From a virus (taxonomy: Duplodnaviria; Caudoviricetes): a stretch of 64,000 nt of DNA. Location of the stretch: positions 1-64,000 of the IMG/VR virus record IMGVR_UViG_3300021978_000001; one strand, 5' to 3'. Made by a program: the position numbers and the translations under genes. The notes below the pieces were generated by a model. That model ran no database searches and had not been told where the DNA came from. It saw only the letters and a program-made list of their open reading frames with translations. Of the stretch, positions 1-64,000 are shown piece by piece. Position 1 is the first letter of the stretch, and the number at the start of each line of letters is the position of its first letter.

Positions 1-6
1 AGAACC

Positions 7-903
7 ATGAAGCCCGCGATAAGCTACTATGGAGGAAAGCAGCGCCTCGCCTCAAGGTTGGTGAAACACATCCCACGCCATACGGTGTACGTCGAGCCTT
101 TTGCAGGTGGAGCTGCGGTGTTTTTCAAGAAGCCCTGGCCCGCGATGCAGGATGCCCAGAGCTATCGTGAAGTCCTCAATGACACGGATGGCGAGTTGAT
201 GAACTTCTATACAGTCTTGAGAGATCATGGTGAGGAATTGTATCGTGCGTTGCAAATGACGCCCTACAGTTTGAAAGAGTACCATAACGCTGTCCAGACA
301 GAAGATTTGGAGATCCTGTCTCCCGTGGAGCGTGCGCGTCGGTATTATATTCACATTCAACAGAGCTTTGGTAACAAGCTCCATGGGGGTTGGGCTCGTA
401 CCACGAGCAGTCAAAACCATGCTTACTCGTTTTACAACGCGCGAAGCAGGCTCCTTGCTTGTGTCGAACGCATGCAGTGTGTGTACCTGGAGAACCGGGA
501 CGCGTTGGAAGTGATCGCCTCTTGGGATTCCCCTCAGACCTTCTTTTATTGTGATCCGCCTTATCCTGATACGGATCAGGGACACTATGGCGGGTACACT
601 TACGAGGATTTGCAAGCACTCTTCGATACGCTCGATCAGTGTCAGGGTTCCTGGATGGTGAGCAACTACCCCCAGGAAGACTTGCGCTTGCCGCAACATA
701 CCCAAGAGAAGGCGCTTACAGCAGTGAGTTCCGTTTCTTCTGACTTGAAGAAACGTGGCGCGAGAAACGAAATGGTGTGGTTTCGCGGTCGCAAGGCCGT
801 GATCACTTCCAAACGTACACAGCAGTTCTGGAGCGATCCTGCTCTGGATTGCTTCGAGGGTGGTGACCCTCATTTACTTGAACCGGCACTTGACGGAGAA
901 TAA
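7..903 (+). CDS. dam: DNA adenine methyltransferase (Dam/D12 class, N6-adenine)
   Basis: YYGGKQRL, YVEPFAGGAAV (SAM-binding motif I) and FFYCDPPY (catalytic DPPY) motifs. Confidence 0.88.
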   Translation: MKPAISYYGGKQRLASRLVKHIPRHTVYVEPFAGGAAVFFKKPWPAMQDAQSYREVLNDTDGELMNFYTVLRDHGEELYRALQMTPYSLKEYHNAVQTEDLEILSPVERARRYYIHIQQSFGNKLHGGWARTTSSQNHAYSFYNARSRLLACVERMQCVYLENRDALEVIASWDSPQTFFYCDPPYPDTDQGHYGGYTYEDLQALFDTLDQCQGSWMVSNYPQEDLRLPQHTQEKALTAVSSVSSDLKKRGARNEMVWFRGRKAVITSKRTQQFWSDPALDCFEGGDPHLLEPALDGE

Positions 904-904
904 C

Positions 905-1240
905 ATGAGCAACGTGAAAGACCTGACCAATCCTATCCATGACCAACACGTCTATGAGGTCGATGATGAGCGCGTCGTGGTCCTCGACTTCTACGCGTCG
1001 TGGTGTGGCCCCTGCAAGGCAGTGGCGCCTCAGTATGAGGCGCTCGCGAGCAAGCGCGACGCAGACTTCTACAAGATCGACTCGGATAAGGAATCCGACC
1101 TCGCCTTCGAGTATGGGGTCAGGAGCCTCCCGACCTTCGTGGTGATTCAGGGAGGGCAGATCAAGGGTCAATCCCGTGGTTCCAACTTGACAGCACTGGT
1201 CACCTTGTTGGATGATCTCGGGGTTGGCGAGCGCGAGTGA
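905..1240 (+). CDS. trxA: thioredoxin
   Basis: VVLDFYASWCGPCK active site and GVRSLPT cis-Pro loop; ATG at 905 just after the dam stop. Confidence 0.93.
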   Translation: MSNVKDLTNPIHDQHVYEVDDERVVVLDFYASWCGPCKAVAPQYEALASKRDADFYKIDSDKESDLAFEYGVRSLPTFVVIQGGQIKGQSRGSNLTALVTLLDDLGVGERE

Positions 1241-1294
1241 GCACAAGCGTAAAGGTACAAGCGTAAAGGTACCGAGGTACAGGAGTAGAGTATC

Positions 1295-1687
1295 ATGATC
1301 GAAGTGTTGATGTCTCAGAGGTTTCTCATCGCGATGGGGGTAGGTGCCCTCATTGGTTCCATCGTAGCTGCGACCATCATCATGGCGCTCCGCTGGCGCG
1401 AGAGGCGCAAGGAACCCGAGCTGGAACATCTCGACATTCGAGGGCGGCGTTGGGAACCCATGCGGCTGGGCATCGCCAATGAGTTACAAGAAGGGGACCT
1501 GGTTCTCTATCACGACACATGGCACGAGATCATCGAGATTCAACCCCAGAACCGCACTTATCATGGTGCCCCCACGTTGAAGTTTCTCTTGCACTCGAAG
1601 ATGACCTTCAAACAAAGAAGGACGGATGAGTGTGTTATCCGGGTCTTGAAAGGACGGAAGGCTCCCGAAGAGACCCCCGAAGACTGA
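1295..1687 (+). CDS. hypothetical protein with N-terminal membrane anchor
   Basis: 130-aa ORF with hydrophobic stretch FLIAMGVGALIGSIVAATIIMAL followed by basic residues. Confidence 0.6.
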   Translation: MIEVLMSQRFLIAMGVGALIGSIVAATIIMALRWRERRKEPELEHLDIRGRRWEPMRLGIANELQEGDLVLYHDTWHEIIEIQPQNRTYHGAPTLKFLLHSKMTFKQRRTDECVIRVLKGRKAPEETPED

Positions 1688-1735
1688 GCACTTAAAGAGA
1701 CCTGATCGAGTACCTGAAAGAGACCGGGAGCATGT

Positions 1736-4700
1736 ATGTTGGATGAGTTTGAAGGGTGGGTGCTGCGAGCACCTCGTGTCGCGCAAGCCAACGCTGCGTT
1801 TACAGGAGAGGCTCGCGCGCTCGTGCGTGAGGTCGATAAGCCGACCTACCGCGCGGCCTACCTCGATAACCCCAACGCGGAGAACGTCGAGTACCTCGTG
1901 CGCGCGCAGGAGACCAATGACATCGTGGTCCCTGATGAGATTACGGAGACCGCGACCGTGGTTTCTGGTTTGCTCTCAGACGCGATCGTCTTCCAGTTCA
2001 ACCCACAGGGTCGCGCTATCGAGACCGTGCTCCCTGCGGATGTCACACCCACGCCTGATGCGGTCGATAGCGTCGCAGGGTTGATCACCTACAACGTACC
2101 GCCCGGTGTCCTGCCGGTTGTGGTCTACACACCAAAGCCGCTCTCGCTCGAATACACACGCAACGAAGCAGGAAGAACCCGCTTCGGCTATGACGATCGT
2201 ACAGGGCGTTGGGAGCCTTTGCCTGGAGCTGCCCCGGAGTCCCTCGGTGATGTCCCCGAAGACGGACTCCTGAACGTGCCTGTGGTCGAGTATGACGCGC
2301 TCGGGGATGTTGTAGCACCCAGGGTGCTCATCGGCAGCCCGGACAGCACGACGGCGCTCGTGGTGCCTGTCAACCTGTTCTTCTTCGAGGCGACCTTCGC
2401 GGATTATCGTGATGGTATCTTGACCCCACCCGTGGGCGAAGGCGTCTTGAACATTGACACGGGCGAACTCTTGCTCGCGAGTGACATCGTGGTGAGCACA
2501 GAGAGCCAGCCGGTGTTCTTCACGCGGGTCTCGTTCTTCGATTACAGCGAGAGCACCGGCGCCGTAGGTGCCGTGGGTGATACACTTTACTTGAATCCGC
2601 TCCCTCAAGTGGGAGAGATTCCCTTGCTGCGGCTCGGGTATCGTCAGTACCTCACTGCTTCGACCGCCGCAGGTGCTCCTGTGGGAGCCGAAGACGCGCG
2701 CATCGACCCCACGACGGGCCGCGTGACGTTCTCCAACGCGATCCTCACGTCGAGTGTGGGTGAAACCCTGTACTATGATGGTGTCTTGACGGGGCAGGAC
2801 GTGACGCCGATCACGCCAGGTAACCTCGGGACGGTCACCGCCGATCAGTCGGGCATCACCGCGATTGACCTGAACGTGTATGAACCCGAGAGCATCATCC
2901 TCTACCTCGGGTCTTCGGGCGTCGCGGTGCGGCGCGTGGACCTGGTAGAGACCAGCGTGGACTTCGAGGAGGCCCGAAACCTCGCGCCCGACCGCGCGCA
3001 GGTCGCCCTGGATACCGGAGCTGTGCGTTTGTCTCAACGCCTGGCCGCGAGCGCTGTTGGGGATACACTGTATGTGGGCTCACGTGATTTCGTGATCGAA
3101 GATGGGATCACGTTTCGCCTCGACCAAAGCCCCGTGGACCCGACCAATGAACGCGGTGTTCCTGATGGCCAGGGCACCCTACGGCTAAACGAAACGCTCT
3201 TGCAAGGTGCGATCAACCCTGGACCCTCGGTGGCGCTGACACAGGTACCCTTGACCGATGTCGCAGGGTTTGGAGAGAACGTCTTCTATCGAGTGGAGTC
3301 TGGCGCCTCGAAGCGCACGCTCACCCCGGATGAGGACGTGATCTATGACTTCGATAACCGCCAGCTCTTTTGGGCGCAGCGCAAGTCCACCTCCCAGACG
3401 CTCGCGACGCGCTCTTATGATGTGCGCTTGCCCGATCAGGTTGTGCTCGATCGCAATTATCAGTTCGAGCTAAACCGAGGTGATGGCTTTGTCACGCTCG
3501 AAGATGGCGTGAACGCGACCGTGGAGTTCGACACAGGGATCGTGCGCTTTACCGAAGCGGTGGGCGGCGCGACCGTGGAAGGCATCGCGCGTGTTGCGGG
3601 CAACGTCTTTACCTTCCTCGAAGCCGACCTCACGGGTGTCACCACAGGACTCGATCCGTTGCTCGCGCCGATCCTTCGCACGGGGGAGAGCGCCTATCTT
3701 GTCACGGATGTGGTCGGGCAAGAGGTGACCGTGTTGGGCGATGTGCTCGAAACTGGGTCGGTCAGTGCGCAGATCATCGAGAACCCTGAACCCATCTACG
3801 TGTACGCGCTCGCAGAAGAGAGCCTGACGCCGCAGCTCGTTTATCCCTTCCTCGTGCAAGAGATCGACACGGCCAATCCTCAGTTTGCGCCGGGGACGCC
3901 GGACGGGGACGCGGATGAGGTCTTTATCGAACTCGCAGACGGCACAAGACGCCAGACCGTTCTTCTTGTCGAGACCACGCTCGGACGCTCGGATGCGACC
4001 CTGACCCTGCCTTCGTTCGCGCAGAACGTGTACGCCAATTACGCCATCTTCCTCGATGAGCAAGAGCTTATCTATAGCGCCGTGGCTCCGAATCAGGGCG
4101 AATACACCTTGACGGGAGCCTTCCCGAACGCTGTGGTGACCTTGCATCCCGATGATGTCGCGACGCTCGGGTCCGTGACGCTCACGCCCTCCTTGAGTGA
4201 TCCCTACCCCACAGGTGAGATCGAGCTGCTGGCGTCGGATCGCTCGCTCGGATTCCCGGATGATGTCCTGGCCGAAGGAACCGTAGACCTTTATAGCGAA
4301 CTCGATGTTCAGCTCCAGGACAACCTGCTCTACTTCACGCGTCCTTTCCAGGAGGGTGAGCGCCTCGTGGTCCGCTATATCCCACAAGGGGAGAGCACCC
4401 CGATCGAAGAACCTGTGGGCTTTCGCACGGTCGAAACGCTGGCCGCGACAGGAGGCTTGACACCGTTTGCTGCTACACGTGAGCTTGATACCACGCGCGA
4501 CATCATCACGCTCGTCAACGGGAGCCCCAAGCCCCTCGCAATCAACGCAGGGTCGAAGCTCGTCAACACGGCGGGCTTGCGCTCGGGGCGTGTGGTCGGG
4601 GTGAACTATGCAGCGTATGATGCGCTCGGTGGAGAGCAAACTGTGAGCTTGCTTTCGACTCCGGTGTCCCCTGATGTGGTCTTGAACGCTGGTACAGATC

Positions 4701-7700
4701 AGCGCTTGCTCGGAGACCTCACGGATGTGTTGACCTCGGGTGCGTTCGTGCAAGCGGACAGCGCGAGCTTCTTTATCGATGGTGCGCCGGTGTTCGATGG
4801 GGAGTATACGAGCTTTACCGTGGGCCCTCCCCTGGTCGATACCCTGATCAACCCCACGACCCTGGTGAGCCAGACGCCGATCAACTATCAGATCTTCCCT
4901 TCCTTGACCTTCGAGCCTGCCTCACGAGGGATGAACACGCTCACGGTCTTTGGAGACGCGCGCCAAGCCTTGTTCGCAAACCGAATCATCGTGCTCGACT
5001 CCGACCCCTATTACGTCGAGGATGTCGCGTTCAACGAGCAAGTGGGCGCGACCACCCTCACCGTTGCCAGCAAGCTCGCCAGGGATTATGTGAGTCCGCT
5101 CGTGGCGCAGTCGCGCTACAAGGTGTATGCCCCCGGCGCGCTCACTCTGGAAGCCGAGAAGGTAGGATTGGAAGGTCCTCTGGTCGAGGTGATCCGACGT
5201 ACAGAAGATACCCTGGAGGTGGTGGACCCTGATTACTACCTGTACGAAGCGGCGGGGCGCGTGACGCTCGATCCAACCTTGAACGACCCCTTGCGTCAGG
5301 GCGAGGTCGTGTACTTGCGTTACACCGCGCTCGACCCTGTAGACCCGCGCGAGATTGGAGGACAGCTCTATCTGCCACGCTTCCGCGCGACATACACGTA
5401 TCGCGTGAATGCGACGACACAGAATGGTTATCTTGGCGCACGTCTGACAACCACGCAGACCTTGCGCGCGCCCGATACCTTCTACTTCCGCGTGGTGAGC
5501 TTGAATGACTATGTGGCAGAGGTCGCAGATGACCTGGCGGAGCAAGCAGCTCAGAGCGCACCGGCTGGTGGTCCGGTGATCACGTTTGCAGGTAGCAACG
5601 CATTGAACGAAAAAGGACAGCTCACGCTTGTCGGTGAAGGTGAGGATCTCTATGACCAGGACCGCGCCGCGAGGCAATATCTCGCTTACTACAACGCCCT
5701 GGTCACCGCGTTCGAGAACATCCAGGAGGTGGTGGATGGGCGCGTGATCGGGGACCGTGACGGGAAGTTTCGCTTCGTGTTGCGTGATGAGGAGACCCCT
5801 GGTGGCGTGGACCCCTTTACCGGGCGTCTCTTGCCTTACTACGTGAACGCGGCCAATCCCGGTGTCCGGCTCACGAGTAATGAGATCCGAGACCTCGAAG
5901 ATCTCACGATCCAGGCGGGACTGATCGAGAACAACATCGACGACATCGTGTTGACCTCGAAGCGGCCTTTCGCGCTGGATGTGGGCCTGCCACCCGAGCT
6001 GGTGTTCACGGGCACCTTCAAGCGTGCATGGGAGCCTTCCAAGTTCTCCAGGTTGTATCCCGAAGAGGTCATCGTGCGCACGGTCACGCTCGCGCCGCTC
6101 GGGGGTGGTGCAGATTACACCTTCGAGGATGATTTCAACCAGGTGCTCGCGGACGCCGGTGTCGATGGCGTACTCGCGCTTCGTGATGTCAAACCCCGCG
6201 CCGCCGCTGCGACCATCCAGGAGGTCGAGCCAGGTGATCCGATCGTACTGACCTGCGCACAGACCTACAACCCCGTGACAGGTGAACTCTCGAACGCGCC
6301 CTATGACTTGACCACGGGAGATCCCTCACGCACCTTGCCTCCCTTCACTGTGGGTGATCATGTGGACATCGGGCGCGTGACATACACGCGCGCAGGAGAA
6401 GAGGTAACGCGCACCGAGGTCGTGGTGGCCAGGGACCTTATTGTGGATGCGGTCACCGCCTCGACCCTGACCTTGAGCGAGGGGAACGGCACGGCGATCG
6501 GTGCAGTGAATGCACAGCCGGGCGATACGGTGTTCGTGAACCGTCCAATAAACCTCGCAGCGGTCGCGACATTGGATGATCTCGACCCCGAGGATATGCC
6601 CTTCTACCGTCCACCGCTCGATGTGATTTTGAACGAGGCTGATGGTGAGATCCTGAACCCGACCTTGCCCCCGTTCTTCGCGGACCTCCTCGGACAAAAG
6701 GTGCCACCTCCCGGGACGTACTTGCAGGCAGTGGTGAGCTTCAAGAACGCGCGCACCGAACCCTTCGAGGTGCCCGCGCTCTTTGGTGAAGGTGTCAGTG
6801 ATGACGGCGACACCATTCCACCCTTCGTGTCCCCCTTGCCCGACTCGGAACTTCAACGTCTCCCCGCTGAAGGTGATCGAATCACGGACATCTTCACACG
6901 CACAACAGCAGGGCAATATGCAGGTGTCTCGACCAAGGTCGCACCCTCGAACCTCGTGACCACCGAGGATCTCTCGTCTGATCCGGTCGCGCCCTTCGAT
7001 GTGGTCGTGCTCGAAGGCTTGCCTGACTTCTACAGTGCCTATGAAGCGGGCGTGAACACCTTGACGTTGGCGGCGTTCGAGTATCGCAACGCTGCTGCGG
7101 TTTACGAGGTGCCTGATCTTTATCAGGGCAGTGGAACTGTTGCAGGAGATACGCTGACCGACCTCGGGACAGACTTCACGGCGTTCGCGGGAGCTACCAT
7201 CACGCTCAATATCGACGGCGGGAACTCGTACAGCGTCGCAGCGCTGAACAACGGCTCCATTGTGGCCACGATCCCTATTGTGGAGACAGGCGCTCAGACG
7301 TACACACTCTCGGCACAGGGGGTGGGTTCGATCAGCACAGACCTGACCACCTTGCTCGCGGTAGGCGTCGATTTTAGCGACGCTCAGGGGAGCTTTACTG
7401 TGACGCGACCCTCGACCCCTGCTTCGGTGGTGGACACGTATACGGTGGATGTGGGAGCGCCTGGTGCCTTGACTGCTGTGACGGTACCTGATGGATTCTC
7501 TGCACCTGTGGCCGTGAGCGCGGCGGTGACCATTGCGAGCGGTACAGGTGCGATCGACCAGGCTGCCAGTGAACTCACGACTGGGGCATCGCTTGTAAAC
7601 GTCGCGCCCGGGGATACCCTGATGGTGGACCCGGATAGCGCCAACGCAGCGCGCTATCGTATCGCTTCCGCTGCTGGCGGGGTGATCACGATCGACGCGG

Positions 7701-8614
7701 GTGCCGACCCTACCATCTACACGACCGGATTCTATCTCGATGAAGGCGCCGCAGACTTTCGAGTCGTGCGCCCGAGGCGGTTTAGCGTCGAGGTCGATGC
7801 CTGGCAAACACAGCTCATTCAGGAGCGCGTGCTGTATGAAGATAATGCCAACGCAGACGCGGACATCGCGCCGTTGTTGACAGGCGTGAGCGCGAACCCT
7901 TCGACGCCCTTGCAAGAGCGCCTGGATACCCTGGTCGATCTCCTCTTGCCTGATCCCTTCCTCACGCAGACAGGGACCGCGACCAACGCGACGCAAGCGC
8001 TGACAGGAAGCGTGGACTTCCTGGTGGAAGGTGTCGAGGTCGGTGACCTGGTGCGTGTGGACGTTGGGGTGAACCGTGGCTTCTATTTTGTCACGGGCGT
8101 CACGAGCACGACGCTCACCCTGGACGGGAACCAGGAGTTCGTGATCTATAACCTCACAGATGATGGCGCGACCACTTATACAGTGACCAAAGCCACGACA
8201 TTCAACACGAGGACCTATCAGCTCGCCTTGAGTGAGCAGTATGGGGTTCAGGATCTCGTGGCGCGCATTGATGACGGGATTCGTGCAACAGTGACAGATA
8301 CGGATGACATCCTCGGGGTACCACCGTTCAATACCTTGACGGGTGATCCTACCGATGCAGCGCTCACGGCGCACACGGCGAGCCTTACCGCACGCCTCGA
8401 CAGGATTCGAGACGTGACCCCGACGCTCACGCAAGACATCGAGGGTGTCTTGAAGGGGAGCGAAGCACTCTATGATGTGCGCTTCTCCTGGGTGGATTAT
8501 CGCGTGAACCTGGAGACCGGGACGCTTTCGAGAATCCGTCAATATAACGCGAGAGTAGAGAAACGGCGCGCCAAGGCTCTTCGAGATTTGCTGCGTCTGT
8601 TCTCGACACAATAA
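1736..8614 (+). CDS. very large putative virion structural protein (baseplate/tail associated)
   Basis: 2292-aa acidic, beta-strand-rich (V/T/D/G) ORF with RBS-like GGGAG; co-oriented with recognisable baseplate genes; no enzymatic motif seen. Confidence 0.6.
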   Translation: MLDEFEGWVLRAPRVAQANAAFTGEARALVREVDKPTYRAAYLDNPNAENVEYLVRAQETNDIVVPDEITETATVVSGLLSDAIVFQFNPQGRAIETVLPADVTPTPDAVDSVAGLITYNVPPGVLPVVVYTPKPLSLEYTRNEAGRTRFGYDDRTGRWEPLPGAAPESLGDVPEDGLLNVPVVEYDALGDVVAPRVLIGSPDSTTALVVPVNLFFFEATFADYRDGILTPPVGEGVLNIDTGELLLASDIVVSTESQPVFFTRVSFFDYSESTGAVGAVGDTLYLNPLPQVGEIPLLRLGYRQYLTASTAAGAPVGAEDARIDPTTGRVTFSNAILTSSVGETLYYDGVLTGQDVTPITPGNLGTVTADQSGITAIDLNVYEPESIILYLGSSGVAVRRVDLVETSVDFEEARNLAPDRAQVALDTGAVRLSQRLAASAVGDTLYVGSRDFVIEDGITFRLDQSPVDPTNERGVPDGQGTLRLNETLLQGAINPGPSVALTQVPLTDVAGFGENVFYRVESGASKRTLTPDEDVIYDFDNRQLFWAQRKSTSQTLATRSYDVRLPDQVVLDRNYQFELNRGDGFVTLEDGVNATVEFDTGIVRFTEAVGGATVEGIARVAGNVFTFLEADLTGVTTGLDPLLAPILRTGESAYLVTDVVGQEVTVLGDVLETGSVSAQIIENPEPIYVYALAEESLTPQLVYPFLVQEIDTANPQFAPGTPDGDADEVFIELADGTRRQTVLLVETTLGRSDATLTLPSFAQNVYANYAIFLDEQELIYSAVAPNQGEYTLTGAFPNAVVTLHPDDVATLGSVTLTPSLSDPYPTGEIELLASDRSLGFPDDVLAEGTVDLYSELDVQLQDNLLYFTRPFQEGERLVVRYIPQGESTPIEEPVGFRTVETLAATGGLTPFAATRELDTTRDIITLVNGSPKPLAINAGSKLVNTAGLRSGRVVGVNYAAYDALGGEQTVSLLSTPVSPDVVLNAGTDQRLLGDLTDVLTSGAFVQADSASFFIDGAPVFDGEYTSFTVGPPLVDTLINPTTLVSQTPINYQIFPSLTFEPASRGMNTLTVFGDARQALFANRIIVLDSDPYYVEDVAFNEQVGATTLTVASKLARDYVSPLVAQSRYKVYAPGALTLEAEKVGLEGPLVEVIRRTEDTLEVVDPDYYLYEAAGRVTLDPTLNDPLRQGEVVYLRYTALDPVDPREIGGQLYLPRFRATYTYRVNATTQNGYLGARLTTTQTLRAPDTFYFRVVSLNDYVAEVADDLAEQAAQSAPAGGPVITFAGSNALNEKGQLTLVGEGEDLYDQDRAARQYLAYYNALVTAFENIQEVVDGRVIGDRDGKFRFVLRDEETPGGVDPFTGRLLPYYVNAANPGVRLTSNEIRDLEDLTIQAGLIENNIDDIVLTSKRPFALDVGLPPELVFTGTFKRAWEPSKFSRLYPEEVIVRTVTLAPLGGGADYTFEDDFNQVLADAGVDGVLALRDVKPRAAAATIQEVEPGDPIVLTCAQTYNPVTGELSNAPYDLTTGDPSRTLPPFTVGDHVDIGRVTYTRAGEEVTRTEVVVARDLIVDAVTASTLTLSEGNGTAIGAVNAQPGDTVFVNRPINLAAVATLDDLDPEDMPFYRPPLDVILNEADGEILNPTLPPFFADLLGQKVPPPGTYLQAVVSFKNARTEPFEVPALFGEGVSDDGDTIPPFVSPLPDSELQRLPAEGDRITDIFTRTTAGQYAGVSTKVAPSNLVTTEDLSSDPVAPFDVVVLEGLPDFYSAYEAGVNTLTLAAFEYRNAAAVYEVPDLYQGSGTVAGDTLTDLGTDFTAFAGATITLNIDGGNSYSVAALNNGSIVATIPIVETGAQTYTLSAQGVGSISTDLTTLLAVGVDFSDAQGSFTVTRPSTPASVVDTYTVDVGAPGALTAVTVPDGFSAPVAVSAAVTIASGTGAIDQAASELTTGASLVNVAPGDTLMVDPDSANAARYRIASAAGGVITIDAGADPTIYTTGFYLDEGAADFRVVRPRRFSVEVDAWQTQLIQERVLYEDNANADADIAPLLTGVSANPSTPLQERLDTLVDLLLPDPFLTQTGTATNATQALTGSVDFLVEGVEVGDLVRVDVGVNRGFYFVTGVTSTTLTLDGNQEFVIYNLTDDGATTYTVTKATTFNTRTYQLALSEQYGVQDLVARIDDGIRATVTDTDDILGVPPFNTLTGDPTDAALTAHTASLTARLDRIRDVTPTLTQDIEGVLKGSEALYDVRFSWVDYRVNLETGTLSRIRQYNARVEKRRAKALRDLLRLFSTQ

Positions 8615-8625
8615 CGGAGGTCTTT

Positions 8626-8889
8626 ATGATAAAGGGTGAAGAGAATGAACGTACAAGCGAGGCGTCGGAGAATGAGGCGAGCCCGGCTCAAGAGAAAGAA
8701 CCTGAGAAGGGCTGGCACCAGGTCGAGCTTACGCCGTACTCGCCGTTACTCGCGCGCCTCAAGACGCTCAGGCAAGCCGTGCGCCAGGTGCAAGACGCGA
8801 CGCGTGCGCAGATTCAAAAGCAAGAGGCTATACAGAAAGAGGCTCAGGGTCAGGCACAAGACGACCAAAGTGTGGGAGAGTCATCATGA
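8626..8889 (+). CDS. hypothetical coiled-coil protein
   Basis: 87-aa ORF with GGAGG RBS and Q/E/K heptad-like stretch. Confidence 0.55.
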   Translation: MIKGEENERTSEASENEASPAQEKEPEKGWHQVELTPYSPLLARLKTLRQAVRQVQDATRAQIQKQEAIQKEAQGQAQDDQSVGESS

Positions 8890-9122
8890 CGAGGCACAAG
8901 ACCGTGGACGAGATCCTGGAACAGACGACAGGTAACCTCTGGGTCACACTGTATGAGCGTCGTCTCGTGCTCTCGGTCAAGCATTCGTTGACTCCCTCTG
9001 AACAGAGAGAGTACGAGATCTTGCGCACGCTGCTCGACGCTTACATGGATTACATGGCAGAGAGGCACCCCCTGCCTCATGATCACATCGCACGGTTTGT
9101 CCGGGAAACCGGCTTGAACTAA
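8886..9122 (+). CDS. hypothetical protein
   Basis: 78-aa ORF with ATGA overlap to the upstream gene. Confidence 0.55.
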   Translation: MTRHKTVDEILEQTTGNLWVTLYERRLVLSVKHSLTPSEQREYEILRTLLDAYMDYMAERHPLPHDHIARFVRETGLN

Positions 9123-9156
9123 AGCGCAGACCCCCCAAAGAGAAAAGAGAGCTGTT

Positions 9157-11412
9157 GTGGCTGATTGGAAGACGATGGACCTGGACCTCGGTGGGGTCAA
9201 GAACGCGCTGGATACTGTTCAGGGTGTCAGTGATGCGTTGCGCGCGGTCGGACAGATCGCTGCGACCATCCTCGACCTCTTGCGCGTGTTCACGGTTCCT
9301 TCCTTGCCCAACCCCATCGCTGCGGTCGCCAACGCGCTCGTGGCACAGCTCGAAGCCTTGCTGGATAGCCTCGCGGATACGGGCGTCTTCGGGCTGTATG
9401 TGGTCCCTACCTCCCTCGATGACCTCGCAGACAGCGCGGGGGGCTTCCCTCGCTTCTCGCAAAAGGTGATCGCGTCCTTCTACGATACCGATGACATCAA
9501 CCGACCCCAGGTGGGCGCGACCGGCGTCCTCGGTGGGATCGTGATCTATGTCAACGCGCCATCGGCAGCAGGGATCATCCAACAGGCCCTCGCGCTCTAC
9601 AACCTCTTTGGTCAGCGCCCTGAGATCAACTACCCCGCGCCAATCAATGTCCGCGCCACGCCCGCCGATGATAACGGCTCCGCGACGCCTGGGTTGCTCG
9701 AAGCCTTCCTCGAAACACGCGACCCCTTGACCACGATCTTGCTCGAATGGCAAGAGCCCACCTCCACGCAGTCGTTGTTCTTCGACCTCTTCGCGCAGAA
9801 CAAGTTCTACATCGAACGCAGCCGCACCCGTGACGGTATCCTCGTCACGCAAACCACCCCGAGCGTGAACGAAGAGGATTTCCTTGCCAAGCGTAAGCGC
9901 GAGCTTGCCGAGCTTCGCGGTGAGTGCCCTGTCGAGTTTCGAGAACCCGAGCTATCTCCTCGTGGTGAGCCTCGTTATGTCTGGGAGCCTCTCGACCCTG
10001 CTAACCCGTTCCTGGAAGCCGTGGATGCAGATGAGGGAGAAGGACGAGGCATCACAGGGAACTTCCTCGCGGGGACCTACTCCACCGTGTTGCGTGATGT
10101 GGACCCCGGGCAGGACAACGGGTACTACTACCGGATCACGAGCGTCCCCGAGGATACCGTCCTCGTGCAAGAGACCGCCGAAACCACGCTCGCAGATGGC
10201 ACGGCGCAACCGATCACGATCTACACCTTGCAGCTCGACGGGCAAGAGTACACAGGGAGCAGCCCGAGCGTTCCCGTGTATGGCTTTATCCCGGACATCG
10301 ACTTTAGCTCGCCAGCGGCGTTCAACCTCCCCGATGCCTTGCTCAACGTGTACCGTGCTGCTTACCTCTTGCGCATGGACACCACCGTGTTCAACACCAG
10401 CTCGCAGCCGCGTTCGGGCTCGGGGCTTCTCTCTCCGGTCATCCCGGATGTGATTCAGGCGCTCGACGTCCCGGACATCGCGTTTGACGGTGAAGGGCAG
10501 ATCACGGACGCGTTCGAGTCCCAGAACCCCGCAGGCTTTGTGGATAGCGATGATGGAACGTTCCGTCTTTTTCAGGGGTCGTTCTTCCCGGATGAGCGCT
10601 TCCCTGACGGTCCGCCTGGGTTTGGTGCATCGCGGCGCACGGTCGAAACCCTTGGCTCGGTGACGTCTTCGGATGCGATCGAACAAGATCCTTTCGCGGG
10701 CGCCAGGGAGCTGTTTGCTGCAAAGCTCGGTCTGACCCCGAGGCAGCGGTTCCGCCTGTTCACGGATCAGGTCGCCACAGACAAGATCGAACGCATCGTC
10801 CCCTTGATGACTCGCAACGAGACCTTGTTCGAGGCGTTTCGTATCGCTTATGTCAACGCGCAAGCAGACATCGAGGCGCTCCTGACGGGCTTCACGACCG
10901 ACTTCACGGTCACCGAGGAGGTCGGGGTACGTGAAGCAGTCGCGGCGCTCCTGGTGCTCGTGGATGGCCAGATCCGTCCAGGGCTTCCACCGAATTGGCG
11001 CTCGGTTCGTCTGTTTCGTGACGTGTTGCCTGAAGTGGACCTCGTGGGCGAGCGCTTGCTCAATGTCATCTCTGCGATCAACAATGCGATTCAAGGCGTG
11101 AACACGCGCCTCGATGCGACGGTCGAGGGGTTGCAACGCAGGTTGGCCGCGCTCGATGCCGTGGTCGATGCGCTCGACGAGATCATCGCGTTCCTCGAAG
11201 CGGCAGCGACGGTATCCTTGAACGCCTCGATTCTATTTGTACCGCCTACAGTTGGAGGCGTCGCAGCGTTTGTCGATGAGTTTCAAACCGCGACCAATCC
11301 TCCCGCATCTCTCCCGACAGACTACGGCGCTGGCTTCGTGCTCGCCGCAGGAGGAGACGCAGGAGAAGCGACCGCCCTCTTTAACGCGCTACGCCTTGTC
11401 TTTGGCTTCTGA
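9157..11412 (+). CDS. putative virion structural protein
   Basis: 751-aa ORF (GTG start), helical termini and acidic beta-rich core, in the structural gene run. Confidence 0.55.
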   Translation: MADWKTMDLDLGGVKNALDTVQGVSDALRAVGQIAATILDLLRVFTVPSLPNPIAAVANALVAQLEALLDSLADTGVFGLYVVPTSLDDLADSAGGFPRFSQKVIASFYDTDDINRPQVGATGVLGGIVIYVNAPSAAGIIQQALALYNLFGQRPEINYPAPINVRATPADDNGSATPGLLEAFLETRDPLTTILLEWQEPTSTQSLFFDLFAQNKFYIERSRTRDGILVTQTTPSVNEEDFLAKRKRELAELRGECPVEFREPELSPRGEPRYVWEPLDPANPFLEAVDADEGEGRGITGNFLAGTYSTVLRDVDPGQDNGYYYRITSVPEDTVLVQETAETTLADGTAQPITIYTLQLDGQEYTGSSPSVPVYGFIPDIDFSSPAAFNLPDALLNVYRAAYLLRMDTTVFNTSSQPRSGSGLLSPVIPDVIQALDVPDIAFDGEGQITDAFESQNPAGFVDSDDGTFRLFQGSFFPDERFPDGPPGFGASRRTVETLGSVTSSDAIEQDPFAGARELFAAKLGLTPRQRFRLFTDQVATDKIERIVPLMTRNETLFEAFRIAYVNAQADIEALLTGFTTDFTVTEEVGVREAVAALLVLVDGQIRPGLPPNWRSVRLFRDVLPEVDLVGERLLNVISAINNAIQGVNTRLDATVEGLQRRLAALDAVVDALDEIIAFLEAAATVSLNASILFVPPTVGGVAAFVDEFQTATNPPASLPTDYGAGFVLAAGGDAGEATALFNALRLVFGF

Positions 11413-11427
11413 CCCTGGAGTGCTCTC

Positions 11428-12246
11428 ATGAAACACCGCATCACCTTCCCCGTTGGCAATGGAGGAGGCTTCCTCGATATGACCTGGTTGCCCGAGAAGC
11501 AGCACTGGCGTTGCGACATGAACAGTCATGCGTATGGGCAGGTCGCGAGTCGCATCATCTTTAACCTGCACCCCAGCGCGCTCGAACCGCTCTATTGGAT
11601 GGCAGTGCATGCCGTGACCATGGGACTCCCGCAAACCACCTCACACGCCGCAGGGAGGGACCTGAAGCACACGCGCTTCACGGAGGAGAAGACAGCCAAG
11701 GTCAAGGCCACGGACCTGTTCGATGTGGAAGATCACGAAGAGTTTATCCTTGGGGGTGATCACGTCACGCTCGAACAAGGACATCTCCTCATGCGCATTG
11801 GCTACGACCAACAACTCTATGCGTGGGATGTGGGGAGTAACCCCCGGCTTCGTTTTACAATAGAAGCGCATGTCCAGGGCGCGCACTTCTACAACTTCGA
11901 GCACGAGATGAGTCTCGAAGGGGCCACAGAGTTGATGCGCGCGTTCCTGTCGATGCATCATGATACCTTCGAGGTCGCGCCCGAGCTTCTGGAGGAGGAA
12001 GGTAACCCCATGGGTATCCTCCCACCTGATCGTAAGGAACCCGAATGCCTGCGCGCCAACCGCGCGTATGAGATGGGGTATTTCTACAGCCCACATGGGC
12101 GCCTGCGTCGCCAGGAGTATGCGCGTCTTGCTACGATGCGTTATGCGCTCATGGTAGCAAAGCGCGAACAGGCAGAGAGAGACCGCCCGACGCGCAAGGT
12201 GGTCAAGTCGCCCGAGAAGAAGGTGCTCAAACGGGAAGAGTCATGA
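11428..12246 (+). CDS. hypothetical protein
   Basis: 272-aa ORF with GGAG RBS. Confidence 0.6.
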   Translation: MKHRITFPVGNGGGFLDMTWLPEKQHWRCDMNSHAYGQVASRIIFNLHPSALEPLYWMAVHAVTMGLPQTTSHAAGRDLKHTRFTEEKTAKVKATDLFDVEDHEEFILGGDHVTLEQGHLLMRIGYDQQLYAWDVGSNPRLRFTIEAHVQGAHFYNFEHEMSLEGATELMRAFLSMHHDTFEVAPELLEEEGNPMGILPPDRKEPECLRANRAYEMGYFYSPHGRLRRQEYARLATMRYALMVAKREQAERDRPTRKVVKSPEKKVLKREES

Positions 12247-12588
12247 TCAGCTATCTTCCCTTGTGATGATCAGGAACACAGGTGATTCCTCTTCCCCGGC
12301 AGGTTCTCGTCTGTCCGCCCTGGCCTTGAGATTCTCTAAGTGTCTCCTGGCCGCTGCCTTGCCGCTCCTGAGCGTGCCCTTGTGTTGGAAGTGGTGTCTC
12401 TCTTCCTTGTTCTTGAAGATCCCGTAGAATCCTTTATGAGCCTTCGAGTGCCGCGATAGGGTGTAAGTCCCTGCTTCCGCGACCGCTTCATATCTCCCCT
12501 CTTCGATCTTTTTCCAAGTCAACGTCATTGGTATACTCTCTTTGTGACAAGGCTAGAAGAATAATCTCAAACGGGAAGAGTCATGATC
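12226..12588. repeat. 23-bp direct repeat CTCAAACGGGAAGAGTCATGATC (12226-12248 and 12566-12588)
   Basis: exact copies read directly from the sequence; they bracket the 93-aa gene. Confidence 0.85.
12247..12528 (-). CDS. small hypothetical phage protein (TLTW family paralog)
   Basis: 93 aa, begins MTLTWKK; resembles the adjacent MTTLTWERT protein. Confidence 0.6.
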   Translation of the reverse strand: MTLTWKKIEEGRYEAVAEAGTYTLSRHSKAHKGFYGIFKNKEERHHFQHKGTLRSGKAAARRHLENLKARADRREPAGEEESPVFLIITREDS

Positions 12589-12971
12589 TGCAAGGTCACG
12601 CCTTTCCCGAAGCTGTCCAGGCTTCGGCCCACGCGCTCCAGGTGCTTTGCCTGGGTCGCGGTGATGGGAACCACCACGCCGCTAAAGCATCCCATCCCAC
12701 GCTCTTCCTCGTAAGCCGCATCGAGCCACGCATCCTTCACGCTGCGCTCGATCTTCTCGACCGTCATGCACGCGGTCAAGTGTCTCGCCAAACGCGCTGC
12801 ATGCTCCTTACAGCTCTTGAGGGTTCCTTCCCCGCCCACGGTCTTGACCTCACCCTCGGGTGACGTGTACGTGGCCTGGAAGCGTCTACCCTCACGCAAG
12901 ATCACGAACTCGCCTCGTGCGTGTTCTGCCTTGTACGTTTTTCCTGTCCTTTCCCATGTCAGCGTCGTCAT
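12567..12971 (-). CDS. small hypothetical phage protein (TLTW family paralog)
   Basis: start MTTLTWERT after AAGGAGG RBS, downstream of a promoter motif. Confidence 0.65.
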   Translation of the reverse strand: MTTLTWERTGKTYKAEHARGEFVILREGRRFQATYTSPEGEVKTVGGEGTLKSCKEHAARLARHLTACMTVEKIERSVKDAWLDAAYEEERGMGCFSGVVVPITATQAKHLERVGRSLDSFGKGVTLQIMTLPV

Positions 12972-13002
12972 GTCATCCTCCTTTCTGTGTGACAAGGATG
13001 TA

Positions 13003-13027
13003 TACCACAAGGGTATGCCACCGTAAA
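13003..13027 (-). promoter_or_regulatory. sigma70-like early promoter TTTACG-N12-TGTGGTA
   Basis: matches a motif recurring more than 12 times upstream of genes in this window. Confidence 0.7.
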
Positions 13028-13102
13028 GATTTGACGTCAAAAAGATGAGTACGATTCTAGGATGGGCCAGGCGTTAAGCGCTTGTTCCATGTTCTGGAAT
13101 GT

Positions 13103-13616
13103 GGAACAGACCCCACAAAGGTGGGGAACATGAAGCGACTTTTGCGCCCGTCGATAGGCGCTGGGGACCATCCCCGCATGCGCGGGGAGCATGCGATCTG
13201 CTCGCGAGTATGCCCAGGATGAGCAGAACCATCCCCACAAGGGTGGGGAACATGTCGGCAGCCCGTGCGTACCAAAAAGATGGGCGGCGCCATCCCCGCA
13301 AGGGCGGGGAACACTTGGCGCCCACACAACGCCAGATGAAAGGCACGGGACCATCCCCGCATACGCGGGGAACACTTTCTTCACTCATCTCGTATCCTTT
13401 TCACAGGACCATCCCCGCACACGCGGGGAACACTGTTCTTTGTAGATGAGTTCTTGCAGTTCTTTGGGACCATCCCCGCACGCGCGGGGAACACCTCGGA
13501 GACTACAACCTGAAGATTGCGGACGTGGGACCATCCCCGCACGCGCGGGGAACACTCGCCCGGTGAGCTTTCGATATTCGACCCCTTGGGGCCATCCCCG
13601 CACGCGCGGGGAACAC
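13103..13616 (-). CRISPR. type I-E array 1 (9 repeats, 8 spacers) downstream of cas8e-cas11
   Basis: 28-bp repeat GTGTTCCCCRCNNNNGYGGGGATGGTCC at mostly 61-bp period; degenerate trailer at 13103. Confidence 0.95.
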
Positions 13617-13637
13617 TCTGAGACAACCTGTCACACC
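13617..13637 (-). promoter_or_regulatory. short leader, family A (TGTGACA-N3-TGTCTCAGA)
   Basis: same repeat-proximal sequence at 17019 and 23280, variant at 18126. Confidence 0.7.
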
Positions 13638-13650
13638 AGGGCACACCAGG

Positions 13651-15828
13651 TCAGGCGCTCTTGACGAGTCCTTCCTCTTCCTGCGTCTGCATCTTGAAGT
13701 AAGCGCGCGTCCACTCGTCCTTGGTGTCCTGATCCCAGGTCAGCAGGCTCAGGAGCAGGTCTTCACGGCTCCCGCCCGCCCCTTCGAGCATCGAGAGACA
13801 CGTCAACATCTCGCGCCACACACCCTCGGGCTTGCGGTGCGCGAGGAGCTGGTGGAAGCGGTGTTCGAGGATGCGCTTGCCCGATGCCATGCAGCGCGCG
13901 ACCTTGGCCTTGCCACGGAAGTCTTCGGGCGCAACCCTCGCCATCGCCTTGGCCATGAGCGCGATGCAGTCCGTGTCCACCTTGTCCTCACCAAAGACAG
14001 ACTCGATGATGGTCAATACCTTGATGTAGAAGGGGATGACCTTCGTGGCTTCGAGCGAGCGCGCGGCGAGCAGGGCTTGACGGTCCGCGCCACGCACATG
14101 GTGCAGCGTCATCCAGTGCTTGTAGAGCATGGGGAGGAACTCATCTTTGCGGGCGTAGATTTGGCGGTGCATGGCGTCCTTCTTGGTCTGGTACGTGATG
14201 CCCAGCTTTTGGGCGATGGTGTCGGAGAGCTTGACGCGCTCCAGGTAGGAGGAAGTCGTCCCCGAATACTGCCCCACGACGAAATCGTAGGGGTGCTTGA
14301 CGTGCGAGAGGTGTTTGTTGAACTGCATGAACACCTCATCGGCCAGGGCGCGGTTGAAGCGCGGCAAGACCTCCTCGGTGTAGGTGTCCACGTCATCGGC
14401 GCGACGCACACCCATCACCAGATTGTCAAGGTGCTTGCTCATGAGGAGATCGAGCGGCGTGAGAAGCCTGGTTTTCGTTTTCCCTGCCACCTTTTTGTAA
14501 AGCCCGAGCCTCTCCGCCGTCGCGTCGAGATACCAATCCATTTCACGGATGCTTTCGAGCGCGTGGCTCAATGCGTCTCGTACAGCGGCAGCGTTCTTCC
14601 CGAAGAGAAGAGGGATCGTGGTATCCGTGCGCCCACGAATGATGCCTTGCTTGGCGTGCAAGGCCGTGACGCGAACGCGCGGGACACCGTTGCTCCACAC
14701 ATCGTAGATGTAGTCCAGATCAGCCATGCGCGCGGCGAGGTGCCTCAGTACAGGCACGCCCGGCGTGTGTTGGTCGAGGTAGATCGCTTTCCACGCCGAT
14801 GTTCCGAGCGTGTCATCCTGGGGCGCCTGGAGGATGCGCTCGCCGTCCTGCTTGCCTTTCGAGTACGTGGGGATGGTCGCGTTTTGCGGCCTGATCCAGA
14901 GACCCTCGTACTTGATCGCGCTCCCCTTCCCGCCGTTCTCATCTCGGAGCTTTTTGTAAAGCTCGTCCTGCGCGGGGCTGATGTAGATGAAGTGAATGAG
15001 GCCGTTCTCATCGGGGTCGGGAACCATGTACTCGCGCCATGGCACCAGAATCCCGAGCAAGGGGTGATGGTCTGCGGTGTGCAGAGCCAGACTGTCCCAT
15101 TTCCCCTTCTTGGTATACAAAGCGCGGAGCTTTGGCGGCTTGATCCAGGGGAGCGTGAAGTCGAGCGTCTTCTTGTGACCCCACAACTCGTCCATCTCGC
15201 TTCGCAGCAAGAGGTTACTGGTGAGGGTCTCCCAGAGGTCACGCCCCTGGAGCGTGAAGGACACTTCCGCGTTGGTGTCGCGCGTTCCCGATCCCCTGCC
15301 ATATGCGTTGCTCCCCAGGCTCATGTGGTCGAGCGCGGTGATATGAGCGATGACGTCGGGGACTTCCAGGGACATGTGGTAGTCCACGTCATCCCCGAGG
15401 CCCCAGGGACGCTGCTTCCCTGGGTAGTCGTGACCGTACTTGTCCGCAGCGACGCACGAACCGAGCGCGTGCGGACTCAGTGCTTCCTTCCATTTCTCCT
15501 GGAGGGCATACTCACGGTTCTCGGGGACGGTCTGAAGCGCGCGTGGGCCATCACCAAAGAAGTTGAAATCCTTGATGTGGGGTGCGAGCGCTTCGGTAAG
15601 CTCCGGGCGCTCCAGGATCATATCTTCCCACTCCTCGTTGGTCTCGGGAGGAGTCAGGTATTGGAGCATGGCGATGAGGAAGTGCTCGATCCCCTGGCTC
15701 CATGCCGCGAAGTCGTAGTCGAGCTGCAAGCCCTCCTCACGGAGACCGTCGAAGCTCACGAGCTTTTTCTCCCCTTTGGCATCGCAGACGCGGATGAAGG
15801 GGTCTGTCAGTAGGTTGAGTTGCGTCAT
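13651..15828 (-). CDS. cas8e: Cas8e (Cse1/CasA) fused to C-terminal Cas11 (Cse2/CasB)
   Basis: N-terminus LNLLTDPFIRV typical of CasA; last ~170 aa (RILEHRFHQLL...DLLLSLLTWDQDTKDEWTRAYF) typical of Cse2; one 725-aa ORF. Confidence 0.8.
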   Translation of the reverse strand: MTQLNLLTDPFIRVCDAKGEKKLVSFDGLREEGLQLDYDFAAWSQGIEHFLIAMLQYLTPPETNEEWEDMILERPELTEALAPHIKDFNFFGDGPRALQTVPENREYALQEKWKEALSPHALGSCVAADKYGHDYPGKQRPWGLGDDVDYHMSLEVPDVIAHITALDHMSLGSNAYGRGSGTRDTNAEVSFTLQGRDLWETLTSNLLLRSEMDELWGHKKTLDFTLPWIKPPKLRALYTKKGKWDSLALHTADHHPLLGILVPWREYMVPDPDENGLIHFIYISPAQDELYKKLRDENGGKGSAIKYEGLWIRPQNATIPTYSKGKQDGERILQAPQDDTLGTSAWKAIYLDQHTPGVPVLRHLAARMADLDYIYDVWSNGVPRVRVTALHAKQGIIRGRTDTTIPLLFGKNAAAVRDALSHALESIREMDWYLDATAERLGLYKKVAGKTKTRLLTPLDLLMSKHLDNLVMGVRRADDVDTYTEEVLPRFNRALADEVFMQFNKHLSHVKHPYDFVVGQYSGTTSSYLERVKLSDTIAQKLGITYQTKKDAMHRQIYARKDEFLPMLYKHWMTLHHVRGADRQALLAARSLEATKVIPFYIKVLTIIESVFGEDKVDTDCIALMAKAMARVAPEDFRGKAKVARCMASGKRILEHRFHQLLAHRKPEGVWREMLTCLSMLEGAGGSREDLLLSLLTWDQDTKDEWTRAYFKMQTQEEEGLVKSA

Positions 15829-15831
15829 CGG

Positions 15832-16575
15832 TCAAGCTCCTTGCGTGAGGGTCTGGTAGGTGCCCTGGTGCTCGACGCGCTCGCGTTGCGAACCCGTCTT
15901 GGTCAGGTCATTGGGGACGTCGCGGCGGTAGTGCTCCTGCTCGACCTCACCGAGCGCGAGCGACTTGTCCCAACGCACCTCGCCGGGGTAGCAAGCGACG
16001 CCTTGCTCTGCCAACAGCGGGAAGCTCGAAAGGTGCGCCTCCCTGAGCGCGCTCAGAGCGTCCGTAGCCTCCAGGATGCGTGGGTTGAGGGGTGAGCTAG
16101 GGGTACAGCTCTTGCGTCCAATGTAGACCGGCCAGTGCGGTTTACGCAGCGCTTGGCAGAGGTCTTCGATGTGCAGCGCTTCTCCCACCTCCAAAATGAC
16201 CGTGAACGCATGGTCGATGAGGTAGTCCCGCTCGGTGAGCATGGTCTTGACGTGGGGGTGATGGACCGCGCCCTTGCGCGTGGTCGGCATCGGCGCGCTC
16301 TTGTTCGGGCCTTCAACCCACTTCACCGTGTGGAAGTCTCGCTGGTAGGAGGGCGTCGTTTGCCCCACGCGATAGGCGAGCGTGACCATCTTCGTGTTGT
16401 TTGCGAGCGCGTGGTGCATTGCTCGCTGGTGACGGGGGATACCGAGCGCGCAGGCAAGAAGCCCGAGCACCGCGCTCTTGGTTGGGGCACTCTCCGTGGT
16501 GCGCATGTTCGCCGTGGCGACGCCCCCAAAGGACATCATCGGGGCGCGGAGATCGAAAGCAAGGTATTGTTTCAT
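15832..16575 (-). CDS. cas5: Cas5e (CasD)
   Basis: LAFDLRAPMMSFG...PTKSAVLGLLACALGI, RDYLID and YIGRKSC motifs; start MKQY after AGAGG. Confidence 0.95.
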   Translation of the reverse strand: MKQYLAFDLRAPMMSFGGVATANMRTTESAPTKSAVLGLLACALGIPRHQRAMHHALANNTKMVTLAYRVGQTTPSYQRDFHTVKWVEGPNKSAPMPTTRKGAVHHPHVKTMLTERDYLIDHAFTVILEVGEALHIEDLCQALRKPHWPVYIGRKSCTPSSPLNPRILEATDALSALREAHLSSFPLLAEQGVACYPGEVRWDKSLALGEVEQEHYRRDVPNDLTKTGSQRERVEHQGTYQTLTQGA

Positions 16576-16611
16576 AACTTCCTCTTGTTGGTTTAGGACA
16601 CACACCTTTCA

Positions 16612-16636
16612 TACCACAGATGATACGAGGTGTAAA
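16612..16636 (-). promoter_or_regulatory. promoter for cas5-cas8e/11 (TTTACA-N12-TGTGGTA)
   Basis: recurring motif, directly after the array 2 trailer. Confidence 0.65.
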
Positions 16637-16637
16637 A

Positions 16638-17018
16638 GGAACACTCCCACAATGGTGGGAAAAAGACTCTCATCGCATCGGACCAGAACCATCCCCACAG
16701 AGGTGGGGAACACTAGTCTCGCGTTTCTTCGACGCCAAGTGTGAACGGACCATCTCCGCACATGCGGAGAACACTTTATGCATGCATTGCCAATCTTCAA
16801 TCCGAAGGGACCATCCCCGCGTGCGCGGGGAATACGCAATCGTGACATGGTGCGCTTATAATGCCGTGGGACCATCCCCGCAAAGGCGGGGAACACGCAC
16901 CCGTGACGCTCGTGATTTCGGTCGCCCCGGGACCATCCCCACACGCGTGGGGAACACTGAAGGCGCCCTCATCGGCACACAAGATCATGGGGACCATCCC
17001 CACACGCGTGGGGAACAC
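16638..17018 (-). CRISPR. type I-E array 2 (7 repeats, 6 spacers) between cas6 and cas5
   Basis: repeats at 16638, 16686, 16747, 16808, 16869, 16930, 16991; leader A at 17019. Confidence 0.93.
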
Positions 17019-17050
17019 TCTGAGACATCTTGTCACAGTTACAAGCACAG

Positions 17051-17776
17051 TCACAGAAGCTCGATCTGCGGCGCGGGCTTCACGAGCATCATCCCGGCAC
17101 CGAACGCCTTGCCGCGTCCCAACCCCTCGCGCCACACGGTCATGAAGGCGTCCACGTCCGTCACGCGCACGCGCATCTCGACCTGCACCATGTCCACCAC
17201 GATCTTGCGTCCGCGCTTGCGACCCTCGGAGCGCTGCATGTCGGTCAAACACTCCAGGCGCTCGATGGTGAAGCCGCACTTGTCCGCGCGGGCTTCCATC
17301 CACTCGACCATGAGATCGTGGAGAGGGCGCGCCTCGCGGTCCTCGATGGCGGCGAAGATGCGCTCGTAGGTATCCACGGCGAGGCGCTTGGGCTGGCCAT
17401 CCTCGATCAAGCGCTTGTCTCGTGTCTGGATCGTCGGGTTCACCCAGACGCGGACGTGCAAGGGTTGACCTTCGGTGAGCTGTGGCGTCATCTCTCGCGT
17501 CTGCACCTGGAAGTAGGGCGTCTCGCGGGGAGGCTCTTGAGAGATCATGTAGAAGATCCCACCCGTGGGAGGCGTACACAGGTAAGGGCGCTCACCCCCA
17601 GCCTCGACCTCGAAGAGTTCATAGAGGAGCTGGTGCAAGGCGTAACAGCCCTCGCCGCTCATTTGCATGAGCTTCTTGACACCCTGTTTCGTGTAGCGGC
17701 ACTGCGAGAGGTAGATGGGAGCCTCCTCGGATGCGGGTTTTGGTGGATTGAAGAGTTCTTGTTGTTGTGCAGTCAT
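17051..17776 (-). CDS. cas6: Cas6e (CasE) crRNA endonuclease
   Basis: HQLLYELF, VRVWVNPT and C-terminal G-loop GLGRGKAFGAGMMLV. Confidence 0.95.
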   Translation of the reverse strand: MTAQQQELFNPPKPASEEAPIYLSQCRYTKQGVKKLMQMSGEGCYALHQLLYELFEVEAGGERPYLCTPPTGGIFYMISQEPPRETPYFQVQTREMTPQLTEGQPLHVRVWVNPTIQTRDKRLIEDGQPKRLAVDTYERIFAAIEDREARPLHDLMVEWMEARADKCGFTIERLECLTDMQRSEGRKRGRKIVVDMVQVEMRVRVTDVDAFMTVWREGLGRGKAFGAGMMLVKPAPQIELL

Positions 17777-17788
17777 TGTTCTTCCTTT

Positions 17789-18125
17789 GAATTATCCCCA
17801 CTCATGTGGGGAACGTTTTAAAGAGCCTATCACTCAGCGTCAGGCTGGAATCGAACCATCCCCACAAGGGTGGGGAACACCGATTCGCGCGCCCTTATGT
17901 CCTAGTCCAAGACGGGACCACCCCCGCGTGTGCGGGGAACACTCTTCGGGGAGTGCTTCGAGGTCGCTTGCCGCAGGACCATCCCCGCATGCGCGGGGAA
18001 CACGTAATCCTGACCCAGACGATTCAGTTTGGTCACGGACCATCCCCGCACATGCGGGGAACACGCGACCCTCACCCGAAGCCTTGGAAGGTCGTAAGGA
18101 CCATCCCCGCGTATGCGGGGAACAC
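17789..18125 (-). CRISPR. type I-E array 3 (6 repeats, 5 spacers) between cas7 and cas6
   Basis: repeats at 17789, 17853, 17915, 17976, 18037, 18098. Confidence 0.93.
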
Positions 18126-18180
18126 CCTGTGCCACTTTGTCACGGTTGATGACAGGAGTGACACAGGGGAACGAAGGTCA

Positions 18181-19578
18181 TCACTCGGCAGCAGCCACTT
18201 CCTGCTCGATCTTGCCGAAGATCGACGTCAAGGTCTTCTCCACGAGGGCGTTCAGGTCAGGCGCGACCTCACCACCGGACGCCAGGGGCTCCAGGTCGTG
18301 CGTCTTTGCCCAGGTCGTGACCGCGCGGTGCTCCAGGTTCATGCGCGTGACCACGAGGTCATGGTGACGCTCCAGGCGCTCGATCGCTTCCTCGACGACG
18401 TTGCTCGACTCGACAGGCTGCATGAACGCGTCGGTGTACTGCGTCGGCTGTTCATCGGTCACGGTCGCCAGGACGTAGGAGGCGGGGATGAGGGATGCCA
18501 TCGTGGTCTGCTGACCGCCCGCCTGATACTTGACCATCGACTGCAAGACCGCCGCGACCGCCTCACGCGTCAAGTCCACGACATCACCCGTATCGGTGGT
18601 GCCTTCGACGTACAGCGTGCGCATGAGCTGGTGGAGGTCGATCGCCACGAAGTCGTAGAAGACCGTCGAGGTCATCGTCTTGAAGCCGTTGTGCGCCGAT
18701 CCGGTGTTGGGATCGAACGCATCCGTCGCGGTGAAGAAATCCGAGTCACCCACATACTCGGTCACGCCGATGCTGTGCGCGAAGCGGATGGCGCCATCCG
18801 CAGCAGGCATGTTCGTGTCCGAGGCGATCATGCGCCCGAAGAGCCCGATGTCCACGTTGGGAGAGGCTTGCGCCGTGGCGAAGTCCTTCTGGATCTGTGC
18901 GAAGGTTTCCGCGACCTTCTCATTGTAGACGGTCTCCAGGAGGCTCTTGTACGCCTCTTCCTTGTCCTCGGTCTCTTCGGTCTCGGTCTCCTCGGTGTCA
19001 CTCGTCAGCGCGGTGATGGCGGGCTTGAGGTCTGCCATGCCGTCCACGAGCTTGTCGAGCGCGTCCACCAAGCAGGCTTCCTCACTCTGCTTGACCTTGA
19101 TCGAAGCCGAGAGCGTGCGCCCGTCCTTCTTGACGTCTCCCTTGTCGCTGTGTGCGAAAGCCTCGATGCCTCCCTGGCTGTAGGTGATGCCGTCCTTGAT
19201 GGCAGCCTCGAAGGCGGACTTGCTACACGTCTTCTTCTTGCCAAAGAGCGGCGCGAGCAAGAGCGCTGCGGCGTAGGCGAACACGGGGTCTGCGCCGTCC
19301 TCGATCGCATCCTCGGAGATCTTGTTGAGGATCGTGCGCGTGTTGGTGCTCATGGACTGCTTCTCACGCAAGCCGTCGAAGAACGGACCGTTGCGCATGA
19401 TGCTTTTCCGGCACTGCGAGGATTCGCGAGCACGCAGGACACCTGCAAAGTCAGAGACCTTGGGTTGCCCCTGCTTGTCGCGGTTGCGGTTGCCTGGTGC
19501 GCTCGGGAGCAGCACATGCAAAGCGATCAGCTTTGGCGTGATTGCCAGAAGGGTGTTGAGTGCGTTTTTCTTTGCCAT
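18181..19578 (-). CDS. cas7: Cas7e (CasC) backbone subunit
   Basis: NRNRDKQGQPK...RARESSQCRK, VDIGLFGRMIA, DFFTATD...GSAH motifs; start MAKK chosen from RBS spacing. Confidence 0.93.
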   Translation of the reverse strand: MAKKNALNTLLAITPKLIALHVLLPSAPGNRNRDKQGQPKVSDFAGVLRARESSQCRKSIMRNGPFFDGLREKQSMSTNTRTILNKISEDAIEDGADPVFAYAAALLLAPLFGKKKTCSKSAFEAAIKDGITYSQGGIEAFAHSDKGDVKKDGRTLSASIKVKQSEEACLVDALDKLVDGMADLKPAITALTSDTEETETEETEDKEEAYKSLLETVYNEKVAETFAQIQKDFATAQASPNVDIGLFGRMIASDTNMPAADGAIRFAHSIGVTEYVGDSDFFTATDAFDPNTGSAHNGFKTMTSTVFYDFVAIDLHQLMRTLYVEGTTDTGDVVDLTREAVAAVLQSMVKYQAGGQQTTMASLIPASYVLATVTDEQPTQYTDAFMQPVESSNVVEEAIERLERHHDLVVTRMNLEHRAVTTWAKTHDLEPLASGGEVAPDLNALVEKTLTSIFGKIEQEVAAAE

Positions 19579-19642
19579 TTTCATCTTCCTGTACTCGTAG
19601 TCGTGTGGAGCGGCACACCCCCATGGCGCGCCCTTCTCCGGG

Positions 19643-19671
19643 GGATCATTCCCACATGAGGTGGGAAGCAT
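19643..19671 (-). repeat. orphan degenerate CRISPR repeat upstream of cas7
   Basis: GGATCATTCCCACATGAGGTGGGAAGCAT (+): repeat-like with intact TCCCAC/GTGGGA stem. Confidence 0.7.
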
Positions 19672-19678
19672 GTTTTGG

Positions 19679-19708
19679 ACTATACGGTCCTATGCGATGC
19701 GTTGTCAA
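19679..19708 (-). promoter_or_regulatory. sigma70 promoter for cas7 (TTGACA-N18-TATAGT)
   Basis: near-consensus -35/-10 read on the minus strand between cas3 and the orphan repeat. Confidence 0.7.
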
Positions 19709-19717
19709 CACCTTTTT

Positions 19718-22339
19718 TTACGGTTTCTGTAAACCGAGGTATGCATCATACGAAAGCATGATAGCGCCGCCCTGTTCATCGACCATCGGGAGATCCCATC
19801 CATAGGAAGTCTTCGTGGCGATGACGACCTCGCGCGTTTGCTTGAAGGGGAAGCTATCCAGGATCGCCTCGGGAATCTCGGGGCGGTCGTATGCCCAGTA
19901 GATGGGGATGGTGATGCGTGAGCCAGAGCGTGTACCTGCGACCGGGACGAGGACGCCGTTCTCTTCATACCAGACCTCCCAACGCCTCGACGGGATGATG
20001 TCTCGGGTCTGGATGGGCTTCTCGCTCCCCCACAAGGCTGCGGACTTCGCGTAAGTCTTGCTAAAATCCAGCGTCCCACGTCTCGCCGTGTTGCCTGTAT
20101 CCTCATCGCGCAAGAGGACGCGCTCGTGTACATGCGCGAGCGACTTGGGGATCTCATCCTTGGCGCGGCGTAACAGCTCGCGTGTATCGCAAGGAAGCTG
20201 CCAGGGGTCTTTGCACAAGGAAGCGGAGGTGTAGAGCGTTGCGATGTCCGGGTAGATGTAGCGCGTGTCTTGCAGGCTCGGGCTGTGCTCGACCCACCGT
20301 GCGTCTGGTGTTCCGATCAGAGGAGGCGTGAAAAGCCCCATGCACACGTTGATACGTTCGCCGTCTTCGTGACGCAGGACACGTCCAGCGCGCTGGATAA
20401 GCAGGTCCACGTCACACACGTCGCTGATTCCCCAGTCAAAGCTCACGTCGAGGGATTCCTGCAAGACCTGGGTGCAGACCACGATCTTACCGCGCCGTGC
20501 ATCCTTCGGGGCGCCACGGCCAAAGGAGGTAACGAGAATCTCATCGCGCTTTTGACGGTCTGCGAGCGTATACCTCGAATGGGTCAAGATCACATCATCG
20601 TACCTGGCCTTGATCGCTTCATACGCACGACAGGCGGAGTTGACCGTGTTGCGGAACCAAACCACCGCCTCCCCATCATACGCGCGTTGCACGAGTTCAT
20701 TGACCACGGCATCGAGTGACCCCTGATCCTCGAAGATCTCCCAGTGAAGCTCGCGCTTCTGGTGTGGGTTGACCGACTGCACCTGGCGTATCGCGTCCCC
20801 CTGGACATACGTCATCGCGGGCAAGGTGGGTGGTGTGTCTGCTTTCGCGCGCCCGCTCGTGTATGCGTCAATAAGCATGGAGCGCGCTTCGGCGTCGCAT
20901 GTCGCTGACATCGCGATGACAGGTTGGCCCGCGCGTCCGCACCACTGGAGCAAGGCACACAGCAAGGGCATCATGTGTGCATCCATCGTGTGGACCTCAT
21001 CCAACACGAGCACCGAGCGGGAGAGCGCGGCGAGACGCATGGGCGCGAAGTACCTCGGAATCACCGCCAGCAAGAGCTGGTCGATGGTGCAGACATTGAC
21101 CTGGGAGAAGAGCGCTTGACGTGAGGACGAGTTGAGCCACTCCGACGCGGTGAGGGTTCCCCCCTGGGAATCCTTCAAGATGCGCCACGTTCTGTTCTCC
21201 TGGCGCGAGGAGTGAATCAGGGAGAGGGTGGGAGGCTCGGTGAACGAAACCTCTGCGTATTCCATGACCCGAGGGAAGATCCCGTTGGCCGTGGCGCGTG
21301 TCGGGAGCGCGAAGGTGATGCCCTTGCATCCGCTCTTGTGCATCATCTCCCTGGCGAGCGCGAGCCCTGCTTCTGTCTTACCCGCGCCTGTGGCGTCCTC
21401 GATCAAGATGAAGCCTTCCCCCTCGATCTGCCTCGCCATGCCCTGTGCGGCGCGCTGGAGAGGTCTGGGGCTATGTTCTGGTGCGAGGAGTCCTTCCCAA
21501 AACTCGGTCTCGCGTACCGGCACATGCGCGAACTGCACATCCTCATACGCGCGCGTCGCGCCCGAGAGCGCGTAGCAATGCCAGTACGTCCTCGGGTCCA
21601 TCCAATCGCCGTGGAGCGTGAAGTAATCCTGGGTCGAACCGAGCCAATCACTGATCTGGCCAATCCCGGCGAGCAACCAGGACGCACGTTCCATGTCGGG
21701 CGCCTTGGTGTAATCGCCTTGCAAGCCCCCCATCGCGAGCTTGATCGCCTCACAATGCGCCTCGAAGCGCTCCTGCGTATTGCGAACCTTGACGCCGTTC
21801 TCGACATCCGCCCACTGCTCGCTGGCCTTGGGTCGGTTGTTCGGGTCGATCCCGGTTTTCTTTTGGAAGGGGAGCGCGTAGCCATGGTGCGAGAAGCTCG
21901 CGTGCAAGAGCGCGTTGATCTCTCGCTTCCCCACGCCAAGGAAGCCCTGGACCTTGCGTAGCATGGTGTATCCCACGAGATCATGGCGCATCTCCGCGCC
22001 GGGGATCTCCAGGATAGGCTTTGGCTCGAAGGGTTCGAGCGAGTTCAGGTACGCGACCGCCTGCGCGCTCTTTGCCTGAAAGTTGTCGGTGAGCTTCCCG
22101 AGGTCATGGAACATGTACAGGAGAGCCATGTCATGCATGAGGACATGCCTTGAGACCCCGAGAGCTTCACAAAGTTGGCGGCCCCATTCATCCTCGCGCT
22201 GGAGCATGACATAGACACAGCCCGCGACATCCATATTGTGGTACAACACGAGGTGGATGCCCTGGACGGGCGCCTCGCTGCCGGGCGACTGGTCGGTCTT
22301 TGCCCAGCAGCGGTTGTAGGGTAGGAAGTGGGTGGACAT
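19718..22339 (-). CDS. cas3: Cas3 HD nuclease-SF2 helicase
   Basis: HNMDVA, FHDLGK, SHHG, SDWLGS (HD); DATGAGKTE, DEVH, MSAT, LIQRAGRVLRH (helicase). Confidence 0.96.
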   Translation of the reverse strand: MSTHFLPYNRCWAKTDQSPGSEAPVQGIHLVLYHNMDVAGCVYVMLQREDEWGRQLCEALGVSRHVLMHDMALLYMFHDLGKLTDNFQAKSAQAVAYLNSLEPFEPKPILEIPGAEMRHDLVGYTMLRKVQGFLGVGKREINALLHASFSHHGYALPFQKKTGIDPNNRPKASEQWADVENGVKVRNTQERFEAHCEAIKLAMGGLQGDYTKAPDMERASWLLAGIGQISDWLGSTQDYFTLHGDWMDPRTYWHCYALSGATRAYEDVQFAHVPVRETEFWEGLLAPEHSPRPLQRAAQGMARQIEGEGFILIEDATGAGKTEAGLALAREMMHKSGCKGITFALPTRATANGIFPRVMEYAEVSFTEPPTLSLIHSSRQENRTWRILKDSQGGTLTASEWLNSSSRQALFSQVNVCTIDQLLLAVIPRYFAPMRLAALSRSVLVLDEVHTMDAHMMPLLCALLQWCGRAGQPVIAMSATCDAEARSMLIDAYTSGRAKADTPPTLPAMTYVQGDAIRQVQSVNPHQKRELHWEIFEDQGSLDAVVNELVQRAYDGEAVVWFRNTVNSACRAYEAIKARYDDVILTHSRYTLADRQKRDEILVTSFGRGAPKDARRGKIVVCTQVLQESLDVSFDWGISDVCDVDLLIQRAGRVLRHEDGERINVCMGLFTPPLIGTPDARWVEHSPSLQDTRYIYPDIATLYTSASLCKDPWQLPCDTRELLRRAKDEIPKSLAHVHERVLLRDEDTGNTARRGTLDFSKTYAKSAALWGSEKPIQTRDIIPSRRWEVWYEENGVLVPVAGTRSGSRITIPIYWAYDRPEIPEAILDSFPFKQTREVVIATKTSYGWDLPMVDEQGGAIMLSYDAYLGLQKP

Positions 22340-22385
22340 GGGAAACCTCTCTGTCCTTTTGGGAGAATGAGTATCAGATTCCTGA

Positions 22386-22410
22386 TACCATAAACGAGAG
22401 GTTGTGTAAA
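22386..22410 (-). promoter_or_regulatory. promoter for cas3 (TTTACA-N12-TATGGTA)
   Basis: recurring motif about 45 nt upstream of the cas3 start. Confidence 0.65.
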
Positions 22411-22432
22411 GTGAAAGCGCTATCAGGAGCGC

Positions 22433-22714
22433 TTAGTAATCACCCATGATGTAGTGGTCGAAGGAAGCGTAGTAAACACACTGGAAACCGCACTCGCACA
22501 CGAAACCCTGACGGGGATAGCACTGCCGGATTTCCGCAGGAGACATCAATTCGGCGGAAGGCCGATGAAAATTGATCGTGCCTACCGTCTTCCCGCACTT
22601 CTGGCACGTCATCTCGTGCAGCTCTTCCTGGGGTGTGAAGTCGTCTGGTCGAGGGGGAGGTTCGGTAGGCCCCATGATAAAGGCCATCGCGGCTTTCATT
22701 TCATCGTCTGTCAT
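22433..22714 (-). CDS. small Zn-binding protein
   Basis: CQKC and CECGFQC motifs, 93 aa. Confidence 0.6.
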   Translation of the reverse strand: MTDDEMKAAMAFIMGPTEPPPRPDDFTPQEELHEMTCQKCGKTVGTINFHRPSAELMSPAEIRQCYPRQGFVCECGFQCVYYASFDHYIMGDY

Positions 22715-23004
22715 TAGCTTCTCTCGACGTAAAGGGCATTCATGCGCTGTAGATGGTCTTCACGCTCGAATTGTTCTTTGAGCTTTTTCGCTTCATCACG
22801 GCGATCACGCTGCGTCTCCTGGTAGCGGATCACGAGAAGATTCATCACCCTTCGGTGATAGACCTCGGTAAGCTCGCAAGGTTCTGTCTCTGCGCGCAAG
22901 ACATCCGCAGGCTCTACCTGCAAGGCTTCGGCCAGTTGGTAAATGTCGAAACCGAGCGCGTCTCGAAGGGTCTGGAGTTCGAGGGTTTTGGAGAAAGTAG
23001 CCAT
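22714..23004 (-). CDS. XRE-like helix-turn-helix protein
   Basis: LQTLRDALGFDIYQLAEALQVEPADVLRAE resembles an XRE HTH; AAAGGA RBS right after the array 4 trailer. Confidence 0.6.
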   Translation of the reverse strand: MATFSKTLELQTLRDALGFDIYQLAEALQVEPADVLRAETEPCELTEVYHRRVMNLLVIRYQETQRDRRDEAKKLKEQFEREDHLQRMNALYVERS

Positions 23005-23017
23005 GATCAATCCTTTG

Positions 23018-23279
23018 GTGGTGTCCCCACAAAGGTGGGGAATATGTTGGGAGCGAACTGTGCGCCGGACCATCCCCACAAAGGTGGGGAACACGTGTCA
23101 TCAGGACACACGCCTTGGAGAGTTGTAGGACCATCCCCGCGCATGCGCGGGGAACACAGGATGTCCCCGATCTCGGGCAGTATCCATTCGGGACCATCCC
23201 CGCATACGCGGGGAACACCCGAGATCATAGCTGATGCCCGTCTCGGTTGTGGGACCATCCCCGCATACGCGGGGAACAC
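23018..23279 (-). CRISPR. type I-E array 4 (5 repeats, 4 spacers)
   Basis: repeats at 23018, 23067, 23128 (30 bp), 23191, 23252. Confidence 0.92.
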
Positions 23280-23374
23280 TCTGAGACATCTTGTCACACC
23301 TGATCGCACCGAACCTCACGACTCCTCTCGAAGCCATGAAAGCGAGGTTACACTACTTGACGCATGTCCGTCAA
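23280..23374 (-). promoter_or_regulatory. longer leader A with putative promoter (TTGACG-N13-TAGTGTA)
   Basis: TCTGAGACATCTTGTCACA at the array edge; promoter-like motif 23349-23374 containing palindromic TTGACG/CGTCAA. Confidence 0.55.
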
Positions 23375-23401
23375 GTGAAAGACCACATCAAGTGCCAAAT
23401 C

Positions 23402-23525
23402 GAGCCATCCCTGCACATGCAGGGAACAGTGAGCAGACATGCCATGTCGTTTCAGTAACTTGCGGACCATCCCCACATGTATGGGGAATACGAATCAAAA
23501 GTTACGCTTCAGAACCATCCCCCGC
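23402..23525 (-). CRISPR. degenerate array remnant (2 repeats plus a half repeat)
   Basis: repeats at 23402 and 23464; GAACCATCCCCCGC half repeat at 23512 ending at a gene stop. Confidence 0.7.
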
Positions 23526-23921
23526 CTAAGCATCTCGTGTAGTGGTACATGCCTTTTGGGGCGTTTCGGTGGTTCCAACGTGCGGAGCGTAAAGTGTCGT
23601 ACATTCGATGCTCTCCAATCCAAGGGCGTCTCGGAGGTCGTGGAGGACCAGGGAGACTTCGGTTGCCAGGGGGTGAGGGCGTCCCCTGTTGTAGTTCTTG
23701 ACCATGTTCGTGGCGGCGAGTTGTTTCCTCATCTCTTTGCAGCACTCGAAGGCAATTTCGAGCCTGTCCTGTACGTGTTCGGGGCGGCTGATTTTTCGGG
23801 TGCAGGCACCCAGGGTCTTGGCGCAAGCGCGCACCACTTCGTTCCCGTCATCCCAGCGCACAGCCTGTGCGATCACTTCGATGGTCACGTTCTTCAGTTG
23901 CTCGATCGTTGCGTCTTCCAT
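23526..23921 (-). CDS. hypothetical protein
   Basis: MEDATIEQ start after AAGGAG RBS, promoter motif upstream. Confidence 0.65.
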   Translation of the reverse strand: MEDATIEQLKNVTIEVIAQAVRWDDGNEVVRACAKTLGACTRKISRPEHVQDRLEIAFECCKEMRKQLAATNMVKNYNRGRPHPLATEVSLVLHDLRDALGLESIECTTLYAPHVGTTETPQKACTTTRDA

Positions 23922-23971
23922 GGGTCGGCTCCTTGTGGTGTGTGCCGTTGTCTTGTCGTTACATCTACTGG

Positions 23972-23996
23972 TACCACAAGGAGCCATGACCGTAAA
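23972..23996 (-). promoter_or_regulatory. early promoter TTTACG-N12-TGTGGTA
   Basis: recurring motif. Confidence 0.7.
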
Positions 23997-24013
23997 AACT
24001 TTCTGTGAAGTTT

Positions 24014-24631
24014 TTATCGGGACCAGCGCTCACCCTGGAAGGTGTGCCCGCTTTCGCGGCTTTCTCCGGGCGTGATCGTGCCATGGGTCGCGAGCGCTTT
24101 TCGGGTGAGCTTTTCGAGGTGGGCGTTGTAGGTGAGGGTAAAGAGCGCGCGGACATCATAGTGATTCATGCCGCGCCCCTTGCAGCGGGACTCGAACTCG
24201 GGCATGTACGGGTCCATACCCGGGTTGGTCTCGCGTGGCACCCAACAGATACCATCCTCGAACGCAGAAGCCGCAGCATCCTGTGCCCAGGAGATCACAT
24301 CGTTGAGCGTCCCTGTGGGGAGCCTCTTGACGCGACGGTCTTTCTTGGCAGCTTCGAGCGCGACCTCGTAACACTGTCCGAGCAAGCTGTCGTATGTGAG
24401 CTGTCCTGTAAGCTCGTGTACCTGGTCTGCGGGAGGTTGGACACCGCGCAGGGTTGTTGTGATCAGCTCGATCGTCTGACGTTGCGTGCGAAACTGCGTA
24501 TCCTCGGAGTCAATGAGGTCGGCTTGAATAGCCATCGTCACCGCGAGGCGGTAGTTCTCGATGTTTGGCTCACGGTTGTAGCGCGTCACCGCGCCAAGTA
24601 CCTCGGGTTTCGTCGGTGTGGAGTCTGTCAT
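24014..24631 (-). CDS. hypothetical protein
   Basis: 205-aa ORF with GAGG RBS. Confidence 0.6.
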   Translation of the reverse strand: MTDSTPTKPEVLGAVTRYNREPNIENYRLAVTMAIQADLIDSEDTQFRTQRQTIELITTTLRGVQPPADQVHELTGQLTYDSLLGQCYEVALEAAKKDRRVKRLPTGTLNDVISWAQDAAASAFEDGICWVPRETNPGMDPYMPEFESRCKGRGMNHYDVRALFTLTYNAHLEKLTRKALATHGTITPGESRESGHTFQGERWSR

Positions 24632-24635
24632 AGGG

Positions 24636-25031
24636 TCACCTCACAGGGATGTAGTGGATAGGGACATGCTCGTCCCTGTACTCGATCGTGGGGATGGGTA
24701 CCCAGTGCGAACGGCCAGGGGGCATGAAAGTATCACGCGGTGGGATGTAACACCATACCTCTTCGAGCTGGGGCTTTTCCTTGGCAGGTCCGTAAGCCGC
24801 GCAGCTTACATGTTTGACCTTGCTGTAGAAGCTGCGCATCCGCGCGAGATCACGAGAGGTCATGGGGCGGGGCTTACCGGAGAGGTCGGTCAACCAGATG
24901 AGCCCGACATAAGTACCCCCCTCATACAAGGCGGGATACCAGCCGCGCTCTTTCGGGAGTCCTTCTGCTTGCGCGAAGGGGATGGCGCCGTCTTCGGTGA
25001 ATCCGATGTAGGTCAGTTGTAGATAAAGCAT
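24636..25031 (-). CDS. hypothetical protein
   Basis: TGATG overlap with the upstream gene; Tyr/Trp/Pro-rich ~131 aa. Confidence 0.5.
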   Translation of the reverse strand: MLYLQLTYIGFTEDGAIPFAQAEGLPKERGWYPALYEGGTYVGLIWLTDLSGKPRPMTSRDLARMRSFYSKVKHVSCAAYGPAKEKPQLEEVWCYIPPRDTFMPPGRSHWVPIPTIEYRDEHVPIHYIPVR

Positions 25032-25453
25032 CACTTGTGACTCACATTCCCGCCCGCGTGAACACTACCGCCCACAGCCTTGCAGTTCACGTTGCCGCCA
25101 GCGCGCACGGACCCCACGACGGCCTTGCAGTTCACGTTGGAGGTAGCGTGAACATCGCCGCCCACGGCCTTGCAGTTCACGTTACCACCTGCGCGCACGT
25201 CACCCTCGACATTTCCACGCACTTCGACCGAGGCATCACACTCGACGAGAGAGACATCGCCCTCGATGACCACACGGACAATGCGACCTTCGTCGGAGCC
25301 TTCGACCCGCTCACCATCGACGAAAACTTCATCGTTGATGATCGAGACGTTCTGACCACGGTAGGTTTTTCCATTGACGGTGACGGTGCCGTTTCCGCTC
25401 ACAATGTTACTGCCCCCGACCTGAATGTTTCCGTTACCCTTGATTTTCATCAT
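25031..25453 (-). CDS. beta-solenoid repeat protein (bactofilin/adhesin-like)
   Basis: three 15-aa repeats (GG/TS)NVNCKAV(G/V)G(D/S)V(H/R)A; AAAAGGA RBS after the array 5 trailer. Confidence 0.65.
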   Translation of the reverse strand: MMKIKGNGNIQVGGSNIVSGNGTVTVNGKTYRGQNVSIINDEVFVDGERVEGSDEGRIVRVVIEGDVSLVECDASVEVRGNVEGDVRAGGNVNCKAVGGDVHATSNVNCKAVVGSVRAGGNVNCKAVGGSVHAGGNVSHK

Positions 25454-25472
25454 GTGTGTTTCCTTTTGATAG

Positions 25473-25628
25473 AGGTTAGCCCCGCATGTGCGGGGAACGC
25501 ACTGGCGGTGTACGAGTTCGTGCAGCGGTTCGGGCCAGGACCATCCCCACATACATGGGGAAATACTTTTGGGATCTTGTCCTGCGGTTCCTGTTCGAGC
25601 GGACCATCCCCGCAGAGGCGGGGAACTA
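25473..25628 (-). CRISPR. type I-E array 5 (3 repeats, 2 spacers), no leader seen
   Basis: repeats at 25473, 25538, 25601; last repeat abuts the stop codon of the embedded ORF. Confidence 0.85.
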
Positions 25629-25859
25629 TCAAATACGCCCTTGCTCTTGCATGCGCCCATGCATCTCAAGAGCATCGAGGTTTGCCTGGCTCTCTGTATC
25701 TGCGGTACCCCCAGCCAGGGTGATGGTCTCTGCTCCTCCACCAACGCTGGGGATAACCTCTTCGATGTACCAGCGCCACTGGTTATCCTCGGGATCTGCG
25801 AAGCTGAATTTCGCTCTGTACTCGTCTGGACTTGAAATTCGTACCGTAATCATGAGCAT
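25629..25859 (-). CDS. small hypothetical protein lying between two CRISPR repeats
   Basis: 76-aa ORF MLMITVRISSPDEYRAKF... filling the 260-nt gap between repeats 25601 and 25889. Confidence 0.55.
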   Translation of the reverse strand: MLMITVRISSPDEYRAKFSFADPEDNQWRWYIEEVIPSVGGGAETITLAGGTADTESQANLDALEMHGRMQEQGRI

Positions 25860-25888
25860 TCTCGTTGTTGGTGCCCCTTGGGGCGGTT

Positions 25889-26282
25889 GGACCATCCCCG
25901 CACACGCGGGGAACATCGGACAGGGAACTTAGGCGCGCGATGGCGTCCCGGGCCATCCCCGCATACGCGGGGAACATCCACTCAGGGGATCGATGTACGC
26001 AAAACGTATCGGACCATCCCCGCACACGCGGGGAACACACCACGGCCACAGTACAAGCCGGGATCACCGCCGGACCATCCCCGCATGTGCGGGGAACACG
26101 CACTTGACGAGCGCTGTCTTGCAGAGTGATGGGAACCATCCCCGCATGCGCGAGGAATACGGTGCGGGTGTCTGGAGGTGTCCCTTGATGTCCGAACCAT
26201 CCCCGCACGTGCGGGGAACACGATGCCATCCGCACCAACGGCCCTCGCAATCTCGAACCATCCCCGCACGTGCGGGGAACAC
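25889..26282 (-). CRISPR. type I-E array 6 (7 repeats, 6 spacers)
   Basis: repeats at 25889, 25950, 26011, 26072, 26133, 26194, 26255 at 61-bp period. Confidence 0.95.
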
Positions 26283-26399
26283 TCTTCAAATGTTCAGTCC
26301 TCTAAGCCCTCGGATTCCTTACAGAATCCTCAGACCCCCTCGAACCCGTTTCCCTGTACCGAGTCAAAAGGTACCGCAACATCCCAAACCCTGTCAAGC
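26283..26399 (-). promoter_or_regulatory. leader family B with promoter (TTGACA-N13-TGCGGTA)
   Basis: about 117-bp sequence conserved at 29057 and 31212. Confidence 0.8.
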
Positions 26400-26461
26400 C
26401 CTGTTTTGCAGAATCTTTTGTTCTCCGGGTATGAGTAGGGCCTTCACGCAGGGAGACACAC

Positions 26462-35147: not shown

Positions 35148-36854
35148 ATGCCCAACAGCTTTCAAGGCGGTCGTCAATTCCCCCTTCCCTTGAACGAGGA
35201 AGGCAAGGGTTACGAGAACCAGCTCGCCGCGCGCGAGCGTGGGATCACGTCTGCCTTGCTCAACCTGTTGCCCTCGAACTATGAATCCACGGTCGTGGGT
35301 CCAAACTACACGTTGTACCTCAAGGCGTTTGCCAAGGAACTCGCGCGCATCACGATGGTCCTCGAACGCGTCGCGGAGGGCATGAGCTTCGAGCGTGTGC
35401 CGAGTGATTTCTTGTGGGAGACGGTGGGCTACCTCGTGTTTGTCAACGGCAAACTCCCCGAGCTGGGTTTCGATGATGAGAGTTTTCGCGAGTTTCTCCT
35501 CACGGTGATCCAGATCTACTTCCAGGGCTCGACGCCGGAAGCCATCGCGCAGGGCATCGCGCTGTTTACGGACACCACGTTCACCGTCCGCGAGCTTTAC
35601 CAGGACGCGAGGCAGCCTGGCTCGGTGTATGACATCTCGGATCAGTTCGGGTTCGCGATCGACTTCGAGCTACAGGGGCAATTCCCCACAAACCCTTTCG
35701 ACCTCGACGCGAACACCAGGCTCTTGCTCGAACTCATCCGACCCGCGCACACGCTCTATCAGCTCAGGTATGTCTTCACCGAGGACATCGGAGAGCTTGT
35801 GGACAACATCACCGATACGGTGAGCTATGATCTGCGCCTCTACCATTATGAAGAGACACGCAAGTATTGCGCGGGGCTAAGAGGCTTCGAGTCCACGACG
35901 GGGTTGATCGAGACCCCGGACCTGAGCTTGATCACAGACACCGACGCGACAAAGCCGATCACGAGCCCCAACCAGGGCGCGCGCTTGACGGTCTTTTCTG
36001 GTGTGAACACGGGTATCTATGAAGTCGTGGGTGCGGTGGGGGATGCGCTCCAGGTCTATCCACCCTTCAAGCAAGCTGAAGAGAACGTCGCGTACAAGGT
36101 CGAGATCGACCGCTACGGTCACAAGAAAGAGGTGTTCGTTACTGGGGAGACCCCGAAGACCTCCATTCAGCTCGACCGCTTTACCGTGGACGCAGGAGGC
36201 CCGTATACCGTCGCAGAGTTCAACAACCTCCTCCTTACTGCTACTGTGTCGGGGGAAGCAGGCGCGGTCACGTACACATGGGACCTTGACGGGGATAACG
36301 TCTTCGGGGATGCCACAGGCAGCGCGCCCACGTTCGCAGCCAAGAATGGTCCCGATGAGCAAACCGTGGTCGTCAAGGCGACAGACAGCCTCGGGCGGGT
36401 CTCCAAAGCGTTCGCATTGATCACGATCGAAGACGATGGCCAGGTGCAAGGTTACGGGACAGGTACAGGGAATGCGAACCCCACGACCTCGGTCTTCGGG
36501 GTGGCGTCTGCGTCCTCCTCGGGATCGGCTACCGTCGTCGCACAGAAGATCAAATTCGCGTCAGCGACCGCGAGCAGCACAGGCAACGGTACCGTTGGTA
36601 GCACCAAGAGTGTGTCCAGCACGGTCACCGGCGCAGGCGCAGGCACAGGCACCTCATCCCCTGCACTCAACGCAGCGGGAAGCGTTGCTTCCACGGGAGC
36701 AGGCTCGGGTAGCGCGACAGGTGTTCGCGTGCGGCCAGGAGCATCCTCGGGGGCAGGAACGGGCTCGGGTAGCGCCGCTCCCAACACCACGGCATCCGGG
36801 GGCGCGAGTGGCTCCGGTAGCGGCTCCGGTAGCGCGAGCGGCACGGGACCATAA
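35148..36854 (+). CDS. baseplate wedge/tail protein with PKD-like domain and G/S/A/T-rich tail
   Basis: follows baseplate J; LELIRPAHTLY (gpI-like), DAGGPYTV...YTWDLDGD (PKD-like), low-complexity C-terminus. Confidence 0.65.
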   Translation: MPNSFQGGRQFPLPLNEEGKGYENQLAARERGITSALLNLLPSNYESTVVGPNYTLYLKAFAKELARITMVLERVAEGMSFERVPSDFLWETVGYLVFVNGKLPELGFDDESFREFLLTVIQIYFQGSTPEAIAQGIALFTDTTFTVRELYQDARQPGSVYDISDQFGFAIDFELQGQFPTNPFDLDANTRLLLELIRPAHTLYQLRYVFTEDIGELVDNITDTVSYDLRLYHYEETRKYCAGLRGFESTTGLIETPDLSLITDTDATKPITSPNQGARLTVFSGVNTGIYEVVGAVGDALQVYPPFKQAEENVAYKVEIDRYGHKKEVFVTGETPKTSIQLDRFTVDAGGPYTVAEFNNLLLTATVSGEAGAVTYTWDLDGDNVFGDATGSAPTFAAKNGPDEQTVVVKATDSLGRVSKAFALITIEDDGQVQGYGTGTGNANPTTSVFGVASASSSGSATVVAQKIKFASATASSTGNGTVGSTKSVSSTVTGAGAGTGTSSPALNAAGSVASTGAGSGSATGVRVRPGASSGAGTGSGSAAPNTTASGGASGSGSGSGSASGTGP

Positions 36855-36858
36855 AGTC

Positions 36859-36883
36859 TTTACAGCGCATGCACCTTGTGGTA
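36859..36883 (+). promoter_or_regulatory. early promoter TTTACA-N12-TGTGGTA
   Basis: recurring motif upstream of 36925. Confidence 0.65.
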
Positions 36884-36924
36884 GCAAGAGGAGAACGTTT
36901 CTCCTAACACCCAAGGGATAAGAC

Positions 36925-37488
36925 ATGACCACGCCACTCCTTAACCGCCTCATGACGTTTCCATCTCCTACACAGATGCTCCAGGTGTATACGGGCACCG
37001 AAAAGCCTGAACCGTACACGATCTGGTTCAAGGCGTCCCCACGTGATGAGCCTTTCGATTCGTTTCTCTTCGCTCTCAGCGACACCTTTGACGGCGCGAA
37101 CAAGCCCGTCCCCGTGCGCGTGAAGATGGATGCGGCGCGTTTTATCAAACGCGCGAGAGCCTACCAGAGCTTCCTCAAGAAAGAAGCGCGAGAAGAGCTT
37201 GATGCGGGCCTCGAAGTGACCACGCTTATGGAAGCCACACGCATTCTCGCGACCTATCACGAGATGGTGACCTTCCCCACCGAGAGCCAGGAGCCCATGC
37301 GATGTGCCTATATCCACCTCGTGCATTATATCATGCCCGAAGGCGTGGAGAACCCCACGCCGTTCGCGCTGCGTGTGGAGGTCGTGCACGGTGATGAGAG
37401 CGCACCCTGTGATTGTTGGGACATCGCCATGTCCGAGAAGGACCTCGACTCCCTCCTGGACGTCATCGCACCGCAAGGTGACGCATGA
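36925..37488 (+). CDS. hypothetical protein
   Basis: 187-aa ORF. Confidence 0.55.
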   Translation: MTTPLLNRLMTFPSPTQMLQVYTGTEKPEPYTIWFKASPRDEPFDSFLFALSDTFDGANKPVPVRVKMDAARFIKRARAYQSFLKKEAREELDAGLEVTTLMEATRILATYHEMVTFPTESQEPMRCAYIHLVHYIMPEGVENPTPFALRVEVVHGDESAPCDCWDIAMSEKDLDSLLDVIAPQGDA

Positions 37489-37943
37489 GCCTTGAAGGAC
37501 GATTGCTGTGTGTCCTCGAAGGCGTCGAGCACCCAGACGAGCAATATTGGCTTGAGTTGTGGTACCAGCCTCCCAATCGCTTCCATCTCCTGACCAGGGG
37601 CCATGAAGGGTATGAGGTGCTCTGGCGCTTCGATCTCGATCTGCACGTGTTCCTGTCCAACCTGGAGCGGGCACTCCTGACCATGCACGTGGGGTCGAGG
37701 TTCAAGTTTCTCTCAGCCCGAGAGCAGGTCCGTGTGAGCAAAAGAGACGCATGGCAGGTACAACGCGATACGTGTTGTGATGGTATCACCCTCCATGCCC
37801 GACGAGACCCGAGCTTTCCCTATCTCCTCTTCTTTGACTTCTACCAGAAGCGCACACGCGTTGATGTTGGCCTGGAGATGTACGTGAAGCGGGAAGCCTT
37901 GTGGGAGATGATCAACCACATCAATGGATTGGCGGGTACATAA
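37485..37943 (+). CDS. hypothetical protein
   Basis: 152-aa ORF, ATGA overlap. Confidence 0.55.
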   Translation: MSLEGRLLCVLEGVEHPDEQYWLELWYQPPNRFHLLTRGHEGYEVLWRFDLDLHVFLSNLERALLTMHVGSRFKFLSAREQVRVSKRDAWQVQRDTCCDGITLHARRDPSFPYLLFFDFYQKRTRVDVGLEMYVKREALWEMINHINGLAGT

Positions 37944-38010
37944 TGTTCTTGTAAGTGGTGGGGGTGGTAGCTTCGAGAGCATCCACCCCTTTACTTCGAG
38001 AGCAAACACC

Positions 38011-38394
38011 ATGAGTGACCTGAGCGATTATCTGGAAGCCGCGCTGCTCGATCACGCGTTCCGCAATACACCTTATAGTGCACCCGCGACGGTGTACCTG
38101 GCGCTCTACACGACAGATCCCGCAGATGATAACTCGGGCACTGAGGTCGCGGGCGCGGGGTATGCACGTCAAGCGGTGACCTTCGATCGTACCCTGAACA
38201 CGATCACGAACAACATCGCCGTGAGCTACACGGCGACGGGGGGCAACTACGGCACCGTGACACACATCGGTGTCCTCGATGCGCTCGCAGCGGGTAACCT
38301 GATGTTCCGCGCGGCCTTGACGACCCCCAAGACCATCGAGGATGGGGATACGTTGACGTTCGCGATCGGAGACATTGACTTCACGCTTGATTGA
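38011..38394 (+). CDS. phage tail/virion structural protein
   Basis: SDYLEAALLDH...VYLALYTTDP...GTEV...YARQAV: widespread phage tail-associated family. Confidence 0.75.
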   Translation: MSDLSDYLEAALLDHAFRNTPYSAPATVYLALYTTDPADDNSGTEVAGAGYARQAVTFDRTLNTITNNIAVSYTATGGNYGTVTHIGVLDALAAGNLMFRAALTTPKTIEDGDTLTFAIGDIDFTLD

Positions 38395-38425
38395 GCATCA
38401 AGCCCTGGATACACAAGGAACTGTC

Positions 38426-39514
38426 ATGAATAGAAGAGCACTCGCACAACGTGTCGCGTTTACCTATGGTTGCAACCGAGGGTTTTACGCGCCCATGCAA
38501 ACACGAGAAGCACACCTCATGGTGCTCTCGCGCATGGTGTTTGCCAAGGCCAAAGAACTCAAGGCGCTCGACTACACGATCGGCCTCGTAAGGCGTTACC
38601 CCGACAAGCTCGACAACAAGTATCCTGATATGCGCCCCAAGCTCATCGAGCTGCGTCAGGCTGTCCAGAACGGCTTCTCGATGAAGACCTTGCTCGACAA
38701 CCAGGAGATCTTGAGTCGCCTGGGATCACGCCTCTCGCGTGAGATTGTGGAGACCGATGGTGAGTTCGGGGAGTTCTTCCCCAAGCTCAAGAGCTTCCTT
38801 GGAGACTTCGAGGACAGTACCGAGGCGTACCTCAAGAGCTTGCGTGGTGATTACGAGCAGATGATCGCCAAGGCACTCGGGGTATCGGTTTCTGATCTCT
38901 TGCGTGGTGGGCGTATCCCGATGGATAAGATCGAAGACGCTTATCAAGTGATGTTCGATGACCTGGACGCGCACTTCAAGGACATCATGGCTACCATCAA
39001 GCGCGTGGGCGCAGAAGCAGGAGGGGGCTTCAAGATCAAGGGGCGCCTCAAGGCTCCTGGATCTGTGGCGGGAAAGATCCGCGAGCGCCTCGCACGTGGC
39101 GAGGCGACTGCGCTCGACTTCCTGGACTTCAGTGATCTCGTAGGAACACGCGTGATTGCGAAGGACCTCCAGGGTGTCCTCGCCGCCATGAGTCACATCG
39201 AAAAGACCTTCAAGGGGAAGGTCCTTCGCAAGCGAAACTACTACCTCGTGGCCAACAACCGCAACCCTTACCAGGGTGTCAACTACATCATCGCGCTCGG
39301 GCCATACATGGTCGAGCTTCAGGTGTCTGCGGAGCTGGACCGCATCGCGGCCAACCTCATGCACGATTTGACCTACTCTGATGAGAAGGCTTTCGTGAAG
39401 CTCAATGATGAGCAGAAATCCCTGATCGCGCTGGTGATTGATCTGTTGACGCAGCTCTCTTTCCGAGAATGGCAACAGATCATCTCACCCACGCTTGCCG
39501 AGTTCTCGGTCTAG
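38426..39514 (+). CDS. RelA/SpoT-like nucleotidyltransferase (small alarmone synthetase homolog) with N-terminal helical extension
   Basis: GRLKAPGSVAGK (Syn1) and SDLVGTRVI (Syn2) intact; YQGVNY (Syn3) and ELQVSA (Syn4) divergent; HDLTY. Confidence 0.78.
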   Translation: MNRRALAQRVAFTYGCNRGFYAPMQTREAHLMVLSRMVFAKAKELKALDYTIGLVRRYPDKLDNKYPDMRPKLIELRQAVQNGFSMKTLLDNQEILSRLGSRLSREIVETDGEFGEFFPKLKSFLGDFEDSTEAYLKSLRGDYEQMIAKALGVSVSDLLRGGRIPMDKIEDAYQVMFDDLDAHFKDIMATIKRVGAEAGGGFKIKGRLKAPGSVAGKIRERLARGEATALDFLDFSDLVGTRVIAKDLQGVLAAMSHIEKTFKGKVLRKRNYYLVANNRNPYQGVNYIIALGPYMVELQVSAELDRIAANLMHDLTYSDEKAFVKLNDEQKSLIALVIDLLTQLSFREWQQIISPTLAEFSV

Positions 39515-39720
39515 TCCTCGACCTCGACCACCATCACACCGCGCCTCGATCGCCCGACCCGGACCTTATCCCCGGGTCGGGTTTTTTCTGGGAACGCCTC
39601 TGCGTTGAAGCGCTCCTCTCCCTCCTCGAAACGCACGACCACGAAGGTCTCCCACTCGGTCTTCTCTTTCTCCACACGCACGACCTCTCCTGGTCGCATC
39701 TTCACTTCTTCGGCAGTCAT
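39511..39720 (-). CDS. small hypothetical protein
   Basis: 69 aa, AAGGAGG RBS, early promoter at 39783-39807. Confidence 0.6.
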   Translation of the reverse strand: MTAEEVKMRPGEVVRVEKEKTEWETFVVVRFEEGEERFNAEAFPEKTRPGDKVRVGRSRRGVMVVEVED

Positions 39721-39782
39721 GGCATACCTCCTTGCTTTGCGGTTTCATGACAATGCCCCGCGCTCGCGGGTACATGTACTGG

Positions 39783-39807
39783 TACCACAAGCCGGGGCAG
39801 GTGTAAA
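39783..39807 (-). promoter_or_regulatory. early promoter TTTACA-N12-TGTGGTA
   Basis: recurring motif. Confidence 0.65.
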
Positions 39808-39824
39808 AGTTATTCGAGCCTTTT

Positions 39825-40253
39825 TCAGTAATCCCATTCGATGGTGTAGCCCATCTTGAAGTACGACAGGAACCGAAACGCGGTCTTGCGCATCTCACCG
39901 CGCTTCATACTAGCGGCGTACTGCTCTGCACTCAAACCAAGCGAGGGACAGCGCCTCGTGATGAGGCGGGCCTGATCCATGGTCTGAGCCATCTCCCTCC
40001 CCTTGCTCCACTGCTGGTCAGCAGCCTCCCAGTAGTCATACGTGAACACCCCGTCATCCCCCCTGTCCAGGTCTTCGATGAGCGCCAGCAAGGCGCTCGC
40101 AGCCTGCTCGGGTTGCTCGCACTTGTCGAGCCTGGGGTAACCCACATCTTCCGTGGCCATCAAGATGTTCCCTCGACACCGAGCGAACGAGGAGATCGGC
40201 TCTGATGCTTCAGGCATCCCCTCTGGTGCGATAACTTCGATTCCAACTCCCAT
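39825..40253 (-). CDS. hypothetical protein
   Basis: 142-aa ORF. Confidence 0.55.
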   Translation of the reverse strand: MGVGIEVIAPEGMPEASEPISSFARCRGNILMATEDVGYPRLDKCEQPEQAASALLALIEDLDRGDDGVFTYDYWEAADQQWSKGREMAQTMDQARLITRRCPSLGLSAEQYAASMKRGEMRKTAFRFLSYFKMGYTIEWDY

Positions 40254-40256
40254 GTC

Positions 40257-41075
40257 TTACCTCTCTTTTTCGGCCACGAGTTCTTTCTCGTGGTGCTTGT
40301 TGAGGATCAGGTTGATGGTATCCACCAGCTCTTGATCCTTGAATGTGATGTGCATGTTTCCGTTCTTGTACCACTTGAACGCGAAGTAGTCTGACTCCCC
40401 CTCACCCTGGCACGAGCCATACCCGCCACGTTCCTTGCGTGCGGTCTTGATGGCTCCGATGAGTCCACCATAGCGTTCAGGCGCGGGCTTACCGTCCACC
40501 ACATGAAAGATGCGGTCGAGGTCGCGCACCTCTTCCTCATGCCAGTAGGAAATGCCCGAGGACTCCATCACTCCCGTGAGGATGATCTTGTTGCCAAACC
40601 CGAACCCTTCATTGGTGCGGTAGTTGCTGGACAACCCCTTGTAGCGGTCATACACGCTTTGCTCGAACATGTCACCTGCGCGCGCAGCGAGGTCGAGCAT
40701 GGTCGCGGTGATGTTTTCGAGGGTGACTTCGGGTGGCTCCCGGTCGATTTGTCGATAGAACGCATCGGAGGTCTTCGCGTTGAACGCATCCCCGAGAGGG
40801 GTCGCGTTGAGCAGGTTCCACCATACGCGCTTGTCCAGCTCTCTCCTGGCGCGGTCCCCGAAGGACGTGTAGAACGACTTGCCTCCCCCGATGTATTGGA
40901 GTGTATTCATCGAGAAGGTGGAGTGCGTCGAGGAGAACGTCGCTTTCTTGCACTCCTCGTTTGCTTTCTGCACGAGTTCGTGCGCCTCTTCGAGGTATTT
41001 GAGCGCGCGATCACGCGCCTCGACCACCTCACGGATCGTACTCTTGGGGACCAGCTCTGTATGTTCGATCTTCAC
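40257..41075 (-). CDS. DUF4942-like protein
   Basis: C-terminal YFAFKWYKNGNMHITFKDQELVDTINLIL characteristic of DUF4942. Confidence 0.72.
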   Translation of the reverse strand: MKIEHTELVPKSTIREVVEARDRALKYLEEAHELVQKANEECKKATFSSTHSTFSMNTLQYIGGGKSFYTSFGDRARRELDKRVWWNLLNATPLGDAFNAKTSDAFYRQIDREPPEVTLENITATMLDLAARAGDMFEQSVYDRYKGLSSNYRTNEGFGFGNKIILTGVMESSGISYWHEEEVRDLDRIFHVVDGKPAPERYGGLIGAIKTARKERGGYGSCQGEGESDYFAFKWYKNGNMHITFKDQELVDTINLILNKHHEKELVAEKER

Positions 41076-41124
41076 GGTATCCTCTCTTTTGATCTCCGGG
41101 ACTCTTCCAGGAACAAGAAAGGTA

Positions 41125-41149
41125 TACCATAAAGGAAAGGCACCGTAAA
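41125..41149 (-). promoter_or_regulatory. early promoter TTTACG-N12-TATGGTA
   Basis: recurring motif. Confidence 0.65.
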
Positions 41150-41153
41150 GGCT

Positions 41154-41735
41154 TTAGTTCCATTCTCCTGGACCCACCAGGAGGTGGTTGACGTGATCAC
41201 TCCAGAGCATGAGCACCGAGCGCTCTTCGGGGAACACGGATACGAGGACCGTCTCGATCTCAGGGTCGAGGCTGGTCATGACGTGCTGTCCCTTGGGCCA
41301 GGGCAACGTTTCAGAAGGGATGAGAGGGATCACCGCGCGGGTGAAAATCTGAGGGTCGGTGAACGTCGAGAGGTCCACCGAGGTGTCCGCGTAGGAAGCG
41401 ACAAGCGCGGCGTCTGTGTGTCGCAAGGTGGGGATGCAATACGTGTCGTACTGCTGCTCCGAGGGTCTCAACACCATCGAGCGCATGCGCAGCCCTGTGA
41501 CCGCAGACCCCAACAGATCGAGCCTCTTGAGGTAAATGAACGCTTGCTGGTAACGGTGAATGTGCTGATCGAAGAGCGCGAGCCATTGTTCTTCGTCTGC
41601 TTCCTGGTAGGCGGGGATCTGCCCGACCGGAATCTTGACCAGCTCTTTGACCTGTTTGCTGTAACTGGCGCGCATGTCCTCATAAATGGCACGCAAACCA
41701 GGGTTGTCATGGATCAGGGACGGGGGGTTTGACAT
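41154..41735 (-). CDS. hypothetical protein
   Basis: about 193 aa from MSNPPS. Confidence 0.5.
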   Translation of the reverse strand: MSNPPSLIHDNPGLRAIYEDMRASYSKQVKELVKIPVGQIPAYQEADEEQWLALFDQHIHRYQQAFIYLKRLDLLGSAVTGLRMRSMVLRPSEQQYDTYCIPTLRHTDAALVASYADTSVDLSTFTDPQIFTRAVIPLIPSETLPWPKGQHVMTSLDPEIETVLVSVFPEERSVLMLWSDHVNHLLVGPGEWN

Positions 41736-41828
41736 GAGGTTGGCTCTCCATAACAGGGAGTGAAGTGATGCCTCGTGTGACATCTCGTGCCAAACCTCAG
41801 TTACCAATGCATTATCTGGGAGGAGACT

Positions 41829-42545
41829 TCAAGGCACCGGATAATCCGGGTCATAGTACCCGAACGCCTTGACCTCGTGAATCTCTTGCTCGGGCCAACG
41901 CATCGCCGTCAAGGTGCCTCCTCTACAGCACGAGGTGTCGAGGCAGACGTGCCTGGGGTAGGGCGTCGGGTCATTCATCCAGTAATGTCCGAAGGCCACA
42001 AACACCCCGTCCTCACCGCCTTCCCAGTTCTCCCACCAGGAGAGCCGCTGTCGTTTGGCGTTCCGCAGCCCATAATAACACTCCTCTGGTGTGTCTCCTG
42101 GGTACGCGTGGACACAAACGAGGTTATGCGCGCGAAACTCGATCTTGTGCGGGAGCGTCTCCAGCAGCGCCTTTCCAATGCGCTCGCGTTCGTCGAGGTC
42201 TTTATAGCGCACGCTCATCTGCCGCGCGGTGATGCCGTACCCATGGACATCCACCTGTACCGGGTTGCCTTTCATCCACCGGAACAACTTGTTGTCATGG
42301 TTACCCATGCACCAGTAGAGGTCCCCGCGTTTCCATCGCGTGTAAACCCAATCAAAGACGTCCGCATTGAAGGGGCCACGGTCGCATAGATCCCCCAGGA
42401 ACACGAGCTTGCGTCCGTCCGGGTGTATGCCTTGACGGTCATATCCCAACAGCTCGACCAAAGACATCAATTCGTTGAAGCAGCCGTGAACATCACCGAT
42501 GATGTCCAGGGGTGTGGTCGTTTCTTCTACTTGTACGCGCATCAT
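41829..42545 (-). CDS. calcineurin-like metallophosphoesterase (PrpE/ApaH/Pnkp-phosphatase-like)
   Basis: IIGDVHG, GDLCDRGP, GNHD, FGHY, LDTSCCRGGTLTAMRWPE. Confidence 0.88.
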   Translation of the reverse strand: MMRVQVEETTTPLDIIGDVHGCFNELMSLVELLGYDRQGIHPDGRKLVFLGDLCDRGPFNADVFDWVYTRWKRGDLYWCMGNHDNKLFRWMKGNPVQVDVHGYGITARQMSVRYKDLDERERIGKALLETLPHKIEFRAHNLVCVHAYPGDTPEECYYGLRNAKRQRLSWWENWEGGEDGVFVAFGHYWMNDPTPYPRHVCLDTSCCRGGTLTAMRWPEQEIHEVKAFGYYDPDYPVP

Positions 42546-42618
42546 TCGTCTCTCTTGATTAATGCTCTTGTAAGAGTGGGGTTATGGTCTGTTCATGCCA
42601 CACTTCCAGGATACTGCA

Positions 42619-43023
42619 ATGATGACCCCAGAGAAAGCACAGAAGCTCGCACAAGCCGTCACAGCACGTTATGCTGCCGCACACCCTCCCGCACGTCAGA
42701 AAGCCGCGAGCGTGGACGTGGTGAAGGAAGGAAGGGCAATCGTGCGCAAGCACCAGGAAATGATGACCAAGGACATCGCGCGTTTGCGTGAAAAGGTCAA
42801 GCGCCATATGGAAAAGCTCGGGCTCAACGTGATGGAAATCACGCTGGAGCCCATGGGACGCGGGAATCATATCGAGGGTTCCGTGACGTTCACGCTCGGG
42901 TCTGATCTCTATGGCCTCGACCGCTTCGAGCTTTCGGATATGCTCTACAAGGAGATCGGCGTCTCCGAGCTTGGGAGCAATCCTCGCGGCGAAGGATACA
43001 TCCTGTATCTCGATTCGCTTTGA
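42619..43023 (+). CDS. hypothetical protein with N-terminal KLAQAVTARY motif
   Basis: 134-aa ORF. Confidence 0.55.
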   Translation: MMTPEKAQKLAQAVTARYAAAHPPARQKAASVDVVKEGRAIVRKHQEMMTKDIARLREKVKRHMEKLGLNVMEITLEPMGRGNHIEGSVTFTLGSDLYGLDRFELSDMLYKEIGVSELGSNPRGEGYILYLDSL

Positions 43024-43061
43024 TGTCTTGTCAGGTCCTCGTATCAGGTCCTCGTTAAGAG

Positions 43062-43256
43062 TCAGAGAAGGATGGCGACCTCTTCGCCATCTTTCCCTAC
43101 CAATCGGATGGTCCCGTCCTCGCGCTGATGTTCGAGGAGGATCTTGTAGATCAGGACCGCCTGTGAGACCAGCGCGCTCATCGACCTCCCAGACTGTTTC
43201 TTCTGGTGCGTGAGGAACGCGCTGACCTTTTCGGATATGCTGAAATTCTTGCGCAT
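43062..43256 (-). CDS. ribbon-helix-helix (CopG-like) DNA-binding protein
   Basis: MRKNFSISEKVSAFL...GRSMSALVSQAV pattern. Confidence 0.65.
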   Translation of the reverse strand: MRKNFSISEKVSAFLTHQKKQSGRSMSALVSQAVLIYKILLEHQREDGTIRLVGKDGEEVAILL

Positions 43257-43258
43257 GT

Positions 43259-43879
43259 TCAGTCCTCGTCAGGAAACTCAGGCTCGAAGGTGACCCACAC
43301 GTTATCTCCGCTGTGACGAAACCATCGTTGTGAGATGACTTCACCCTTGGACGGGATCGACCCCGTGCGTCCGAGGAAGCCGTTTGCGCGGATGAGGAAC
43401 TCATCCTCTCCCTTGGCATCATACGCGGTTGCTTGCGTCTTGTGGCGCCCCACGACCTCGTACACGTTGCGCCGGTACTCCGAAGGGTTCTGCTCCCTCA
43501 ACTTCTCCAGGCGCTCTCCCGTGACCTTCGCGAGCCTCAAGTAGCGCGTCACGCGCGGCTTGACCTTGCTGACGTGAATCGTGCCGTTGCACATCGTCAA
43601 GCGGCGGTTATCCTTCGTCAACACCTCACTGTGGTCATGCGACTTGACCTCATGCGGGACCGCGTAGACCGTCTTCCCGTCGAAATTCCAGGTATGCAGC
43701 GAGGGCTTCGCGTCGGGGTAGTCGTCGAGGTCTGCGTCCCAGGGAACCATCTTCCCGAAGATACCGAGGATGTACTTGCTCGTGTCATAGCCGAGCGCCT
43801 CCAACTCCTCATCGGTGAACTCGCTTCGCGCGAAGCGCACATCAATCGTGCTCTTGGGTCCGTCATAACTGCCCATCAT
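43259..43879 (-). CDS. hypothetical protein
   Basis: 206 aa, AAGGA RBS, early promoter at 43933-43957. Confidence 0.6.
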   Translation of the reverse strand: MMGSYDGPKSTIDVRFARSEFTDEELEALGYDTSKYILGIFGKMVPWDADLDDYPDAKPSLHTWNFDGKTVYAVPHEVKSHDHSEVLTKDNRRLTMCNGTIHVSKVKPRVTRYLRLAKVTGERLEKLREQNPSEYRRNVYEVVGRHKTQATAYDAKGEDEFLIRANGFLGRTGSIPSKGEVISQRWFRHSGDNVWVTFEPEFPDED

Positions 43880-43932
43880 CTTTCCTTGTCTGTGTGTTGC
43901 GTTGTCGTCTTTTCGTCCCGTACACCTCTTGT

Positions 43933-43957
43933 TACCGTAAAGGCGAGCAAGCGTAAA
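43933..43957 (-). promoter_or_regulatory. early promoter TTTACG-N12-TACGGTA
   Basis: recurring motif with conserved downstream ACAAGAGGTGTACG. Confidence 0.65.
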
Positions 43958-43960
43958 GCC

Positions 43961-44308
43961 TTAGTGGTTGTGGACCTCTCCGATGTCACCACCCTGCGTG
44001 TTGACGTTGTACGTGTTCTGCGTGGCAGGGCGGTCTCCTCGCAGTTCAGCGCAGCGGCGCTTCGCACCGTCTCGTGTGCGGAAGGTCTCTTCGACCGTCC
44101 AATAGGACTCCCCTTCGGACCCGAAGTTTAGCTCCTGAATCCTGTAATCCTCTGCGCCGGGCCGCTCTCCCTTGCTCTGGAGGCGATACCCGTGACCGCA
44201 CGTTTCGATGATGTAGCGTCCTGCGAGGTGGTTCTGGTACGTCCGGTATCCCACAAACCCGAGGATGAGGACGACAAGAACGAGTGCTGCGATTTTCTGA
44301 CCTTCCAT
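43961..44308 (-). CDS. single-pass membrane protein (paralog of 44338-44712)
   Basis: IAALVLVVLILGFVGY TM segment then TCGHGYRL...AKRRCAEL. Confidence 0.6.
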   Translation of the reverse strand: MEGQKIAALVLVVLILGFVGYRTYQNHLAGRYIIETCGHGYRLQSKGERPGAEDYRIQELNFGSEGESYWTVEETFRTRDGAKRRCAELRGDRPATQNTYNVNTQGGDIGEVHNH

Positions 44309-44337
44309 GATGTTCTTCTCTCTTGTGTGCGTGGTTT

Positions 44338-44712
44338 TCAGTTGTCGAGGCGCTCGCACATATCGAGCGCTTCCTTCTCCGTGTTGAGGATGGCGAACTG
44401 GTTCCACGATGTCCCCCCTTCCCCGTATCCGTCGTGTTCGTGGTAGCTCTCCGTCTTCTCCTGAATCAGCCACCCCCTGGCCTTCTCGCCCTCTCCAGGC
44501 GACCAGATGCGGTAGTTCTCGCCACAGTGCGTGACGAACTCTCGCCCCTTCCACTGCTTATCGAGCTGGCAGCAGGCGAAGATCCCTGCAAGAATGATAG
44601 GAACCGCCAGCATGTATACCGGAGAGATCTTCGTGTACCAGGGCATCGCCGCGCGAGCGCGCCTCTGCTCGTATTTGTTGAGGTACTCCAGGGCTTCACG
44701 TTCGTTCATCAC
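44338..44712 (-). CDS. single-pass membrane protein (paralog of 43961-44308)
   Basis: MLAVPIILAGIFACC TM segment then HCGENYRI...ALDMCERL. Confidence 0.6.
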   Translation of the reverse strand: MMNEREALEYLNKYEQRRARAAMPWYTKISPVYMLAVPIILAGIFACCQLDKQWKGREFVTHCGENYRIWSPGEGEKARGWLIQEKTESYHEHDGYGEGGTSWNQFAILNTEKEALDMCERLDN

Positions 44713-44783
44713 TTCCTCTTCATGTAAACGAGGGGGGCATACAACCCCCCTCTCGGTGTGAGCCGTCCACGCGGCCCGTAATC

Positions 44784-45404
44784 TCAGGCGACCAGGAACA
44801 TGCCTTGTGGACCGTGACCGAGGCTCCCGGGGTAGGATGCCTTGAGCGCCTCCCAGACCGCTTGCTTGGCCTTGGTGGGCACCGTCCAGACCTTGTTATC
44901 CCCATCCCACTTGCGTCCCTGGATGTTGCGGACAGCCGCCACGAACGCTTCGTTGTAGGGGGTGGTCAGGGCGAGGCGCTTGTCCTCGGTGACCTCGATG
45001 ATGACCTCTGCGAGCTTCTTGCCGATTTTCCCAGCAAGCAGCGTGTATCCCATCAAGGTCAACGCTTCCACCGCAATCATCGCGTCCTCTCGGTTCGTGT
45101 TCTGCTTGCGCCACACCGCCAGGGCGATGTTCAGGGTGCGTGCTGCCATGCGGCTGTCATCCTTGACGACGTATTCCATCGTCTCGTCTGCCACGTTCGT
45201 GGCGCCCATGCCCTGGAGAAGCGTCAGGAGCTTCTGAGAGGTTGCCGTGTCGATGGGGTAGGCATCCTCGTAGTTGTACTTCTTACGGCACACAGGGCCG
45301 ATGCCGAACTCCACCGAGGTGGGGTCTTCGAGAGGACGCGAGCAGCAGGAGCAGTGGGTTGGGTTGAGCTTGTAGCGGATTCCAGTGCGGTTTTGCGTCG
45401 TCAT
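44784..45404 (-). CDS. DUF6011-like Zn finger plus HARP-like domain protein
   Basis: CSCCSRPLEDPTSVEFGIGPVC; PYNEAFVAAVRNIQGRKWDGDNKVWTVP. Confidence 0.65.
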   Translation of the reverse strand: MTTQNRTGIRYKLNPTHCSCCSRPLEDPTSVEFGIGPVCRKKYNYEDAYPIDTATSQKLLTLLQGMGATNVADETMEYVVKDDSRMAARTLNIALAVWRKQNTNREDAMIAVEALTLMGYTLLAGKIGKKLAEVIIEVTEDKRLALTTPYNEAFVAAVRNIQGRKWDGDNKVWTVPTKAKQAVWEALKASYPGSLGHGPQGMFLVA

Positions 45405-45465
45405 GGTAAGTACCTCTTTTATGCGTTCCGTTTCGTTGTCGTCTTTCGTTCCGTACACCTCTTGT

Positions 45466-45490
45466 TACCATAAGGTGCATGGGGCGTAAA
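45466..45490 (-). promoter_or_regulatory. early promoter TTTACG-N12-TATGGTA
   Basis: recurring motif with conserved downstream ACAAGAGGTGTACG. Confidence 0.7.
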
Positions 45491-45561
45491 ACGAATCTCA
45501 CGAAAAAGTGTGGTTTTTTGTGTATAACCCCGGATGAAGCGCCTACCATGCGGCTTCTAGC

Positions 45562-45924
45562 TTACCCTCCCGAGCGAAAGCTACGCGCGAGGATGCGCTG
45601 TTCTTTCTCCGCACTGGCGGTCCCTCGGATGTACGACAACTCGCCAGTCAAGAAAACCTGGTACCTGGACCACCCCCCGTCGCCGTAGAGCAACGCCACG
45701 ACCTCATCCTTGTATGGAGTCAGGTCTTCCTCTCCCGCCGCTCTGAGGCTCTCCTGGAGCTTCCTGACATGTGCCCGGAGCCCCATCAAGTTCGAGGTTT
45801 GGGGGAGCGCATCTTCAGCAAGCCCCTTGAGGGGGATCTCTGCGCTTTTGCGCCAGGATGACCCCTCGATGGCTTCGAGAACCTCGAAGATGTCCTCATC
45901 AAAAATAGAAATAGAACGGGTCAC
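45562..45924 (-). CDS. hypothetical protein
   Basis: GTG start overlapping the upstream TGA; start uncertain. Confidence 0.45.
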   Translation of the reverse strand: MTRSISIFDEDIFEVLEAIEGSSWRKSAEIPLKGLAEDALPQTSNLMGLRAHVRKLQESLRAAGEEDLTPYKDEVVALLYGDGGWSRYQVFLTGELSYIRGTASAEKEQRILARSFRSGG

Positions 45925-46151
45925 GGGTCCTCCTCTAGCGACTGTTCGTACCCCTTGATCAGCTCCCCGCACCCCTCACAGTGGTCGTGTCGGTGCCAGT
46001 TGATCTGCGGGCGCGGGTTGGTGCCCTCCTCTTCATGCTCTTCGCGTGCGCAATCCGCGCACAGGACCGTGCATTCTTTCCCGAGCACGTAGAGCAGGGG
46101 GTACCCGCCAAAGGGCGAGTACGCGTAGAATCGAGTGTCTGGGGTAGTCAT
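45921..46151 (-). CDS. small Zn-binding protein
   Basis: LCADC and HCEGC motifs. Confidence 0.55.
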   Translation of the reverse strand: MTTPDTRFYAYSPFGGYPLLYVLGKECTVLCADCAREEHEEEGTNPRPQINWHRHDHCEGCGELIKGYEQSLEEDP

Positions 46152-46510
46152 GGTCTTGCCTTGTATCCTTTTCTGACGGTGGTCCACATGGCCTGGGCCT
46201 TGGCGCGTTCGAGCACGACCGCGCTTCGGATCTGCCCCCTGGCATCGAGCTTGCGAAGCTCCACGAGGTCTCCGCGCGCCTCGAACTCGATGACGGGGAA
46301 CTTGCTGCCTTCGTTCTTGGCGTACACCTTGTAGGTCTCGCCTGCGGGGAGGTCGAGGTAGGCGTTACGCATAAGCTCTTCCTTGCGGATCTCCTCGATC
46401 GCCGCGCGCATCTCTTCGCGGTCCACTCTCCCCATGGGGAAGGAATCTTCCTTGAGTCCTTTCTCGTAGCCATCAAGGATCGCTTTGATTTTCTCGATTG
46501 CCGTTGTCAT
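46148..46510 (-). CDS. hypothetical protein
   Basis: MTTAIEK start with GAGGAG RBS, early promoter upstream. Confidence 0.6.
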   Translation of the reverse strand: MTTAIEKIKAILDGYEKGLKEDSFPMGRVDREEMRAAIEEIRKEELMRNAYLDLPAGETYKVYAKNEGSKFPVIEFEARGDLVELRKLDARGQIRSAVVLERAKAQAMWTTVRKGYKARP

Positions 46511-46553
46511 GGTGTCTCCTCGTATCCTGTTGTCGTCATCGTACACCTCTTGT

Positions 46554-46579
46554 TACCACAAGTAACAGGGGGGCGTAAA
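46554..46579 (-). promoter_or_regulatory. early promoter TTTACG-N13-TGTGGTA
   Basis: recurring motif with conserved downstream ACAAGAGGTGTACG. Confidence 0.7.
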
Positions 46580-46656
46580 AACTTTCTCACAGAAAAAGCA
46601 CAAAAATAGCCCGGCAACCAGAAAGGCGCCGGGCCAAAGCCATCATTGTGGTGTGA

Positions 46657-47157
46657 TCAGAAGGGGACGTCGCTCGCGATGCGAATGCTCTTGAGCTTGA
46701 GCAGTTCCTTGGCGGCGTTGTTGAAGACCACGCGGTATCCCTGGCCGGTGCGCCCGCGCACAGGGTCGAGTTTGACTTCGACCTCGTAAGCCAAACTGTG
46801 TTGGCGGTACAGCTCGTCCGTCTCAGCTTCGGTGAGGCCATAGAACTGCCCCTCATCCTCGATGACAAACGAGGTCCCGATGCTCACTGCGAGGCGACGC
46901 TCCCAGTTTTCGCGCGCCTTGGGGTCGAGGGTACCCTTGACAAAGACCTTCCCCTTGCTGCGCATGAGTTTCCATGCTGCGTCTACGAACGGGGCCGAAG
47001 AGGTGTAGCCATACTTCTGCTTGATCGCTTCCACGTCCACGTAGCCCTGTCGCACGCCCTCGTCTATGCGATTGGCCGTGCGGCGTGGCTTGCCCGAGGA
47101 AGGATCTAGTGAAAGGGCTCGCGAGGCCACCTGTCGGGCCAACTTCTGTGCGTCCAT
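46657..47157 (-). CDS. hypothetical protein with N-terminal KLARQVASRA motif
   Basis: 166 aa, AGGAG RBS. Confidence 0.6.
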   Translation of the reverse strand: MDAQKLARQVASRALSLDPSSGKPRRTANRIDEGVRQGYVDVEAIKQKYGYTSSAPFVDAAWKLMRSKGKVFVKGTLDPKARENWERRLAVSIGTSFVIEDEGQFYGLTEAETDELYRQHSLAYEVEVKLDPVRGRTGQGYRVVFNNAAKELLKLKSIRIASDVPF

Positions 47158-47227
47158 GGGGGTGCTCCTGGGTCTTTCATTGGAAAAGAGATACCTCACA
47201 CATATCTCCCATACCATGAAAGGATTA

Positions 47228-47446
47228 TTACTTCTCCCGGAAGGTGATGCGCCCGCGCGTGAGGTCGTAGGGAGACAGCTCGACGGTCACGGTGTCCCCC
47301 ACGAGGACACGGATGTTGAACTTGCGCATCTTGCCTGAGATGTGAGAAAGCACCTCATGTCCATTCTCCAGGCGTACCTTGAACATCGCGTTTGGCAACG
47401 CGTCGATCACGGTACCATCCATTTCCACTGCTTCTTCTTTCGCCAT
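47228..47446 (-). CDS. infA: translation initiation factor IF-1
   Basis: 72 aa, [51 protein letters not shown]...[15 protein letters not shown]. Confidence 0.98.
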
Positions 47447-47637
47447 GATCTCTTCCTTGGTCGAGTTGAATCGGTGATTCGATTTTTTTATGTCCGTACT
47501 CAGGGTCTTTTATAGATGCTATCCGCTCTCGCAGCCTTGAATCGGACCCCAGGGGCCGACAACGTAGCACATCGAGAGAAGTAGCGTCAAGTCACGTGAA
47601 TTATTCTTTTGGTAGCCTGGGTGATTGCCAGTACCGC

Positions 47638-48366
47638 TCAAGGAGTCGGGACCGCGATATACGGGATGTCTGGCAGTGCGTCTTCGAGCTTGTCCAGAGC
47701 CACAGCGGGGAGCATCGTGATCGAGATGAGAAATTCACCGACCACCTGGACCCCGAGCACACCGTATGTTGCAGCCCATGCCTTGACGTCATCCAGCAAA
47801 CGAGCGTCACATTGCAAGAGCACATCACAGTGAGTCACGCCCTCTCGCAACGCAGGGCTCAAGGCACCCATCGTGGGACCTTCGAGCACGTGAGACATGT
47901 CGTGCAGCTCACCCCAGACCAGGGTCGCTTTCCAGTCGGGCCAGTAACGCTCTTTCCAAGCCTCCACAGCTTTCACCACTTCGACCTCATCGAGAAGACG
48001 CGGCCATTGAATGGTCGGGTTCTGGAAGGGATCTCCCAGGTGCTTCATGGGGACCCCGAGGTCGAGCCCCGAAGGCTCGCCAAACTCGAACGCCATCGCG
48101 TCTTGCTCGCGCGCGTACTGTTTCGTGATCAGCGTCATCAGGTACACCTGGCGTCGTCGCTCCGGGGTCACGATCTCGATCTGCACATCACAGTAATGAC
48201 GATCACCTGCCTGGGCGTCCAGCGAAAACACATGCACGACCTGACCCGGTTCCATCATGAACCATTGCTTCATGCCCCTGGCCAACACGCAAGGATCATC
48301 GCTCGCCCACTTCTTCCAGGTATGCATGGATCGGAAGGGTATCGCTACAAGTTCACCGCTCATCAT
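47638..48366 (-). CDS. hypothetical protein
   Basis: 242-aa ORF. Confidence 0.55.
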   Translation of the reverse strand: MMSGELVAIPFRSMHTWKKWASDDPCVLARGMKQWFMMEPGQVVHVFSLDAQAGDRHYCDVQIEIVTPERRRQVYLMTLITKQYAREQDAMAFEFGEPSGLDLGVPMKHLGDPFQNPTIQWPRLLDEVEVVKAVEAWKERYWPDWKATLVWGELHDMSHVLEGPTMGALSPALREGVTHCDVLLQCDARLLDDVKAWAATYGVLGVQVVGEFLISITMLPAVALDKLEDALPDIPYIAVPTP

Positions 48367-48490
48367 GTTCTCTCATCAAAGGAGTCTCATCACCTGACCT
48401 CATAGACTACGGCAGTATCAATAACGTATCGACCGAATCCCCTATAAAGCGATCTCTCTTTGTGAGAGGTCCCAATGCACGAGACATGCT

Positions 48491-49396
48491 GTGATTTATA
48501 ATGACGTGACCCCCTATCCTGCCCTTGGAAAGAGCCTGCGCATCCTTGAGGTAGACCCCCGCATGTTGGATCAGATTTATGAAACCCACGAAGTCGAGAT
48601 CCCGGCGCTCCTCCCGGAAGGTCTCGACCTCTGGCCGAACCAGGCTGTCGTTCTACGTTCCCACAAGCGCTCCGCGCTCGGGCTCGTGACGCCAGAAGGG
48701 GATAAGATCACACGCGTCAACGAGGACCTCTCCTTCTTCAAGGTCAAGGGCATCAACAAGGAACAACAGGGCCTCCTCAACCTCCTCCACAACCCTCGCA
48801 CGCGCCTCGTGGTGATCACGGGTCCTGCGGGGACAGGGAAGAGCCTCGTGGTGAGCGCGTGGGCCTTGCACATGCTCCTGGAGGTCAAGCAATGGTCCAA
48901 GCTCATGCTCGCCAAGCCTCTGGAGATCACGACCGGCACGAAGTATTGGGGAACGGTCCCTGGTGATGCAGGCGACAAGTTCGCGCCGTTCCTGCGCTCC
49001 TATGAGATGACCTTCGAGAACCTCGTGGGGCGTCACGGACTCCAGTACCTCCAGGCAGCCAAGGGTCGCGGTGCGATCGAGTTCTTCCCCCTGGAGCTTA
49101 TGCGCGGTGTCTCGATCCGTGATTCGATCGTGTGGTACGATGAGGTCCAGAACCTCAACGCGCACGAGATGCAAACGCTCGGTTCGCGTATCGACGATGT
49201 GGGTGAGACCAAGCTCATCATCTCGGGCGACATCAAGCAACGCGACAAGCGCATCGACATCCAAGAGACCGGCTTGCGCAAACTGGTCATGTCGCCCGCG
49301 TTCCTCAAGTCTCCCTTGACCGCGCACGTGCATCTCACGCGCATCGAACGTGGTGAGGTCGCGCAGCTCTTCCACGACGTCTTCGACGGGGAGTGA
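48491..49396 (+). CDS. phoH: PhoH-family ATPase
   Basis: VVITGPAGTGKS Walker A, LELMRGVSI, YDEVQNL, IISGDIKQRD. Confidence 0.88.
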   Translation: MIYNDVTPYPALGKSLRILEVDPRMLDQIYETHEVEIPALLPEGLDLWPNQAVVLRSHKRSALGLVTPEGDKITRVNEDLSFFKVKGINKEQQGLLNLLHNPRTRLVVITGPAGTGKSLVVSAWALHMLLEVKQWSKLMLAKPLEITTGTKYWGTVPGDAGDKFAPFLRSYEMTFENLVGRHGLQYLQAAKGRGAIEFFPLELMRGVSIRDSIVWYDEVQNLNAHEMQTLGSRIDDVGETKLIISGDIKQRDKRIDIQETGLRKLVMSPAFLKSPLTAHVHLTRIERGEVAQLFHDVFDGE

Positions 49397-49415
49397 TCTT
49401 TTCTCGAAGAAAGTT

Positions 49416-49440
49416 TTTACGGTGAGGTAGGCTTGTGGTA
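49416..49440 (+). promoter_or_regulatory. early promoter TTTACG-N12-TGTGGTA
   Basis: recurring motif with downstream GTGTACG. Confidence 0.7.
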
Positions 49441-49496
49441 TCAGTAAGTGTACGGCAAAGACAACAACACTTCACTGAACGATAAGGACGGACACC

Positions 49497-49769
49497 ATGA
49501 CCTACCTCACCAAAGAAACGAAAGAAGCCATCTGCGACGCTGTAATGGAGACGGAGATCGCGAAAGAGAAGATGAAGACATACAGCTACCACACCCCCAA
49601 GGATACGCTCCTGGAGGTGACAGACGAGCCCGGGGATAACCCCTTGCTCCAGAAGCTCGAAGGGCTCGACGATGATGCATGGCTCTCGGTCCGAGACCAC
49701 CTTGAGAGCGTGATGTACCACGCCAACGAGTTCAACACCTGGCTCGCTCAGGGTCCAGAAGAGGCTTGA
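49497..49769 (+). CDS. small acidic hypothetical protein
   Basis: 90 aa, own promoter, AAGGA RBS and terminator. Confidence 0.6.
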   Translation: MTYLTKETKEAICDAVMETEIAKEKMKTYSYHTPKDTLLEVTDEPGDNPLLQKLEGLDDDAWLSVRDHLESVMYHANEFNTWLAQGPEEA

Positions 49770-49790
49770 GCCTCACTCGAAGCTGAACAC

Positions 49791-49830
49791 AAAAAAGCCC
49801 CCGGGGATCATCTCCTCGGGGGCTTTTCTC
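49791..49830. terminator. bidirectional intrinsic terminator
   Basis: AAAAAAGCCCCCGGGGA-TCATC-TCCTCGGGGGCTTTTC between convergent genes. Confidence 0.8.
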
Positions 49831-49843
49831 TTGAAGCTGGCGC

Positions 49844-51568
49844 TCAGTTCAGGTCGATGTCATTGAACATCGTGTCGAGCTTGTTCGTGCCCTCGCCCGG
49901 GTCGCTATAACCCATGGCACCAAGCTCGACGATGCGGTCTGAGCTTGCGTACTTGGCACGTACACCTTCCTGGCGTGCGGGGTCGTAACCCACCCACCCA
50001 AGGATGGCGCGAATCTCCTCGTGCATCGTCTGCACGAGCGGGGGCTTGGTGCGCACGACCTCCTGGATAATCTCGGTCGTGAGCGTCTGGTCTTCGGTCA
50101 TGAACGCCTTGCGCATGGCATCCTTGAGCGCCTGTTCGATCTCGCGACCCGTCAGGTTGGCCGCCGTCTCTGCCAAAGCCTTGCAGTCGATGGCGTCCTT
50201 GTCTCCCATGGTCTCGCGGTGATACTTTCCGAGTTGGATGCTGAAGCAGCTCTCGCGCGCTTCCTGGTCAGGCAACCCGACGAAGTATTTCTCCTCGAAG
50301 CGGCTCACAAGCTCGGGCGGCAACGTCTGGATACCGTTCGCCGTGGCGATGACGAAGATGTCCTCGTCATGGTCCTCGAACCAGGAGAGGAACGTTCCGA
50401 TGACGCGCGCCGTGGTCCCGGAGTCGGAGAAGGAAGAGGACTGGATACCGGCCAACCCCTTCTCGATCTCGTCGATGAAGACGACCGCAGGGGCGCATGC
50501 TTCGATCTGACGCAAGGCACGCCTCATGTTCGCCTCACTGTCGCCCACACGGGACGAGAAGAGCGACGATGGGTCAAACTTGATGAACGTCACGCCCATC
50601 TCGTTGGCGAGCGCCTTGGCCGTCAGGGACTTCCCACAACCGGGGACACCGATCATCAGGAGACCTCGCGAGTTGGGCACGCCCCAGGCACGTCCTTCCG
50701 GGGTCCATGCTTGCTTGACCTCGTTAAGGCGCGCCTTGAGCAGGTCGAGCCCCGCGACGTTATCGAAGGTCAGATCCGTCTGCATCAAGTCGAGCAGCTC
50801 GGATTCCTCGATGATGCGGCGGTTCTCCGCGACCATCATCTCGGTGGTGACCTGCATCTTGGACTGCATGACCAGACGATGCAGCGTTTGCTTGAGCTGG
50901 TAGAGCGTCATCGAACGGCACGCGCGGATGAAAGCGTCAGGGATCTCCGCGTCGAGGTCACGTCCCGCAGGGAACGTAAACTTGCCCTCCTTGTCATGCT
51001 CGCGCAAGGTGACTTCCAGGCTTGTCAGGAAGTCACGAATCAAGCTATCCGAAGGATCATCGAAGTCCACCAGCTCGACGTATTCCGCCATGTCCGCAGG
51101 CACCTTACCCGTGCGGGTGAACAGGACGAGCGTGCGGTTCATCTGTGGGTGTTCGTTACTGGAGATCGCGAGGTTCTTGAGGCGGCGCCGGATCATCGGG
51201 TCGCCCAGGTAGTTGTCCGCGTCGAGCATCGCCACATACAGGTTGCGCCCGTGCTCCCCGTTGATGGTGGCGTAGATCTTCGTCAGGTACTTGTGGACGT
51301 TCATCGATTCACGGTCCTGGGGATGCGCGAGCTTCTGCATCTCATCGAGGTAGCTCCCCGAGTCCAGGATACCGAAAGCGGCGTTCCAGACGTGGAGAGA
51401 GTAGCCTGGAGAGGACTTGCTCTTCTTTCCCTTGGCGCGCTCTTCTGCGCGTTGGTTGACACGCGTGAAGGTTTCGTGCAGTTCTTTCAAGACGCGCTCT
51501 TCCTCGCGAGTCTTGAGCATGATAATGGGGTGCAGGCTGCGCACGTGCAGCAACAAATTGTCGTCCAT
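49844..51568 (-). CDS. Ycf46-like AAA+ ATPase
   Basis: degenerate N-terminal AAA domain; GVPGCGKSLTAKA, VFIDEIEKG, ATAN...LPPELVSRFEE, LTGREIEQ. Confidence 0.85.
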   Translation of the reverse strand: MDDNLLLHVRSLHPIIMLKTREEERVLKELHETFTRVNQRAEERAKGKKSKSSPGYSLHVWNAAFGILDSGSYLDEMQKLAHPQDRESMNVHKYLTKIYATINGEHGRNLYVAMLDADNYLGDPMIRRRLKNLAISSNEHPQMNRTLVLFTRTGKVPADMAEYVELVDFDDPSDSLIRDFLTSLEVTLREHDKEGKFTFPAGRDLDAEIPDAFIRACRSMTLYQLKQTLHRLVMQSKMQVTTEMMVAENRRIIEESELLDLMQTDLTFDNVAGLDLLKARLNEVKQAWTPEGRAWGVPNSRGLLMIGVPGCGKSLTAKALANEMGVTFIKFDPSSLFSSRVGDSEANMRRALRQIEACAPAVVFIDEIEKGLAGIQSSSFSDSGTTARVIGTFLSWFEDHDEDIFVIATANGIQTLPPELVSRFEEKYFVGLPDQEARESCFSIQLGKYHRETMGDKDAIDCKALAETAANLTGREIEQALKDAMRKAFMTEDQTLTTEIIQEVVRTKPPLVQTMHEEIRAILGWVGYDPARQEGVRAKYASSDRIVELGAMGYSDPGEGTNKLDTMFNDIDLN

Positions 51569-51631
51569 GTCGTCGTCCTCTTGTTTTAACTTCCAGGTAG
51601 TCGATACGTTCAGGTGCTAAGGTTCAGATGC

Positions 51632-52156
51632 TCAGGAATCCACGTCCGTGCGGTCCCAGTGCTCCATCGAGTTCTCGATGTAGTACACGCGGTTCACAGG
51701 TACAGGGACCTGGACCGTGGTGGAGTCGTCATAGTCTCCCGTCACGAAGCCTCCCTCATGGTCCTGCGCGATTTGATTGAGGGTCTCACACTTGGGGCAC
51801 ACACACTGCCACACGTTCTTGCTGGCGAGCGAGTGCTTGCTCCAGGGCTTGACGAAACCCTCGACCACCTCTCCCTCGTGAGGAGAGAACGCGATCTCCA
51901 GGGGGATACCCGTAGACATCCCGAGGCGCATCGCATATTGCGGGTCGATCAGGTAGAGGATGGGCTCACTACACCCTTCACCCTTGCAAGGGATCTTGTA
52001 GCACGTGTAGGTCGCGTGCGTGTAGCGCTCCTCTTTGATTTTCAACTCCGTGGGTCCCATGCTCGCACCAGCGGTGGTTTGCGTGGTTGCCTGCTGCACC
52101 TCTTCACTGATATTTGCGAAGTCATCCTCTTCAAACAGGCTCTCGAAATCCGGCAT
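51632..52156 (-). CDS. Zn-binding hypothetical protein
   Basis: CKGEGC and CVCPKC motifs. Confidence 0.6.
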   Translation of the reverse strand: MPDFESLFEEDDFANISEEVQQATTQTTAGASMGPTELKIKEERYTHATYTCYKIPCKGEGCSEPILYLIDPQYAMRLGMSTGIPLEIAFSPHEGEVVEGFVKPWSKHSLASKNVWQCVCPKCETLNQIAQDHEGGFVTGDYDDSTTVQVPVPVNRVYYIENSMEHWDRTDVDS

Positions 52157-52234
52157 ATATCACCTCGGTCATAGGGTGGGTGAGAGGCTCGACCTTGCAA
52201 GACTCTCGGTTGACTTGACTGTCATTTGCGAAGG

Positions 52235-52260
52235 TACCACAAGGCTTGACGGGTCGTCAA
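52235..52260 (-). promoter_or_regulatory. promoter TTGACG-N13-TGTGGTA
   Basis: variant of the recurring motif. Confidence 0.6.
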
Positions 52261-52325
52261 CTCTTTCCTTTCTCCTTGCGCATCTTTTTTTGCTTCATGG
52301 TCGCGCATTGGTTTTACCCTACACC

Positions 52326-52370
52326 AAAAGAAGAACCCCTGGTAGGGGGTATCCTACCAGGGGTTCTTTT
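52326..52370 (-). terminator. intrinsic terminator
   Basis: 16-bp stem AAGAACCCCTGGTAGG/CCTACCAGGGGTTCTT with T-tracts, just after the 52389-52826 stop. Confidence 0.8.
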
Positions 52371-52388
52371 AGCGGGCGGTGGGCGCTA

Positions 52389-52826
52389 TCAGTAGGTCGC
52401 GCCGCCGTAGAAGGGCTTGACCGAGCGGATCACGATGTCACCGTTCTCCAGGTCACCCGTGAAGCCCTCGACGAAGGGCATGGAATCCGAGATGACCATC
52501 TCTTCGAGGATCTGATCTCCATCGAGTTCCATGTTCTGCTTGAAGAGGCACTTCGAGTACGCCTGACGGAGAGGACCATCCACGAACTGCTTGGCGCGCT
52601 GACAATCCTCATCGAAGGATGCCTTATCGTTGGCGCAGTCGATGGTGACGCCCGTGTAGCGGAAGTTGTAAACCTCCCCTTCGGCGTCGTGATAATCGAC
52701 CTTGCCCGCGCTCACCTTGAAGTAGTTCTCCTTGGTGCGCTCGAAGCGAGCATCGAGTTCCTTGAGAGCCTCTTCCACCGCATCGGCGTTCTTGAGGCTC
52801 ACTGCGATCGTGATTTTGCGAGACAT
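52389..52826 (-). CDS. DUF1257/Ycf35-like protein
   Basis: MSRKITIAVSLKNADAVEEALKELD resembles the DUF1257 N-terminus; near a Ycf46-like ATPase. Confidence 0.5.
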   Translation of the reverse strand: MSRKITIAVSLKNADAVEEALKELDARFERTKENYFKVSAGKVDYHDAEGEVYNFRYTGVTIDCANDKASFDEDCQRAKQFVDGPLRQAYSKCLFKQNMELDGDQILEEMVISDSMPFVEGFTGDLENGDIVIRSVKPFYGGATY

Positions 52827-53017
52827 GTTGTGCTCCTGTCTTGACTACCACCCCTGAATCACTGGTCTACAGTCTCAGGTCAGGGAGTGGCATGGTGTCT
52901 GTGTGGTGTAACCTTACACAGTTGTAAGGGATTCCATCCCTTGGCTCTTTACTCTAACATATGCGGGCGCGGACTTAAACGCTAATCTGTGCTTCGTTCA
53001 GCGTTTCGTTCAGCGTA

Positions 53018-53233
53018 TCAGGACGACGTATCCACAAAGGCGGTGTCGTGGACAGGCGGGCAGTCCCCATCAGGGATGTCCTCGTCTGCCGTAATCTCAC
53101 CCATGCGACGCGCGGTCACATAGATCTCCTGGCAGAGATGCTGTCCACGGTTGACCACCTGTTGCTGGATCTCGCCGTTGCGCTTGATAACGGTGATGTA
53201 CTCCATCCCGTTCTGTTGTGCGTCACTCATCAT
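53018..53233 (-). CDS. DUF2997-like protein
   Basis: ITVIKRNGEIQQQVVNRGQHLCQE resembles DUF2997 (I..dG.V...V.G..G..C). Confidence 0.55.
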   Translation of the reverse strand: MMSDAQQNGMEYITVIKRNGEIQQQVVNRGQHLCQEIYVTARRMGEITADEDIPDGDCPPVHDTAFVDTSS

Positions 53234-53327
53234 TGAACTCCTTTGACTGCTCGTGTGACTGATTCGGTCGTTTCACATCGCGACTTCGCGACGACAAGAG
53301 GGAAGTTACCCTAACAAACCTATCGGG

Positions 53328-54170
53328 TCAAGTGTCTTTCCGTTTTTTTGTGCCCCCGAGCTTCACCTTCAAGGTCGAGCGCCCTTTTTCCTTACGCTGT
53401 GCGGCCTCTTCCGGGCTCGTGGGTACTGCCCAGGGATCGTTAGCTACGACTTTCGCGTTGCCTGTTGTCCTGGGCTGTGCGTTCGCTGCGGGAGGGGCAC
53501 CTGGCAACATGATCCCGCCCTCGGGCATCGGCGTGTTGTATGTCATCTGCTTGCGTGCAGGGCGCTCTTGTGGCTCAGGACGTGGCTCAGGACGTGGCTC
53601 AGGTTCGGGCTTGGGCACAGGAGTTACGGTGGCAGGTTCAGCTTTCTGGACGCGCGTCGAATCCTCTACTGCCTGCACAGTCTCCCAGGGGAGATTGTTA
53701 TTATGAATCACCCTGCGTCCCGGAGTGCTTTGGACTGTATTGGACCCGGAATCGTCCTCGGTAGTAGTTCCCGTGCCCGTCGTGTCAGTCTCGGAAGGCT
53801 CTTCGGGGTCTGGTGCGCTCACAAGGTACGAGGGCTGACGCGCACCCTGGAAGCTCTCCCAATTTTGGACCCTGACCTTCTGTTGCGCAAAGCTCTCGAA
53901 CTCCTGCGAGGCGTGCTCACTGTAGCGAGGGTCATCTGTTGGCAGGAAGATAGGGCTTTTCAACCCTTGCTCCTGACGTCGCATACGATGAGCCCAGGTC
54001 AAGCCGTGGTAAGAAGAACGATGACACTCAGGGCGCAAGCATCTCGAACAGAAGGCTTGCATGAACTGCTCGATCGTGGCTTCGACGCCCACATCAGCGC
54101 GGCACTCTTCCACGTAATCAACCAGCCCGCCATTCAAGGCTGCGTCCTGTATGTTCTTCTTTCGGTTCAT
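53328..54170 (-). CDS. hypothetical protein with Cys cluster and Pro/Thr-rich low-complexity region
   Basis: FCSRCLRPEC then PEPR repeats. Confidence 0.6.
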   Translation of the reverse strand: MNRKKNIQDAALNGGLVDYVEECRADVGVEATIEQFMQAFCSRCLRPECHRSSYHGLTWAHRMRRQEQGLKSPIFLPTDDPRYSEHASQEFESFAQQKVRVQNWESFQGARQPSYLVSAPDPEEPSETDTTGTGTTTEDDSGSNTVQSTPGRRVIHNNNLPWETVQAVEDSTRVQKAEPATVTPVPKPEPEPRPEPRPEPQERPARKQMTYNTPMPEGGIMLPGAPPAANAQPRTTGNAKVVANDPWAVPTSPEEAAQRKEKGRSTLKVKLGGTKKRKDT

Positions 54171-54234
54171 CACTCTTCCTGGTAAAGACACGTCTCTAAG
54201 CCCCAGTATACAAACACATTACATAGATACGCGC

Positions 54235-57200
54235 TCAAGACAGAGTGGTCAGCTCGCCGCGAATCCCGAGGTATGCGGTCAGAATGCGCAAGGCTTCGGG
54301 GTTCACCGACCAGCCCACCTCCTGTGTCAAGAGCGGTTTCCCGTCCCAGGATTCCAGACGCAAGGTGTGGGTCGCGTTATCCTGGTCGAGACAAAAATCA
54401 CAGATCGAACGCATCTGGCGCACCACTTGAAACTCCCCGTCTTCATCGAGAGGAGCGAGCGCGCTCCCCATCAAGCGGAAGGTAGCAATGGGTCCACCCT
54501 TGTACTGGCGTTGGCTTTTCTTGTTCTTGTACGTCATGTAAGCAGCTCCGTAAATCTCGTCTTCAGACAACTCTTCGGGTTCCTCTTCGGGCTCCTCGGT
54601 TACCTCGTCTCCCTGTAGGGGTACAGGCATGACCTCTTCCCCGTTTTCGACATACCACATGCCGGGCTCGAAGTCGATATAACGCCACAACAGTTGAGGT
54701 ACAGGCTCGGGGGCCTTGACCTTGGGGTTGTACGGGTGAAACTCCGACCAGTTGTAGATGACATCGAACGTGGGTCCAAGCTCCACATCACAACGCAAGG
54801 GCACAGGCCACTTGAGCATACGACCCAGCTCGGTCATCTGCTCCACAATCACAGGGACCAGGGTATCGAGCTTGTCCTTGCGAATCTCGAACACAAGCTC
54901 ATCGTGGATGCAGATCATCAGGCGACAGTCATCGAGCATGTCGTTGGCTTTGAGCCAGTCATGCACGCGCCACATGGCAAACTTGGTGAGGTCTCCCGTC
55001 GCAGACCCCTGGATGATCCCGTTGACGGCGTTGCGCTCTGCTTTGGCTTGTGCCCAACTCTCGTGGTTGTCGATGTCAGGCAAGCGCAAGCGACGTCCGA
55101 TCGCCGTGGACACCTGCTTGTTGCGCTTGCACTCTTGGTGGATGCTCTTGATCCAATCGCGTAGCTTTGGGAGCCCGTCGAGCATCTTGTCCTTGATCTG
55201 TGCACCTTCCTCTCGTGTCACCCCGGTCGCACGCGCCACAGCAGACCCCCCACCACCGTACAAGACGGAGAAGTTCGCGCCCTTGGCGTTCTGCCTGTAG
55301 AGCTTGAAGTCGGGCTTCTGGAGCACGTTGTCGCCATACACGATCTGTGTGGTCAACGTGTGCAAATCTCCAATCTTATCGGAGCCACACTGAGGGCACA
55401 ACGCGGGCGGCGCCTTGACAGGCGTACTATGGCGCTCCTCGTTGAACTCATGGTTGCAAGAGGAGCAACGGAAAAACTCGTTGACCCAACGTGGTTCGCC
55501 TGACAGGTTCGCGGCAAGGCGAAGCTCGACCCCCGATTGGTCAATCGCGCTAATGACGAAGCCTTCCCTGGCACGAATCGCGGGACGCACCGAGGATTCC
55601 AGACTCAGGATTTTGGTATTAGCACACGCAGGTTGGCCGGGCTCGGGAATCGTGGGCTCCTGGTCACGTTCGCATTGATGCTCGAACGGGCACCCTTCAC
55701 AGCTCTTCGCGACACAGCGCTCTTCATTTTTGAGCGGGTCGAAGACGAAGTGATTGTCATAAAGACGAATGAGGAAGTCATCCTTCCCCTTGACGCGCTC
55801 GAAGGTCTCGAACAACTCCGCATCCGCGCGGCCAGGACCCTCGGGTCTCGACAGCACGCGCCTCGAAGCAAACTTGCCTCGGTTGTAGCACGCAGGCATC
55901 GACTGCACGTTCAAGCCCGAGTACCCGTGATCTACGTTCCCCTTGGATGCAGCGAAGCGCCCGGTATCCACGCGGAAGGGGCGAAAATCAAAACGCGTGG
56001 TCGAGTCTTGCAAAACATGGGACGGGTTGCGCGGGAGGTGCTCATCCTGAAACCCGTCCGTGTTCTCTTGCAAGGGACGTAGATAGGTTCCTTCGACCTT
56101 CTGCAAGCGTCGGAAGGTACGAATCAGCTTCAAGAAGGGGAAGTGCTCTCCCACCTTATCACACAGGGCTTCGATGACATCATCACTGGTCTGGACCTGA
56201 TTGCTACTTTCGGTACGCTGGAGCGTGACCTTGAGCAGCCCGTGCCGCTGCAAGAAGTCGAGCCCCTTCCCAATTTCGATCGGTTTCCCGACCATGGCGG
56301 GAGTGAAGGGATACCCGAAGCTCGTAAAACCCTCTGCGATCTCTTCCGTGATCTCCTGTGTGTATAGCGCGACTTCGCGGCGCACGCGCGTCAGGTATGG
56401 GAGGTCGATGTAGGGGCGGTTGCGCTCCATCCAACGTGTCGCGGGCACACACGCTTTCTCCAGGTGGTATACACCTGCTTGCTCTTCCAGGACGCTCTTG
56501 GGAGTGCCGGGGCCGCAGGGTTCGAGGTCCACGACACGCTGTTGCATCCCCTGACGGTCAGGGCGACCGAACTCATCGGTGGGCCAGATCAGGCGAGGCA
56601 CCGCATAATGGGATGCGAAAACCCTGAAGAGTTCATACGTGCAGATGCCGTCTGCGCCTGCGTACCACAACGTCGCGGCGTCGCTCGGGTCGAGGATCGA
56701 GAAGTCATAGTCCTTGATCTTCTCATCAAACAGCTCGGAGATCTCGATCATCTCCTTGTCGAGCAGCACCTTCGAGAGATGCTTCAAGCCGTGGCGCTTG
56801 CCCGCCGAATCCTTCATGTAGCTCAGAATAAGGGTGTCCTCGAAGCTCTTTGGCCCTCCCAGCGTGATCCCCTCTCCCTCCAAAAACTCGTGATCGAATT
56901 TCGAGTTGTGATAGATGCAGATGCACTCGGAGACCAGGCGTTGGATATGACGCTTGGCGATCTCTGGGTCGAGGTTATGCGCCGCACCTTGCTTGGTGTG
57001 CCGTACAGGTACATACACGCCTTCTTTGGTGCCGTGGCTCATACAGTAGCCCACAATACGATCGACCGTGGTCCCCTGGGGAGTGCGGCGAGCATCGAGA
57101 CCCGTGGTTTCGAGGTCGAGCGCGCAATGGCCCGCTTCGATCGCACGATCCACGTAAGCGGCGAGCGCTTCTTCTGTGTTGATCATGGTAAACGTGTAGT

Positions 57201-57279
57201 CGTGCATCCACTCTTTCGGGTGGACCTCGATCACTTCACGCAAACCAAAGAACTGGTCCAAGCTGATTTCTTCTGACAT
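54235..57279 (-). CDS. polA: DNA polymerase family A with 3'-5' exonuclease and Cys-rich insertions
   Basis: ALDLETTGLD, YHNSKFD, YAGADG (Exo I-III); AIDQSGVELR (A), RQNAKGANFSVLYG (B), IHDEL (C); start MSEEIS chosen. Confidence 0.93.
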   Translation of the reverse strand: MSEEISLDQFFGLREVIEVHPKEWMHDYTFTMINTEEALAAYVDRAIEAGHCALDLETTGLDARRTPQGTTVDRIVGYCMSHGTKEGVYVPVRHTKQGAAHNLDPEIAKRHIQRLVSECICIYHNSKFDHEFLEGEGITLGGPKSFEDTLILSYMKDSAGKRHGLKHLSKVLLDKEMIEISELFDEKIKDYDFSILDPSDAATLWYAGADGICTYELFRVFASHYAVPRLIWPTDEFGRPDRQGMQQRVVDLEPCGPGTPKSVLEEQAGVYHLEKACVPATRWMERNRPYIDLPYLTRVRREVALYTQEITEEIAEGFTSFGYPFTPAMVGKPIEIGKGLDFLQRHGLLKVTLQRTESSNQVQTSDDVIEALCDKVGEHFPFLKLIRTFRRLQKVEGTYLRPLQENTDGFQDEHLPRNPSHVLQDSTTRFDFRPFRVDTGRFAASKGNVDHGYSGLNVQSMPACYNRGKFASRRVLSRPEGPGRADAELFETFERVKGKDDFLIRLYDNHFVFDPLKNEERCVAKSCEGCPFEHQCERDQEPTIPEPGQPACANTKILSLESSVRPAIRAREGFVISAIDQSGVELRLAANLSGEPRWVNEFFRCSSCNHEFNEERHSTPVKAPPALCPQCGSDKIGDLHTLTTQIVYGDNVLQKPDFKLYRQNAKGANFSVLYGGGGSAVARATGVTREEGAQIKDKMLDGLPKLRDWIKSIHQECKRNKQVSTAIGRRLRLPDIDNHESWAQAKAERNAVNGIIQGSATGDLTKFAMWRVHDWLKANDMLDDCRLMICIHDELVFEIRKDKLDTLVPVIVEQMTELGRMLKWPVPLRCDVELGPTFDVIYNWSEFHPYNPKVKAPEPVPQLLWRYIDFEPGMWYVENGEEVMPVPLQGDEVTEEPEEEPEELSEDEIYGAAYMTYKNKKSQRQYKGGPIATFRLMGSALAPLDEDGEFQVVRQMRSICDFCLDQDNATHTLRLESWDGKPLLTQEVGWSVNPEALRILTAYLGIRGELTTLS

Positions 57280-57287
57280 ATCTTCTC

Positions 57288-57836
57288 TCAGGGGTTGTTC
57301 TGAGCTACGTTCTGCGTCAACAGATAACTCTCGGGTTCGATGCGCACGACATAGGAGTCCATGCGCCATAGGTCCAGGATACGGTTTGCCTTGACGAGCG
57401 CCATGGGCTCGGTCTGGATGTTCAGGTCATAACAAGGAGGCTGCTTGCTACTCATGGCCTGGCATCGTCTCGGGTTCCAGCTCGGGCACCTCTCGCGATG
57501 CAAACAGGGACTCAAGCTCGCGTGCAACTTGCGCAAGCACCCCGAGGGGTCGAGCACTTCATGTGAGAGCATGGGTTGCGCATCCCCCTGTCGTAATTGC
57601 TGGCCAACATGCCAGGGGATTACACCGATCAGATCCACGAGCGCGCTCACTCCTCCTACCTCCGCGTGCTCTCGCTTTTTGGCATGTGGCACACGTCGGA
57701 GTGCTTCCTGTTCTGTGAGGTGCGCTTGCCTCAACACCTCCCATTCAGGTTCCCAGGAACCATCAGGCAAGATCACAAAGGTGAAGACCGTGATCTCCCC
57801 CTTGCTCGGATGTTTGGTCACGTACATGCTTGACAT
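57288..57836 (-). CDS. hypothetical protein with Cys cluster
   Basis: 182-aa ORF within the replication module. Confidence 0.55.
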   Translation of the reverse strand: MSSMYVTKHPSKGEITVFTFVILPDGSWEPEWEVLRQAHLTEQEALRRVPHAKKREHAEVGGVSALVDLIGVIPWHVGQQLRQGDAQPMLSHEVLDPSGCLRKLHASLSPCLHRERCPSWNPRRCQAMSSKQPPCYDLNIQTEPMALVKANRILDLWRMDSYVVRIEPESYLLTQNVAQNNP

Positions 57837-57872
57837 GGTAACTCTACGTTGAAGGTGATTACAAGGCGCGGA

Positions 57873-58514
57873 TTACAAGGCGCGCGCCACGGACCAGATC
57901 TTTCCCACGAGCATCTTGGTTTGTTCCGGGGTAAGCTCTCCCTCTTTCCACCCGAACACCGCCGTATCCAGCGTGTAGAAGAGCTTGAGCACCTGTGCCA
58001 TATCCAGCTCCTCATGGCGCGCTGCGATGGTCCGCCGCAGGGACGCCTCGACCGCTTCGATTGCACCCTTGAGCTGTTCCTCCTTGAGCTGTTCCGTGGC
58101 AGGAGAAGGCTTATCCAGGCTCGGGGGAGGTTCTGCCTTGTCTGGATCGTAGGAGAAGTGTGCTTTGGGGACGTTGGAGACATGGAACGTGCGTTCAATA
58201 TAGGAGAGCGCCTTCCCGAATGAGAGCGCCTCCTTGTCCTGTACCCAACGAATGCAATCCCTGGACTTGTGGCAGGCGAAGCAATACGTGCCCCCAGACC
58301 CATTGTCATTATCCGGGTACATGCGCGCTGAATACGAGTTATCCTGCCCGTCTCCATGCAATGGACAGGGATACTGAAACTCCCTGTCTACCGTCCTGAC
58401 ATCAATGCCATAATGCGAGAGCACGTCGGCTACCGTGACCTGTGTCTTGATGTTGGCGACGCGGCGGTCCAGGTATTCCTTGACTGCTGGATTCATCTCT
58501 CCCTGGATGGCCAT
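57873..58514 (-). CDS. standalone CHC2 primase zinc-binding domain protein
   Basis: YPCPLHGDGQD...SARMY...TYCFACH; no TOPRIM domain follows. Confidence 0.8.
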   Translation of the reverse strand: MAIQGEMNPAVKEYLDRRVANIKTQVTVADVLSHYGIDVRTVDREFQYPCPLHGDGQDNSYSARMYPDNDNGSGGTYCFACHKSRDCIRWVQDKEALSFGKALSYIERTFHVSNVPKAHFSYDPDKAEPPPSLDKPSPATEQLKEEQLKGAIEAVEASLRRTIAARHEELDMAQVLKLFYTLDTAVFGWKEGELTPEQTKMLVGKIWSVARAL

Positions 58515-61510
58515 TACACTTCACCCCCCTGCTCTTCCCACAGAGGGCGGTCACCTGCGTCCTCGTCGTCCTCGTCAAGGCCCGCCAGCACTTCTTCCAT
58601 GGTCGAGGCCGCGTTCAAGGTCGCGCGCGTCTCTCGGGCTTGCTGGAGGCGTTCCTCGCGCGCCTGCTCACGTTCTTCTTGCTGCTGGACCCGGAAGTCC
58701 GTGTCTGCTTGCATCAGCGCTGCGACTTCCTCATCACTGGCGTTCAAGAGCTGCGCGTGGTTCCCGAAATCGACCTCGTTTGCGATGTACTTCGTGTCCC
58801 AATCAATCACCGCGTTGAAAGGCAAGAAGTGCGGGTTGTCCCGGTTCTTGAGGCAGCCGAACTTGGTCCGCGCGCGGGCACGCAGGTCCGTGTCCAGGAA
58901 CGTGGTCGTGATGACATCGCTCGAACGCTCGGCTTCGTTGGCATCTGCGAGCGCCTGCATTTTGTACACACCATCGTTCTTCTCTGCGTCGAGCTTTCCC
59001 TGACGGTTGATCTGCAAGAGACCGAGCAAGGCCAGGCGCTCACCCTGGTTAAAGCTCAAAGCGAGCCGCTTCGCGTCACGCAAGATCGAGTTCAGGTCCG
59101 TGTAATAGTTCCCCGAATACTGCGCAGGCTTCATCAAGGCAAAGTGGTCGATCACGCACATATGCACGGGCACCTGCGCGTGACGAAGCTCCAACGCTTG
59201 TTTGAGCTTCGGGACCGTCATGTCTTCGTCCGGGGAATGCACATACAGCGAACCGTAACCGCGACCACGGTTCTGCTCGATGTCGTCGATGATGTGGTAG
59301 TAAAATTCGAGCTGGTGTTCGGAGATGGGGTTCCCCTCCTCGTCCTCCCCGTCACGCACGAGGCGGTAGGTGAGCTTTGGCCAGCCTTGCCCCTGGAACT
59401 TCGGGTGGTTGCTGTGCATCACGTACATGATGCGTTGGAGCTGATCGACGGGCATCTCCAACGAGAGGTAGTACACGTTCCACTGCAACAGGAACGCCGC
59501 GCGATACACCCAGTTCAATGCGAAGGTGGTGTTATGGGTGATCACATCATTGACCACAAAGCTATGGTGCTCGGGCACGCTCAGGTCATACGTCATCTCC
59601 TGGCCCTTGAGCGTGATGCTTTCGATCTGATCCCACGCCACATCACCCTCCAGGTGCCGCTCAAGCTCCGGGTCGAGCTGCGCGAAAAGCCGCAAGCCGT
59701 CCCCAGTGATGCTCTCGCGTTTTTGTGCTTGGCCCGCGTAACGCCAGGAGCCGGTATGTGAAGTCACGCGCTGCATAGGGTCGAGGTGCGCTATCAAGTC
59801 TGTCGGGAAGATACGATCATCCACCGCGCGCAAGCGAGACTGGAGCACATCGAAGCGCTCTTGCTTACCTGGAACGCGAATACGCTCACAGAAAGCACGC
59901 TTACCCGGGTTTGTGGTGACGCGAACGGTGTAGAAGAGATAGGGTTCTCCCTTGTAGGTAGTCTCCACTTCACGCACCGTCGAGGGGATAGCCAGGCGCA
60001 GCAGCAAACCTTGAACGCCCTGAGCCAGCTCCTTGCTGACCGAGGCATAGGTGATGTCGTTCCGCTTGCTCAAGGAGACACGATCCTCGCGTGCATGATC
60101 TCCTGCGTGACACGACCCATCGGTTGCCCACAGCGCACCCAAGAGCAGTTCGATCTGGGCTTCAGGCAATCCGAACAACTCACCAGGGATGAACTTCGAG
60201 TGGGAATTGGTATCCCACAGCCCCAGCCGCGTGAGAAGGCTCCTCAAAGGAGCTTGAGGACGTGCCGTACATCCTACCCATTTACAGTGCGGTCGTGTAG
60301 AAGAGGTATACTCACGGTACCAATTCTCGATACCGTCTTCGCCGGTAGCATAGCCCTCAGAGTGTCCGAGCGCCTGCAAACACCGAATGTAATTTTGACG
60401 TACCTCAACATTAGCAGCGGCCAACACACAGGTATAATCAGTGATTTGACCATCTCCCAGGAGAAATCCGATCGCTTCGACTTCTGCATCGGTGAAGTCC
60501 TCACGCGGCTCGGGCACGCGCATCACCGAAGGCACTCCGACCCAATCGCCAGCGGACAGCTCTTTAAGCTCGACCCAGGTGCCACCTTGTTTCGAGGACC
60601 ACAGCGGGTGGTTATCCGTAATCTCCAACTCACGGCCACTCTTGAGCTTGACCGTGTAGACATCCCGGACACCATTCTCGACCAAGTGCGAGGCTTGAGC
60701 CTGCACCAGCAGTGGCTCGGCGCCCTCTTGCTTGAGCGCGGTGATCACGGGCTGCGCACCTCCCGCCTGCACGCGATCGTAGAGGTTTTTGGCCGTCTCC
60801 AACTTTTTCGTCGAATGGTCGAAGATTTGGCACGAGCCTTGAAAACACTTCAGCTCTCCTGTGAACGCGGCGTGAGTCCACAGCTCGCCGGGCTTCAAGC
60901 CACGACATACGAGGTCAATGTCTTCGAGGCCGCACAAGCAACCCCATGTCAGCTTATCTGCGGTCAGGACGCGTTGGATCTCGTCACGCGCGGCGTCCGT
61001 GTCTTCGATGATGTCAGCCTTGGTGCGTGCTCCCGATTCGTGATTGATCAAGCCATCGGCTTGCTTCATCAGGTAGAGCATCGCGTCTCGGTACCCCTTG
61101 TAGTGTACCGTCTCACGCCCCTCCTTGATCGCGACCCCATCGAAGAGGATGTCATTGGCCATCTTGAGCGCGAGGTGCATGTCCCCCTGGCGCTGGCTCT
61201 CGACCTCGATGTGAATCAACCGTTGATAATCCGCGCCCGTGTAGGTCACGGGGACCGCCTGAATCTCCTTGAGGCGTTCAGCGGTCGTGAGATCACCCTC
61301 GCGGTCGAGGAAGTCGAGCACCGAGCGGCTCGTGGGAAGCTGACCATATTGGGAAGCAAAGCCCTGGACATAATCATAGATCTGACGGTCCTCCTCGTTC
61401 ATGAACCTCAAGTCCATGGTCGAGACCGTCAGGTAGTTATCTTTGAGTTCTTTCTGGGTGAGCTTGCCATCGACATCGAGCAGGCTTCGCAGGATCTTGG
61501 GGAGGGACAT
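58514..61510 (-). CDS. dnaB: DnaB-like replicative helicase with intein
   Basis: AAFTGELK/TTFA P-loop split by the intein; YLSLEM, VIDHF, QINRQG, ERSSD, KNRD motifs. Confidence 0.88.
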   Translation of the reverse strand: MSLPKILRSLLDVDGKLTQKELKDNYLTVSTMDLRFMNEEDRQIYDYVQGFASQYGQLPTSRSVLDFLDREGDLTTAERLKEIQAVPVTYTGADYQRLIHIEVESQRQGDMHLALKMANDILFDGVAIKEGRETVHYKGYRDAMLYLMKQADGLINHESGARTKADIIEDTDAARDEIQRVLTADKLTWGCLCGLEDIDLVCRGLKPGELWTHAAFTGELKCFQGSCQIFDHSTKKLETAKNLYDRVQAGGAQPVITALKQEGAEPLLVQAQASHLVENGVRDVYTVKLKSGRELEITDNHPLWSSKQGGTWVELKELSAGDWVGVPSVMRVPEPREDFTDAEVEAIGFLLGDGQITDYTCVLAAANVEVRQNYIRCLQALGHSEGYATGEDGIENWYREYTSSTRPHCKWVGCTARPQAPLRSLLTRLGLWDTNSHSKFIPGELFGLPEAQIELLLGALWATDGSCHAGDHAREDRVSLSKRNDITYASVSKELAQGVQGLLLRLAIPSTVREVETTYKGEPYLFYTVRVTTNPGKRAFCERIRVPGKQERFDVLQSRLRAVDDRIFPTDLIAHLDPMQRVTSHTGSWRYAGQAQKRESITGDGLRLFAQLDPELERHLEGDVAWDQIESITLKGQEMTYDLSVPEHHSFVVNDVITHNTTFALNWVYRAAFLLQWNVYYLSLEMPVDQLQRIMYVMHSNHPKFQGQGWPKLTYRLVRDGEDEEGNPISEHQLEFYYHIIDDIEQNRGRGYGSLYVHSPDEDMTVPKLKQALELRHAQVPVHMCVIDHFALMKPAQYSGNYYTDLNSILRDAKRLALSFNQGERLALLGLLQINRQGKLDAEKNDGVYKMQALADANEAERSSDVITTTFLDTDLRARARTKFGCLKNRDNPHFLPFNAVIDWDTKYIANEVDFGNHAQLLNASDEEVAALMQADTDFRVQQQEEREQAREERLQQARETRATLNAASTMEEVLAGLDEDDEDAGDRPLWEEQGGEV
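59531..60847 (-). mobile_element. LAGLIDADG homing-endonuclease intein (439 aa) in the DnaB P-loop
   Basis: starts CFQGSCQI, ends YDLSVPEHHSFVVNDVITHN followed by +1 Thr; IGFLLGDG and LGALWATDG motifs. Confidence 0.93.
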
Positions 61511-61587
61511 TCGACTTCTCTACGCGGTAAATGTTCGTGTGGTGGACTTCGTGTTCGTGGCGCGGGTTCGTGGCGCGCGTGCTCAGG

Positions 61588-62382
61588 TCACTTGAAAATG
61601 TCACGCGTCGCGTGCTTGAGGTGACGGCTCTTCTTGACCTCCGGGTCGCCCTGTCCCGAATCCTGGTCTTCATCATCCATTGACATGACCCCTTCATACA
61701 GGGACTTGCCGGGCTTGCTTGGCTTGATCGTGCACAGCTCGAAGTTCTCCACCAGGTATTCCTCGCCTTCAGGAGAGTAGGCGAGGTGACCCTGAACAAA
61801 AGGCTTCTGGTGACTCGCGATCACCCAGGTGGGCTTACCCGCAAACTCTCGGATACGCAAGGCTTCGAGTAACACACCAGGCAACGCGCGGTTGCTGTAG
61901 CTCATGACCCCCAAAAACAGGATCATCAACGTGGGGTCTTCCACCAGGTCGCGCAAGCTCGTATACGTCACCGAGGTCGAACCGTCTTCCTTGGAGGACT
62001 CTTTGTCCTTGGCGAGCCAGGCATCCATCAATGCGCTGTCGTTGGTGATCCGGTGGAAAAACTTGGTGCCCTGGCAAATCAGGGCGTGCCTGATATGAGG
62101 CAGGATGTCGCGCCTGTTGGCTTTGATGAAGAGTGAGCTGCGCACCTTATTGGTGTACGGGCTTTCTTCCAGAGGTTGGGCGTTGTAGATCTCTCGACCC
62201 AACGAGGCTTCATAGATGCGGCGCAAGGTGCATACGCAAGGACGCCTGTATTCGTTGTTGTTGCCCATCGGAAGGTATTGCCGTCCCTGACAGATCGGAC
62301 ATTCGTGCTTTTCCTTGGGCTTGTCCTCGTCCTTGATCCACTTGTGCTTGTCTTTCGGGGGCTTCAGGGTCTTGCTCGTCAT
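61588..62382 (-). CDS. DnaC-like helicase loader, degenerate
   Basis: CPICQG...RPCVC Zn motif, TLMILFLG...GKPTWVIAS; adjacent to dnaB; no intact Walker A seen. Confidence 0.55.
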   Translation of the reverse strand: MTSKTLKPPKDKHKWIKDEDKPKEKHECPICQGRQYLPMGNNNEYRRPCVCTLRRIYEASLGREIYNAQPLEESPYTNKVRSSLFIKANRRDILPHIRHALICQGTKFFHRITNDSALMDAWLAKDKESSKEDGSTSVTYTSLRDLVEDPTLMILFLGVMSYSNRALPGVLLEALRIREFAGKPTWVIASHQKPFVQGHLAYSPEGEEYLVENFELCTIKPSKPGKSLYEGVMSMDDEDQDSGQGDPEVKKSRHLKHATRDIFK

Positions 62383-62483
62383 ATTCGGTCTCGTCTTTTA
62401 TGTCTTATCTTGCTCTTATCTTGCTCGAAGCGCCTCGAAGTGCCATGCAGCGCCTCTGGGTCTAGCCTCGTTGTTGGCCGTGA

Positions 62484-64000
62484 TCAGGTGGAGTCCTGAG
62501 ACTCACGCACGGATTGCAACATCGCATCATAGAGCGCGCGAGTCGGAGAGGACTCTCCAAATATGAAATCCTCTTCCTGACCTTCCTGATTGCCCAGCAA
62601 GCGCTGCCCGAGCGCGCCCTCGATGTATCCCATCTTGCGATCCAGGGTCTTGGCGACGTGGCGATCAATCGTCGCCTCACCGAAGGGACCTTCCGAGATC
62701 ATGTGAATAGCATACACGGATTGGTGCGGTGAGCCAATACGAATCATTCGACCAACGAGCTGAAGATAATCCCCTGCGGACCATGGGAGGTCAAAGAAGA
62801 CCATCACGCGTGCTTCCTGGAGGTTCAAGGCTTCTGCGCCCGCCATGGTCAAGAAGATGAGGTTTGTGCCTTCCGTACCAACAAACGCCTGCCTCCCCGC
62901 TTCACGCTCCTCGCTCGACTCCGCACCTGTGACACGTACCAAGCCTTGCTTGCACTCTGTGCGCGGTTGCCATTCTCCTGTGTGATCTTGAGCGATGCCG
63001 AGTTCGTAACCCTTGTCTGCCAGTAGCTCCTGGAGACGGTCCACCATCTTACGAAAGCGCGTGAAGACAATCACCTTCTCCCCTGCAAGCTCGCCTTCGA
63101 GCATATCCATCAACATCTCGACCTTGTGCGAGATGCCTTCATTGCCGATCAGGTAGAGGTCATTGACGATCTCCTGGCAATAAATGAGCTGCGTGAGGTG
63201 ACTGGTCTCCACCGCAGCATCATCTGCATCAGGGTCAATCAAGCTCGCCTCTGCGACCATCTCGTGAGCCTCGTTCACCGTCAAGAGACCCTCTACCGCG
63301 TCCTGGTAGTGCTTCCACTGGGACCGAGACATCGGCACCACGACTTCCTTCGTGGTGAGCGTCGGGAGTTCCTTGGCGACCGTGTGCTTGGCTCGTCCAA
63401 GGTAGTAGGGGTCGATGCGCTCTCGGAAAAGCTGGACGTGATCTCGGGAGTGTCCTACAATCACGGGCACCTTGCGCCCCCTCCCGATGGGCTGCATCTT
63501 GGTGACACAGAAGTTGCGCATGAAGCCCTTCTCCGAGCTGAAGAGCCCAGGCACGACCACCGAGTAGATGCCAAACCCTTCGAGGAGGTTGTTCTTGATA
63601 AGGGTTGCCGTGATGCCATAGGCGCGCCACGCGTGCTCTGCGAGTCTCTTGGCGGCGGTATGTGTCGCAGATGAGGGAGACTTCACCGCAGCACAGTTAG
63701 AGACCAGGGTGCCTCCTGCGAAGTAATTATGATTCCCCTCTACCTCCAAATCATACACATATTTTTCAGGACGTGCAGGTTCCCATGCCTCTACAGAAAC
63801 CACATGATCAATCACCGTAGCATCAAGAGAAGGCATATCAGGAGACACATAGGGATCATGGTCGGGAAACTTGTACTCAACACCAGGCAAGGCGCCAGGG
63901 AGGAGGTCCAAGAAGGCGCGCGCTGCTTCATCCGGGAGATAAATCACATAGAAGTCTCCTGTGCGTCCCTTACGCGTCTTGACTTGAGCATCTACGCCCC
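62484..64000 (-). CDS. SNF2-family helicase (5' partial, intein-containing)
   Basis: TATLIKNNLLE, KVIVFTRF, AGAEALNLQ, DLPWS...QLVGRMIRIG; frame open to the window edge. Confidence 0.9.
   Translation of the reverse strand, partial: GVDAQVKTRKGRTGDFYVIYLPDEAARAFLDLLPGALPGVEYKFPDHDPYVSPDMPSLDATVIDHVVSVEAWEPARPEKYVYDLEVEGNHNYFAGGTLVSNCAAVKSPSSATHTAAKRLAEHAWRAYGITATLIKNNLLEGFGIYSVVVPGLFSSEKGFMRNFCVTKMQPIGRGRKVPVIVGHSRDHVQLFRERIDPYYLGRAKHTVAKELPTLTTKEVVVPMSRSQWKHYQDAVEGLLTVNEAHEMVAEASLIDPDADDAAVETSHLTQLIYCQEIVNDLYLIGNEGISHKVEMLMDMLEGELAGEKVIVFTRFRKMVDRLQELLADKGYELGIAQDHTGEWQPRTECKQGLVRVTGAESSEEREAGRQAFVGTEGTNLIFLTMAGAEALNLQEARVMVFFDLPWSAGDYLQLVGRMIRIGSPHQSVYAIHMISEGPFGEATIDRHVAKTLDRKMGYIEGALGQRLLGNQEGQEEDFIFGESSPTRALYDAMLQSVRESQDST
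63696..64000 (-). mobile_element. C-terminal part of an intein in the SNF2 helicase
   Basis: YVYDLEVEGNHNYFAGGTLVSN followed by +1 Cys (CAAVKS, motif II position). Confidence 0.88.

What the first reader, a model, noticed from the sequence alone, without database searches (positions are those of the whole stretch)
13103..22410. Phage type I-E effector locus with cas genes separated by CRISPR arrays
The transcription order is cas3, orphan repeat, cas7, array 3, cas6, array 2, cas5, cas8e-cas11, array 1. Canonical I-E is one contiguous operon, cas3-cas8e-cas11-cas7-cas5-cas6-cas1-cas2, with the array outside (established). Here the order is scrambled, all junctions but cas5/cas8e contain repeats, cas3, cas7 and cas5 each have their own promoter motif, and no cas1/cas2 is seen. 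The interference module appears intact (HD and helicase motifs, Cas6 G-loop). Inference: a phage weapon against competing elements whose arrays are co-transcribed with the cas mRNAs, so Cas6 would cut up its own operon transcript.
Basis: partly seen in the sequence, partly recalled or inferred. Interest (0 to 1): 0.92.

Follow-up and report, generated by a model that had tools for sequence, protein, structure and literature searches.

The report
Phage CRISPR genes interleaved with arrays
A 437-kb marine giant phage carries a complete but acquisition-less type I-E CRISPR weapon whose cas genes are separated by CRISPR arrays, so that the RNA-cutting enzyme Cas6 probably has to cut up the very transcripts that encode it; no such layout turned up in the papers I searched, and it can be tested directly.

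Summary
On the minus strand lie cas3, an orphan repeat, cas7, a 6-repeat array, cas6e, a 6-repeat array, cas5e, a cas8e::cas11 fusion and a 9-repeat array. All repeats point the same way as the genes. The catalytic motifs of Cas3 and Cas6e are intact. Four Cas1/Cas2 models find nothing in the complete 437,490-bp phage genome.

The layout is not an assembly artefact. Independent contigs from the source sample and from two other marine studies reproduce every junction, at 93-96% gene identity but with almost entirely different spacers.

Arrays A, B and C start 34-55 nt after the stop codons of cas8::cas11, cas6 and cas7, with no promoter or terminator between. The cas6 start codon lies 12 nt after the last repeat of array C. 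Co-transcription and Cas6 self-processing are therefore the only economical reading, but no RNA data exist.

A sister giant-phage lineage has the same scrambled gene order without internal arrays, so the order is ancestral and the arrays came later. New here: the tail unit of array B matches the cas7 promoter in its seed, which makes it a candidate autoregulatory guide.

The scan did not find this on other DNA. It is a new variant of a known kind, and interesting.

The parts
23017..23279 (-). Array D: 5 repeats, the last one degenerate and fused to the ribosome-binding site of orf96. Its promoter carries the palindrome CTTGACG-N6-CGTCAAG at 23356-23375.
22714..23004 (-). orf96, a small XRE/HTH-like protein. 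Its ATG lies 13 nt after the terminal repeat of array D.
   Evidence: the atlas match is a lead only; no Pfam hit
22433..22714 (-). orf93, a small Cys-rich (zinc-ribbon-like) protein. A near-cognate sequence in it matches a spacer of the relative L001.
22382..22410 (-). Phage-class promoter motif (TTTACA-N-TGGTATCAG) upstream of cas3.
19718..22339 (-). cas3 (type I-E HD nuclease plus SF2 helicase). The HD, Walker A and DEVH motifs are intact.
19679..19708 (-). P_cas7, a sigma-70-like promoter TTGACA-18-TATAGT. Positions 19686-19701 (+ strand) are the candidate target of the array-B tail guide.
19643..19671 (-). Orphan degenerate repeat (7-bp hairpin, 5-nt loop) at the 5' end of the cas7 transcript.
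18181..19584 (-). cas7e, 467 aa, about 100 aa longer than usual.
18126..18180 (-). Short promoter-less leader between the cas7 stop codon and array C (variant of the GTGACAAG..CAGA motif).
17788..18125 (-). Array C: 6 repeats. The terminal repeat keeps the hairpin, but its 3' handle is replaced by the ribosome-binding site of cas6.
17051..17776 (-). cas6e. The catalytic His (YALHQ, residue 48) aligns with E. coli CasE H20, and the G-rich loop is present.
17019..17050 (-). Short promoter-less leader (GTGACAAGATGTCTCAGA) between the cas6 stop codon and array B.
16685..17018 (-). Array B: 6 repeats. The first two are identical.
16644..16684 (-). Tail unit of array B: a 23-nt pseudo-spacer (16662-16684), then a degenerate repeat-like hairpin with a T-run (16644-16661). 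It is a candidate regulatory crRNA-like RNA and/or a terminator.
16608..16636 (-). Phage-class promoter motif upstream of cas5.
15832..16575 (-). cas5e.
13651..15828 (-). cas8e::cas11 fusion, 725 aa. A possible internal start at Met553 would give a free 173-aa Cas11.
13617..13650 (-). Short promoter-less leader between the cas8::cas11 stop codon and array A.
13103..13616 (-). Array A: 9 repeats.
12999..13027 (-). Phage-class promoter motif of the next gene (orf134, 12567-12971). It marks the end of the locus.

Best explanation
This is a working type I-E interference module without adaptation genes, carried by a 437-kb marine giant phage. Its CRISPR arrays are built into the cas operons.

Inferred transcription units:
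1. P_D -> array D -> orf96 -> orf93.
2. P_cas3 -> cas3.
3. P_cas7 -> orphan repeat -> cas7 -> array C -> cas6 -> array B plus its tail unit.
4. P_cas5 -> cas5 -> cas8e::cas11 -> array A.

Inferred mechanism:
- Cas6e cuts at the 3' base of every repeat hairpin. This releases crRNAs and also separates the cas7 and cas6 mRNAs from each other and from the arrays.
- After cutting, the cas6 mRNA starts about 20 nt before its AUG with a free ribosome-binding site. The cas7, cas6 and cas8::cas11 mRNAs end in a hairpin bound by Cas6.
- Cascade (Cas8e::Cas11, Cas7, Cas5, Cas6) plus Cas3 then destroys DNA that matches the spacers, most likely competing phages or other mobile elements in the same host.
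- New spacers are presumably added in trans by a host I-E Cas1-Cas2, or exchanged by recombination.

Shown here: gene identities, motif integrity, repeat orientation and hairpin selection, absence of promoters and terminators at the junctions, conservation of the layout, spacer turnover, and absence of cas1/cas2.

Inferred only: the transcripts, the Cas6 cuts, interference, the targets, and the route of spacer acquisition.
For: - Cas identities and catalytic motifs.
- About 78 co-oriented repeats in the genome, with the hairpin kept by compensatory changes.
- Arrays A, B and C begin 34-55 nt after stop codons and share a short leader motif. In arrays D and I that motif lies downstream of a real promoter, but here it does not.
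- The promoter scan finds only P_cas7 on this strand, and no terminator between the genes and the arrays.
- cas3 and cas5 carry a motif found 50 times in the genome, against 0.5 in shuffles.
- The cas6 ribosome-binding site and AUG sit 12 nt after the terminal repeat and are unpaired in the fold.
- The same layout appears in Logan contigs of the source sample (0 differences) and in two other marine studies (X2; X4 = L001), with different spacers.
- Leader-proximal repeats are identical pairs in arrays A, B, D and F, as expected after recent repeat duplication.
- The element is a phage: an IMG/VR virus record with terminal repeats that CheckV rates 100% complete, an HK97 capsid hit, and baseplate, DNA polymerase and helicase PHROG hits.
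- No Cas1 or Cas2.
- A spacer of L001 nearly matches orf93 of its own cas locus, which suggests targeting of kin variants.
Against: - There are no RNA data. The three small metatranscriptome runs from the source study hold none of this DNA.
- No protospacer was found for any spacer, so the targets and the PAM are unknown.
- Repeat loops differ between neighbouring repeats, which is unusual for an array that is actively acquiring spacers.
- A weak cryptic promoter inside the 3' ends of the cas genes cannot be excluded by a consensus scan.
- A hairpin with a T-run after array B may end that transcript, and the orphan repeat has a 5-nt loop that Cas6e might not accept.
- The host and its Cas1-Cas2 are not identified. 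Bacteria with matching repeats have unrelated leaders.
Confidence: 0.62

Rival explanations
1. The arrays are independent transcription units. Cryptic promoters in the 3' ends of cas7, cas6 and cas8::cas11, or in the short GTGACAAG..CAGA leader, drive each array. The cas genes are expressed separately, so the interleaving is only compact packing with no effect on the RNA.
For: - The short leader motif is conserved in arrays A, B, D and I and could hold an unrecognised phage promoter.
- The phage clearly uses non-consensus promoter classes.
- The 3' end of cas7 holds a TTGACG hexamer.
Against: - In arrays D and I, and at the solitary repeat at 405 kb, the same leader motif lies about 60 nt downstream of a clear TTGAC promoter. 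It is therefore transcribed leader, not promoter.
- There is no -10 element at the right spacing and no scan hit.
- cas6 has no room for a promoter of its own: 12 nt after a repeat, and the spacers in front of it vary.
Confidence: 0.15
2. The repeats and arrays act mainly as RNA decoys or regulators rather than as guides for phage interference. They would mimic host I-E repeats to soak up host Cas6e/Cascade (RNA anti-CRISPR style) or reprogram the host's I-E system, and the phage Cas proteins would play a minor or different part.
For: - Phage solitary repeats that act as RNA anti-CRISPRs, and mini-arrays that use host Cas proteins, are documented (PMC10651486; PMC11656645).
- Many solitary repeats are scattered in this genome.
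- The repeat matches I-E repeats of several bacteria exactly.
Against: - The phage encodes a full Cascade plus Cas3 with intact catalytic motifs, conserved in two lineages.
- Arrays hold 5-9 repeats with 32-nt spacers that turn over.
- A decoy needs no spacers and no Cas3.
Confidence: 0.08
3. The locus is decaying or inactive. Arrays were inserted between the cas genes by recombination at stray repeats, and the layout has no function.
For: - Repeat loops are heterogeneous and the terminal repeats are degenerate.
- The sister lineage has no internal arrays.
Against: - All five cas reading frames are intact, and Cas3 (98%) and Cas8e::Cas11 (94%) are highly conserved at protein level between strains (nucleotide identity 93-96%).
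- Catalytic residues are kept.
- The hairpin is maintained by compensatory changes.
- Junction sequences are conserved while the spacers change.
Confidence: 0.05
4. The layout is an assembly artefact: array repeats were mis-joined to cas genes.
For: Repeats break short-read assemblies. Logan contigs end inside arrays.
Against: - Contigs from three independent data sets span cas gene/array/cas gene junctions in the same order.
- The IMG/VR genome closes on itself with terminal repeats.
Confidence: 0.01

Closest known systems
Canonical type I-E CRISPR-Cas (E. coli K-12, Thermobifida fusca Cascade/Cas3)
   Same: - The same protein families: Cas3 (HD plus helicase), Cas8e, Cas11, Cas7e, Cas5e, Cas6e.
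- 29-nt repeats with a 7-bp stem and a tetraloop, and 32-nt spacers.
- Cas6e catalytic His and G-loop.
   Different: - Gene order cas3-cas7-cas6-cas5-cas8e::cas11 instead of cas3-cas8e-cas11-cas7-cas5-cas6-cas1-cas2.
- Cas8e and Cas11 are fused.
- No Cas1-Cas2.
- Arrays lie inside the operons, not outside.
- Several promoters of two classes.
- The proteins are very divergent: there is no PDB sequence hit for Cas8e, and the nearest Cas7 outside the two phage lineages is about 35-38% identical.
CRISPR-Cas systems of huge phages without adaptation genes (Al-Shayeb et al. 2020, PMC7162821)
   Same: - A phage genome above 200 kb.
- Cas1 and Cas2 absent.
- Compact arrays; that paper gives a median of six repeats.
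- Phage-versus-phage targeting proposed.
   Different: In the passages I read, that paper highlights a type I-C variant and types II and V. I saw no I-E locus with arrays between cas genes or with terminal repeats fused to translation starts.
Regulatory mini-arrays / crRNA-like RNAs inside type I cas loci (Shmakov et al. 2023, bioRxiv 10.1101/2023.03.03.530964)
   Same: - Repeat-like elements within I-E loci near cas3.
- A one-spacer unit whose seed pairs with a cas promoter.
- Mismatches tolerated at every sixth position.
   Different: - Here the internal arrays hold 5-8 true spacers that vary between strains.
- Only the tail unit of array B looks regulatory.
- Its flanking triplet is TAC, not the AAG PAM of E. 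coli.
- Repression is untested.
Vibrio phage ICP1 type I-F CRISPR-Cas (Seed et al. 2013; cited in PMC11656645)
   Same: A lytic phage carrying its own type I system, used against a competing mobile element.
   Different: ICP1 has a contiguous cas operon with Cas1 and Cas2-3 and external arrays. It is subtype I-F and has a small genome.
Engineered Cas6/Csy4 cleavage sites used to cut synthetic operons into separate mRNAs (Qi et al. 2012, Nat Biotechnol; from my own knowledge, not read here)
   Same: A Cas6-family hairpin placed between cistrons and directly in front of a ribosome-binding site, so that cleavage yields defined monocistronic mRNAs.
   Different: That is a laboratory design. Here it would be a natural arrangement, and the enzyme's own gene lies within the processed transcript.
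Internal translation of Cas11 from within cas8 or cas10d (McBride et al. 2020, bioRxiv 10.1101/2020.04.18.045682; PMC11899642)
   Same: Large-subunit and small-subunit coding sequence in one reading frame. A conserved internal Met (553 here, 563 in the sister lineage) is preceded by a purine-rich stretch.
   Different: It is described for subtypes I-B, I-C and I-D, not I-E. Here the internal start is only a sequence-level suggestion.

Membership tests
Type I-E CRISPR-Cas | Cas3 with an HD nuclease and an SF2 helicase | tested here: met
   - Pfam Cas3_HD at 104.9 bits and Cas3-like_C_2 at 101.9 bits.
- PADLOC Cas3e E 3e-154.
- The HD, GAGKTE and DEVH motifs align to PDB 4q2c.
- The NCBIfam equivalog scores 322.7 bits, below its 569-bit cut-off, so the protein is divergent.
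Type I-E CRISPR-Cas | Cas8e (Cse1) large subunit and Cas11 (Cse2) small subunit | tested here: met
   - Pfam Cse1 scores 57.9 bits (cut-off 24.7) and Cse2 27.3 bits (cut-off 24.6), on one 725-aa protein.
- PADLOC Cas8e E 2.4e-19 and Cas11e E 1.2e-10.
- NCBIfam scores are below their cut-offs.
- Fusion of the two is not the I-E norm.
Type I-E CRISPR-Cas | Cas7e, Cas5e and Cas6e | tested here: met
   - Pfam Cas_CT1975 at 171.5 bits.
- TIGR01868 casD at 148.5 bits, above its cut-off of 68.95.
- TIGR01907 casE at 95.7 bits, above its cut-off of 45.2.
- The Cas6 His and G-loop are present.
Type I-E CRISPR-Cas | 29-nt repeats with a stable 7-bp hairpin and about 32-nt spacers | tested here: met
   - 61-nt period.
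- 98.4% of cells paired, with compensatory changes at 4 of 7 pairs.
- Folding energy -14.3 kcal/mol.
- No Rfam CRISPR-DR family reached its threshold.
Type I-E CRISPR-Cas | Cas1-Cas2 adaptation module in the locus | tested here: not met
   PF01867, TIGR03638, PF09707 and PF09827 find nothing in the complete genome. The E. coli control did not respond to the PF09707 model.
Type I-E CRISPR-Cas | Contiguous operon in the order cas3-cas8e-cas11-cas7-cas5-cas6, with the array outside | tested here: not met
   - The order here is cas3-cas7-cas6-cas5-cas8e::cas11, with arrays at two gene junctions and an orphan repeat at a third.
- The sister lineage has the same order.
- One of the next-nearest Cas7 relatives, P0008, lies in a cse2-cas7-cas5 context, the canonical order.
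Type I-E CRISPR-Cas | crRNA-guided, PAM-dependent DNA interference | not testable with these tools
   No protospacers were found, so the PAM is unknown.
Huge-phage CRISPR-Cas without adaptation (Al-Shayeb 2020) | Phage genome above 200 kb, no Cas1 or Cas2, compact arrays | tested here: met
   - 437,490 bp with terminal overlap, and an IMG/VR virus record.
- Capsid and baseplate hits.
- Arrays of 2-9 repeats.
- Cas4 was not searched for.
Regulatory mini-array / crRNA-like RNA (Shmakov 2023) | A repeat-spacer-(degenerate) repeat unit in the cas locus whose seed pairs with a cas promoter | tested here: inconclusive
   - The pseudo-spacer 16662-16684 matches P_cas7 at positions 1-5, 7-14 and 16.
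- The copy in L001 adds a mismatch in the seed only at position 12.
- Genome-wide, seed matches of this kind occur at chance rate (7 among 78 repeats). Only the location and the pattern of sixth-position mismatches speak for it.
- The flanking triplet is TAC, and this system's PAM is unknown.

The most novel reading that the evidence does not exclude
In this phage lineage the Cas6e/repeat hairpin has become a genome-wide device for punctuating RNA, not only a step in crRNA maturation.
- Repeats placed between cistrons, directly on ribosome-binding sites (cas6, orf96 and at least five other small genes) and in front of tRNAs would let Cas6 define mRNA and tRNA-precursor ends.
- Cas6 would thereby control the stoichiometry and stability of its own operon's products.
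- The tail unit of array B would make a short guide that directs Cascade to the cas7-cas6 promoter, closing a negative feedback loop.
- The internal arrays would have grown from such processing sites. The sister lineage still has only bare repeat hairpins between cas7 and cas6.
Probability: 0.3. Interest if true: 0.88.

Novelty: new variant of a known kind. Interest (0 to 1): 0.7.

Why it matters
If Cas6 really processes the transcripts that encode Cascade and Cas6 itself, this would be a natural case of a CRISPR nuclease used as an operon-processing enzyme. Until now that principle is known to me mainly from synthetic biology. It would link crRNA production, cas mRNA stability and subunit stoichiometry in one RNA.

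The locus also offers three further things:
- a compact I-E interference module of about 9 kb that processes its own RNA and needs no adaptation genes;
- a pair of lineages, one with and one without internal arrays, that shows how arrays can arise at stray repeats;
- a concrete candidate for promoter feedback by a short guide in a phage-borne system.

The rapid spacer turnover without Cas1-Cas2 raises a testable question: how do giant phages renew their spacers?

Tried and rejected
- Close relatives of Cas7 in IMG/VR by single protein: none.
- Word-index homolog searches with Cas8e::Cas11 and Cas6: only the protein's own 90% cluster.
- Megablast of 13-32 kb against INPHARED phages: no match.
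- Spacer targets:
  - Against the phage's own genome and L001, only the near-self hit in orf93.
  - An exact IMG/VR scan with the duplicated F/G spacer: none.
  - blastn of arrays D2-H against INPHARED: only repeat-like hits in Streptomyces phages, no spacer hits.
  - Spacers against the sister-lineage loci, and the reverse: only 13-17-nt matches that I judge to be chance. This includes a 14-nt match of the F/G spacer to the sister's cas8e.
- Host by repeat identity: exact repeat matches occur in several Actinomycetota and in a Burkholderiales MAG, but their leaders are unrelated, so no host is called.
- The long-leader motif in JGI metagenomes finds only the sister phage.
- Rfam: no family reached its threshold.
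- RNA evidence: no run holds the locus. Three small metatranscriptomes of the source study gave zero contigs.
- Pfam Terminase_6N, Terminase_6C and Phage_sheath_1 in the genome: negative. Phage identity rests on other evidence.
- Small ORFs behind the arrays: unrelated to each other and without Pfam hits.
- Genome-wide seed matches of spacers: at chance level, so autoregulation is claimed only for the one unit that hits P_cas7.
- No analogous promoter match was found in the sister lineage.


Full report
WHAT IS THERE

The window is the first 64 kb of a single 437,490-bp contig whose ends overlap. IMG/VR holds it as a virus record with direct terminal repeats, and CheckV rates it 100% complete.
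- It has an HK97-type capsid hit at 231 kb.
- Within the window it has baseplate-wedge, DNA polymerase and DnaB-like helicase PHROG hits.
- The source is a hydrothermal-vent metagenome. Related sequence occurs in marine and seawater runs of six other studies.

Five ORFs between 13.6 and 22.3 kb, all on the minus strand, are the type I-E effector genes:

| Gene | Coordinates | Note |
|---|---|---|
| cas3 | 19718-22339 | HD nuclease plus helicase |
| cas7e | 18181-19584 | 467 aa |
| cas6e | 17051-17776 | |
| cas5e | 15832-16575 | |
| cas8e::cas11 | 13651-15828 | fusion; Cse1 on residues 5-475, Cse2 on 621-711 |

- Cas3 keeps its HD, Walker A and DEVH motifs in an alignment to PDB 4q2c.
- Cas6 keeps the catalytic His (YALHQ aligns with CasE H20) and the G-rich loop.

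REPEATS

The I-E-type 29-nt repeats read GTGTTCCCC-R-C-NNNN-G-Y-GGGGATGGTCC-N on the minus strand. They have a 61-nt period and all run in the same direction as the cas genes.
- Array A, 13103-13616: 9 repeats, after cas8::cas11.
- Array B, 16685-17018: 6 repeats, between cas6 and cas5.
- Array C, 17788-18125: 6 repeats, between cas7 and cas6.
- An orphan degenerate repeat, 19643-19671, between cas3 and cas7.
- Array D, 23017-23279: 5 repeats, upstream of two small genes and cas3.

Over 50 repeats of the window the 7-bp stem is kept in 98.4% of cells. Four of the seven pairs show compensatory double changes, and no shuffle out of 500 reaches the observed values. The four loop bases vary freely.

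No Cas1 or Cas2 is found anywhere in the genome with four different models.

IS THE LAYOUT REAL?

Logan's independent contigs of the source sample cover 12900-17039 and 17011-23297 without a single difference.

A second marine study (X2) has two informative contigs. One runs from the first repeat of array A through cas8::cas11 and cas5 to the last repeat of array B. The other runs from array B through cas6, an array, cas7, cas3 and the small genes to array D.

A third study gave the 9,447-nt contig L001, with the same order: orf96-orf93-cas3-orphan repeat-cas7-array-cas6-array-cas5-cas8::cas11.

The genes are 93-96% identical between L001 and the window, but nearly every spacer differs. Array lengths differ too: array C has 4 repeats in L001 against 6 here. 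An assembly artefact is therefore excluded, and the arrays are dynamic.

TRANSCRIPTION ARCHITECTURE (sequence-level inference)

Leaders come in two kinds.
- Arrays F, G, H, J and K have a long leader with TTGACA-N18-TACCTT and about 95 nt ending in TTTGAAGA.
- Arrays D and I, and the solitary repeat at 405 kb, have a TTGAC promoter followed by a short leader ending in GTGACAAGATGTCTCAGA.
- Arrays A, B and C have only this short leader, or a variant of it. It starts right after the stop codons of cas8::cas11, cas6 and cas7, with 34, 32 and 55 nt between stop codon and first repeat.

The consensus scan finds a single strong promoter on this strand: TTGACA-18-TATAGT at 19708-19679, between cas3 and cas7. 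It finds no terminator between genes and arrays.

cas3 (22382-22410), cas5 (16608-16636) and the gene after array A (12999-13027) each carry the motif TTTAC[AG]-N13-15-TGGTA[AT]. It occurs 50 times in the genome against 0.5 in shuffles, on the strand of the local genes. It is evidently a phage promoter class.

The terminal repeat of array C keeps its hairpin, but its 3' handle is replaced by AUAAUUCAAAGGAAGAACA-AUG, which is the ribosome-binding site and start codon of cas6. In the fold this stretch is unpaired.
- The spacers in front of cas6 differ between strains, so no conserved promoter can lie within array C.
- cas6 must therefore be transcribed through the array from P_cas7.
- The same fusion of a terminal repeat to a ribosome-binding site is seen at array D (orf96) and at five further arrays.
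- The cas7 transcript would begin with the orphan repeat hairpin, about 10 nt after the -10 element.

The economical reading is four units:
1. P_D - array D - orf96 - orf93.
2. P_cas3 - cas3.
3. P_cas7 - orphan repeat - cas7 - array C - cas6 - array B.
4. P_cas5 - cas5 - cas8::cas11 - array A.

Cas6e would cut each transcript at every repeat. No RNA data could be found to test this.

A CANDIDATE FEEDBACK GUIDE

After the last full repeat of array B comes a 23-nt pseudo-spacer (16684-16662). It is followed by a degenerate repeat-like hairpin with a T-run (16661-16644, also called as terminator-like).
- The first 16 nt of the pseudo-spacer match the plus strand at 19686-19701, inside P_cas7 between the -10 and -35 elements, at positions 1-5, 7-14 and 16.
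- In L001 the promoter is identical, and the pseudo-spacer has one further seed mismatch, at position 12.
- Positions 6 and 12 are the flipped-out bases of type I guides. Shmakov et al. 2023 point to the same feature for regulatory mini-arrays in I-E and I-F loci.
- Caution: seed matches of this size occur at chance rate across the genome, 7 among 78 repeats tested. The flanking triplet is TAC, and the sister lineage shows nothing analogous.

I rate this a lead of about 35%.

EVOLUTIONARY CONTEXT

An exhaustive profile search with Cas7 found the protein's own cluster (90% identity), one relative at 42%, and then ordinary I-E Cas7 proteins at 38% or less.

The 42% relative lies on contigs of 366-373 kb. 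Next to the locus these carry homologues of the window's 751-aa and 2292-aa ORFs, so this is a sister giant phage. Its locus differs as follows:
- It reads small Zn-ribbon gene - orf88 - cas3 - cas7 - cas6 - cas5 - cas8::cas11, the same scrambled order and the same fusion. Cas8::Cas11 is 27% identical over its full length.
- Between cas7 and cas6 there are only 76 nt, holding two repeat-like hairpins.
- Between cas6 and cas5 there is only a phage-class promoter.
- A uniform 8-repeat array with the TTTGAAGA leader follows cas8.

One of the next Cas7 relatives, P0008, sits in canonical order. The gene order and the fusion are thus ancestral to this phage lineage, and the multi-spacer arrays inside the operon are specific to the window's clade. 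They plausibly grew from solitary repeats.

FUNCTION

The module looks competent for interference. No protospacer was found.

The only hint at targets is an array-D spacer of L001. It matches orf93 of L001's own cas locus with four mismatches, two of them at seed positions 1 and 4, and without a canonical PAM. This suggests it targets variants of that gene in kin phages. It fits the phage-versus-phage targeting reported for huge phages (PMC7162821) and for viral mini-arrays (PMC11656645).

How spacers are renewed without Cas1-Cas2 is open.
- Identical leader-proximal repeat pairs in arrays A, B, D and F look like recent canonical insertions, presumably made by a host enzyme.
- Bacteria with the same repeat have unrelated leaders.
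- The loop heterogeneity of older repeats would fit recombination among the phage's many arrays.

The Cas8e::Cas11 fusion raises a stoichiometry problem, because canonical Cascade has two Cas11 subunits (established knowledge of the E. coli complex).
- A conserved internal Met (553 here, 563 in the sister) preceded by a purine-rich stretch could give a free Cas11.
- This mechanism is known for subtypes I-B, I-C and I-D (bioRxiv 10.1101/2020.04.18.045682).
- Here it is speculation.

COMPARISON AND VERDICT

By its proteins and repeats this is a type I-E system. It fails two customary features, the adaptation module and the operon layout.

It belongs to the known class of huge-phage CRISPR-Cas systems without adaptation genes. 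In the papers I searched I found none that describes cas genes interleaved with multi-spacer arrays, or Cas6 sites fused to the start of cas6. This is absence in a limited library, not proof.

The scan's own index holds no look-alike on other DNA. Other first readers noted the repeat/ribosome-binding-site fusions and the repeats in the tRNA cluster on this same genome. I saw these independently and partly checked them.

I class the finding as a new variant of a known kind.

Noticed in passing
window 23401-31211; genome 110409-110731, 120217-128071, 148858-148881, 405007-405030, 405607-405818, 408209-408653: At least ten further co-oriented I-E mini-arrays and solitary repeats lie outside the cas locus: D2, E, F, G and H in the window, and others across the genome. 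The CRISPR island in the window spans about 13.1-31.2 kb, not 13.1-22.4 kb.
   Followed up: partly
window 17788-17816 (cas6), 23017-23045 (orf96), 25472-25500, 30919-30947; genome 110412, 405610, 408212: In seven arrays the terminal repeat keeps the hairpin, but its 3' handle is replaced by a Shine-Dalgarno sequence, with an ATG 6-22 nt after the repeat. The small proteins that follow (84-140 aa) are unrelated to each other and have no Pfam hits.
   Followed up: partly
whole genome; in the window e.g. 12999-13027, 16608-16636, 22382-22410, 28624-28652, 41121-41149: The phage-specific promoter-like motif TTTAC[AG]-N13-15-(C)TT(G/A)TGGTA[AT]CAG occurs 50 times, against 0.5 in shuffles, on the strand of the local genes.
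   Followed up: partly
window 23356-23375; genome 405102-405120, 405915-405933 (and 283135-283153): The palindrome CTTGAC-N5-9-GTCAAG overlaps the -35 element. It has only four sites in the genome, and three of them are CRISPR-array promoters. It is a possible operator for a dedicated regulator; the HTH-like orf96 behind array D is a candidate.
   Followed up: no
window, all arrays (list): The 4-nt loop and the closing pair differ between neighbouring repeats of one array (G-C and A-U closing pairs both occur). The two leader-proximal repeats are identical in arrays A, B, D and F. This mix of signs of recent duplication and old heterogeneity is unexplained.
   Followed up: no
window arrays A, B, D, H against F, G: The last base of the repeat (position 29, derived from the PAM in E. 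coli I-E) is mostly C in arrays A, B, D and H and mostly G in arrays F and G. This could mean two PAM preferences or two sources of spacers, but it does not follow leader type, since H has the same long leader as F and G.
   Followed up: no
window 28873-28904 (array G) and 25917-25948 (array F): Two spacers in different arrays are 28/32 identical. The differences look partly synonymous in one reading frame, as if two variants of one coding target are covered.
   Followed up: partly
genome 126.9-127.8 kb (L043 7945-8700): Repeats lie inside the tRNA cluster. One repeat ends about 35 nt before tRNA-Met and another about 35 nt before tRNA-Val. RNase P could define the 3' end of a guide that lacks a hairpin. 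A tRNA with anticodon CTA (amber suppressor; ARAGORN calls it Pyl) lies at L043 1039-1111.
   Followed up: partly
L045 3485-4054, 6012-6517, 11347-11424, 15302-15757: The sister giant phage has three arrays around a contiguous cas3-cas7-cas6-cas5-cas8::cas11 block, one of them inverted. It has two bare repeat-like hairpins between cas7 and cas6. It is useful as the 'before' state of the interleaved layout.
   Followed up: partly
window 18181-19584: Cas7 is 467 aa, about 100 aa longer than typical Cas7e, with Lys/Asp/Glu-rich extra segments. The sister lineage's Cas7 (448 aa) is long too. The role of the extra segments is unknown.
   Followed up: no
window 1736-8614 and 9157-11412: Very large ORFs of 2292 and 751 aa next to the CRISPR island have no PHROG hit. 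They have counterparts in the same position beside the sister phage's locus: the 751-aa protein is 63% identical to a 743-aa ORF there, and a 2277-aa ORF follows it.
   Followed up: no

What the first reader, a model, noticed from the sequence alone, without database searches (positions are those of the whole stretch)
13103..22410. Phage type I-E effector locus with cas genes separated by CRISPR arrays
The transcription order is cas3, orphan repeat, cas7, array 3, cas6, array 2, cas5, cas8e-cas11, array 1. Canonical I-E is one contiguous operon, cas3-cas8e-cas11-cas7-cas5-cas6-cas1-cas2, with the array outside (established). Here the order is scrambled, all junctions but cas5/cas8e contain repeats, cas3, cas7 and cas5 each have their own promoter motif, and no cas1/cas2 is seen. 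The interference module appears intact (HD and helicase motifs, Cas6 G-loop). Inference: a phage weapon against competing elements whose arrays are co-transcribed with the cas mRNAs, so Cas6 would cut up its own operon transcript.
Basis: partly seen in the sequence, partly recalled or inferred. Interest (0 to 1): 0.92.

Follow-up and report, generated by a model that had tools for sequence, protein, structure and literature searches.

The report
Huge-phage CRISPR with arrays inside operons
A complete 437-kb phage carries its own CRISPR weapon (type I-E, without the genes that add new memories). Its guide-RNA arrays sit between the cas genes, in front of other phage genes and among its tRNA genes, so the same RNA-cutting enzyme that makes the guides probably also cuts the phage's own transcripts.

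Summary
On the minus strand lie cas3, an orphan repeat, cas7, array, cas6, array, cas5, a fused cas8e-cas11 and an array, all scored as type I-E. The layout is not an assembly artefact: an independent assembly of a 94%-identical relative has it too. That relative shares the leaders and terminal units, but every leader-proximal spacer differs. The window is the start of a complete 437-kb phage genome with no cas1 or cas2 anywhere.

I count about 18 repeat loci (about 75 repeats, 68 distinct sequences), all on one strand. Six have a dedicated promoter and leader. Seven end 2-18 nt before the ribosome-binding site and ATG of the next gene. Five solo repeats lie inside the phage's tRNA cluster. 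The unit that ends array 2 has a 19-nt spacer matching the core of the cas7 promoter at every base-pairing position of 1-14. This looks like CreR-type autorepression.

Best reading: an adaptation-less, self-regulating phage I-E interference system whose arrays are co-transcribed with genes and processed by Cas6e. New spacers probably come in trans. Spacer targets are unknown except one relative's spacer that points to a related phage. I rate it a new variant of a known kind.

The parts
13103..13616 (-). Array 1: 9 repeats, 8 spacers. The first repeat starts 34 nt after the cas8e-cas11 stop. The leader junction is class A (TGTGACAGGTTGTCTCAGA directly before the repeat).
13651..15828 (-). Fused cas8e-cas11 gene (725 aa). 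An in-frame internal ATG at codon 553, preceded by AAGGA, lies at the start of the Cas11 part.
   Evidence: Pfam Cse1 57.9 bits and Cse2 27.3 bits, both above cut-off. PADLOC Cas8e plus Cas11e. Model pLDDT 73 matches E. coli and T. thermophilus Cse1 (target TM 0.70-0.75) and Cse2 (about 0.7). Internal start.
15832..16575 (-). cas5e (247 aa from ATG 16575, with ribosome-binding site AGAGGAAG). It ends 3 nt before cas8e-cas11.
16612..16636 (-). cas5 promoter: the phage promoter motif TTTACA-N14-TGGTA.
   Evidence: 60 copies in the genome against 0-1 in shuffles
16638..16713 (-). CreR-like unit at the end of array 2: full repeat 16713-16685, 19-nt spacer 16684-16666, degenerate repeat hairpin 16665-16638 followed by a T-run (terminator-like).
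16685..17018 (-). Array 2: 6 repeats. The first repeat starts 32 nt after the cas6 stop. Class A junction.
17051..17776 (-). cas6e (241 aa), with the catalytic His and G-rich loop conserved.
17788..18125 (-). Array 3: 6 repeats. The first repeat starts 55 nt after the cas7 stop. The terminal repeat ends 11 nt before the cas6 ATG, with the ribosome-binding site in between.
18181..19584 (-). cas7e (about 465 aa, long, with an acidic insertion).
19642..19671 (-). Orphan degenerate repeat at the start of the cas7 5' UTR. It is identical in the relative L001.
19679..19708 (-). cas7 promoter, TTGACA-18-TATAGT. The plus-strand stretch 19686-19699 inside it is the predicted CreR target.
19718..22339 (-). 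cas3 (873 aa), with HD nuclease and SF2 helicase motifs intact.
22386..22410 (-). cas3 promoter: TTTACA-N14-TGGTA motif.
22433..23004 (-). Two small genes between array 4 and cas3. One is 96 aa and looks like a helix-turn-helix protein by eye (no family hit). The other is 93 aa with CxxC...CxC (Zn-ribbon-like). The second is the gene matched by a spacer of relative L001.
23017..23279 (-). Array 4: 5 repeats, class A junction, own promoter-like site upstream. The terminal unit has a 20-nt spacer. The terminal repeat ends 12 nt before the ATG of the 96-aa gene.
23401..23491 (-). Mini-array: 2 repeats and one 33-nt spacer.
25472..25628 (-). Array of 3 diverged repeats. The last repeat ends 18 nt before the ATG of a 140-aa repeat protein (phrog_3163).
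25888..26397 (-). Class B unit: dedicated promoter (TTGACA-N17-GGTACC, at 26397), about 85-nt leader with palindrome GGATTC-N6-GAATCC, and an array of 7 repeats (25888-26282).
28720..29171 (-). Class B unit: promoter at 29171, leader, and an array of 6 repeats (28720-29056).
30919..31326 (-). Class B unit: promoter at 31326, leader, and an array of 5 repeats (30919-31211). The terminal repeat ends 13 nt before the ATG of a 94-aa gene (30621-30905). Its homologue overlaps the cas3 start in relative L122.

Best explanation
This is a phage-borne, adaptation-less type I-E interference system. It belongs to a small clade of huge phages and is built into the phage's own transcription units.

Shown by the sequence:
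- A complete effector set is present: Cas3, Cas7e, Cas6e, Cas5e and a fused Cas8e-Cas11.
- About 18 co-oriented repeat loci exist in the genome.
- Repeat hairpins are kept by compensatory change while loops vary freely.
- Arrays abut the stop codon of the gene before them and the ribosome-binding site of the gene after them.
- Six loci share a dedicated promoter and leader.
- Spacers have turned over at the leader end relative to a 94%-identical relative.

Inferred mechanism:
1. Three units cover the cas region: (array 4, two small genes, cas3), (cas7 promoter, orphan repeat, cas7, array 3, cas6, array 2, CreR-like unit) and (cas5 promoter, cas5, cas8e-cas11, array 1).
2. Cas6e cuts at the 3' base of every repeat hairpin. 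This releases crRNAs and, at the same time, separates the flanking mRNAs. Each mRNA then starts with an 8-nt handle remnant and may end in a Cas6e-bound hairpin.
3. Cascade loaded with normal 32-nt guides recruits Cas3 to destroy matching DNA. The most likely targets are related or competing phages and other mobile elements in the same host.
4. The 19-nt guide at the end of array 2 directs Cascade to the -35/-10 spacer of the cas7 promoter. With only 14 nt of pairing, Cascade would bind but Cas3 would not cut. This gives CreR-type negative feedback that senses how much crRNA competes for Cascade.
5. New spacers enter at the leader-repeat junction through the Cas1-Cas2 of a host type I-E system with the same repeat family, or by recombination between arrays.
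For: Gene identity. Fold of the fusion. Active-site motifs.

No cas1 or cas2 in a complete genome.

Geometry. Gaps from stop codon to first repeat are 34, 32 and 55 nt. Gaps from last repeat to the next ATG, with a ribosome-binding site in between, are 11, 12, 18, 13, 7, 2 and 14 nt at seven arrays. No promoter motif lies in front of arrays 1-3. Repeat hairpins carry no T-run except at unit ends.

Independent assembly L001 has the same layout. Its leaders and all three terminal units are conserved, yet 0 of 12 versus 8 leader-proximal spacers are shared.

Repeats 1 and 2 are identical in 5 of 11 arrays, against 1 of 48 later neighbouring pairs, as expected if the first repeat is duplicated at each acquisition. 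Repeat position 29 varies with each spacer (G35, C26, T12, A4). In E. coli I-E this base comes from the PAM (my knowledge of the E. coli system).

Stem pair 10-17 is G-C in 59 repeats and A-T in 16; 0 of 2000 shuffles reach the observed pairing.

The dedicated promoter TTGACA-N15-19-GGTACC occurs 7 times, all on the minus strand, and 6 of the 7 sit in front of repeats.

CreR-like unit. The pattern GGTCC.ATGCG.TG occurs only twice in 437 kb: the spacer itself and the cas7 promoter. About 0.05 chance sites are expected. In this phage the only mismatch within positions 1-14 is position 6. In L001 the mismatches are positions 6 and 12. Both are the flipped-out, non-pairing positions of I-E guides.

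One L001 spacer matches a gene of this phage lineage with 3-5 mismatches, so it was taken from a third relative.

The exact repeat sequence occurs in type I-E arrays of many actinomycetes.

Precedents: huge phages with adaptation-less CRISPR and compact arrays (PMC7162821); CreR in I-E (10.1101/2023.03.10.532045); in-trans use of host I-E adaptation by plasmid type IV-A (PMC11656645).
Against: There are no expression data, so co-transcription and Cas6e cutting of mRNAs are inferred from spacing alone.

None of the roughly 55 spacers of this phage found a protospacer in its own genome, INPHARED, PLSDB, IMG/VR (five exact or seed patterns), one metagenome scan or a 125-kb relative.

The host is unknown. 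The phage's 58% GC does not fit Streptomyces, which gave most of the repeat matches.

The 5' flank of the CreR target is TAC, not the AAG/ATG PAM of E. coli I-E. The PAM of this system is unknown.

Seed matches at 12 positions occur by chance for about 5% of spacers, so the CreR call rests on where the match lies and on the L001 substitution pattern.

Repeats within arrays are unusually heterogeneous (68 distinct among 77). This fits old, drifting arrays or unit exchange as well as active acquisition.

The fusion gives one Cas11 per Cas8e, whereas E. coli Cascade has two Cas11. Whether a free Cas11 is made from the internal ATG is unknown.
Confidence: 0.62

Rival explanations
1. RNA punctuation comes first. 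The repeats are mainly Cas6e-dependent processing and stability signals for phage transcripts (mRNAs and the tRNA precursor). Guide-directed interference is secondary or vestigial.
For: The terminal repeat lies 2-18 nt before the next ATG at seven loci. Solo repeats sit in the cas7 5' UTR and 33-40 nt from four tRNA genes, with a fifth solo repeat 103 nt from another, inside a co-oriented tRNA cluster. A distant relative keeps only one or two hairpins between cas7 and cas6. Hairpins are conserved while loops vary freely. No spacer target was found.
Against: Spacers are a regular 32 nt and have turned over at the leader end. Cas3 and all Cascade subunits are intact. A dedicated array promoter and leader exists. 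Predicted accessibility of the ribosome-binding site does not change on cleavage. This reading also does not exclude interference; both may hold.
Confidence: 0.15
2. The weapon is aimed at the host rather than at competing elements. Spacers would direct Cas3 to the host chromosome, or to host defence islands or satellites, as in Vibrio phage ICP1.
For: This is known for phage ICP1 and proposed for some huge phages (PMC7162821; PMC11656645). The lack of hits in viral collections is compatible with non-viral targets.
Against: No match was found in the candidate host loci or in five whole genomes carrying the same repeat. The only spacer with a traceable origin points to a related phage. The host is unidentified, so the test is weak.
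Confidence: 0.12
3. Decoy or anti-CRISPR. The many host-like repeats soak up host Cas6e or Cascade, or hijack host cas regulation, as RNA anti-CRISPRs and viral crlRNAs do. This would protect the phage from a host type I-E system.
For: The repeat is identical to I-E repeats of many bacteria. Solitary repeat units and short-spacer units are present. Precedent: 10.1101/2024.10.29.618823 and PMC11656645.
Against: The phage encodes its own complete, intact effector set and Cas3. Arrays carry full-length, turning-over spacers. The one short-spacer unit with a target hits the phage's own cas7 promoter, not a host promoter.
Confidence: 0.06
4. Artefact or relic: a chimeric assembly of bacterial CRISPR DNA into a phage bin, or a decaying locus with no function.
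For: The sequence is metagenome-derived. Repeats are heterogeneous.
Against: The same layout appears in an independent Logan assembly with different spacers. The same gene order and flanking phage genes appear in three further assemblies of a distant relative. All ORFs are intact with catalytic motifs. Repeat stems show compensatory change. Repeat loci are spread over a 437-kb genome with terminal repeats.
Confidence: 0.02

Closest known systems
Canonical type I-E CRISPR-Cas (E. coli K-12, Thermus thermophilus HB8)
   Same: Cas3 with HD nuclease and helicase, Cas8e, Cas11, Cas7e, Cas5e and Cas6e families. The repeat is 29 nt with a 6-7-bp GC stem and an 8-nt handle, and spacers are 32 nt. The repeat is nearly that of T. 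thermophilus I-E. The last repeat base is variable, as for a PAM-derived base.
   Different: The gene order is cas3-cas7-cas6-cas5-cas8e/11, not cas3-cas8e-cas11-cas7-cas5-cas6-cas1-cas2. cas8e and cas11 are fused. There is no cas1 or cas2. Arrays lie between cas genes and at about 15 further sites. The proteins are very diverged: the fusion has only 15 detectable relatives among 1.84 billion representative proteins.
Adaptation-less CRISPR-Cas of huge phages (Al-Shayeb et al. 2020, PMC7162821)
   Same: A phage genome over 200 kb, effector genes without Cas1/2/4, compact arrays (median 6 repeats there; 3-9 here), and proposed use against competing phages or host genes.
   Different: That paper, as far as I read it, describes a type I-C variant and class 2 systems. 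It does not describe a type I-E with arrays interleaved between cas genes, a genome-wide set of promoter-led arrays, or a CreR-like feedback.
CreR / crRNA-like regulatory mini-arrays (10.1101/2023.03.10.532045; 10.1101/2023.03.03.530964)
   Same: A degenerate repeat pair flanks a spacer with partial, seed-end complementarity to the promoter of the effector cas genes. This is reported for I-E (Salmonella: 15 nt; here 14 nt). Standalone repeats next to cas3 are reported in 25-29% of I-E loci.
   Different: Here the unit is the last unit of a full array inside the operon it would repress. The spacer is only 19 nt. The flank is TAC, not AAG. It is phage-encoded. Function is untested.
Virus-borne mini-arrays and solitary repeat units (PMC6858448; PMC11656645)
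   Same: Short arrays and single repeats in a virus genome with host-type repeats. Where known, spacers are aimed at related viruses.
   Different: Those viruses rely on the host's Cas proteins. This phage brings its own Cascade and Cas3.
Plasmid type IV-A3 acquiring spacers through host I-E Cas1-Cas2 (10.1101/2023.06.23.546257; PMC11656645)
   Same: A mobile element without an adaptation module whose arrays still gain spacers. A compatible host I-E repeat and leader is the proposed route.
   Different: Shown experimentally for the plasmids and only inferred here from polarised spacer turnover. The effector type differs.

Membership tests
Type I-E CRISPR-Cas | Cas8e (Cse1) large subunit | tested here: met
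   Pfam CRISPR_Cse1 57.9 bits against a cut-off of 24.7. Four PADLOC Cas8e models. The model matches E. coli, T. thermophilus and T. fusca Cse1 with target TM 0.60-0.75.
Type I-E CRISPR-Cas | Cas11 (Cse2) small subunit encoded as a separate gene | tested here: not met
   The Cse2 domain is present (Pfam 27.3 against 24.6; PADLOC Cas11e 1e-10; fold match to Cse2, target TM about 0.7). It is fused in frame to Cas8e. A separate product from internal ATG 553 is possible but untested.
Type I-E CRISPR-Cas | Cas7e, Cas5e and Cas6e of the I-E families | tested here: met
   PADLOC Cas7e 2e-50, Cas5e 3e-44, Cas6e 1e-27. NCBIfam casD and casE are above cut-off; casC is below its cut-off (142.8 against 178).
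Type I-E CRISPR-Cas | Cas3 with fused HD nuclease and SF2 helicase | tested here: met
   PADLOC Cas3e 3e-154. HD motifs, GAGKT, DEVH, SAT and QRAGRVLR are present.
Type I-E CRISPR-Cas | 29-nt repeat with stem-loop and 8-nt 5' handle; about 32-nt spacers | tested here: met
   No Rfam CRISPR-DR family reached its threshold.
Type I-E CRISPR-Cas | Canonical operon order with cas1-cas2 and an external array | tested here: not met
   Order is cas3-cas7-cas6-cas5-cas8e/11. There is no Cas1 or Cas2 in the genome. Arrays lie between genes.
CreR-type cas autoregulatory mini-CRISPR | Degenerate repeat pair flanking a spacer-like sequence | tested here: met
   Full repeat 16713-16685, 19-nt spacer, degenerate hairpin 16665-16638.
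CreR-type cas autoregulatory mini-CRISPR | Seed-end partial complementarity to the promoter of effector cas genes | tested here: met
   13 of 14 positions match from position 1, with the mismatch at position 6. The target lies between the -35 and -10 of the cas7 promoter and is unique in the genome. L001 differs only at positions 6 and 12.
CreR-type cas autoregulatory mini-CRISPR | Functional PAM next to the target | tested here: inconclusive
   The flank is TAC. The PAM of this system is unknown. C is the second commonest last repeat base.
CreR-type cas autoregulatory mini-CRISPR | Cascade-dependent repression of the promoter | not testable with these tools
   Needs a reporter assay.
Huge-phage adaptation-less CRISPR-Cas | Encoded on a phage genome over 200 kb, no Cas1/2/4, compact arrays | tested here: met
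   437,490 bp with terminal repeats and a baseplate protein. No Cas1 or Cas2. Cas4 was not searched. Arrays have 2-9 repeats.
RNA anti-CRISPR / solitary repeat units | Host-type repeat in a virus that lacks the cognate cas genes | tested here: not met
   Cognate cas genes are present and intact in the phage.

The most novel reading that the evidence does not exclude
In this phage clade the CRISPR repeat has become a general RNA punctuation mark. Cas6e would define the ends of at least ten phage transcripts: the cas mRNAs, small early-type genes behind promoter-led arrays, and parts of the tRNA precursor. Guide production, cas dosage (through the CreR-like loop) and phage gene expression would then form one coupled circuit. 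The arrays would be refilled in trans by the host's own I-E adaptation enzymes.
Probability: 0.3. Interest if true: 0.88.

Novelty: new variant of a known kind. Interest (0 to 1): 0.76.

Why it matters
Phage-borne CRISPR without adaptation genes is known. How such systems are expressed, regulated and refilled is not. This locus offers sequence-level handles on all three questions.
- Arrays sit inside operons, so one can test whether Cas6e processing shapes mRNA fate. Synthetic biology exploits this principle; I found no natural example in the papers I searched.
- A predicted self-repressing guide can be tested with a simple reporter.
- Leader-polarised spacer turnover in a genome with no cas1/cas2 argues for in-trans adaptation into a phage.

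The Cas8e-Cas11 fusion and the scrambled gene order also extend the known range of type I-E architecture. They give a compact five-gene Cascade-Cas3 set that might be useful as a tool.

Tried and rejected
Spacer targets. All of the following gave no credible protospacer.
- Own genome.
- INPHARED phages by megablast.
- PLSDB plasmids: only repeat hits.
- IMG/VR exact or every-sixth-position-free patterns for five spacers.
- One metagenome scan with the shared 21-nt core of a duplicated spacer: three chance matches that stop after 21-23 nt.
- The 125-kb IMG/VR relative.
- 120 bacterial loci and five whole genomes carrying the repeat.

Host. No spacer links were found in either direction. Relatives cannot be drawn for a virus record. 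The ENA and JGI metagenome loci are not held as records. Sample accessions are not mentioned in the paper library.

Relatives. The search for related loci with the fusion protein found nothing in IMG/VR. The fusion alignment was too diverged to search with. The Cas3 alignment found one IMG/VR record, the same contig as L123.

Other checks that gave nothing.
- Ribosome-binding-site unmasking by Cas6e cleavage: the predicted unpaired probability is about the same before and after, so I dropped this idea.
- Other short terminal spacers (20, 21 and 23 nt) and the sequence after the orphan repeat: no convincing seed target.
- A CreR-like unit in the distant relative L122: not found. Its cas7 promoter carries a protein-type palindrome instead.
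- Small genes behind the arrays: no Pfam or PHROG family except phrog_3163, they are not paralogues of each other, and the Atlas gave only weak leads.
- Rfam: no family at gathering score.
- Terminase_6N was not detected. The phage call rests on the IMG/VR record, the terminal repeats and the baseplate protein.

Full report
**What is there**

The window is the first 64 kb of a 437,490-bp IMG/VR virus record with direct terminal repeats, rated complete by CheckV. Other genes in the window fit a large tailed phage: a baseplate J/wedge protein, family-A DNA polymerase, an intein-containing DnaB-like helicase and an SNF2 helicase.

On the minus strand, between 13.1 and 22.4 kb, five ORFs are scored as type I-E Cas proteins by three HMM libraries.
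- Cas3: 19718-22339.
- Cas7e: 18181-19584.
- Cas6e: 17051-17776.
- Cas5e: 15832-16575.
- A single 725-aa protein (13651-15828) with a Cse1 domain followed by a Cse2 domain.

An AlphaFold model of that protein (pLDDT 73, pTM 0.67) matches solved Cse1 chains of E. coli, T. thermophilus and T. fusca (E down to 1.6e-14). Separately, it matches Cse2 chains. It is therefore a true Cas8e-Cas11 fusion.

Cas3 has all its nuclease and helicase motifs. Cas6e keeps the catalytic histidine that aligns with E. coli CasE H20, and the glycine-rich loop.

Cas1 and both Cas2 families are absent from the entire genome. The control genomes gave hits for Cas1 and for each Cas2 family.

**The repeats**

A 29-nt repeat reads on the minus strand as GTGTTCCCCGCGCGTGCGGGGATGGTCC plus one variable base, with a 61-nt period. 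This is a classical I-E repeat, nearly that of T. thermophilus. Every copy is on the same strand as the cas genes.

The system is much larger, though.
- The window holds further arrays at 23017-23279, 23401-23491, 25472-25628, 25888-26282, 28720-29056 and 30919-31211.
- The rest of the genome holds arrays at 110.4, 405.6 and 408.2 kb.
- Solo repeats lie at 120.2, 123.5, 127.1 (two), 127.7, 148.9 and 405.0 kb.

Of 77 repeats, 68 are distinct. The four loop positions vary almost freely, mostly by transitions. Stem pair 10-17 switches between G-C (59 repeats) and A-T (16), and none of 2000 shuffles reaches the observed pairing. The hairpin is under selection; the loop is not.

**Not an artefact, and conserved in a small clade**

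Among 1.84 billion representative proteins, the fusion has only 15 detectable relatives. Only three of them are fused and full-length.

The 94%-identical one lies on an independent Logan assembly (L001). Its layout is array, two small genes, cas3, orphan repeat, cas7, array, cas6, array, cas5, cas8e-cas11.

The 30%-identical one lies on contigs of 373 kb and 125 kb and a third short one (L122-L124, L129). These have the same cas order and the same flanking giant genes. They carry only one or two hairpins between cas7 and cas6, and a promoter without a repeat between cas6 and cas5. They have many arrays elsewhere, one of them on the other strand but again co-oriented with the gene behind it.

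So the scrambled order and the fusion are ancestral to the clade. Full arrays between the cas genes are a feature of the G000/L001 lineage.

**Evidence that arrays are part of transcription units**

Arrays 1, 2 and 3 begin 34, 32 and 55 nt after the stop codons of cas8e-cas11, cas6 and cas7. Neither the sigma-70 scan nor the two phage promoter motifs has a site in front of them.

At seven arrays the last repeat keeps its hairpin but has lost the consensus handle. It ends 2-18 nt before the ATG of the next minus-strand gene, with a ribosome-binding site in between. For cas6 the gap is 11 nt.

Other arrays end with a degenerate hairpin, a T-run and then a copy of TTTACA-N14-TGGTA. That motif occurs 60 times in the genome against 0-1 in shuffles, and it precedes cas5 and cas3. 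cas7 has the best sigma-70-like promoter in the region, with the orphan repeat at the start of its 5' UTR. Both are identical in L001.

A second motif, TTGACA-N15-19-GGTACC, occurs only seven times, all on the minus strand. Six of the seven copies head a conserved leader of about 85 nt that runs straight into a repeat. This is an array-dedicated promoter and leader.

Together these features make Cas6e cleavage of gene-bearing transcripts the simplest expectation. No RNA data exist to confirm it.

**Spacer dynamics**

G000 and L001 share, at each of the three comparable arrays, the leader, the terminal repeats and the terminal spacer. The terminal spacers differ by 0-2 transitions. None of the 12 (G000) and 8 (L001) leader-proximal spacers is shared.

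The first two repeats are identical in 5 of 11 arrays, against 1 of 48 later adjacent pairs. The last repeat base changes with each spacer. From my knowledge of E. coli I-E, these are the marks of Cas1-Cas2 integration at the leader-repeat junction. This phage has neither enzyme.

The exact repeat occurs in I-E arrays of many actinomycetes and a few other bacteria. All 18 PLSDB hits are Streptomyces plasmids. A host I-E adaptation module acting in trans is therefore plausible, as shown for plasmid type IV-A3. Recombination between arrays is the alternative. One spacer-repeat unit is present twice (28.9 and 25.9 kb) and differs only by transitions.

**A self-targeting regulatory guide**

Array 2 ends with a full repeat, a 19-nt spacer and a degenerate repeat (16713-16638). 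The first 14 nt of that spacer match the plus strand at 19686-19699, which lies between the -35 and -10 hexamers of the cas7 promoter. The match holds at every position except position 6.

The 12-position pattern occurs nowhere else in 437 kb, and about 0.05 chance sites are expected. In L001 the promoter is identical and the spacer differs additionally at position 12 only. From my knowledge of Cascade structures, positions 6 and 12 are the bases flipped out of the guide-target duplex in I-E Cascade.

Across all spacers, such seed hits arise by chance for about 5% of queries. The chance of one landing in a cas promoter is of the order of 0.002 by my estimate.

This matches the CreR mechanism shown for I-B, I-E and V-A systems, in which partial pairing lets the effector repress its own promoter and sense competing crRNAs. 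Here the regulator is the last product of the operon it would repress.

**What the spacers are for**

No spacer matches the phage itself. One L001 spacer matches the Zn-ribbon gene just upstream of cas3, with 3 mismatches to L001 and 5 to G000. It must have been taken from a third member of this phage lineage. That fits inter-phage competition, the role proposed for huge-phage CRISPR and shown for viral mini-arrays.

Every other search for protospacers failed (see Tried and rejected). The target range, and the choice between competitor and host targets, stays open.

**Comparison and verdict**

The system works like type I-E and its parts belong to the I-E families. It fails three architectural features of the canonical subtype: a separate cas11, the gene order, and the adaptation module with an external array.

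It belongs to the known class of adaptation-less CRISPR-Cas systems of huge phages. Standalone repeats near cas3 and CreR-type units are known in bacteria.

I did not find the following combination described in the papers searched:
- full, turning-over arrays between cas genes;
- about 18 co-oriented repeat loci, including promoter-led arrays that serve as 5' leaders of non-cas genes;
- solo repeats in a tRNA cluster;
- a Cas8e-Cas11 fusion;
- an in-operon CreR-like loop on a phage.

I rate it a new variant of a known kind, with high interest. The mechanism is inferred from sequence geometry and comparative evidence only.

Noticed in passing
G000 99.8-174.4 kb (outside the window): tRNAs at 120038-128086; repeats at 120214-120241, 123515-123542, 127052-127079, 127168-127195, 127667-127694: The phage encodes 33 tRNAs, all on the minus strand. 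Five solo CRISPR repeats lie inside the cluster in the same orientation. Four of them are 33-40 nt from a tRNA end (before tRNA-Val and tRNA-Met, after tRNA-Ile and tRNA-Ala); the fifth is 103 nt before tRNA(cta). The spacer-length gaps suggest either guides whose 3' end is made by RNase P, or repeats used as general RNA processing marks.
   Followed up: partly
window 16666-16684, 23046-23065; G000 110437-110457, 408237-408259: Four arrays end with a short terminal spacer of 19-23 nt, about 12 nt less than normal (two Cas7 steps), followed by a degenerate repeat. Only the 19-nt one has a recognisable target, the cas7 promoter.
   Followed up: partly
window 26283-26397, 29057-29171, 31212-31326; G000 405032-405119, 405818-405932, 408653-408767: The array-dedicated promoter and leader contains a conserved palindrome, GGATTC-N4-6-GAATCC, about 40 nt before the first repeat. 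The arms are kept across copies while the centre varies. It could be a protein operator or an RNA hairpin.
   Followed up: no
whole genome; in the window at 13027, 16636, 22410, 23996, 28652, 31654, 39807, 41149, 45490, 46579 (minus) and 36859, 49416 (plus): The motif TTTAC[AG]-N13-15-TGGTA occurs 60 times against 0-1 in shuffles. It is probably the main phage promoter class (a -35 element plus an extended -10).
   Followed up: partly
window 28873-28933 and 25917-25977: One repeat-spacer unit is duplicated in two arrays. The copies differ by 4 of 32 spacer bases and 4 of 29 repeat bases, all transitions. Loop variation across all repeats is also mostly transitions (an RYRY pattern). This hints at a transition-biased mutation process at exposed hairpin loops, or at selection against recombination between arrays.
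   Followed up: partly
window 30621-30905 and L122 3989-4255; window 25031-25453 and L122 1866-2240: Two small-protein families stay linked to the CRISPR region in both phage lineages. One is a 94-aa protein (33% identity, E 4e-16) that in L122 overlaps the cas3 start. The other is a repeat protein (phrog_3163). Both are candidate accessory genes with no known family.
   Followed up: partly
window 58514-61510 and 62484-63947: The DnaB-like helicase carries an intein with a LAGLIDADG domain. The SNF2-type helicase next to it also has an intein-splicing fragment.
   Followed up: no
window 1736-8614 and 9157-11412: A 2292-aa and a 751-aa ORF next to the cas locus have no Pfam or PHROG match. They are conserved in the same position in the distant relative (2277 aa and 743 aa in L122).
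   Followed up: no
window 19607-19641: After the orphan repeat, the cas7 5' UTR has an 8-bp hairpin. It differs between G000 and L001 at four positions, so that two G-U pairs in G000 correspond to A-U pairs in L001.
   Followed up: no
G000 120038-120110: ARAGORN calls a tRNA with anticodon CTA (reads UAG). It is preceded by its own promoter-like site and a solo repeat. This could be a suppressor tRNA. The genetic code of the phage was not examined beyond the fact that table 11 gives intact cas ORFs.
   Followed up: no

What the first reader, a model, noticed from the sequence alone, without database searches (positions are those of the whole stretch)
25601..25916. A protein-coding gene embedded between two repeats like a 260-nt spacer
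Between repeats 25601-25628 and 25889-25916 lies a 76-aa ORF whose stop codon abuts the downstream repeat and whose start is 29 nt from the upstream repeat. Array 5 has no leader, so arrays 6 and 5 read as one array with a gene inside. Cas6 would release it as a discrete mRNA with handle and hairpin. This could be gene capture into an array, or a cassette-like expression strategy (inference).
Basis: partly seen in the sequence, partly recalled or inferred. Interest (0 to 1): 0.68.

Follow-up and report, generated by a model that had tools for sequence, protein, structure and literature searches.

The report
Phage gene sandwiched between CRISPR repeats
A 437-kb marine phage with its own CRISPR weapon keeps a small, conserved protein gene wedged between two CRISPR repeats, so the CRISPR RNA-cutting enzyme probably cuts out its messenger RNA; sister strains suggest that repeats spread around an ordinary gene rather than that a gene was captured as a giant spacer.

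Summary
Observation confirmed. The ORF at 25629-25853 (minus strand, 74 aa; the 76-aa start exists only in this strain) is a real gene: three sister strains keep it at the same place, 66-73% identical, dN/dS 0.09-0.31 in all six pairs, and it folds confidently (pLDDT 91). No homolog outside this clade, no family hit. The downstream repeat abuts the stop in all four strains; no leader, promoter or terminator lies in the gap. But in two of three sisters the upstream repeat is an array-end repeat (hairpin kept, handle lost), like those before other genes of this phage, where array-gene-array is the general layout (cas6 itself). Two kb away, repeats have overwritten phage DNA at AA-preceded sites, deleting a gene that sisters keep. 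Best reading: an ordinary accessory gene of the array-6 operon, boxed in by recombination-spread repeats, released by Cas6 as a 288-nt mRNA (inferred). Capture into one array remains possible; no donor was found. Gene-sized inserts in arrays are known (Sulfolobus SiL-E1), and this scan noted similar inserts in other genomes.

The parts
26283..26397 (-). Leader family B of array 6 with the only TTGACA box of the unit (26397); probable promoter of array 6, the ORF, array 5 and three downstream genes
   Evidence: same leader before arrays at 29056, 31211 and genome 405817, 408652
25889..26282 (-). Array 6: seven type I-E-like repeats with 33-nt spacers
25889..25916 (-). Upstream repeat; full handle in the window and L021, terminal-type (handle lost) in L015 and L016; the handle's ATG (25895) is in frame with the ORF, 42 nt before its start
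25854..25888 (-). 35-nt 5' untranslated region with a 4-bp G-C hairpin (25873-25884) whose stem is kept and loop varies in four strains, then an A/C-rich stretch and a weak GAG ribosome-binding site
25629..25853 (-). 74-aa acidic protein gene (pI 4.4), beta-alpha-beta-beta-alpha fold, function not identified
25601..25628 (-). Downstream repeat abutting the stop codon; its first three bases read TAG (TAA in L015, where they are the stop codon)
25473..25628 (-). Array 5: leaderless, three repeats and two spacers here, two repeats and one spacer in sisters; last repeat is terminal-type and sits 19 nt before the next start codon
25031..25453 (-). Downstream gene (PHROG 3163, unknown function), followed by 131-aa and 205-aa genes to 24014
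23402..23491 (-). Comparison site: two repeats absent in sisters; they replace about 59 and 203 nt of phage DNA (most of a 67-aa gene), and the DNA after each is native phage DNA preceded by AA in sisters
13651..22339 (-). Phage type I-E effector locus cas3, cas7, cas6 (17051-17776), cas5, cas8/cas11 with arrays between the genes; no cas1 in the complete genome

Best explanation
An ordinary small accessory gene of this phage clade that has been boxed in by CRISPR repeats. Shown: the gene is conserved and selected as protein; it lies behind array 6 and directly before a leaderless mini-array in four strains; repeats of this phage do overwrite neighbouring phage DNA. Inferred: the leader-B promoter makes one transcript (array 6, ORF, array 5, three genes); the phage's Cas6 cuts at the base of each repeat hairpin and frees a 288-nt mRNA (25895 to 25608) that keeps Cas6 on its 3' hairpin, plus crRNAs and the downstream mRNA. 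Inferred origin: recombination between repeats, or between a spacer and its protospacer in co-infecting sister phages, replaced the intergenic DNA behind the gene up to the first base that selection protects, the stop codon, and in some strains converted the terminal repeat in front of the gene back to a full repeat, tolerated because the handle's ATG falls in frame. The same recombination lets alleles be swapped. The protein most likely acts on a host or rival-phage protein early in infection (small, acidic, no enzyme motif, fast-changing); this last step is a guess from its anatomy.
For: dN/dS 0.09-0.31, Fisher p 2e-5 to 4e-3 in six pairs; the only indel inside the gene is one codon. Coding model +10 bits in frame, negative in five other frames. 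AlphaFold pLDDT 91. Terminal-type upstream repeat in L015 and L016, matching nine other array ends that keep the hairpin and lose the handle. cas6 and cas5-cas8 also lie between arrays. Repeats at 23402 and 23464 replace 203 and about 59 nt in two sisters, both junctions preceded by AA (AA frequency 0.045 each). A half repeat also abuts the stop at 23526. In the distant relative L002 the PHROG 3163-like gene (33% identical) has no repeat in front of it. Two sister spacers match phage genes a few hundred bases behind their own array (29/33 and 25/32). The window allele has dS 0.63-0.88 to sisters while flanking genes have 0.05-0.16.
Against: No strain shows the gene without the downstream repeat, so the overwriting event itself is not seen at this site. 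No AA-PAM signature at either junction of the ORF (the base pair before the 'spacer' in sisters is TA). Array 5 ends in a fixed terminal repeat plus ribosome-binding site, as a once-complete array would. Cas6 cleavage, transcription and translation were not measured.
Confidence: 0.55

Rival explanations
1. True capture: arrays 6 and 5 were one array, and the gene entered it as a pseudo-spacer by a double crossover between two adjacent spacers and the two ends of the gene in a targeted phage (the reciprocal product of the event seen at 23402); the upstream repeat later lost its handle in some strains.
For: Array 5 has no leader and no intergenic base behind the stop; two of four strains have full repeats on both sides; the deletion-type product of such a crossover is seen 2 kb away; precedent SiL-E1 (PMC3718332).
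Against: No donor locus or empty site found; no PAM signature at the ends; a 'spacer' starting with A is rare here (3 of 68 repeats); going from full to terminal-type repeat needs three substitutions and a 3-nt insertion, the reverse needs one recombination.
Confidence: 0.25
2. Selected regulatory device: the repeats are kept so that Cas6 and Cas7 control this mRNA (Cas6 on the 3' hairpin under the terminating ribosome, Cas7 coating a long handle-less RNA as on Racr RNAs), linking the protein's level to Cascade supply; the protein could be an anti-CRISPR or a Cascade modulator.
For: Zero distance between stop and repeat in four strains, with the repeat's first bases turned into a stop triplet; intact hairpins; conserved 5' hairpin; small acidic protein; acr-racr bicistrons exist (PMC10651486).
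Against: The handle state is polymorphic (2 of 4); no Acr, PADLOC or Pfam match and no Acr among the fold matches listed; a phage that uses its own I-E system gains little from inhibiting it; abutment is also expected from deletion up to a selected boundary.
Confidence: 0.15
3. Chance ORF in non-coding DNA, or an assembly join.
For: No homolog outside the clade.
Against: Purifying selection in four strains from four samples; identical independent contig across the region; confident fold.
Confidence: 0.02

Closest known systems
CRISPR-Cas systems and compact arrays of huge phages that lack Cas1/Cas2 (Al-Shayeb et al. 2020, PMC7162821)
   Same: Huge phage, effector genes without cas1, short arrays, some spacers matching related phage genes.
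   Different: Here arrays alternate with protein genes on one transcript and one gene is bounded by repeats with no gap at its stop; the passages read do not describe this.
Pseudo-spacer SiL-E1 of Sulfolobus islandicus LAL14/1 (PMC3718332)
   Same: Gene-bearing DNA between two repeats, followed by more repeat-spacer units; recombination through spacers proposed as one route.
   Different: SiL-E1 is a 2-kb plasmid piece in one strain with a known donor; this is one whole phage gene with its own 5' region, fixed in four strains, under purifying selection, donor unknown.
Spacer-protospacer recombination between phages and arrays (Varble et al. 2019, Watson et al. 2018, as cited in PMC8616872; original not held)
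   Same: Explains repeats that replace phage DNA in front of a protospacer (23402, 23464).
   Different: Described for host arrays and transduction; here phage array against sister phage. Not shown at the ORF's own junctions.
Racr / solitary repeat units beside acr genes (Camara-Wilpert et al. 2023, PMC10651486)
   Same: Repeat directly behind a small phage gene on one transcript (11 nt behind acrIC5 in that paper), processed by Cas6.
   Different: These are arrays with spacers, not solitary repeats, in a phage that encodes the matching Cascade and Cas3; no Acr evidence.
Engineered Csy4/Cas6 cutting of polycistronic mRNA (Qi et al. 2012; from memory)
   Same: Repeats between genes would give separate mRNAs with fixed ends.
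   Different: That is a synthetic design; here it would be natural and is untested.

Membership tests
Type I-E CRISPR spacer | Length about 33 nt | tested here: not met
   260 nt against 30-36 nt for nearly all other spacers
Type I-E CRISPR spacer | Full repeat with 5' handle on both sides | tested here: inconclusive
   Met in the window and L021, not in L015 and L016; downstream repeat differs at its first bases in all
Type I-E CRISPR spacer | PAM (AA + first base) at the source site | tested here: inconclusive
   TA precedes the insert in sisters, AA only with a one-base slip; no source site known
Pseudo-spacer (SiL-E1 type) | Gene-sized DNA between repeats with further repeat-spacer units behind | tested here: met
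Pseudo-spacer (SiL-E1 type) | Collinear donor element and an empty array in related strains | tested here: inconclusive
   No donor and no empty site among four strains and five related phage records
Racr / solitary repeat unit | Single repeat, not part of an array | tested here: not met
   Both repeats belong to arrays with spacers
Racr / solitary repeat unit | Inhibits interference | not testable with these tools
   Needs a phage or plasmid interference assay
Anti-CRISPR protein | Sequence or fold match to a known Acr | tested here: inconclusive
   No family hit; best fold matches Z 5-5.6 to unrelated small alpha/beta proteins
Huge-phage CRISPR-Cas without adaptation module | cas3, cas8/11, cas7, cas5, cas6 present | tested here: met
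   (cas8 and cas7 below the curated cut-off but E 6e-15 and 2e-41)
Huge-phage CRISPR-Cas without adaptation module | No cas1 | tested here: met
   PF01867 absent from the complete genome, controls ring; cas2 not searched
Integron gene cassette | IntI integrase and attC sites; different genes at the same site | not tested
   Integrase not searched; all four strains carry alleles of the same gene at this site

The most novel reading that the evidence does not exclude
This phage clade uses CRISPR repeats as general punctuation and recombination sites: whole genes sit as repeat-bounded cassettes that Cas6 cuts out as separate mRNAs (in two strains starting exactly at an in-frame AUG supplied by the repeat handle) and that are gained, swapped and deleted by recombination at repeats and spacers, an integron-like use of a CRISPR array kept by selection.
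Probability: 0.2. Interest if true: 0.8.

Novelty: new variant of a known kind. Interest (0 to 1): 0.5.

Why it matters
It is a small, cloneable natural unit in which Cas6 would process a protein-coding mRNA at both ends, something known from engineering and hinted at by acr-racr loci. Sister strains give natural variants (handle present or absent, stop inside or outside the repeat), and the neighbouring site records how phage-against-phage CRISPR conflict can plant repeats in a genome and delete a gene. If the repeats prove neutral passengers it is still a clear case of arrays remodelling a phage operon; if they control the gene it would be a new use of CRISPR RNA processing.

Tried and rejected
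Homolog searches: only the four clade alleles; the 1.8-billion search gave itself and one repetitive 1370-aa protein, taken as chance; the viral hit L019 is a 21-residue piece inside an unrelated 536-aa terminase-like ORF; metagenome scan empty; PHROG 6989 at E 0.09 and ESM feature hits under 0.9 are leads only. No paralog in the genome or in four related phage records, three of them incomplete. Fold searches: nothing at E <= 0.001 in PDB or BFVD; best BFVD rows are unnamed 60-70-aa viral proteins (TM 0.6-0.7); dsRBD-like, DUF1508-like and MmoD rows at Z 4-5.6 show only a common arrangement. No RNA holder listed for the stretch. No spacer from ten loci matches the ORF. Host not identified: cas6 and cas7 scans found no relative. 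The consensus promoter scan misses this phage's promoters (none found even at 26397), so motif checks were used instead. An open frame alone was weak evidence (14% of random 60-substitution trials stay open). Leaderless translation from the handle AUG was considered; Cas6 leaves a 5' hydroxyl, which from memory disfavours it, and the literature search for it failed. A more distant strain (L027, L029) was found but not its copy of this locus. Varble 2019 could not be read. No complex prediction was run, since no binding is claimed.

Full report
Setting. The window is the first 64 kb of a complete 437,490-bp phage record with direct terminal repeats; the probable source is a hydrothermal-vent metagenome and laid relatives come from marine samples. 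A repeat scan finds about eleven short arrays of a 28-nt type I-E-like repeat, all on the minus strand, with no hit in shuffled genomes. cas3, cas7, cas6, cas5 and a cas8-cas11 fusion lie at 13651-22339 with arrays between them; cas1 is absent.

Observation. The two repeats, the 260-nt gap, the 76-aa ORF, the stop codon touching the downstream repeat and the 29-nt distance are all as described. An independent contig spans 23269-26300 without a difference. Array 5 has no leader of either family, no TTGACR box, no phage-promoter motif, and no terminator-like site precedes it. The only TTGACR on the minus strand between 23900 and 26450 is in the leader of array 6.

The ORF is a gene. Database searches first returned only itself. 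Through the neighbouring genes I fetched contigs of three sister strains from three other samples: L015, L016, L021. Each carries the ORF at the same place (75-76 aa), 66-73% identical to the window's and 91-96% to each other. dN/dS is 0.09-0.31 in all six pairs (Fisher p 2e-5 to 4e-3) and the one internal indel is a whole codon. The shared start is 25853, giving 74 aa. A genome-trained coding model scores +10 bits in this frame and negative in the other five. AlphaFold gives pLDDT 91 with a beta-alpha-beta-beta-alpha fold; the Atlas model has pLDDT 0.82. The fold resembles many unnamed 60-70-aa phage proteins and no named family. The protein is acidic in all strains (pI 4.4-4.9). No Pfam, NCBIfam or PADLOC match.

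What the sisters change. The downstream repeat abuts the stop in all four strains; its first three bases read TAG, or TAA in L015 where they serve as the stop. The upstream repeat is polymorphic: full in the window and L021, but in L015 and L016 it keeps the hairpin and has lost the handle, the form seen at nine other array ends of this phage, most of them just before a ribosome-binding site. Terminal repeats are generally the most mutated (PMC12839519). In those strains the ORF is therefore the gene behind array 6, like the genes behind the other arrays. Where the handle is present its ATG is in frame with the ORF, 42 nt upstream; this has a one-in-three chance but also explains why the full repeat is tolerated. 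A 4-bp hairpin in the 5' region keeps its stem in all four strains (four close sequences, weak evidence). Array 5 differs in spacer number and content between strains although it has no leader, which points to recombination. The window allele is far more diverged from its sisters (dS 0.63-0.88) than the flanking genes are (0.05-0.16), while its ends match L021, so it was probably swapped in from a more distant relative.

How repeats get next to genes here. At 23402-23491 the window has two repeats that L015 and L016 lack. There the sisters have continuous phage DNA including a 67-aa gene; one repeat replaces 203 nt, the other about 59 nt, and the DNA behind each repeat is native phage sequence preceded by AA in the sisters, as a type I-E PAM would be (AAG in E. 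coli; PMC4499155). This is what recombination between an array with adjacent phage-derived spacers and the phage genome would leave; such recombination is reported for other systems (cited in PMC8616872). Two sister spacers do match phage genes lying just behind their own arrays, one with AA before the window's copy and AC before the strain's own. A half repeat also abuts the stop at 23526. In the distant relative L002 the homolog of the gene behind array 5 has no repeat in front of it. I infer that repeats spread over intergenic DNA until they meet a selected base, which explains abutment to stop codons. At the ORF's own junctions, however, no PAM signature is seen, and no strain lacks the downstream repeat, so origin by capture into one array is not excluded.

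Mechanism. Inferred from the layout and from established Cas6e behaviour (cut at the hairpin base, 7-nt handle before a 33-nt spacer, enzyme stays on the 3' hairpin; PMC4499155): one transcript from 26397 is cut into crRNAs, a 288-nt mRNA for this gene (25895-25608) and a downstream mRNA for three genes. The phage Cas6 matches TIGR01907 over its full length and keeps the glycine-rich C-terminal loop; activity untested. Whether the cuts only separate the RNAs or regulate the gene is open. No expression data could be obtained.

Comparison. Closest are huge-phage CRISPR systems without Cas1 (PMC7162821), the 2-kb pseudo-spacer SiL-E1 (PMC3718332) and acr-racr bicistrons (PMC10651486). It fails as a normal spacer and as a solitary repeat, and is inconclusive as a pseudo-spacer or Acr. 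My phrase searches found no paper on a single conserved gene bounded by repeats in a phage array; the library is incomplete. Notes of this scan describe the interleaved cas locus and tRNA-repeat chimeras of this genome and gene-sized inserts in arrays of other genomes; I used them as leads only.

Verdict. Real feature, real gene, probably Cas6-released mRNA; most likely a product of repeat spread in a phage whose operons alternate arrays and genes. New variant of a known kind, interest 0.5; cassette-system reading 20% likely, interest 0.8 if true.

Noticed in passing
window 23402-23491 versus L015 2985-3281 and L016 2669-2965: Two repeats replace about 59 and 203 nt of phage DNA, deleting most of a 67-aa gene that sisters keep; both junctions are preceded by AA in sisters.
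   Followed up: yes
L017 107-140 and L017 668-700; window 22539-22571: A spacer of array 4 in strain L017 matches the 93-aa gene 560 nt behind the array (29/33); the strain's own copy is preceded by AC, the window's by AA.
   Followed up: partly
L029 385-417; window 30705-30736: The last spacer of array 8 in strain L029 matches the window's allele of the gene directly behind array 8 (25/32).
   Followed up: partly
G000 C1:120214-128072 and 148855 (L025, L026): Single or paired repeats inside the tRNA cluster, two of them within tRNA-shaped sequences (128009-128086; tRNA-Lys-like at 148855).
   Followed up: no
window 23916-23926 versus L015 2314-2508: Sisters carry an extra 64-aa gene between the 205-aa and 131-aa genes that the window lacks, without repeats at its ends.
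   Followed up: no
window 27088-27889: The 258-aa gene region is absent from two sister strains (802-nt skip).
   Followed up: no
G000 C1:405004-405634 (L023): Two small ORFs lie between the terminal repeat of one array and a lone repeat that has its own promoter and leader A; the sister contig L030 was not long enough to compare.
   Followed up: partly
L002 1-10000: A related jumbo phage has the same cas gene order without arrays between the cas genes, and arrays with a different repeat in both orientations.
   Followed up: partly
window 25917-25949 and 28873-28905: Near-identical spacer in arrays 6 and 7; the array-6 form is also kept in L015 and L021.
   Followed up: partly
G000 C1:120038-120110: tRNA with CUA anticodon (amber-reading) called by ARAGORN.
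   Followed up: no

Follow-up and report, generated by a model that had tools for sequence, protein, structure and literature searches.

The 64,000-nt window analysed here, which is the start of the complete 437-kb genome of a marine phage, encodes a 362-aa protein (P0001) that belongs to the RelA/SpoT homolog (RSH) superfamily and, judging from its sequence and its predicted structure, is most likely active as an ATP-dependent 3'-pyrophosphokinase. Its product is, in our tentative view, an alarmone-type nucleotide, and we favour this over modified tRNA or other RNA ends, which we consider possible but less likely. RSH enzymes serve as stress-signal synthetases, secreted toxins, and toxin-antitoxin and immune effectors. 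To our knowledge, the phage RSH proteins studied to date are either prophage exclusion genes or MuF-fused toxins. The clade described here is a distinct one, carried by a lytic-type 437-kb phage and by related uncultured huge phages. Three features mark it: its acceptor pocket is modified, its basic N-terminal domain is unexplained, and it has a recurrent partner that is derived from an alarmone hydrolase and is often catalytically dead. If these proteins are active, giant phages would write, besides erase, alarmone-type or tRNA-end marks in infection, and the clade would provide a natural variant series for mapping the determinants of RSH acceptor choice.

Family assignment, fold and active site

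The earlier note had called P0001 a RelA/SpoT homolog and this assignment held. Residues 206-320 match the Pfam family PF04607 (RelA_SpoT) with 39.2 bits (cut-off 27), and the AF2 model (pLDDT 79, pTM 0.76) has an SAS fold that aligns with known structures at Z 12-13 over ~180 residues. When the 437-kb genome DNA was searched with PF04607, P0001 was the sole match (41.1 bits). The synthetase (SYNTH) part of the model is a nucleotidyltransferase-like, five-stranded mixed sheet with flanking helices. VIA-align placed model residues 170-358 onto residues 3-197 of RelQ (5dec_B) with a Z of 13.0 and gave a Z of 12.5 for RelP (6ewz_B), the RelQ and RelP alignments covering 180-183 residues; lower Z scores were obtained for SaEAS, a promiscuous synthetase of (p)ppApp and (p)ppGpp (8vx3, 11.9), CapRel (11.6), the T6SS effector Tas1/Apk1 (6OX6, 8.8), which has this fold in common with P0001, and FaRel2 (7.0). 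A Foldseek search with the P0001 model gave an E-value of ~5e-6. Because the model is confident and the SAS matches reach Z 12-13, the likeness of P0001 to SAS proteins is not due to chance. The family profile matched RelP and RelQ with E-values of 3e-8 to 5e-8, RelA with 4e-6, CapRel with 1.5e-3 and FaRel2 with 0.05. A phmmer search of the PDB with the single P0001 sequence returned no match, the NCBIfam RelQ equivalog NF053588 (GTPPhKinYjbM) was not reached (12.4 bits, cut-off 320), and PADLOC gave only a weak match (PDC-S33, E-value: 3.6e-4).

By both profile and structure, the closest known proteins are RelQ (YjbM/SasB) and RelP (YwaC/SasA) of Firmicutes (5DEC, 5DED, 6EWZ, 6FGK). Enzymes of this type are housekeeping SAS proteins that make (pp)pGpp and form homotetramers with an allosteric site for pppGpp. 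Like these enzymes, P0001 has Syn1, Syn2, Syn5, the catalytic E/Q pair, the G-loop Tyr and a long C-terminal helix. Unlike them, it is phage-encoded, shows 12-16% identity, adds a basic N-terminal region of ~165 aa, and is without the Ser and His of Syn3 and the Arg and Thr of Syn4. It also differs from the long RSH enzymes (Rel/RelA/SpoT), as it has no HD_4 match and no C-terminal TGS/ACT, stopping at residue 362. The best viral structural matches in BFVD (Foldseek E-values of 4e-8 to 1e-5) are RelA/SpoT-fold domains of large phage "polyvalent" proteins and stand-alone proteins (such as that of Sinorhizobium phage phiN3), which shows that phages repeatedly carry RSH domains. In contrast to P0001, these are domains within multidomain proteins of 1000-1300 aa or single-domain proteins of 250 aa, and none has the N-terminal region.

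The motif register was set by aligning the family profile to RelP and RelQ, and the residue numbers were checked by script. The features of the synthetase part are as follows:

38921-39511, + strand: complete SAS (SYNTH) fold, residues ~166-362, long C-terminal helix included
39044-39076, + strand: Syn1 (RxKxxxSxxxK), with R207, K209, S213 and K217 intact; donor ATP triphosphate site
39134-39151, + strand: Syn2 (DxxGxR), with D237 (Mg2+, catalysis), G240 and R242 (stacks the donor adenine) intact
39227-39238, + strand: R268-K269-R270-N271 on strand beta-3; K269 and N271 invariant in the family
39269-39283, + strand: Syn3/G-loop, Y282-Q-G-V-N286 in place of YxSxH; Tyr kept, Ser replaced by Gly and His by Asn
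39314-39331, + strand: Syn4, E297-L-Q299-V-S301-A302 in place of ExQxRT; E and Q kept, basic residue and Thr lost
39362-39376, + strand: Syn5, H313-D-L-T-Y317; His invariant in the family

Syn1 and Syn2 are intact, as had been noted before, and all of the donor-ATP, Mg2+ and catalytic residues of solved RSH enzymes are present in P0001, together with Y282. These residues map one to one onto FaRel2: R64, K66, S70 and K74 of Syn1, D90, G93 and R95 of Syn2, E145 and Q147 (the E and Q of Syn4, which are donor-adenine and catalytic residues) and Y128, the acceptor-stacking tyrosine that is the sole universally required residue of Syn3 (PMC11782079). The RelTt counterparts in Syn2 are D272 and R277. 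The R268-N271 stretch on beta-3 occupies what we take to be the place of the RxKD motif of Rel enzymes.

Syn3 and Syn4 do read YQGVN (residues 282-286) and ELQVSA (residues 297-302), as the note had it; RelP has YRSLH at the Syn3 position, and both RelP and RelQ have EIQIRT at the Syn4 position. The Syn4 basic residue and the Syn3 His presumably belong to the acceptor side, as in the structures of RelSeq and RelP. Of the proposed rewiring of the acceptor-binding motifs, the part concerning the Ser and His of Syn3 and the Arg and Thr of Syn4 stands, as all four are replaced, but the stacking Tyr of Syn3 and the E and Q of Syn4 are kept. The claim that Syn4 contacts the acceptor must likewise be narrowed to the Arg and Thr positions, the only ones that differ, while the E and Q act on the donor side and in catalysis in FaRel2 (PMC11782079). 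By sequence, a new acceptor would fit the changed motifs, and synthesis of (pp)pGpp or (pp)pApp or modification of tRNA would fit them equally well.

Operon setting and N-terminal region

The P0001 gene closes one of the baseplate/fibre operons of this phage. The locus contains the following features:

37924-38394, + strand: Gp80 fibre-I-like gene, upstream of and co-oriented with the P0001 gene (PF23140, 144.7 bits, and phrog_240)
37941-37955, + strand: TAATGTTCTTGTAAG element, present in only 3 exact copies in the genome
38415-38419, + strand: Shine-Dalgarno sequence AAGGA, read from the sequence, 6 nt ahead of ATG 38426
38426-39514, + strand: P0001 gene, RelA/SpoT-superfamily protein of 362 aa, TAG stop included
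38426-38920, + strand: basic, all-helical, family-specific N-terminal region, residues 1-165
[quoted passage not shown]
39552-39588, + strand: intrinsic terminator with an 11-bp GC-rich stem, a 9-nt loop and a U run

The open frame spans 38375-39514 (+), and translation likely starts at ATG 38426 because AAGGA is suitably placed 5' of it and the stop of the upstream gene is at 38394. For the Gp80-like gene, the real start is probably ATG 38011, since the Pfam match begins only at residue 33; the PHROGs label for the same family is "head protein", in contrast to the fibre-I call of Pfam. The operon ends at the terminator, 38 nt past the P0001 stop codon. The RNA fold of this element is predicted at -30.2 kcal/mol (z -3.58), none of 200 shuffles was equally stable, and a terminator scan caught it in part. 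Opposite-strand genes follow downstream. The convergent 69-aa ORF, which has no match in Pfam or PHROG, shares 4 nt with the RSH stop codon and encloses the terminator. With a fibre-like gene upstream and a terminator followed by convergent genes downstream, there is no co-oriented antitoxin, in agreement with the earlier note. The adjacency to a tail gene on which it had also remarked is real in this phage but does not extend to the relatives, which sit after a sigma-factor-like gene or near a DNA polymerase gene.

The TAATGTTCTTGTAAG element may serve the Gp80-like and RSH gene pair as a promoter or regulatory site. TAAT-N3-CTTGTAAG was considered as a class-wide late promoter, a role that was rejected as only 3 exact copies are found in 437 kb; it may be a local regulatory element. 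Read-through of the P0001 TAG codon, considered in view of a tRNA with a CTA anticodon encoded in the genome, was rejected as well, the added tail being S/T/R-rich, non-coding in appearance and antisense to the 69-aa ORF.

The N-terminal region (~165 aa) is present in all relatives, and D49 of its KAIDFTIGL-type motif is invariant (alignments A1 and A6). Its net charge is +6 in P0001 and ranges from +1 to +14 over the family, which has a median pI of 9.4 with the charge concentrated in this region. Such a basic family with a charged N-terminal region would suit a nucleic-acid substrate and counts against the alarmone reading. Pfam and PHROG matches to residues 1-200 were noise only, a profile search of the PDB with the N-terminal region gave nothing below an E-value of 0.4, and an ESM-Atlas look-up gave only TM values < 0.35. 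Folded alone, the region reached a pLDDT of 58 and a pTM of 0.39, too poor for a fold search. A degenerate (pseudo-HD) hydrolase domain such as that of RelA was rejected, as the E-value was 0.3 when the region was compared by hhalign with the SAH of this phage and with the SAH-like profile. An RVAxxY helix is conserved at the family N-terminus and is internal where members have N-terminal extensions. The idea that "LAxxVA / RVAxxY" forms a general N-terminal capsid-targeting signal was unsupported: there was no N-terminal enrichment genome-wide, with 5 matches in residues 0-40 and 5 in residues 40-80 among 505 ORFs.

One role for this region would be to restrain the synthetase until a trigger, for example a competing phage, appears, making P0001 a self-inhibited, fused toxin-antitoxin-style effector of abortive infection or superinfection exclusion. 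The model for this is CapRel(SJ46) or Phrann gp29, except that in P0001 the regulatory domain would flank the enzyme on its opposite side, and Phrann gp29 is a precedent for exclusion by a prophage-borne toxSAS (PMC7229694). The window holds no separate antitoxin, and the conserved extra domain packs on SYNTH, the whole model reaching a far better score (pTM 0.76) than the poorly predicted N-terminal region alone. We nevertheless consider this reading unlikely. The N-terminal region is dissimilar to the CapRel pseudo-zinc-finger and to known antitoxins, no trigger or sensor feature was found in P0001, and a late structural operon is an unusual place for a defence gene. Furthermore, it concerns regulation and role, and fits either alarmone or tRNA chemistry.

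Relatives and hydrolase partners

Full-length relatives of P0001 number ~30 (25-35% identity) and are all metagenomic; several come from contigs that have genes in common with it. Neither tblastn of P0001 and its relative P0008 against 50,697 GenBank phage records nor pattern scans of IMG/VR found a match to the family. By sequence, P0001 belongs to a clade that is distinct, small and unstudied, and that so far appears only in uncultured huge phages. Ten positions are invariant among 29 sequences at 25-35% identity (including K209, K217, D237, E297, Q299 and H313), which argues for a conserved enzymatic function. The Syn3 consensus is YNA[IV][NH]Y, with His in about half of the members, while Syn4 is a near-canonical ExQxKT in most (K at position 301 in 25 of the 27 other members, and T in most). 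Because the Syn3 change is thus family-wide and most members keep ExQxKT, only K301S/T302A is, on this alignment, peculiar to the lineage of this phage.

In 5 of 11 related loci, a convergent SAH homologue faces the RSH gene; it is catalytically intact in two of these five and degenerate in three. The profile of this partner family (A4) matches the SAH of P. aeruginosa (6z3n/6yvc) with an E-value of 2e-8. The genome of the phage studied here contains no A4 family member and no hydrolase adjoining P0001 was found in the window; a canonical SAH is encoded elsewhere, at positions 151927-152478 of the genome, within a 33-tRNA array and abutting tRNA-Tyr. Since SAHs also undo the pyrophosphorylation of tRNA (Kurata et al.), the SAH link cannot separate an alarmone product from a tRNA product. 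Two sets of candidates were rejected. The 142-aa and 217-aa neighbours in the window show no similarity that would make them hidden SAH-like partners, and the 385-393-aa genes beside SAH in Vibrio phage pv27 and BcepSauron are not RSH relatives (hhalign E-values of 0.28-0.36).

Of the 66 positions that the family conserves, P0001 itself differs at 21, including K301 and E308 by the active site, and 15 of these differences are non-conservative, so that its lineage may have lost or changed the function. P0001 would then be a pseudo-enzyme, catalytically inactive or repurposed, that keeps the RSH fold as a structural protein, a virion protein or a nucleotide-binding protein. Other observations in the family point the same way, as the Syn2 Arg is lost (M or T) in P0004, P0012, P0015, P0017 and P0020 and the partners of the relatives are often dead hydrolases, and Squirty PhRel is a precedent of an inactive phage SAS (PMC7229694). 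However, P0001 has kept every donor, metal and catalytic residue as well as the G-loop Tyr, and the 15 substitutions in a strain variant with 96% identity all lie outside the motif positions. We therefore regard an inactive P0001 as improbable.

Candidate products and role in infection

If P0001 is an alarmone synthetase, it would attach pyrophosphate, taken from the beta and gamma positions of ATP, to the 3'-OH of a purine nucleotide, and the resulting (pp)pApp- or (pp)pGpp-like alarmone would reprogramme or arrest host metabolism, either late in infection or, if P0001 is packaged, at the onset of the next infection. The opposing activity would come from an SAH-type hydrolase, and both the SAH homologues at related loci and the canonical SAH of this genome count in favour of this reading. 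The acceptor-side changes (S to G, H to N and K/R-T to S-A) may be partly offset by the extra basic residues R268, R270 and R279, and would probably shift the accepted nucleotide or its phosphorylation state. In the family as a whole, the acceptor side stays close to the canonical form, with ExQxKT in Syn4, the Syn3 His in about half of the members and an invariant K269, and this fits a phosphorylated nucleotide acceptor. Counting against this reading, P0001 itself has neither the basic residue of Syn4 nor the His of Syn3, and the SAH partner is encoded convergently and not in the same operon, is degenerate in three of five cases and is absent at this locus.

[quoted passage not shown] In these systems, as with P0001, an RSH synthetase is located in a phage structural-gene region and is coupled at the family level to an alarmone hydrolase; MuF-Apk2 systems carry an Aph1 hydrolase and Tis1-like immunity proteins (PMC11699363). 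P0001 differs in that it is without a MuF domain (no Pfam match), lies in a tail rather than a head module, and belongs to a family whose convergently encoded partner is of the SAH type (HD_4-like), is often catalytically dead and, in this phage, is not adjacent.

P0001 could alternatively pyrophosphorylate the 3' end of tRNA or another RNA, like the toxSAS enzymes CapRel (7ZTB, 9ERV), PhRel (Phrann gp29), PhRel2 and FaRel2 (8PU3), which resemble it in being phage- or prophage-associated RSH synthetases. The N-terminal helices would hold the RNA, Y282 would stack the terminal adenine, and pyrophosphorylation of the 3'-CCA would stop translation; for the phage, translation would be restored or protected by the 33 tRNAs that it encodes itself and by the SAH within their array. 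The characterised stand-alone phage SAS proteins (PhRel, PhRel2 and CapRel) all block translation by tRNA pyrophosphorylation (Kurata et al.; PMC7229694), and P0001 shares with toxSAS enzymes a basic character and helices N-terminal to the core. The CapRel and FaRel2 alignments begin at model residues 138-140, ~30 residues more N-terminal than that of RelQ (170), and these extra residues cover the place of the tRNA-anchoring helices of toxSAS enzymes (PMC11782079). A smaller positive patch at the acceptor site is said to set tRNA-modifying toxSAS enzymes apart from alarmone synthetases (PMC11782079), and P0001, with neither the basic residue in Syn4 nor the His in Syn3, would have a reduced patch. 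The basic pI of the family suits an RNA substrate. The phage SAH abuts tRNA-Tyr and some SAHs strip the pyrophosphate from tRNA, in keeping with the neutralisation of toxSAS enzymes by SAHs (PMC7229694; Kurata et al.). In addition, tRNAs and a tmRNA flank the relative in L003/L004.

We consider an RNA-end product the less likely outcome for several reasons. First, in sequence and fold P0001 is nearer to RelP and RelQ than to CapRel (E-value: 1.5e-3, Z 11.6) and FaRel2 (E-value: 0.05, Z 7.0). CapRel chains align to the model only over residues 12-242 of 343, and the CapRel C-terminal pseudo-zinc-finger is missing, P0001 ending in a single helix (residues 328-361) whose counterpart in the alignment is the C-terminal helix of SAS proteins. 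P0001 also differs from toxSAS enzymes in its N-terminal region, which is much longer and unrelated in sequence, and in the absence of the co-oriented bicistronic or tricistronic antitoxin arrangement of toxSAS genes, the recurrent neighbour of the relatives being convergent. Second, most family members have the Syn4 basic residue and half have the His, while P0001 has the added R268, R270 and R279 near the G-loop. Third, proximity to tRNA genes is weak evidence as tRNAs are widely scattered in huge phages. Finally, a translation stop during structural-gene expression seems counter-productive unless P0001 is packaged.

A more specific proposal, to which we give little credence, is a late-made and possibly virion-delivered RNA-end pyrophosphokinase that selectively disables host tRNAs, with the 33-tRNA array and the SAH within it sustaining phage translation and the dead hydrolases of the relatives acting as regulators. 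If RNA ends are indeed the target, P0001 would represent a phage-side translational takeover by the same chemistry that bacteria use in CapRel-type immunity.

The RSH gene and its setting

The window forms the initial 64 kb of a virus record that is complete at 437,490 bp and carries terminal repeats. P0001, the 362-aa RelA/SpoT (RSH)-superfamily protein studied here, is the sole RelA_SpoT match within the whole genome (Pfam, 39.2 bits against a curated cut-off of 27, residues 206-320). Its reading frame is open from 38375 to 39514 (+), and its likely start is the ATG at 38426, which follows AAGGA at a distance of 6 nt and the previous gene's stop codon at 31 nt. None of the named NCBIfam, PHROG or PADLOC families fits P0001, and a single-sequence search found no match in PDB or GenBank phages. 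The gene is the last of a tightly packed plus-strand series; genes beyond the hairpin that follows it point in the opposite direction.

Features around the P0001 gene (G000:C1, whole-genome coordinates)
31723-35124 (+), baseplate-J-like protein, in the series ending in the P0001 gene
after it (+), 568-aa protein, then two small proteins, same series
directly upstream of the P0001 gene (+), Gp80 fibre-I-like protein
39552-39588 (+), terminator-type hairpin 38 nt past the P0001 stop, 11-bp GC-rich stem and U run (-30.2 kcal/mol, z -3.6)
39511-39720 (-), acidic 69-aa ORF with a strong SD, overlapping the P0001 stop codon and including the plus-strand terminator hairpin
after the 69-aa ORF (-), 142-aa ORF, convergent cluster
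40257-41075 (-), DUF4942 protein (153 bits; PHROG family linked to DNA methyltransferases), convergent cluster
after the DUF4942 protein (-), 217-aa ORF, convergent cluster
41829-42545 (-), calcineurin-like/NinI-like phosphoesterase, convergent cluster
37941-37955 (+), 42560-42574 (+) and G000:C1:85691 (-), 15-nt element TAATGTTCTTGTAAG, of the form TAATG[T/C]TCTTGTAAG, with a G-run after it

The 69-aa ORF has no family match. The 15-nt element, a possible promoter or regulatory site, is present in just three exact copies in 437 kb. The copy at 37941-37955 lies about 55 nt ahead of the point where the Gp80-like gene probably starts and, together with the copy at 42560-42574, flanks a 4.6-kb stretch that takes in this gene, the P0001 gene and the convergent cluster. 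The earlier note had placed the RSH gene next to a tail gene, which holds here for the upstream Gp80-like gene but is not a conserved arrangement, as a sigma-70-like gene is upstream in two relatives' contigs (L002 and L007). Packaging of P0001 in the virion is possible, given its late-operon placement, the RSH domains in phage polyvalent proteins and the MuF-Apk2 toxins (PMC11699363); no virion-targeting signal was supported when examined.

Elsewhere, a CTA-anticodon tRNA (amber suppressor; labelled Pyl by ARAGORN) is found at G000:C1:120038-120110 (-), and two tandem copies of a CTA-anticodon tRNA occur on a relative's contig (L010:1347-1501). No recoding is evident in the window, since the large structural ORFs are open under table 11.

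Family and motifs of P0001

A word-indexed search recovered just one relative of P0001, 96% identical. Exhaustive scanning of 1.8 billion representatives with HMMER yielded 76 matches, about 30 of them full-length at 25-35% identity to P0001, and pattern scans located relatives on one MAG contig and 13 metagenome contigs. Several of these contigs share DNA polymerase A (46% identity) and three more proteins with the window phage, and others carry rIIA, tRNAs, a tmRNA or PHROG-only genes; these genes place the family in a set of related, uncultured phages of huge or T4-like type. Its alignment profile (A1) matched RelP/YwaC best (E 2.7e-8), followed by RelQ/YjbM (about 5e-8), RelA (4e-6), Rel (5e-5), CapRel (1.5e-3) and FaRel2 (0.05, the weakest of those ranked).

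Among the relatives, P0004 is extended by about 90 aa at its C-terminus, and a tmRNA (tag ANDSDYGDLAAA; L003:6601-6962 / L004:4522-4883, minus strand) lies with tRNA-Pro and tRNA-Lys a few kb from its gene. P0028 (780 aa) is a family member with a C39-like peptidase fused N-terminally. The next-nearest RSH proteins (P0031, P0042 and P0048) are multidomain, in the order cNMP-binding, RelA_SpoT, HD_4.

Scripted residue numbering places Syn1 of P0001 at R207-K209-S213-K217, Syn2 at D237-G240-R242, Syn3 at Y282-Q-G-V-N286, Syn4 at E297-L-Q299-V-S301-A302 and Syn5 at H313...Y317, so the motifs reported in the earlier note (Syn1 and Syn2 intact, YQGVN at Syn3, ELQVSA at Syn4) were read correctly. 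The register was set by the A1-profile alignment, in which gYnAvnY, ElQvkt and sHdLiY correspond to GYRSLH, EIQIRT and EHKIYYK, respectively. Ten positions are invariant in A1 (D49, K209, K217, D237, L238, K269, N271, E297, Q299 and H313) and four nearly so (R207, G240, Y282 and Y287); we take K269 to be the Lys at the RxKD position. The further claim that the acceptor motifs are rewired stands in part: the Syn3 Ser/His and Syn4 Arg/Thr differ, this His and Arg presumably being acceptor contacts in the RelSeq and RelP structures, but the G-loop Tyr and the Syn4 Glu/Gln are kept. The Syn3 change is common to the whole family (YNA[IV][NH]Y, about half of the members carrying His). Position 301 in Syn4 is Lys in 25 of the 27 other family members, followed in most by Thr, so that, judged from the alignment, the S301/A302 pair is a departure specific to the P0001 lineage. 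Of 66 positions conserved in the family, P0001 departs from 21, and it has extra basic residues near the G-loop (R268, R270 and R279); P0002, a 96% variant, differs from it at 15 positions, none in the motifs.

Roles for the motif residues come from FaRel2 and T. thermophilus Rel structures, in which the donor triphosphate is bound by the R/K/S/K set of Syn1 and Mg2+ by the Asp of Syn2. Two arginines, one from each of these motifs, stack the donor adenine, which is recognised by the Glu and Gln of Syn4, residues that also act in catalysis; the acceptor base is stacked by the Tyr of the G-loop (PMC11782079; bioRxiv 10.1101/670703). P0001 retains every residue with a role assigned from these structures.

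Fold and predicted activity

The AlphaFold2 model of P0001, built on A1, is confident (pLDDT 79, pTM 0.76). Residues ~170-358 superpose on the whole small alarmone synthetase (SAS) fold, with RelQ 5dec_B (Z 13.0, 180 residues aligned), RelP 6ewz_B (12.5), SaEAS 8vx3 (11.9), CapRel (11.6), Tas1 (8.8) and FaRel2 (7.0) as matches; Foldseek concurs. The N-terminal ~165 residues are helical in the model, with no Pfam match, only E-values above 0.4 in a PDB profile search and no usable match in an ESM Atlas look-up; comparison with HD/SAH-related domains found no relation. Modelled in isolation, this region is predicted poorly (pLDDT 58), which suggests that it packs against the synthetase domain and is not an independent module. 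Family members are basic (median pI 9.4), with their net charge mostly in this region.

By profile, modelled fold and donor and catalytic motifs, P0001 is an RSH superfamily member. It is predicted to work as SAS and toxin SAS (toxSAS) enzymes do, is not a member of the RelQ/RelP equivalog and fits none of the toxSAS toxin-antitoxin architectures. It falls outside CapRel, MuF-Apk2 and the long RSHs because it is without the C-terminal pseudo-zinc-finger, MuF and HD domains, respectively. The 13 SAS recorded in phage genomes all belong to the PhRel, PhRel2 or CapRel groups (Jimmy et al., PMC7229694), and the excerpted text of jumbo-phage surveys mentions alarmone hydrolases and no synthetase (PMC7824862).

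An active pyrophosphokinase is the most economical reading of P0001, as its catalytic set is conserved, its modelled fold is confident and conservation extends across the family. An inactive protein is rated very improbable. The acceptor would be a purine, stacked on Y282. We tentatively predict an alarmone-type (nucleotide) product, because RelP, RelQ and SaEAS are nearest by sequence and structure and because the family consensus keeps a basic residue in Syn4, in many members the His of Syn3, and the invariant RxKD-position Lys. Action on a tRNA or RNA end, which we consider somewhat unlikely, would fit the basic character of the N-terminal helices and the structural alignments to CapRel and FaRel2, whose overlap is longer and covers the N-terminal helices that anchor tRNA in those enzymes; it would also fit the characterised stand-alone phage SAS, which are tRNA pyrophosphokinases (Kurata et al.; PMC7229694). 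The loss of two acceptor-side polar/basic residues in the P0001 lineage also favours it, since the positive patch is smaller in tRNA-toxSAS (PMC11782079). A self-inhibited exclusion effector, a statement on regulation that fits either chemistry, appears quite unlikely.

Possible hydrolase partners

Genes of P0001 relatives recurrently have a convergent neighbour directly downstream; in five contigs this neighbour belongs to one family (A4), whose profile matches 6z3n and 6yvc, structures of the small alarmone hydrolase (SAH) of P. aeruginosa (E 2e-8).

Hydrolase-related genes
L013:1715-2344 (-), A4, HDxxED and KxADRxxN intact
L006:1258-1836 (-), A4, both motifs intact
L012:1229-1714 (-), A4, both motifs lost
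L009:2244-2732 (-), A4, both motifs lost
L010:9005-9526 (-), A4, both motifs lost
G000:C1:151927-152478 (-) (L016:1327-1878), canonical SAH of the phage genome, outside the window; HD_4 52.4 bits, HDxxED and KLADRLSN

Because three of the five A4 proteins are without the HD and ED catalytic residues yet still conserved, those of L012, L009 and L010 are candidate pseudo-hydrolase regulators. L007, L008 and L015 encode a different convergent protein (A5), which a weak profile match (hhalign E 0.0026, 12% probability) marks as a possible further degenerate relative. The window contains neither an A4 nor an A5 homologue. As SAHs both degrade alarmones and de-pyrophosphorylate tRNA (Kurata et al.; PMC7229694), the SAH link is compatible with the nucleotide and tRNA readings alike. 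On sequence grounds, we rate P0001 and its relatives as a distinct and so far uncharacterised clade of huge-phage proteins, marked by an N-terminal domain of their own, an altered acceptor pocket and a partner derived from an SAH.

The genome's canonical SAH gene is embedded in an array of 33 tRNA genes on the minus strand. Given that tRNA-Tyr (151844-151926) immediately adjoins its stop codon and that tRNA-Phe is a short way upstream, the gene is probably transcribed together with the array tRNAs; its product may be a counter-defence enzyme acting on tRNA ends or on alarmones. The same SAH type occurs in the cultured jumbo phages pv27 of Vibrio and BcepSauron, followed in each by a hypothetical protein of ~385-393 aa (L020:3026-4183 in pv27, L021:3103-4284 in BcepSauron). 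Comparison of these proteins with RSH proteins gave an hhalign E of about 0.3, and they were rejected as RSH-like. Their matching position after the SAH gene and similar size are common to both phages, and the ~385-393-aa protein may be an unrecognised SAH partner.
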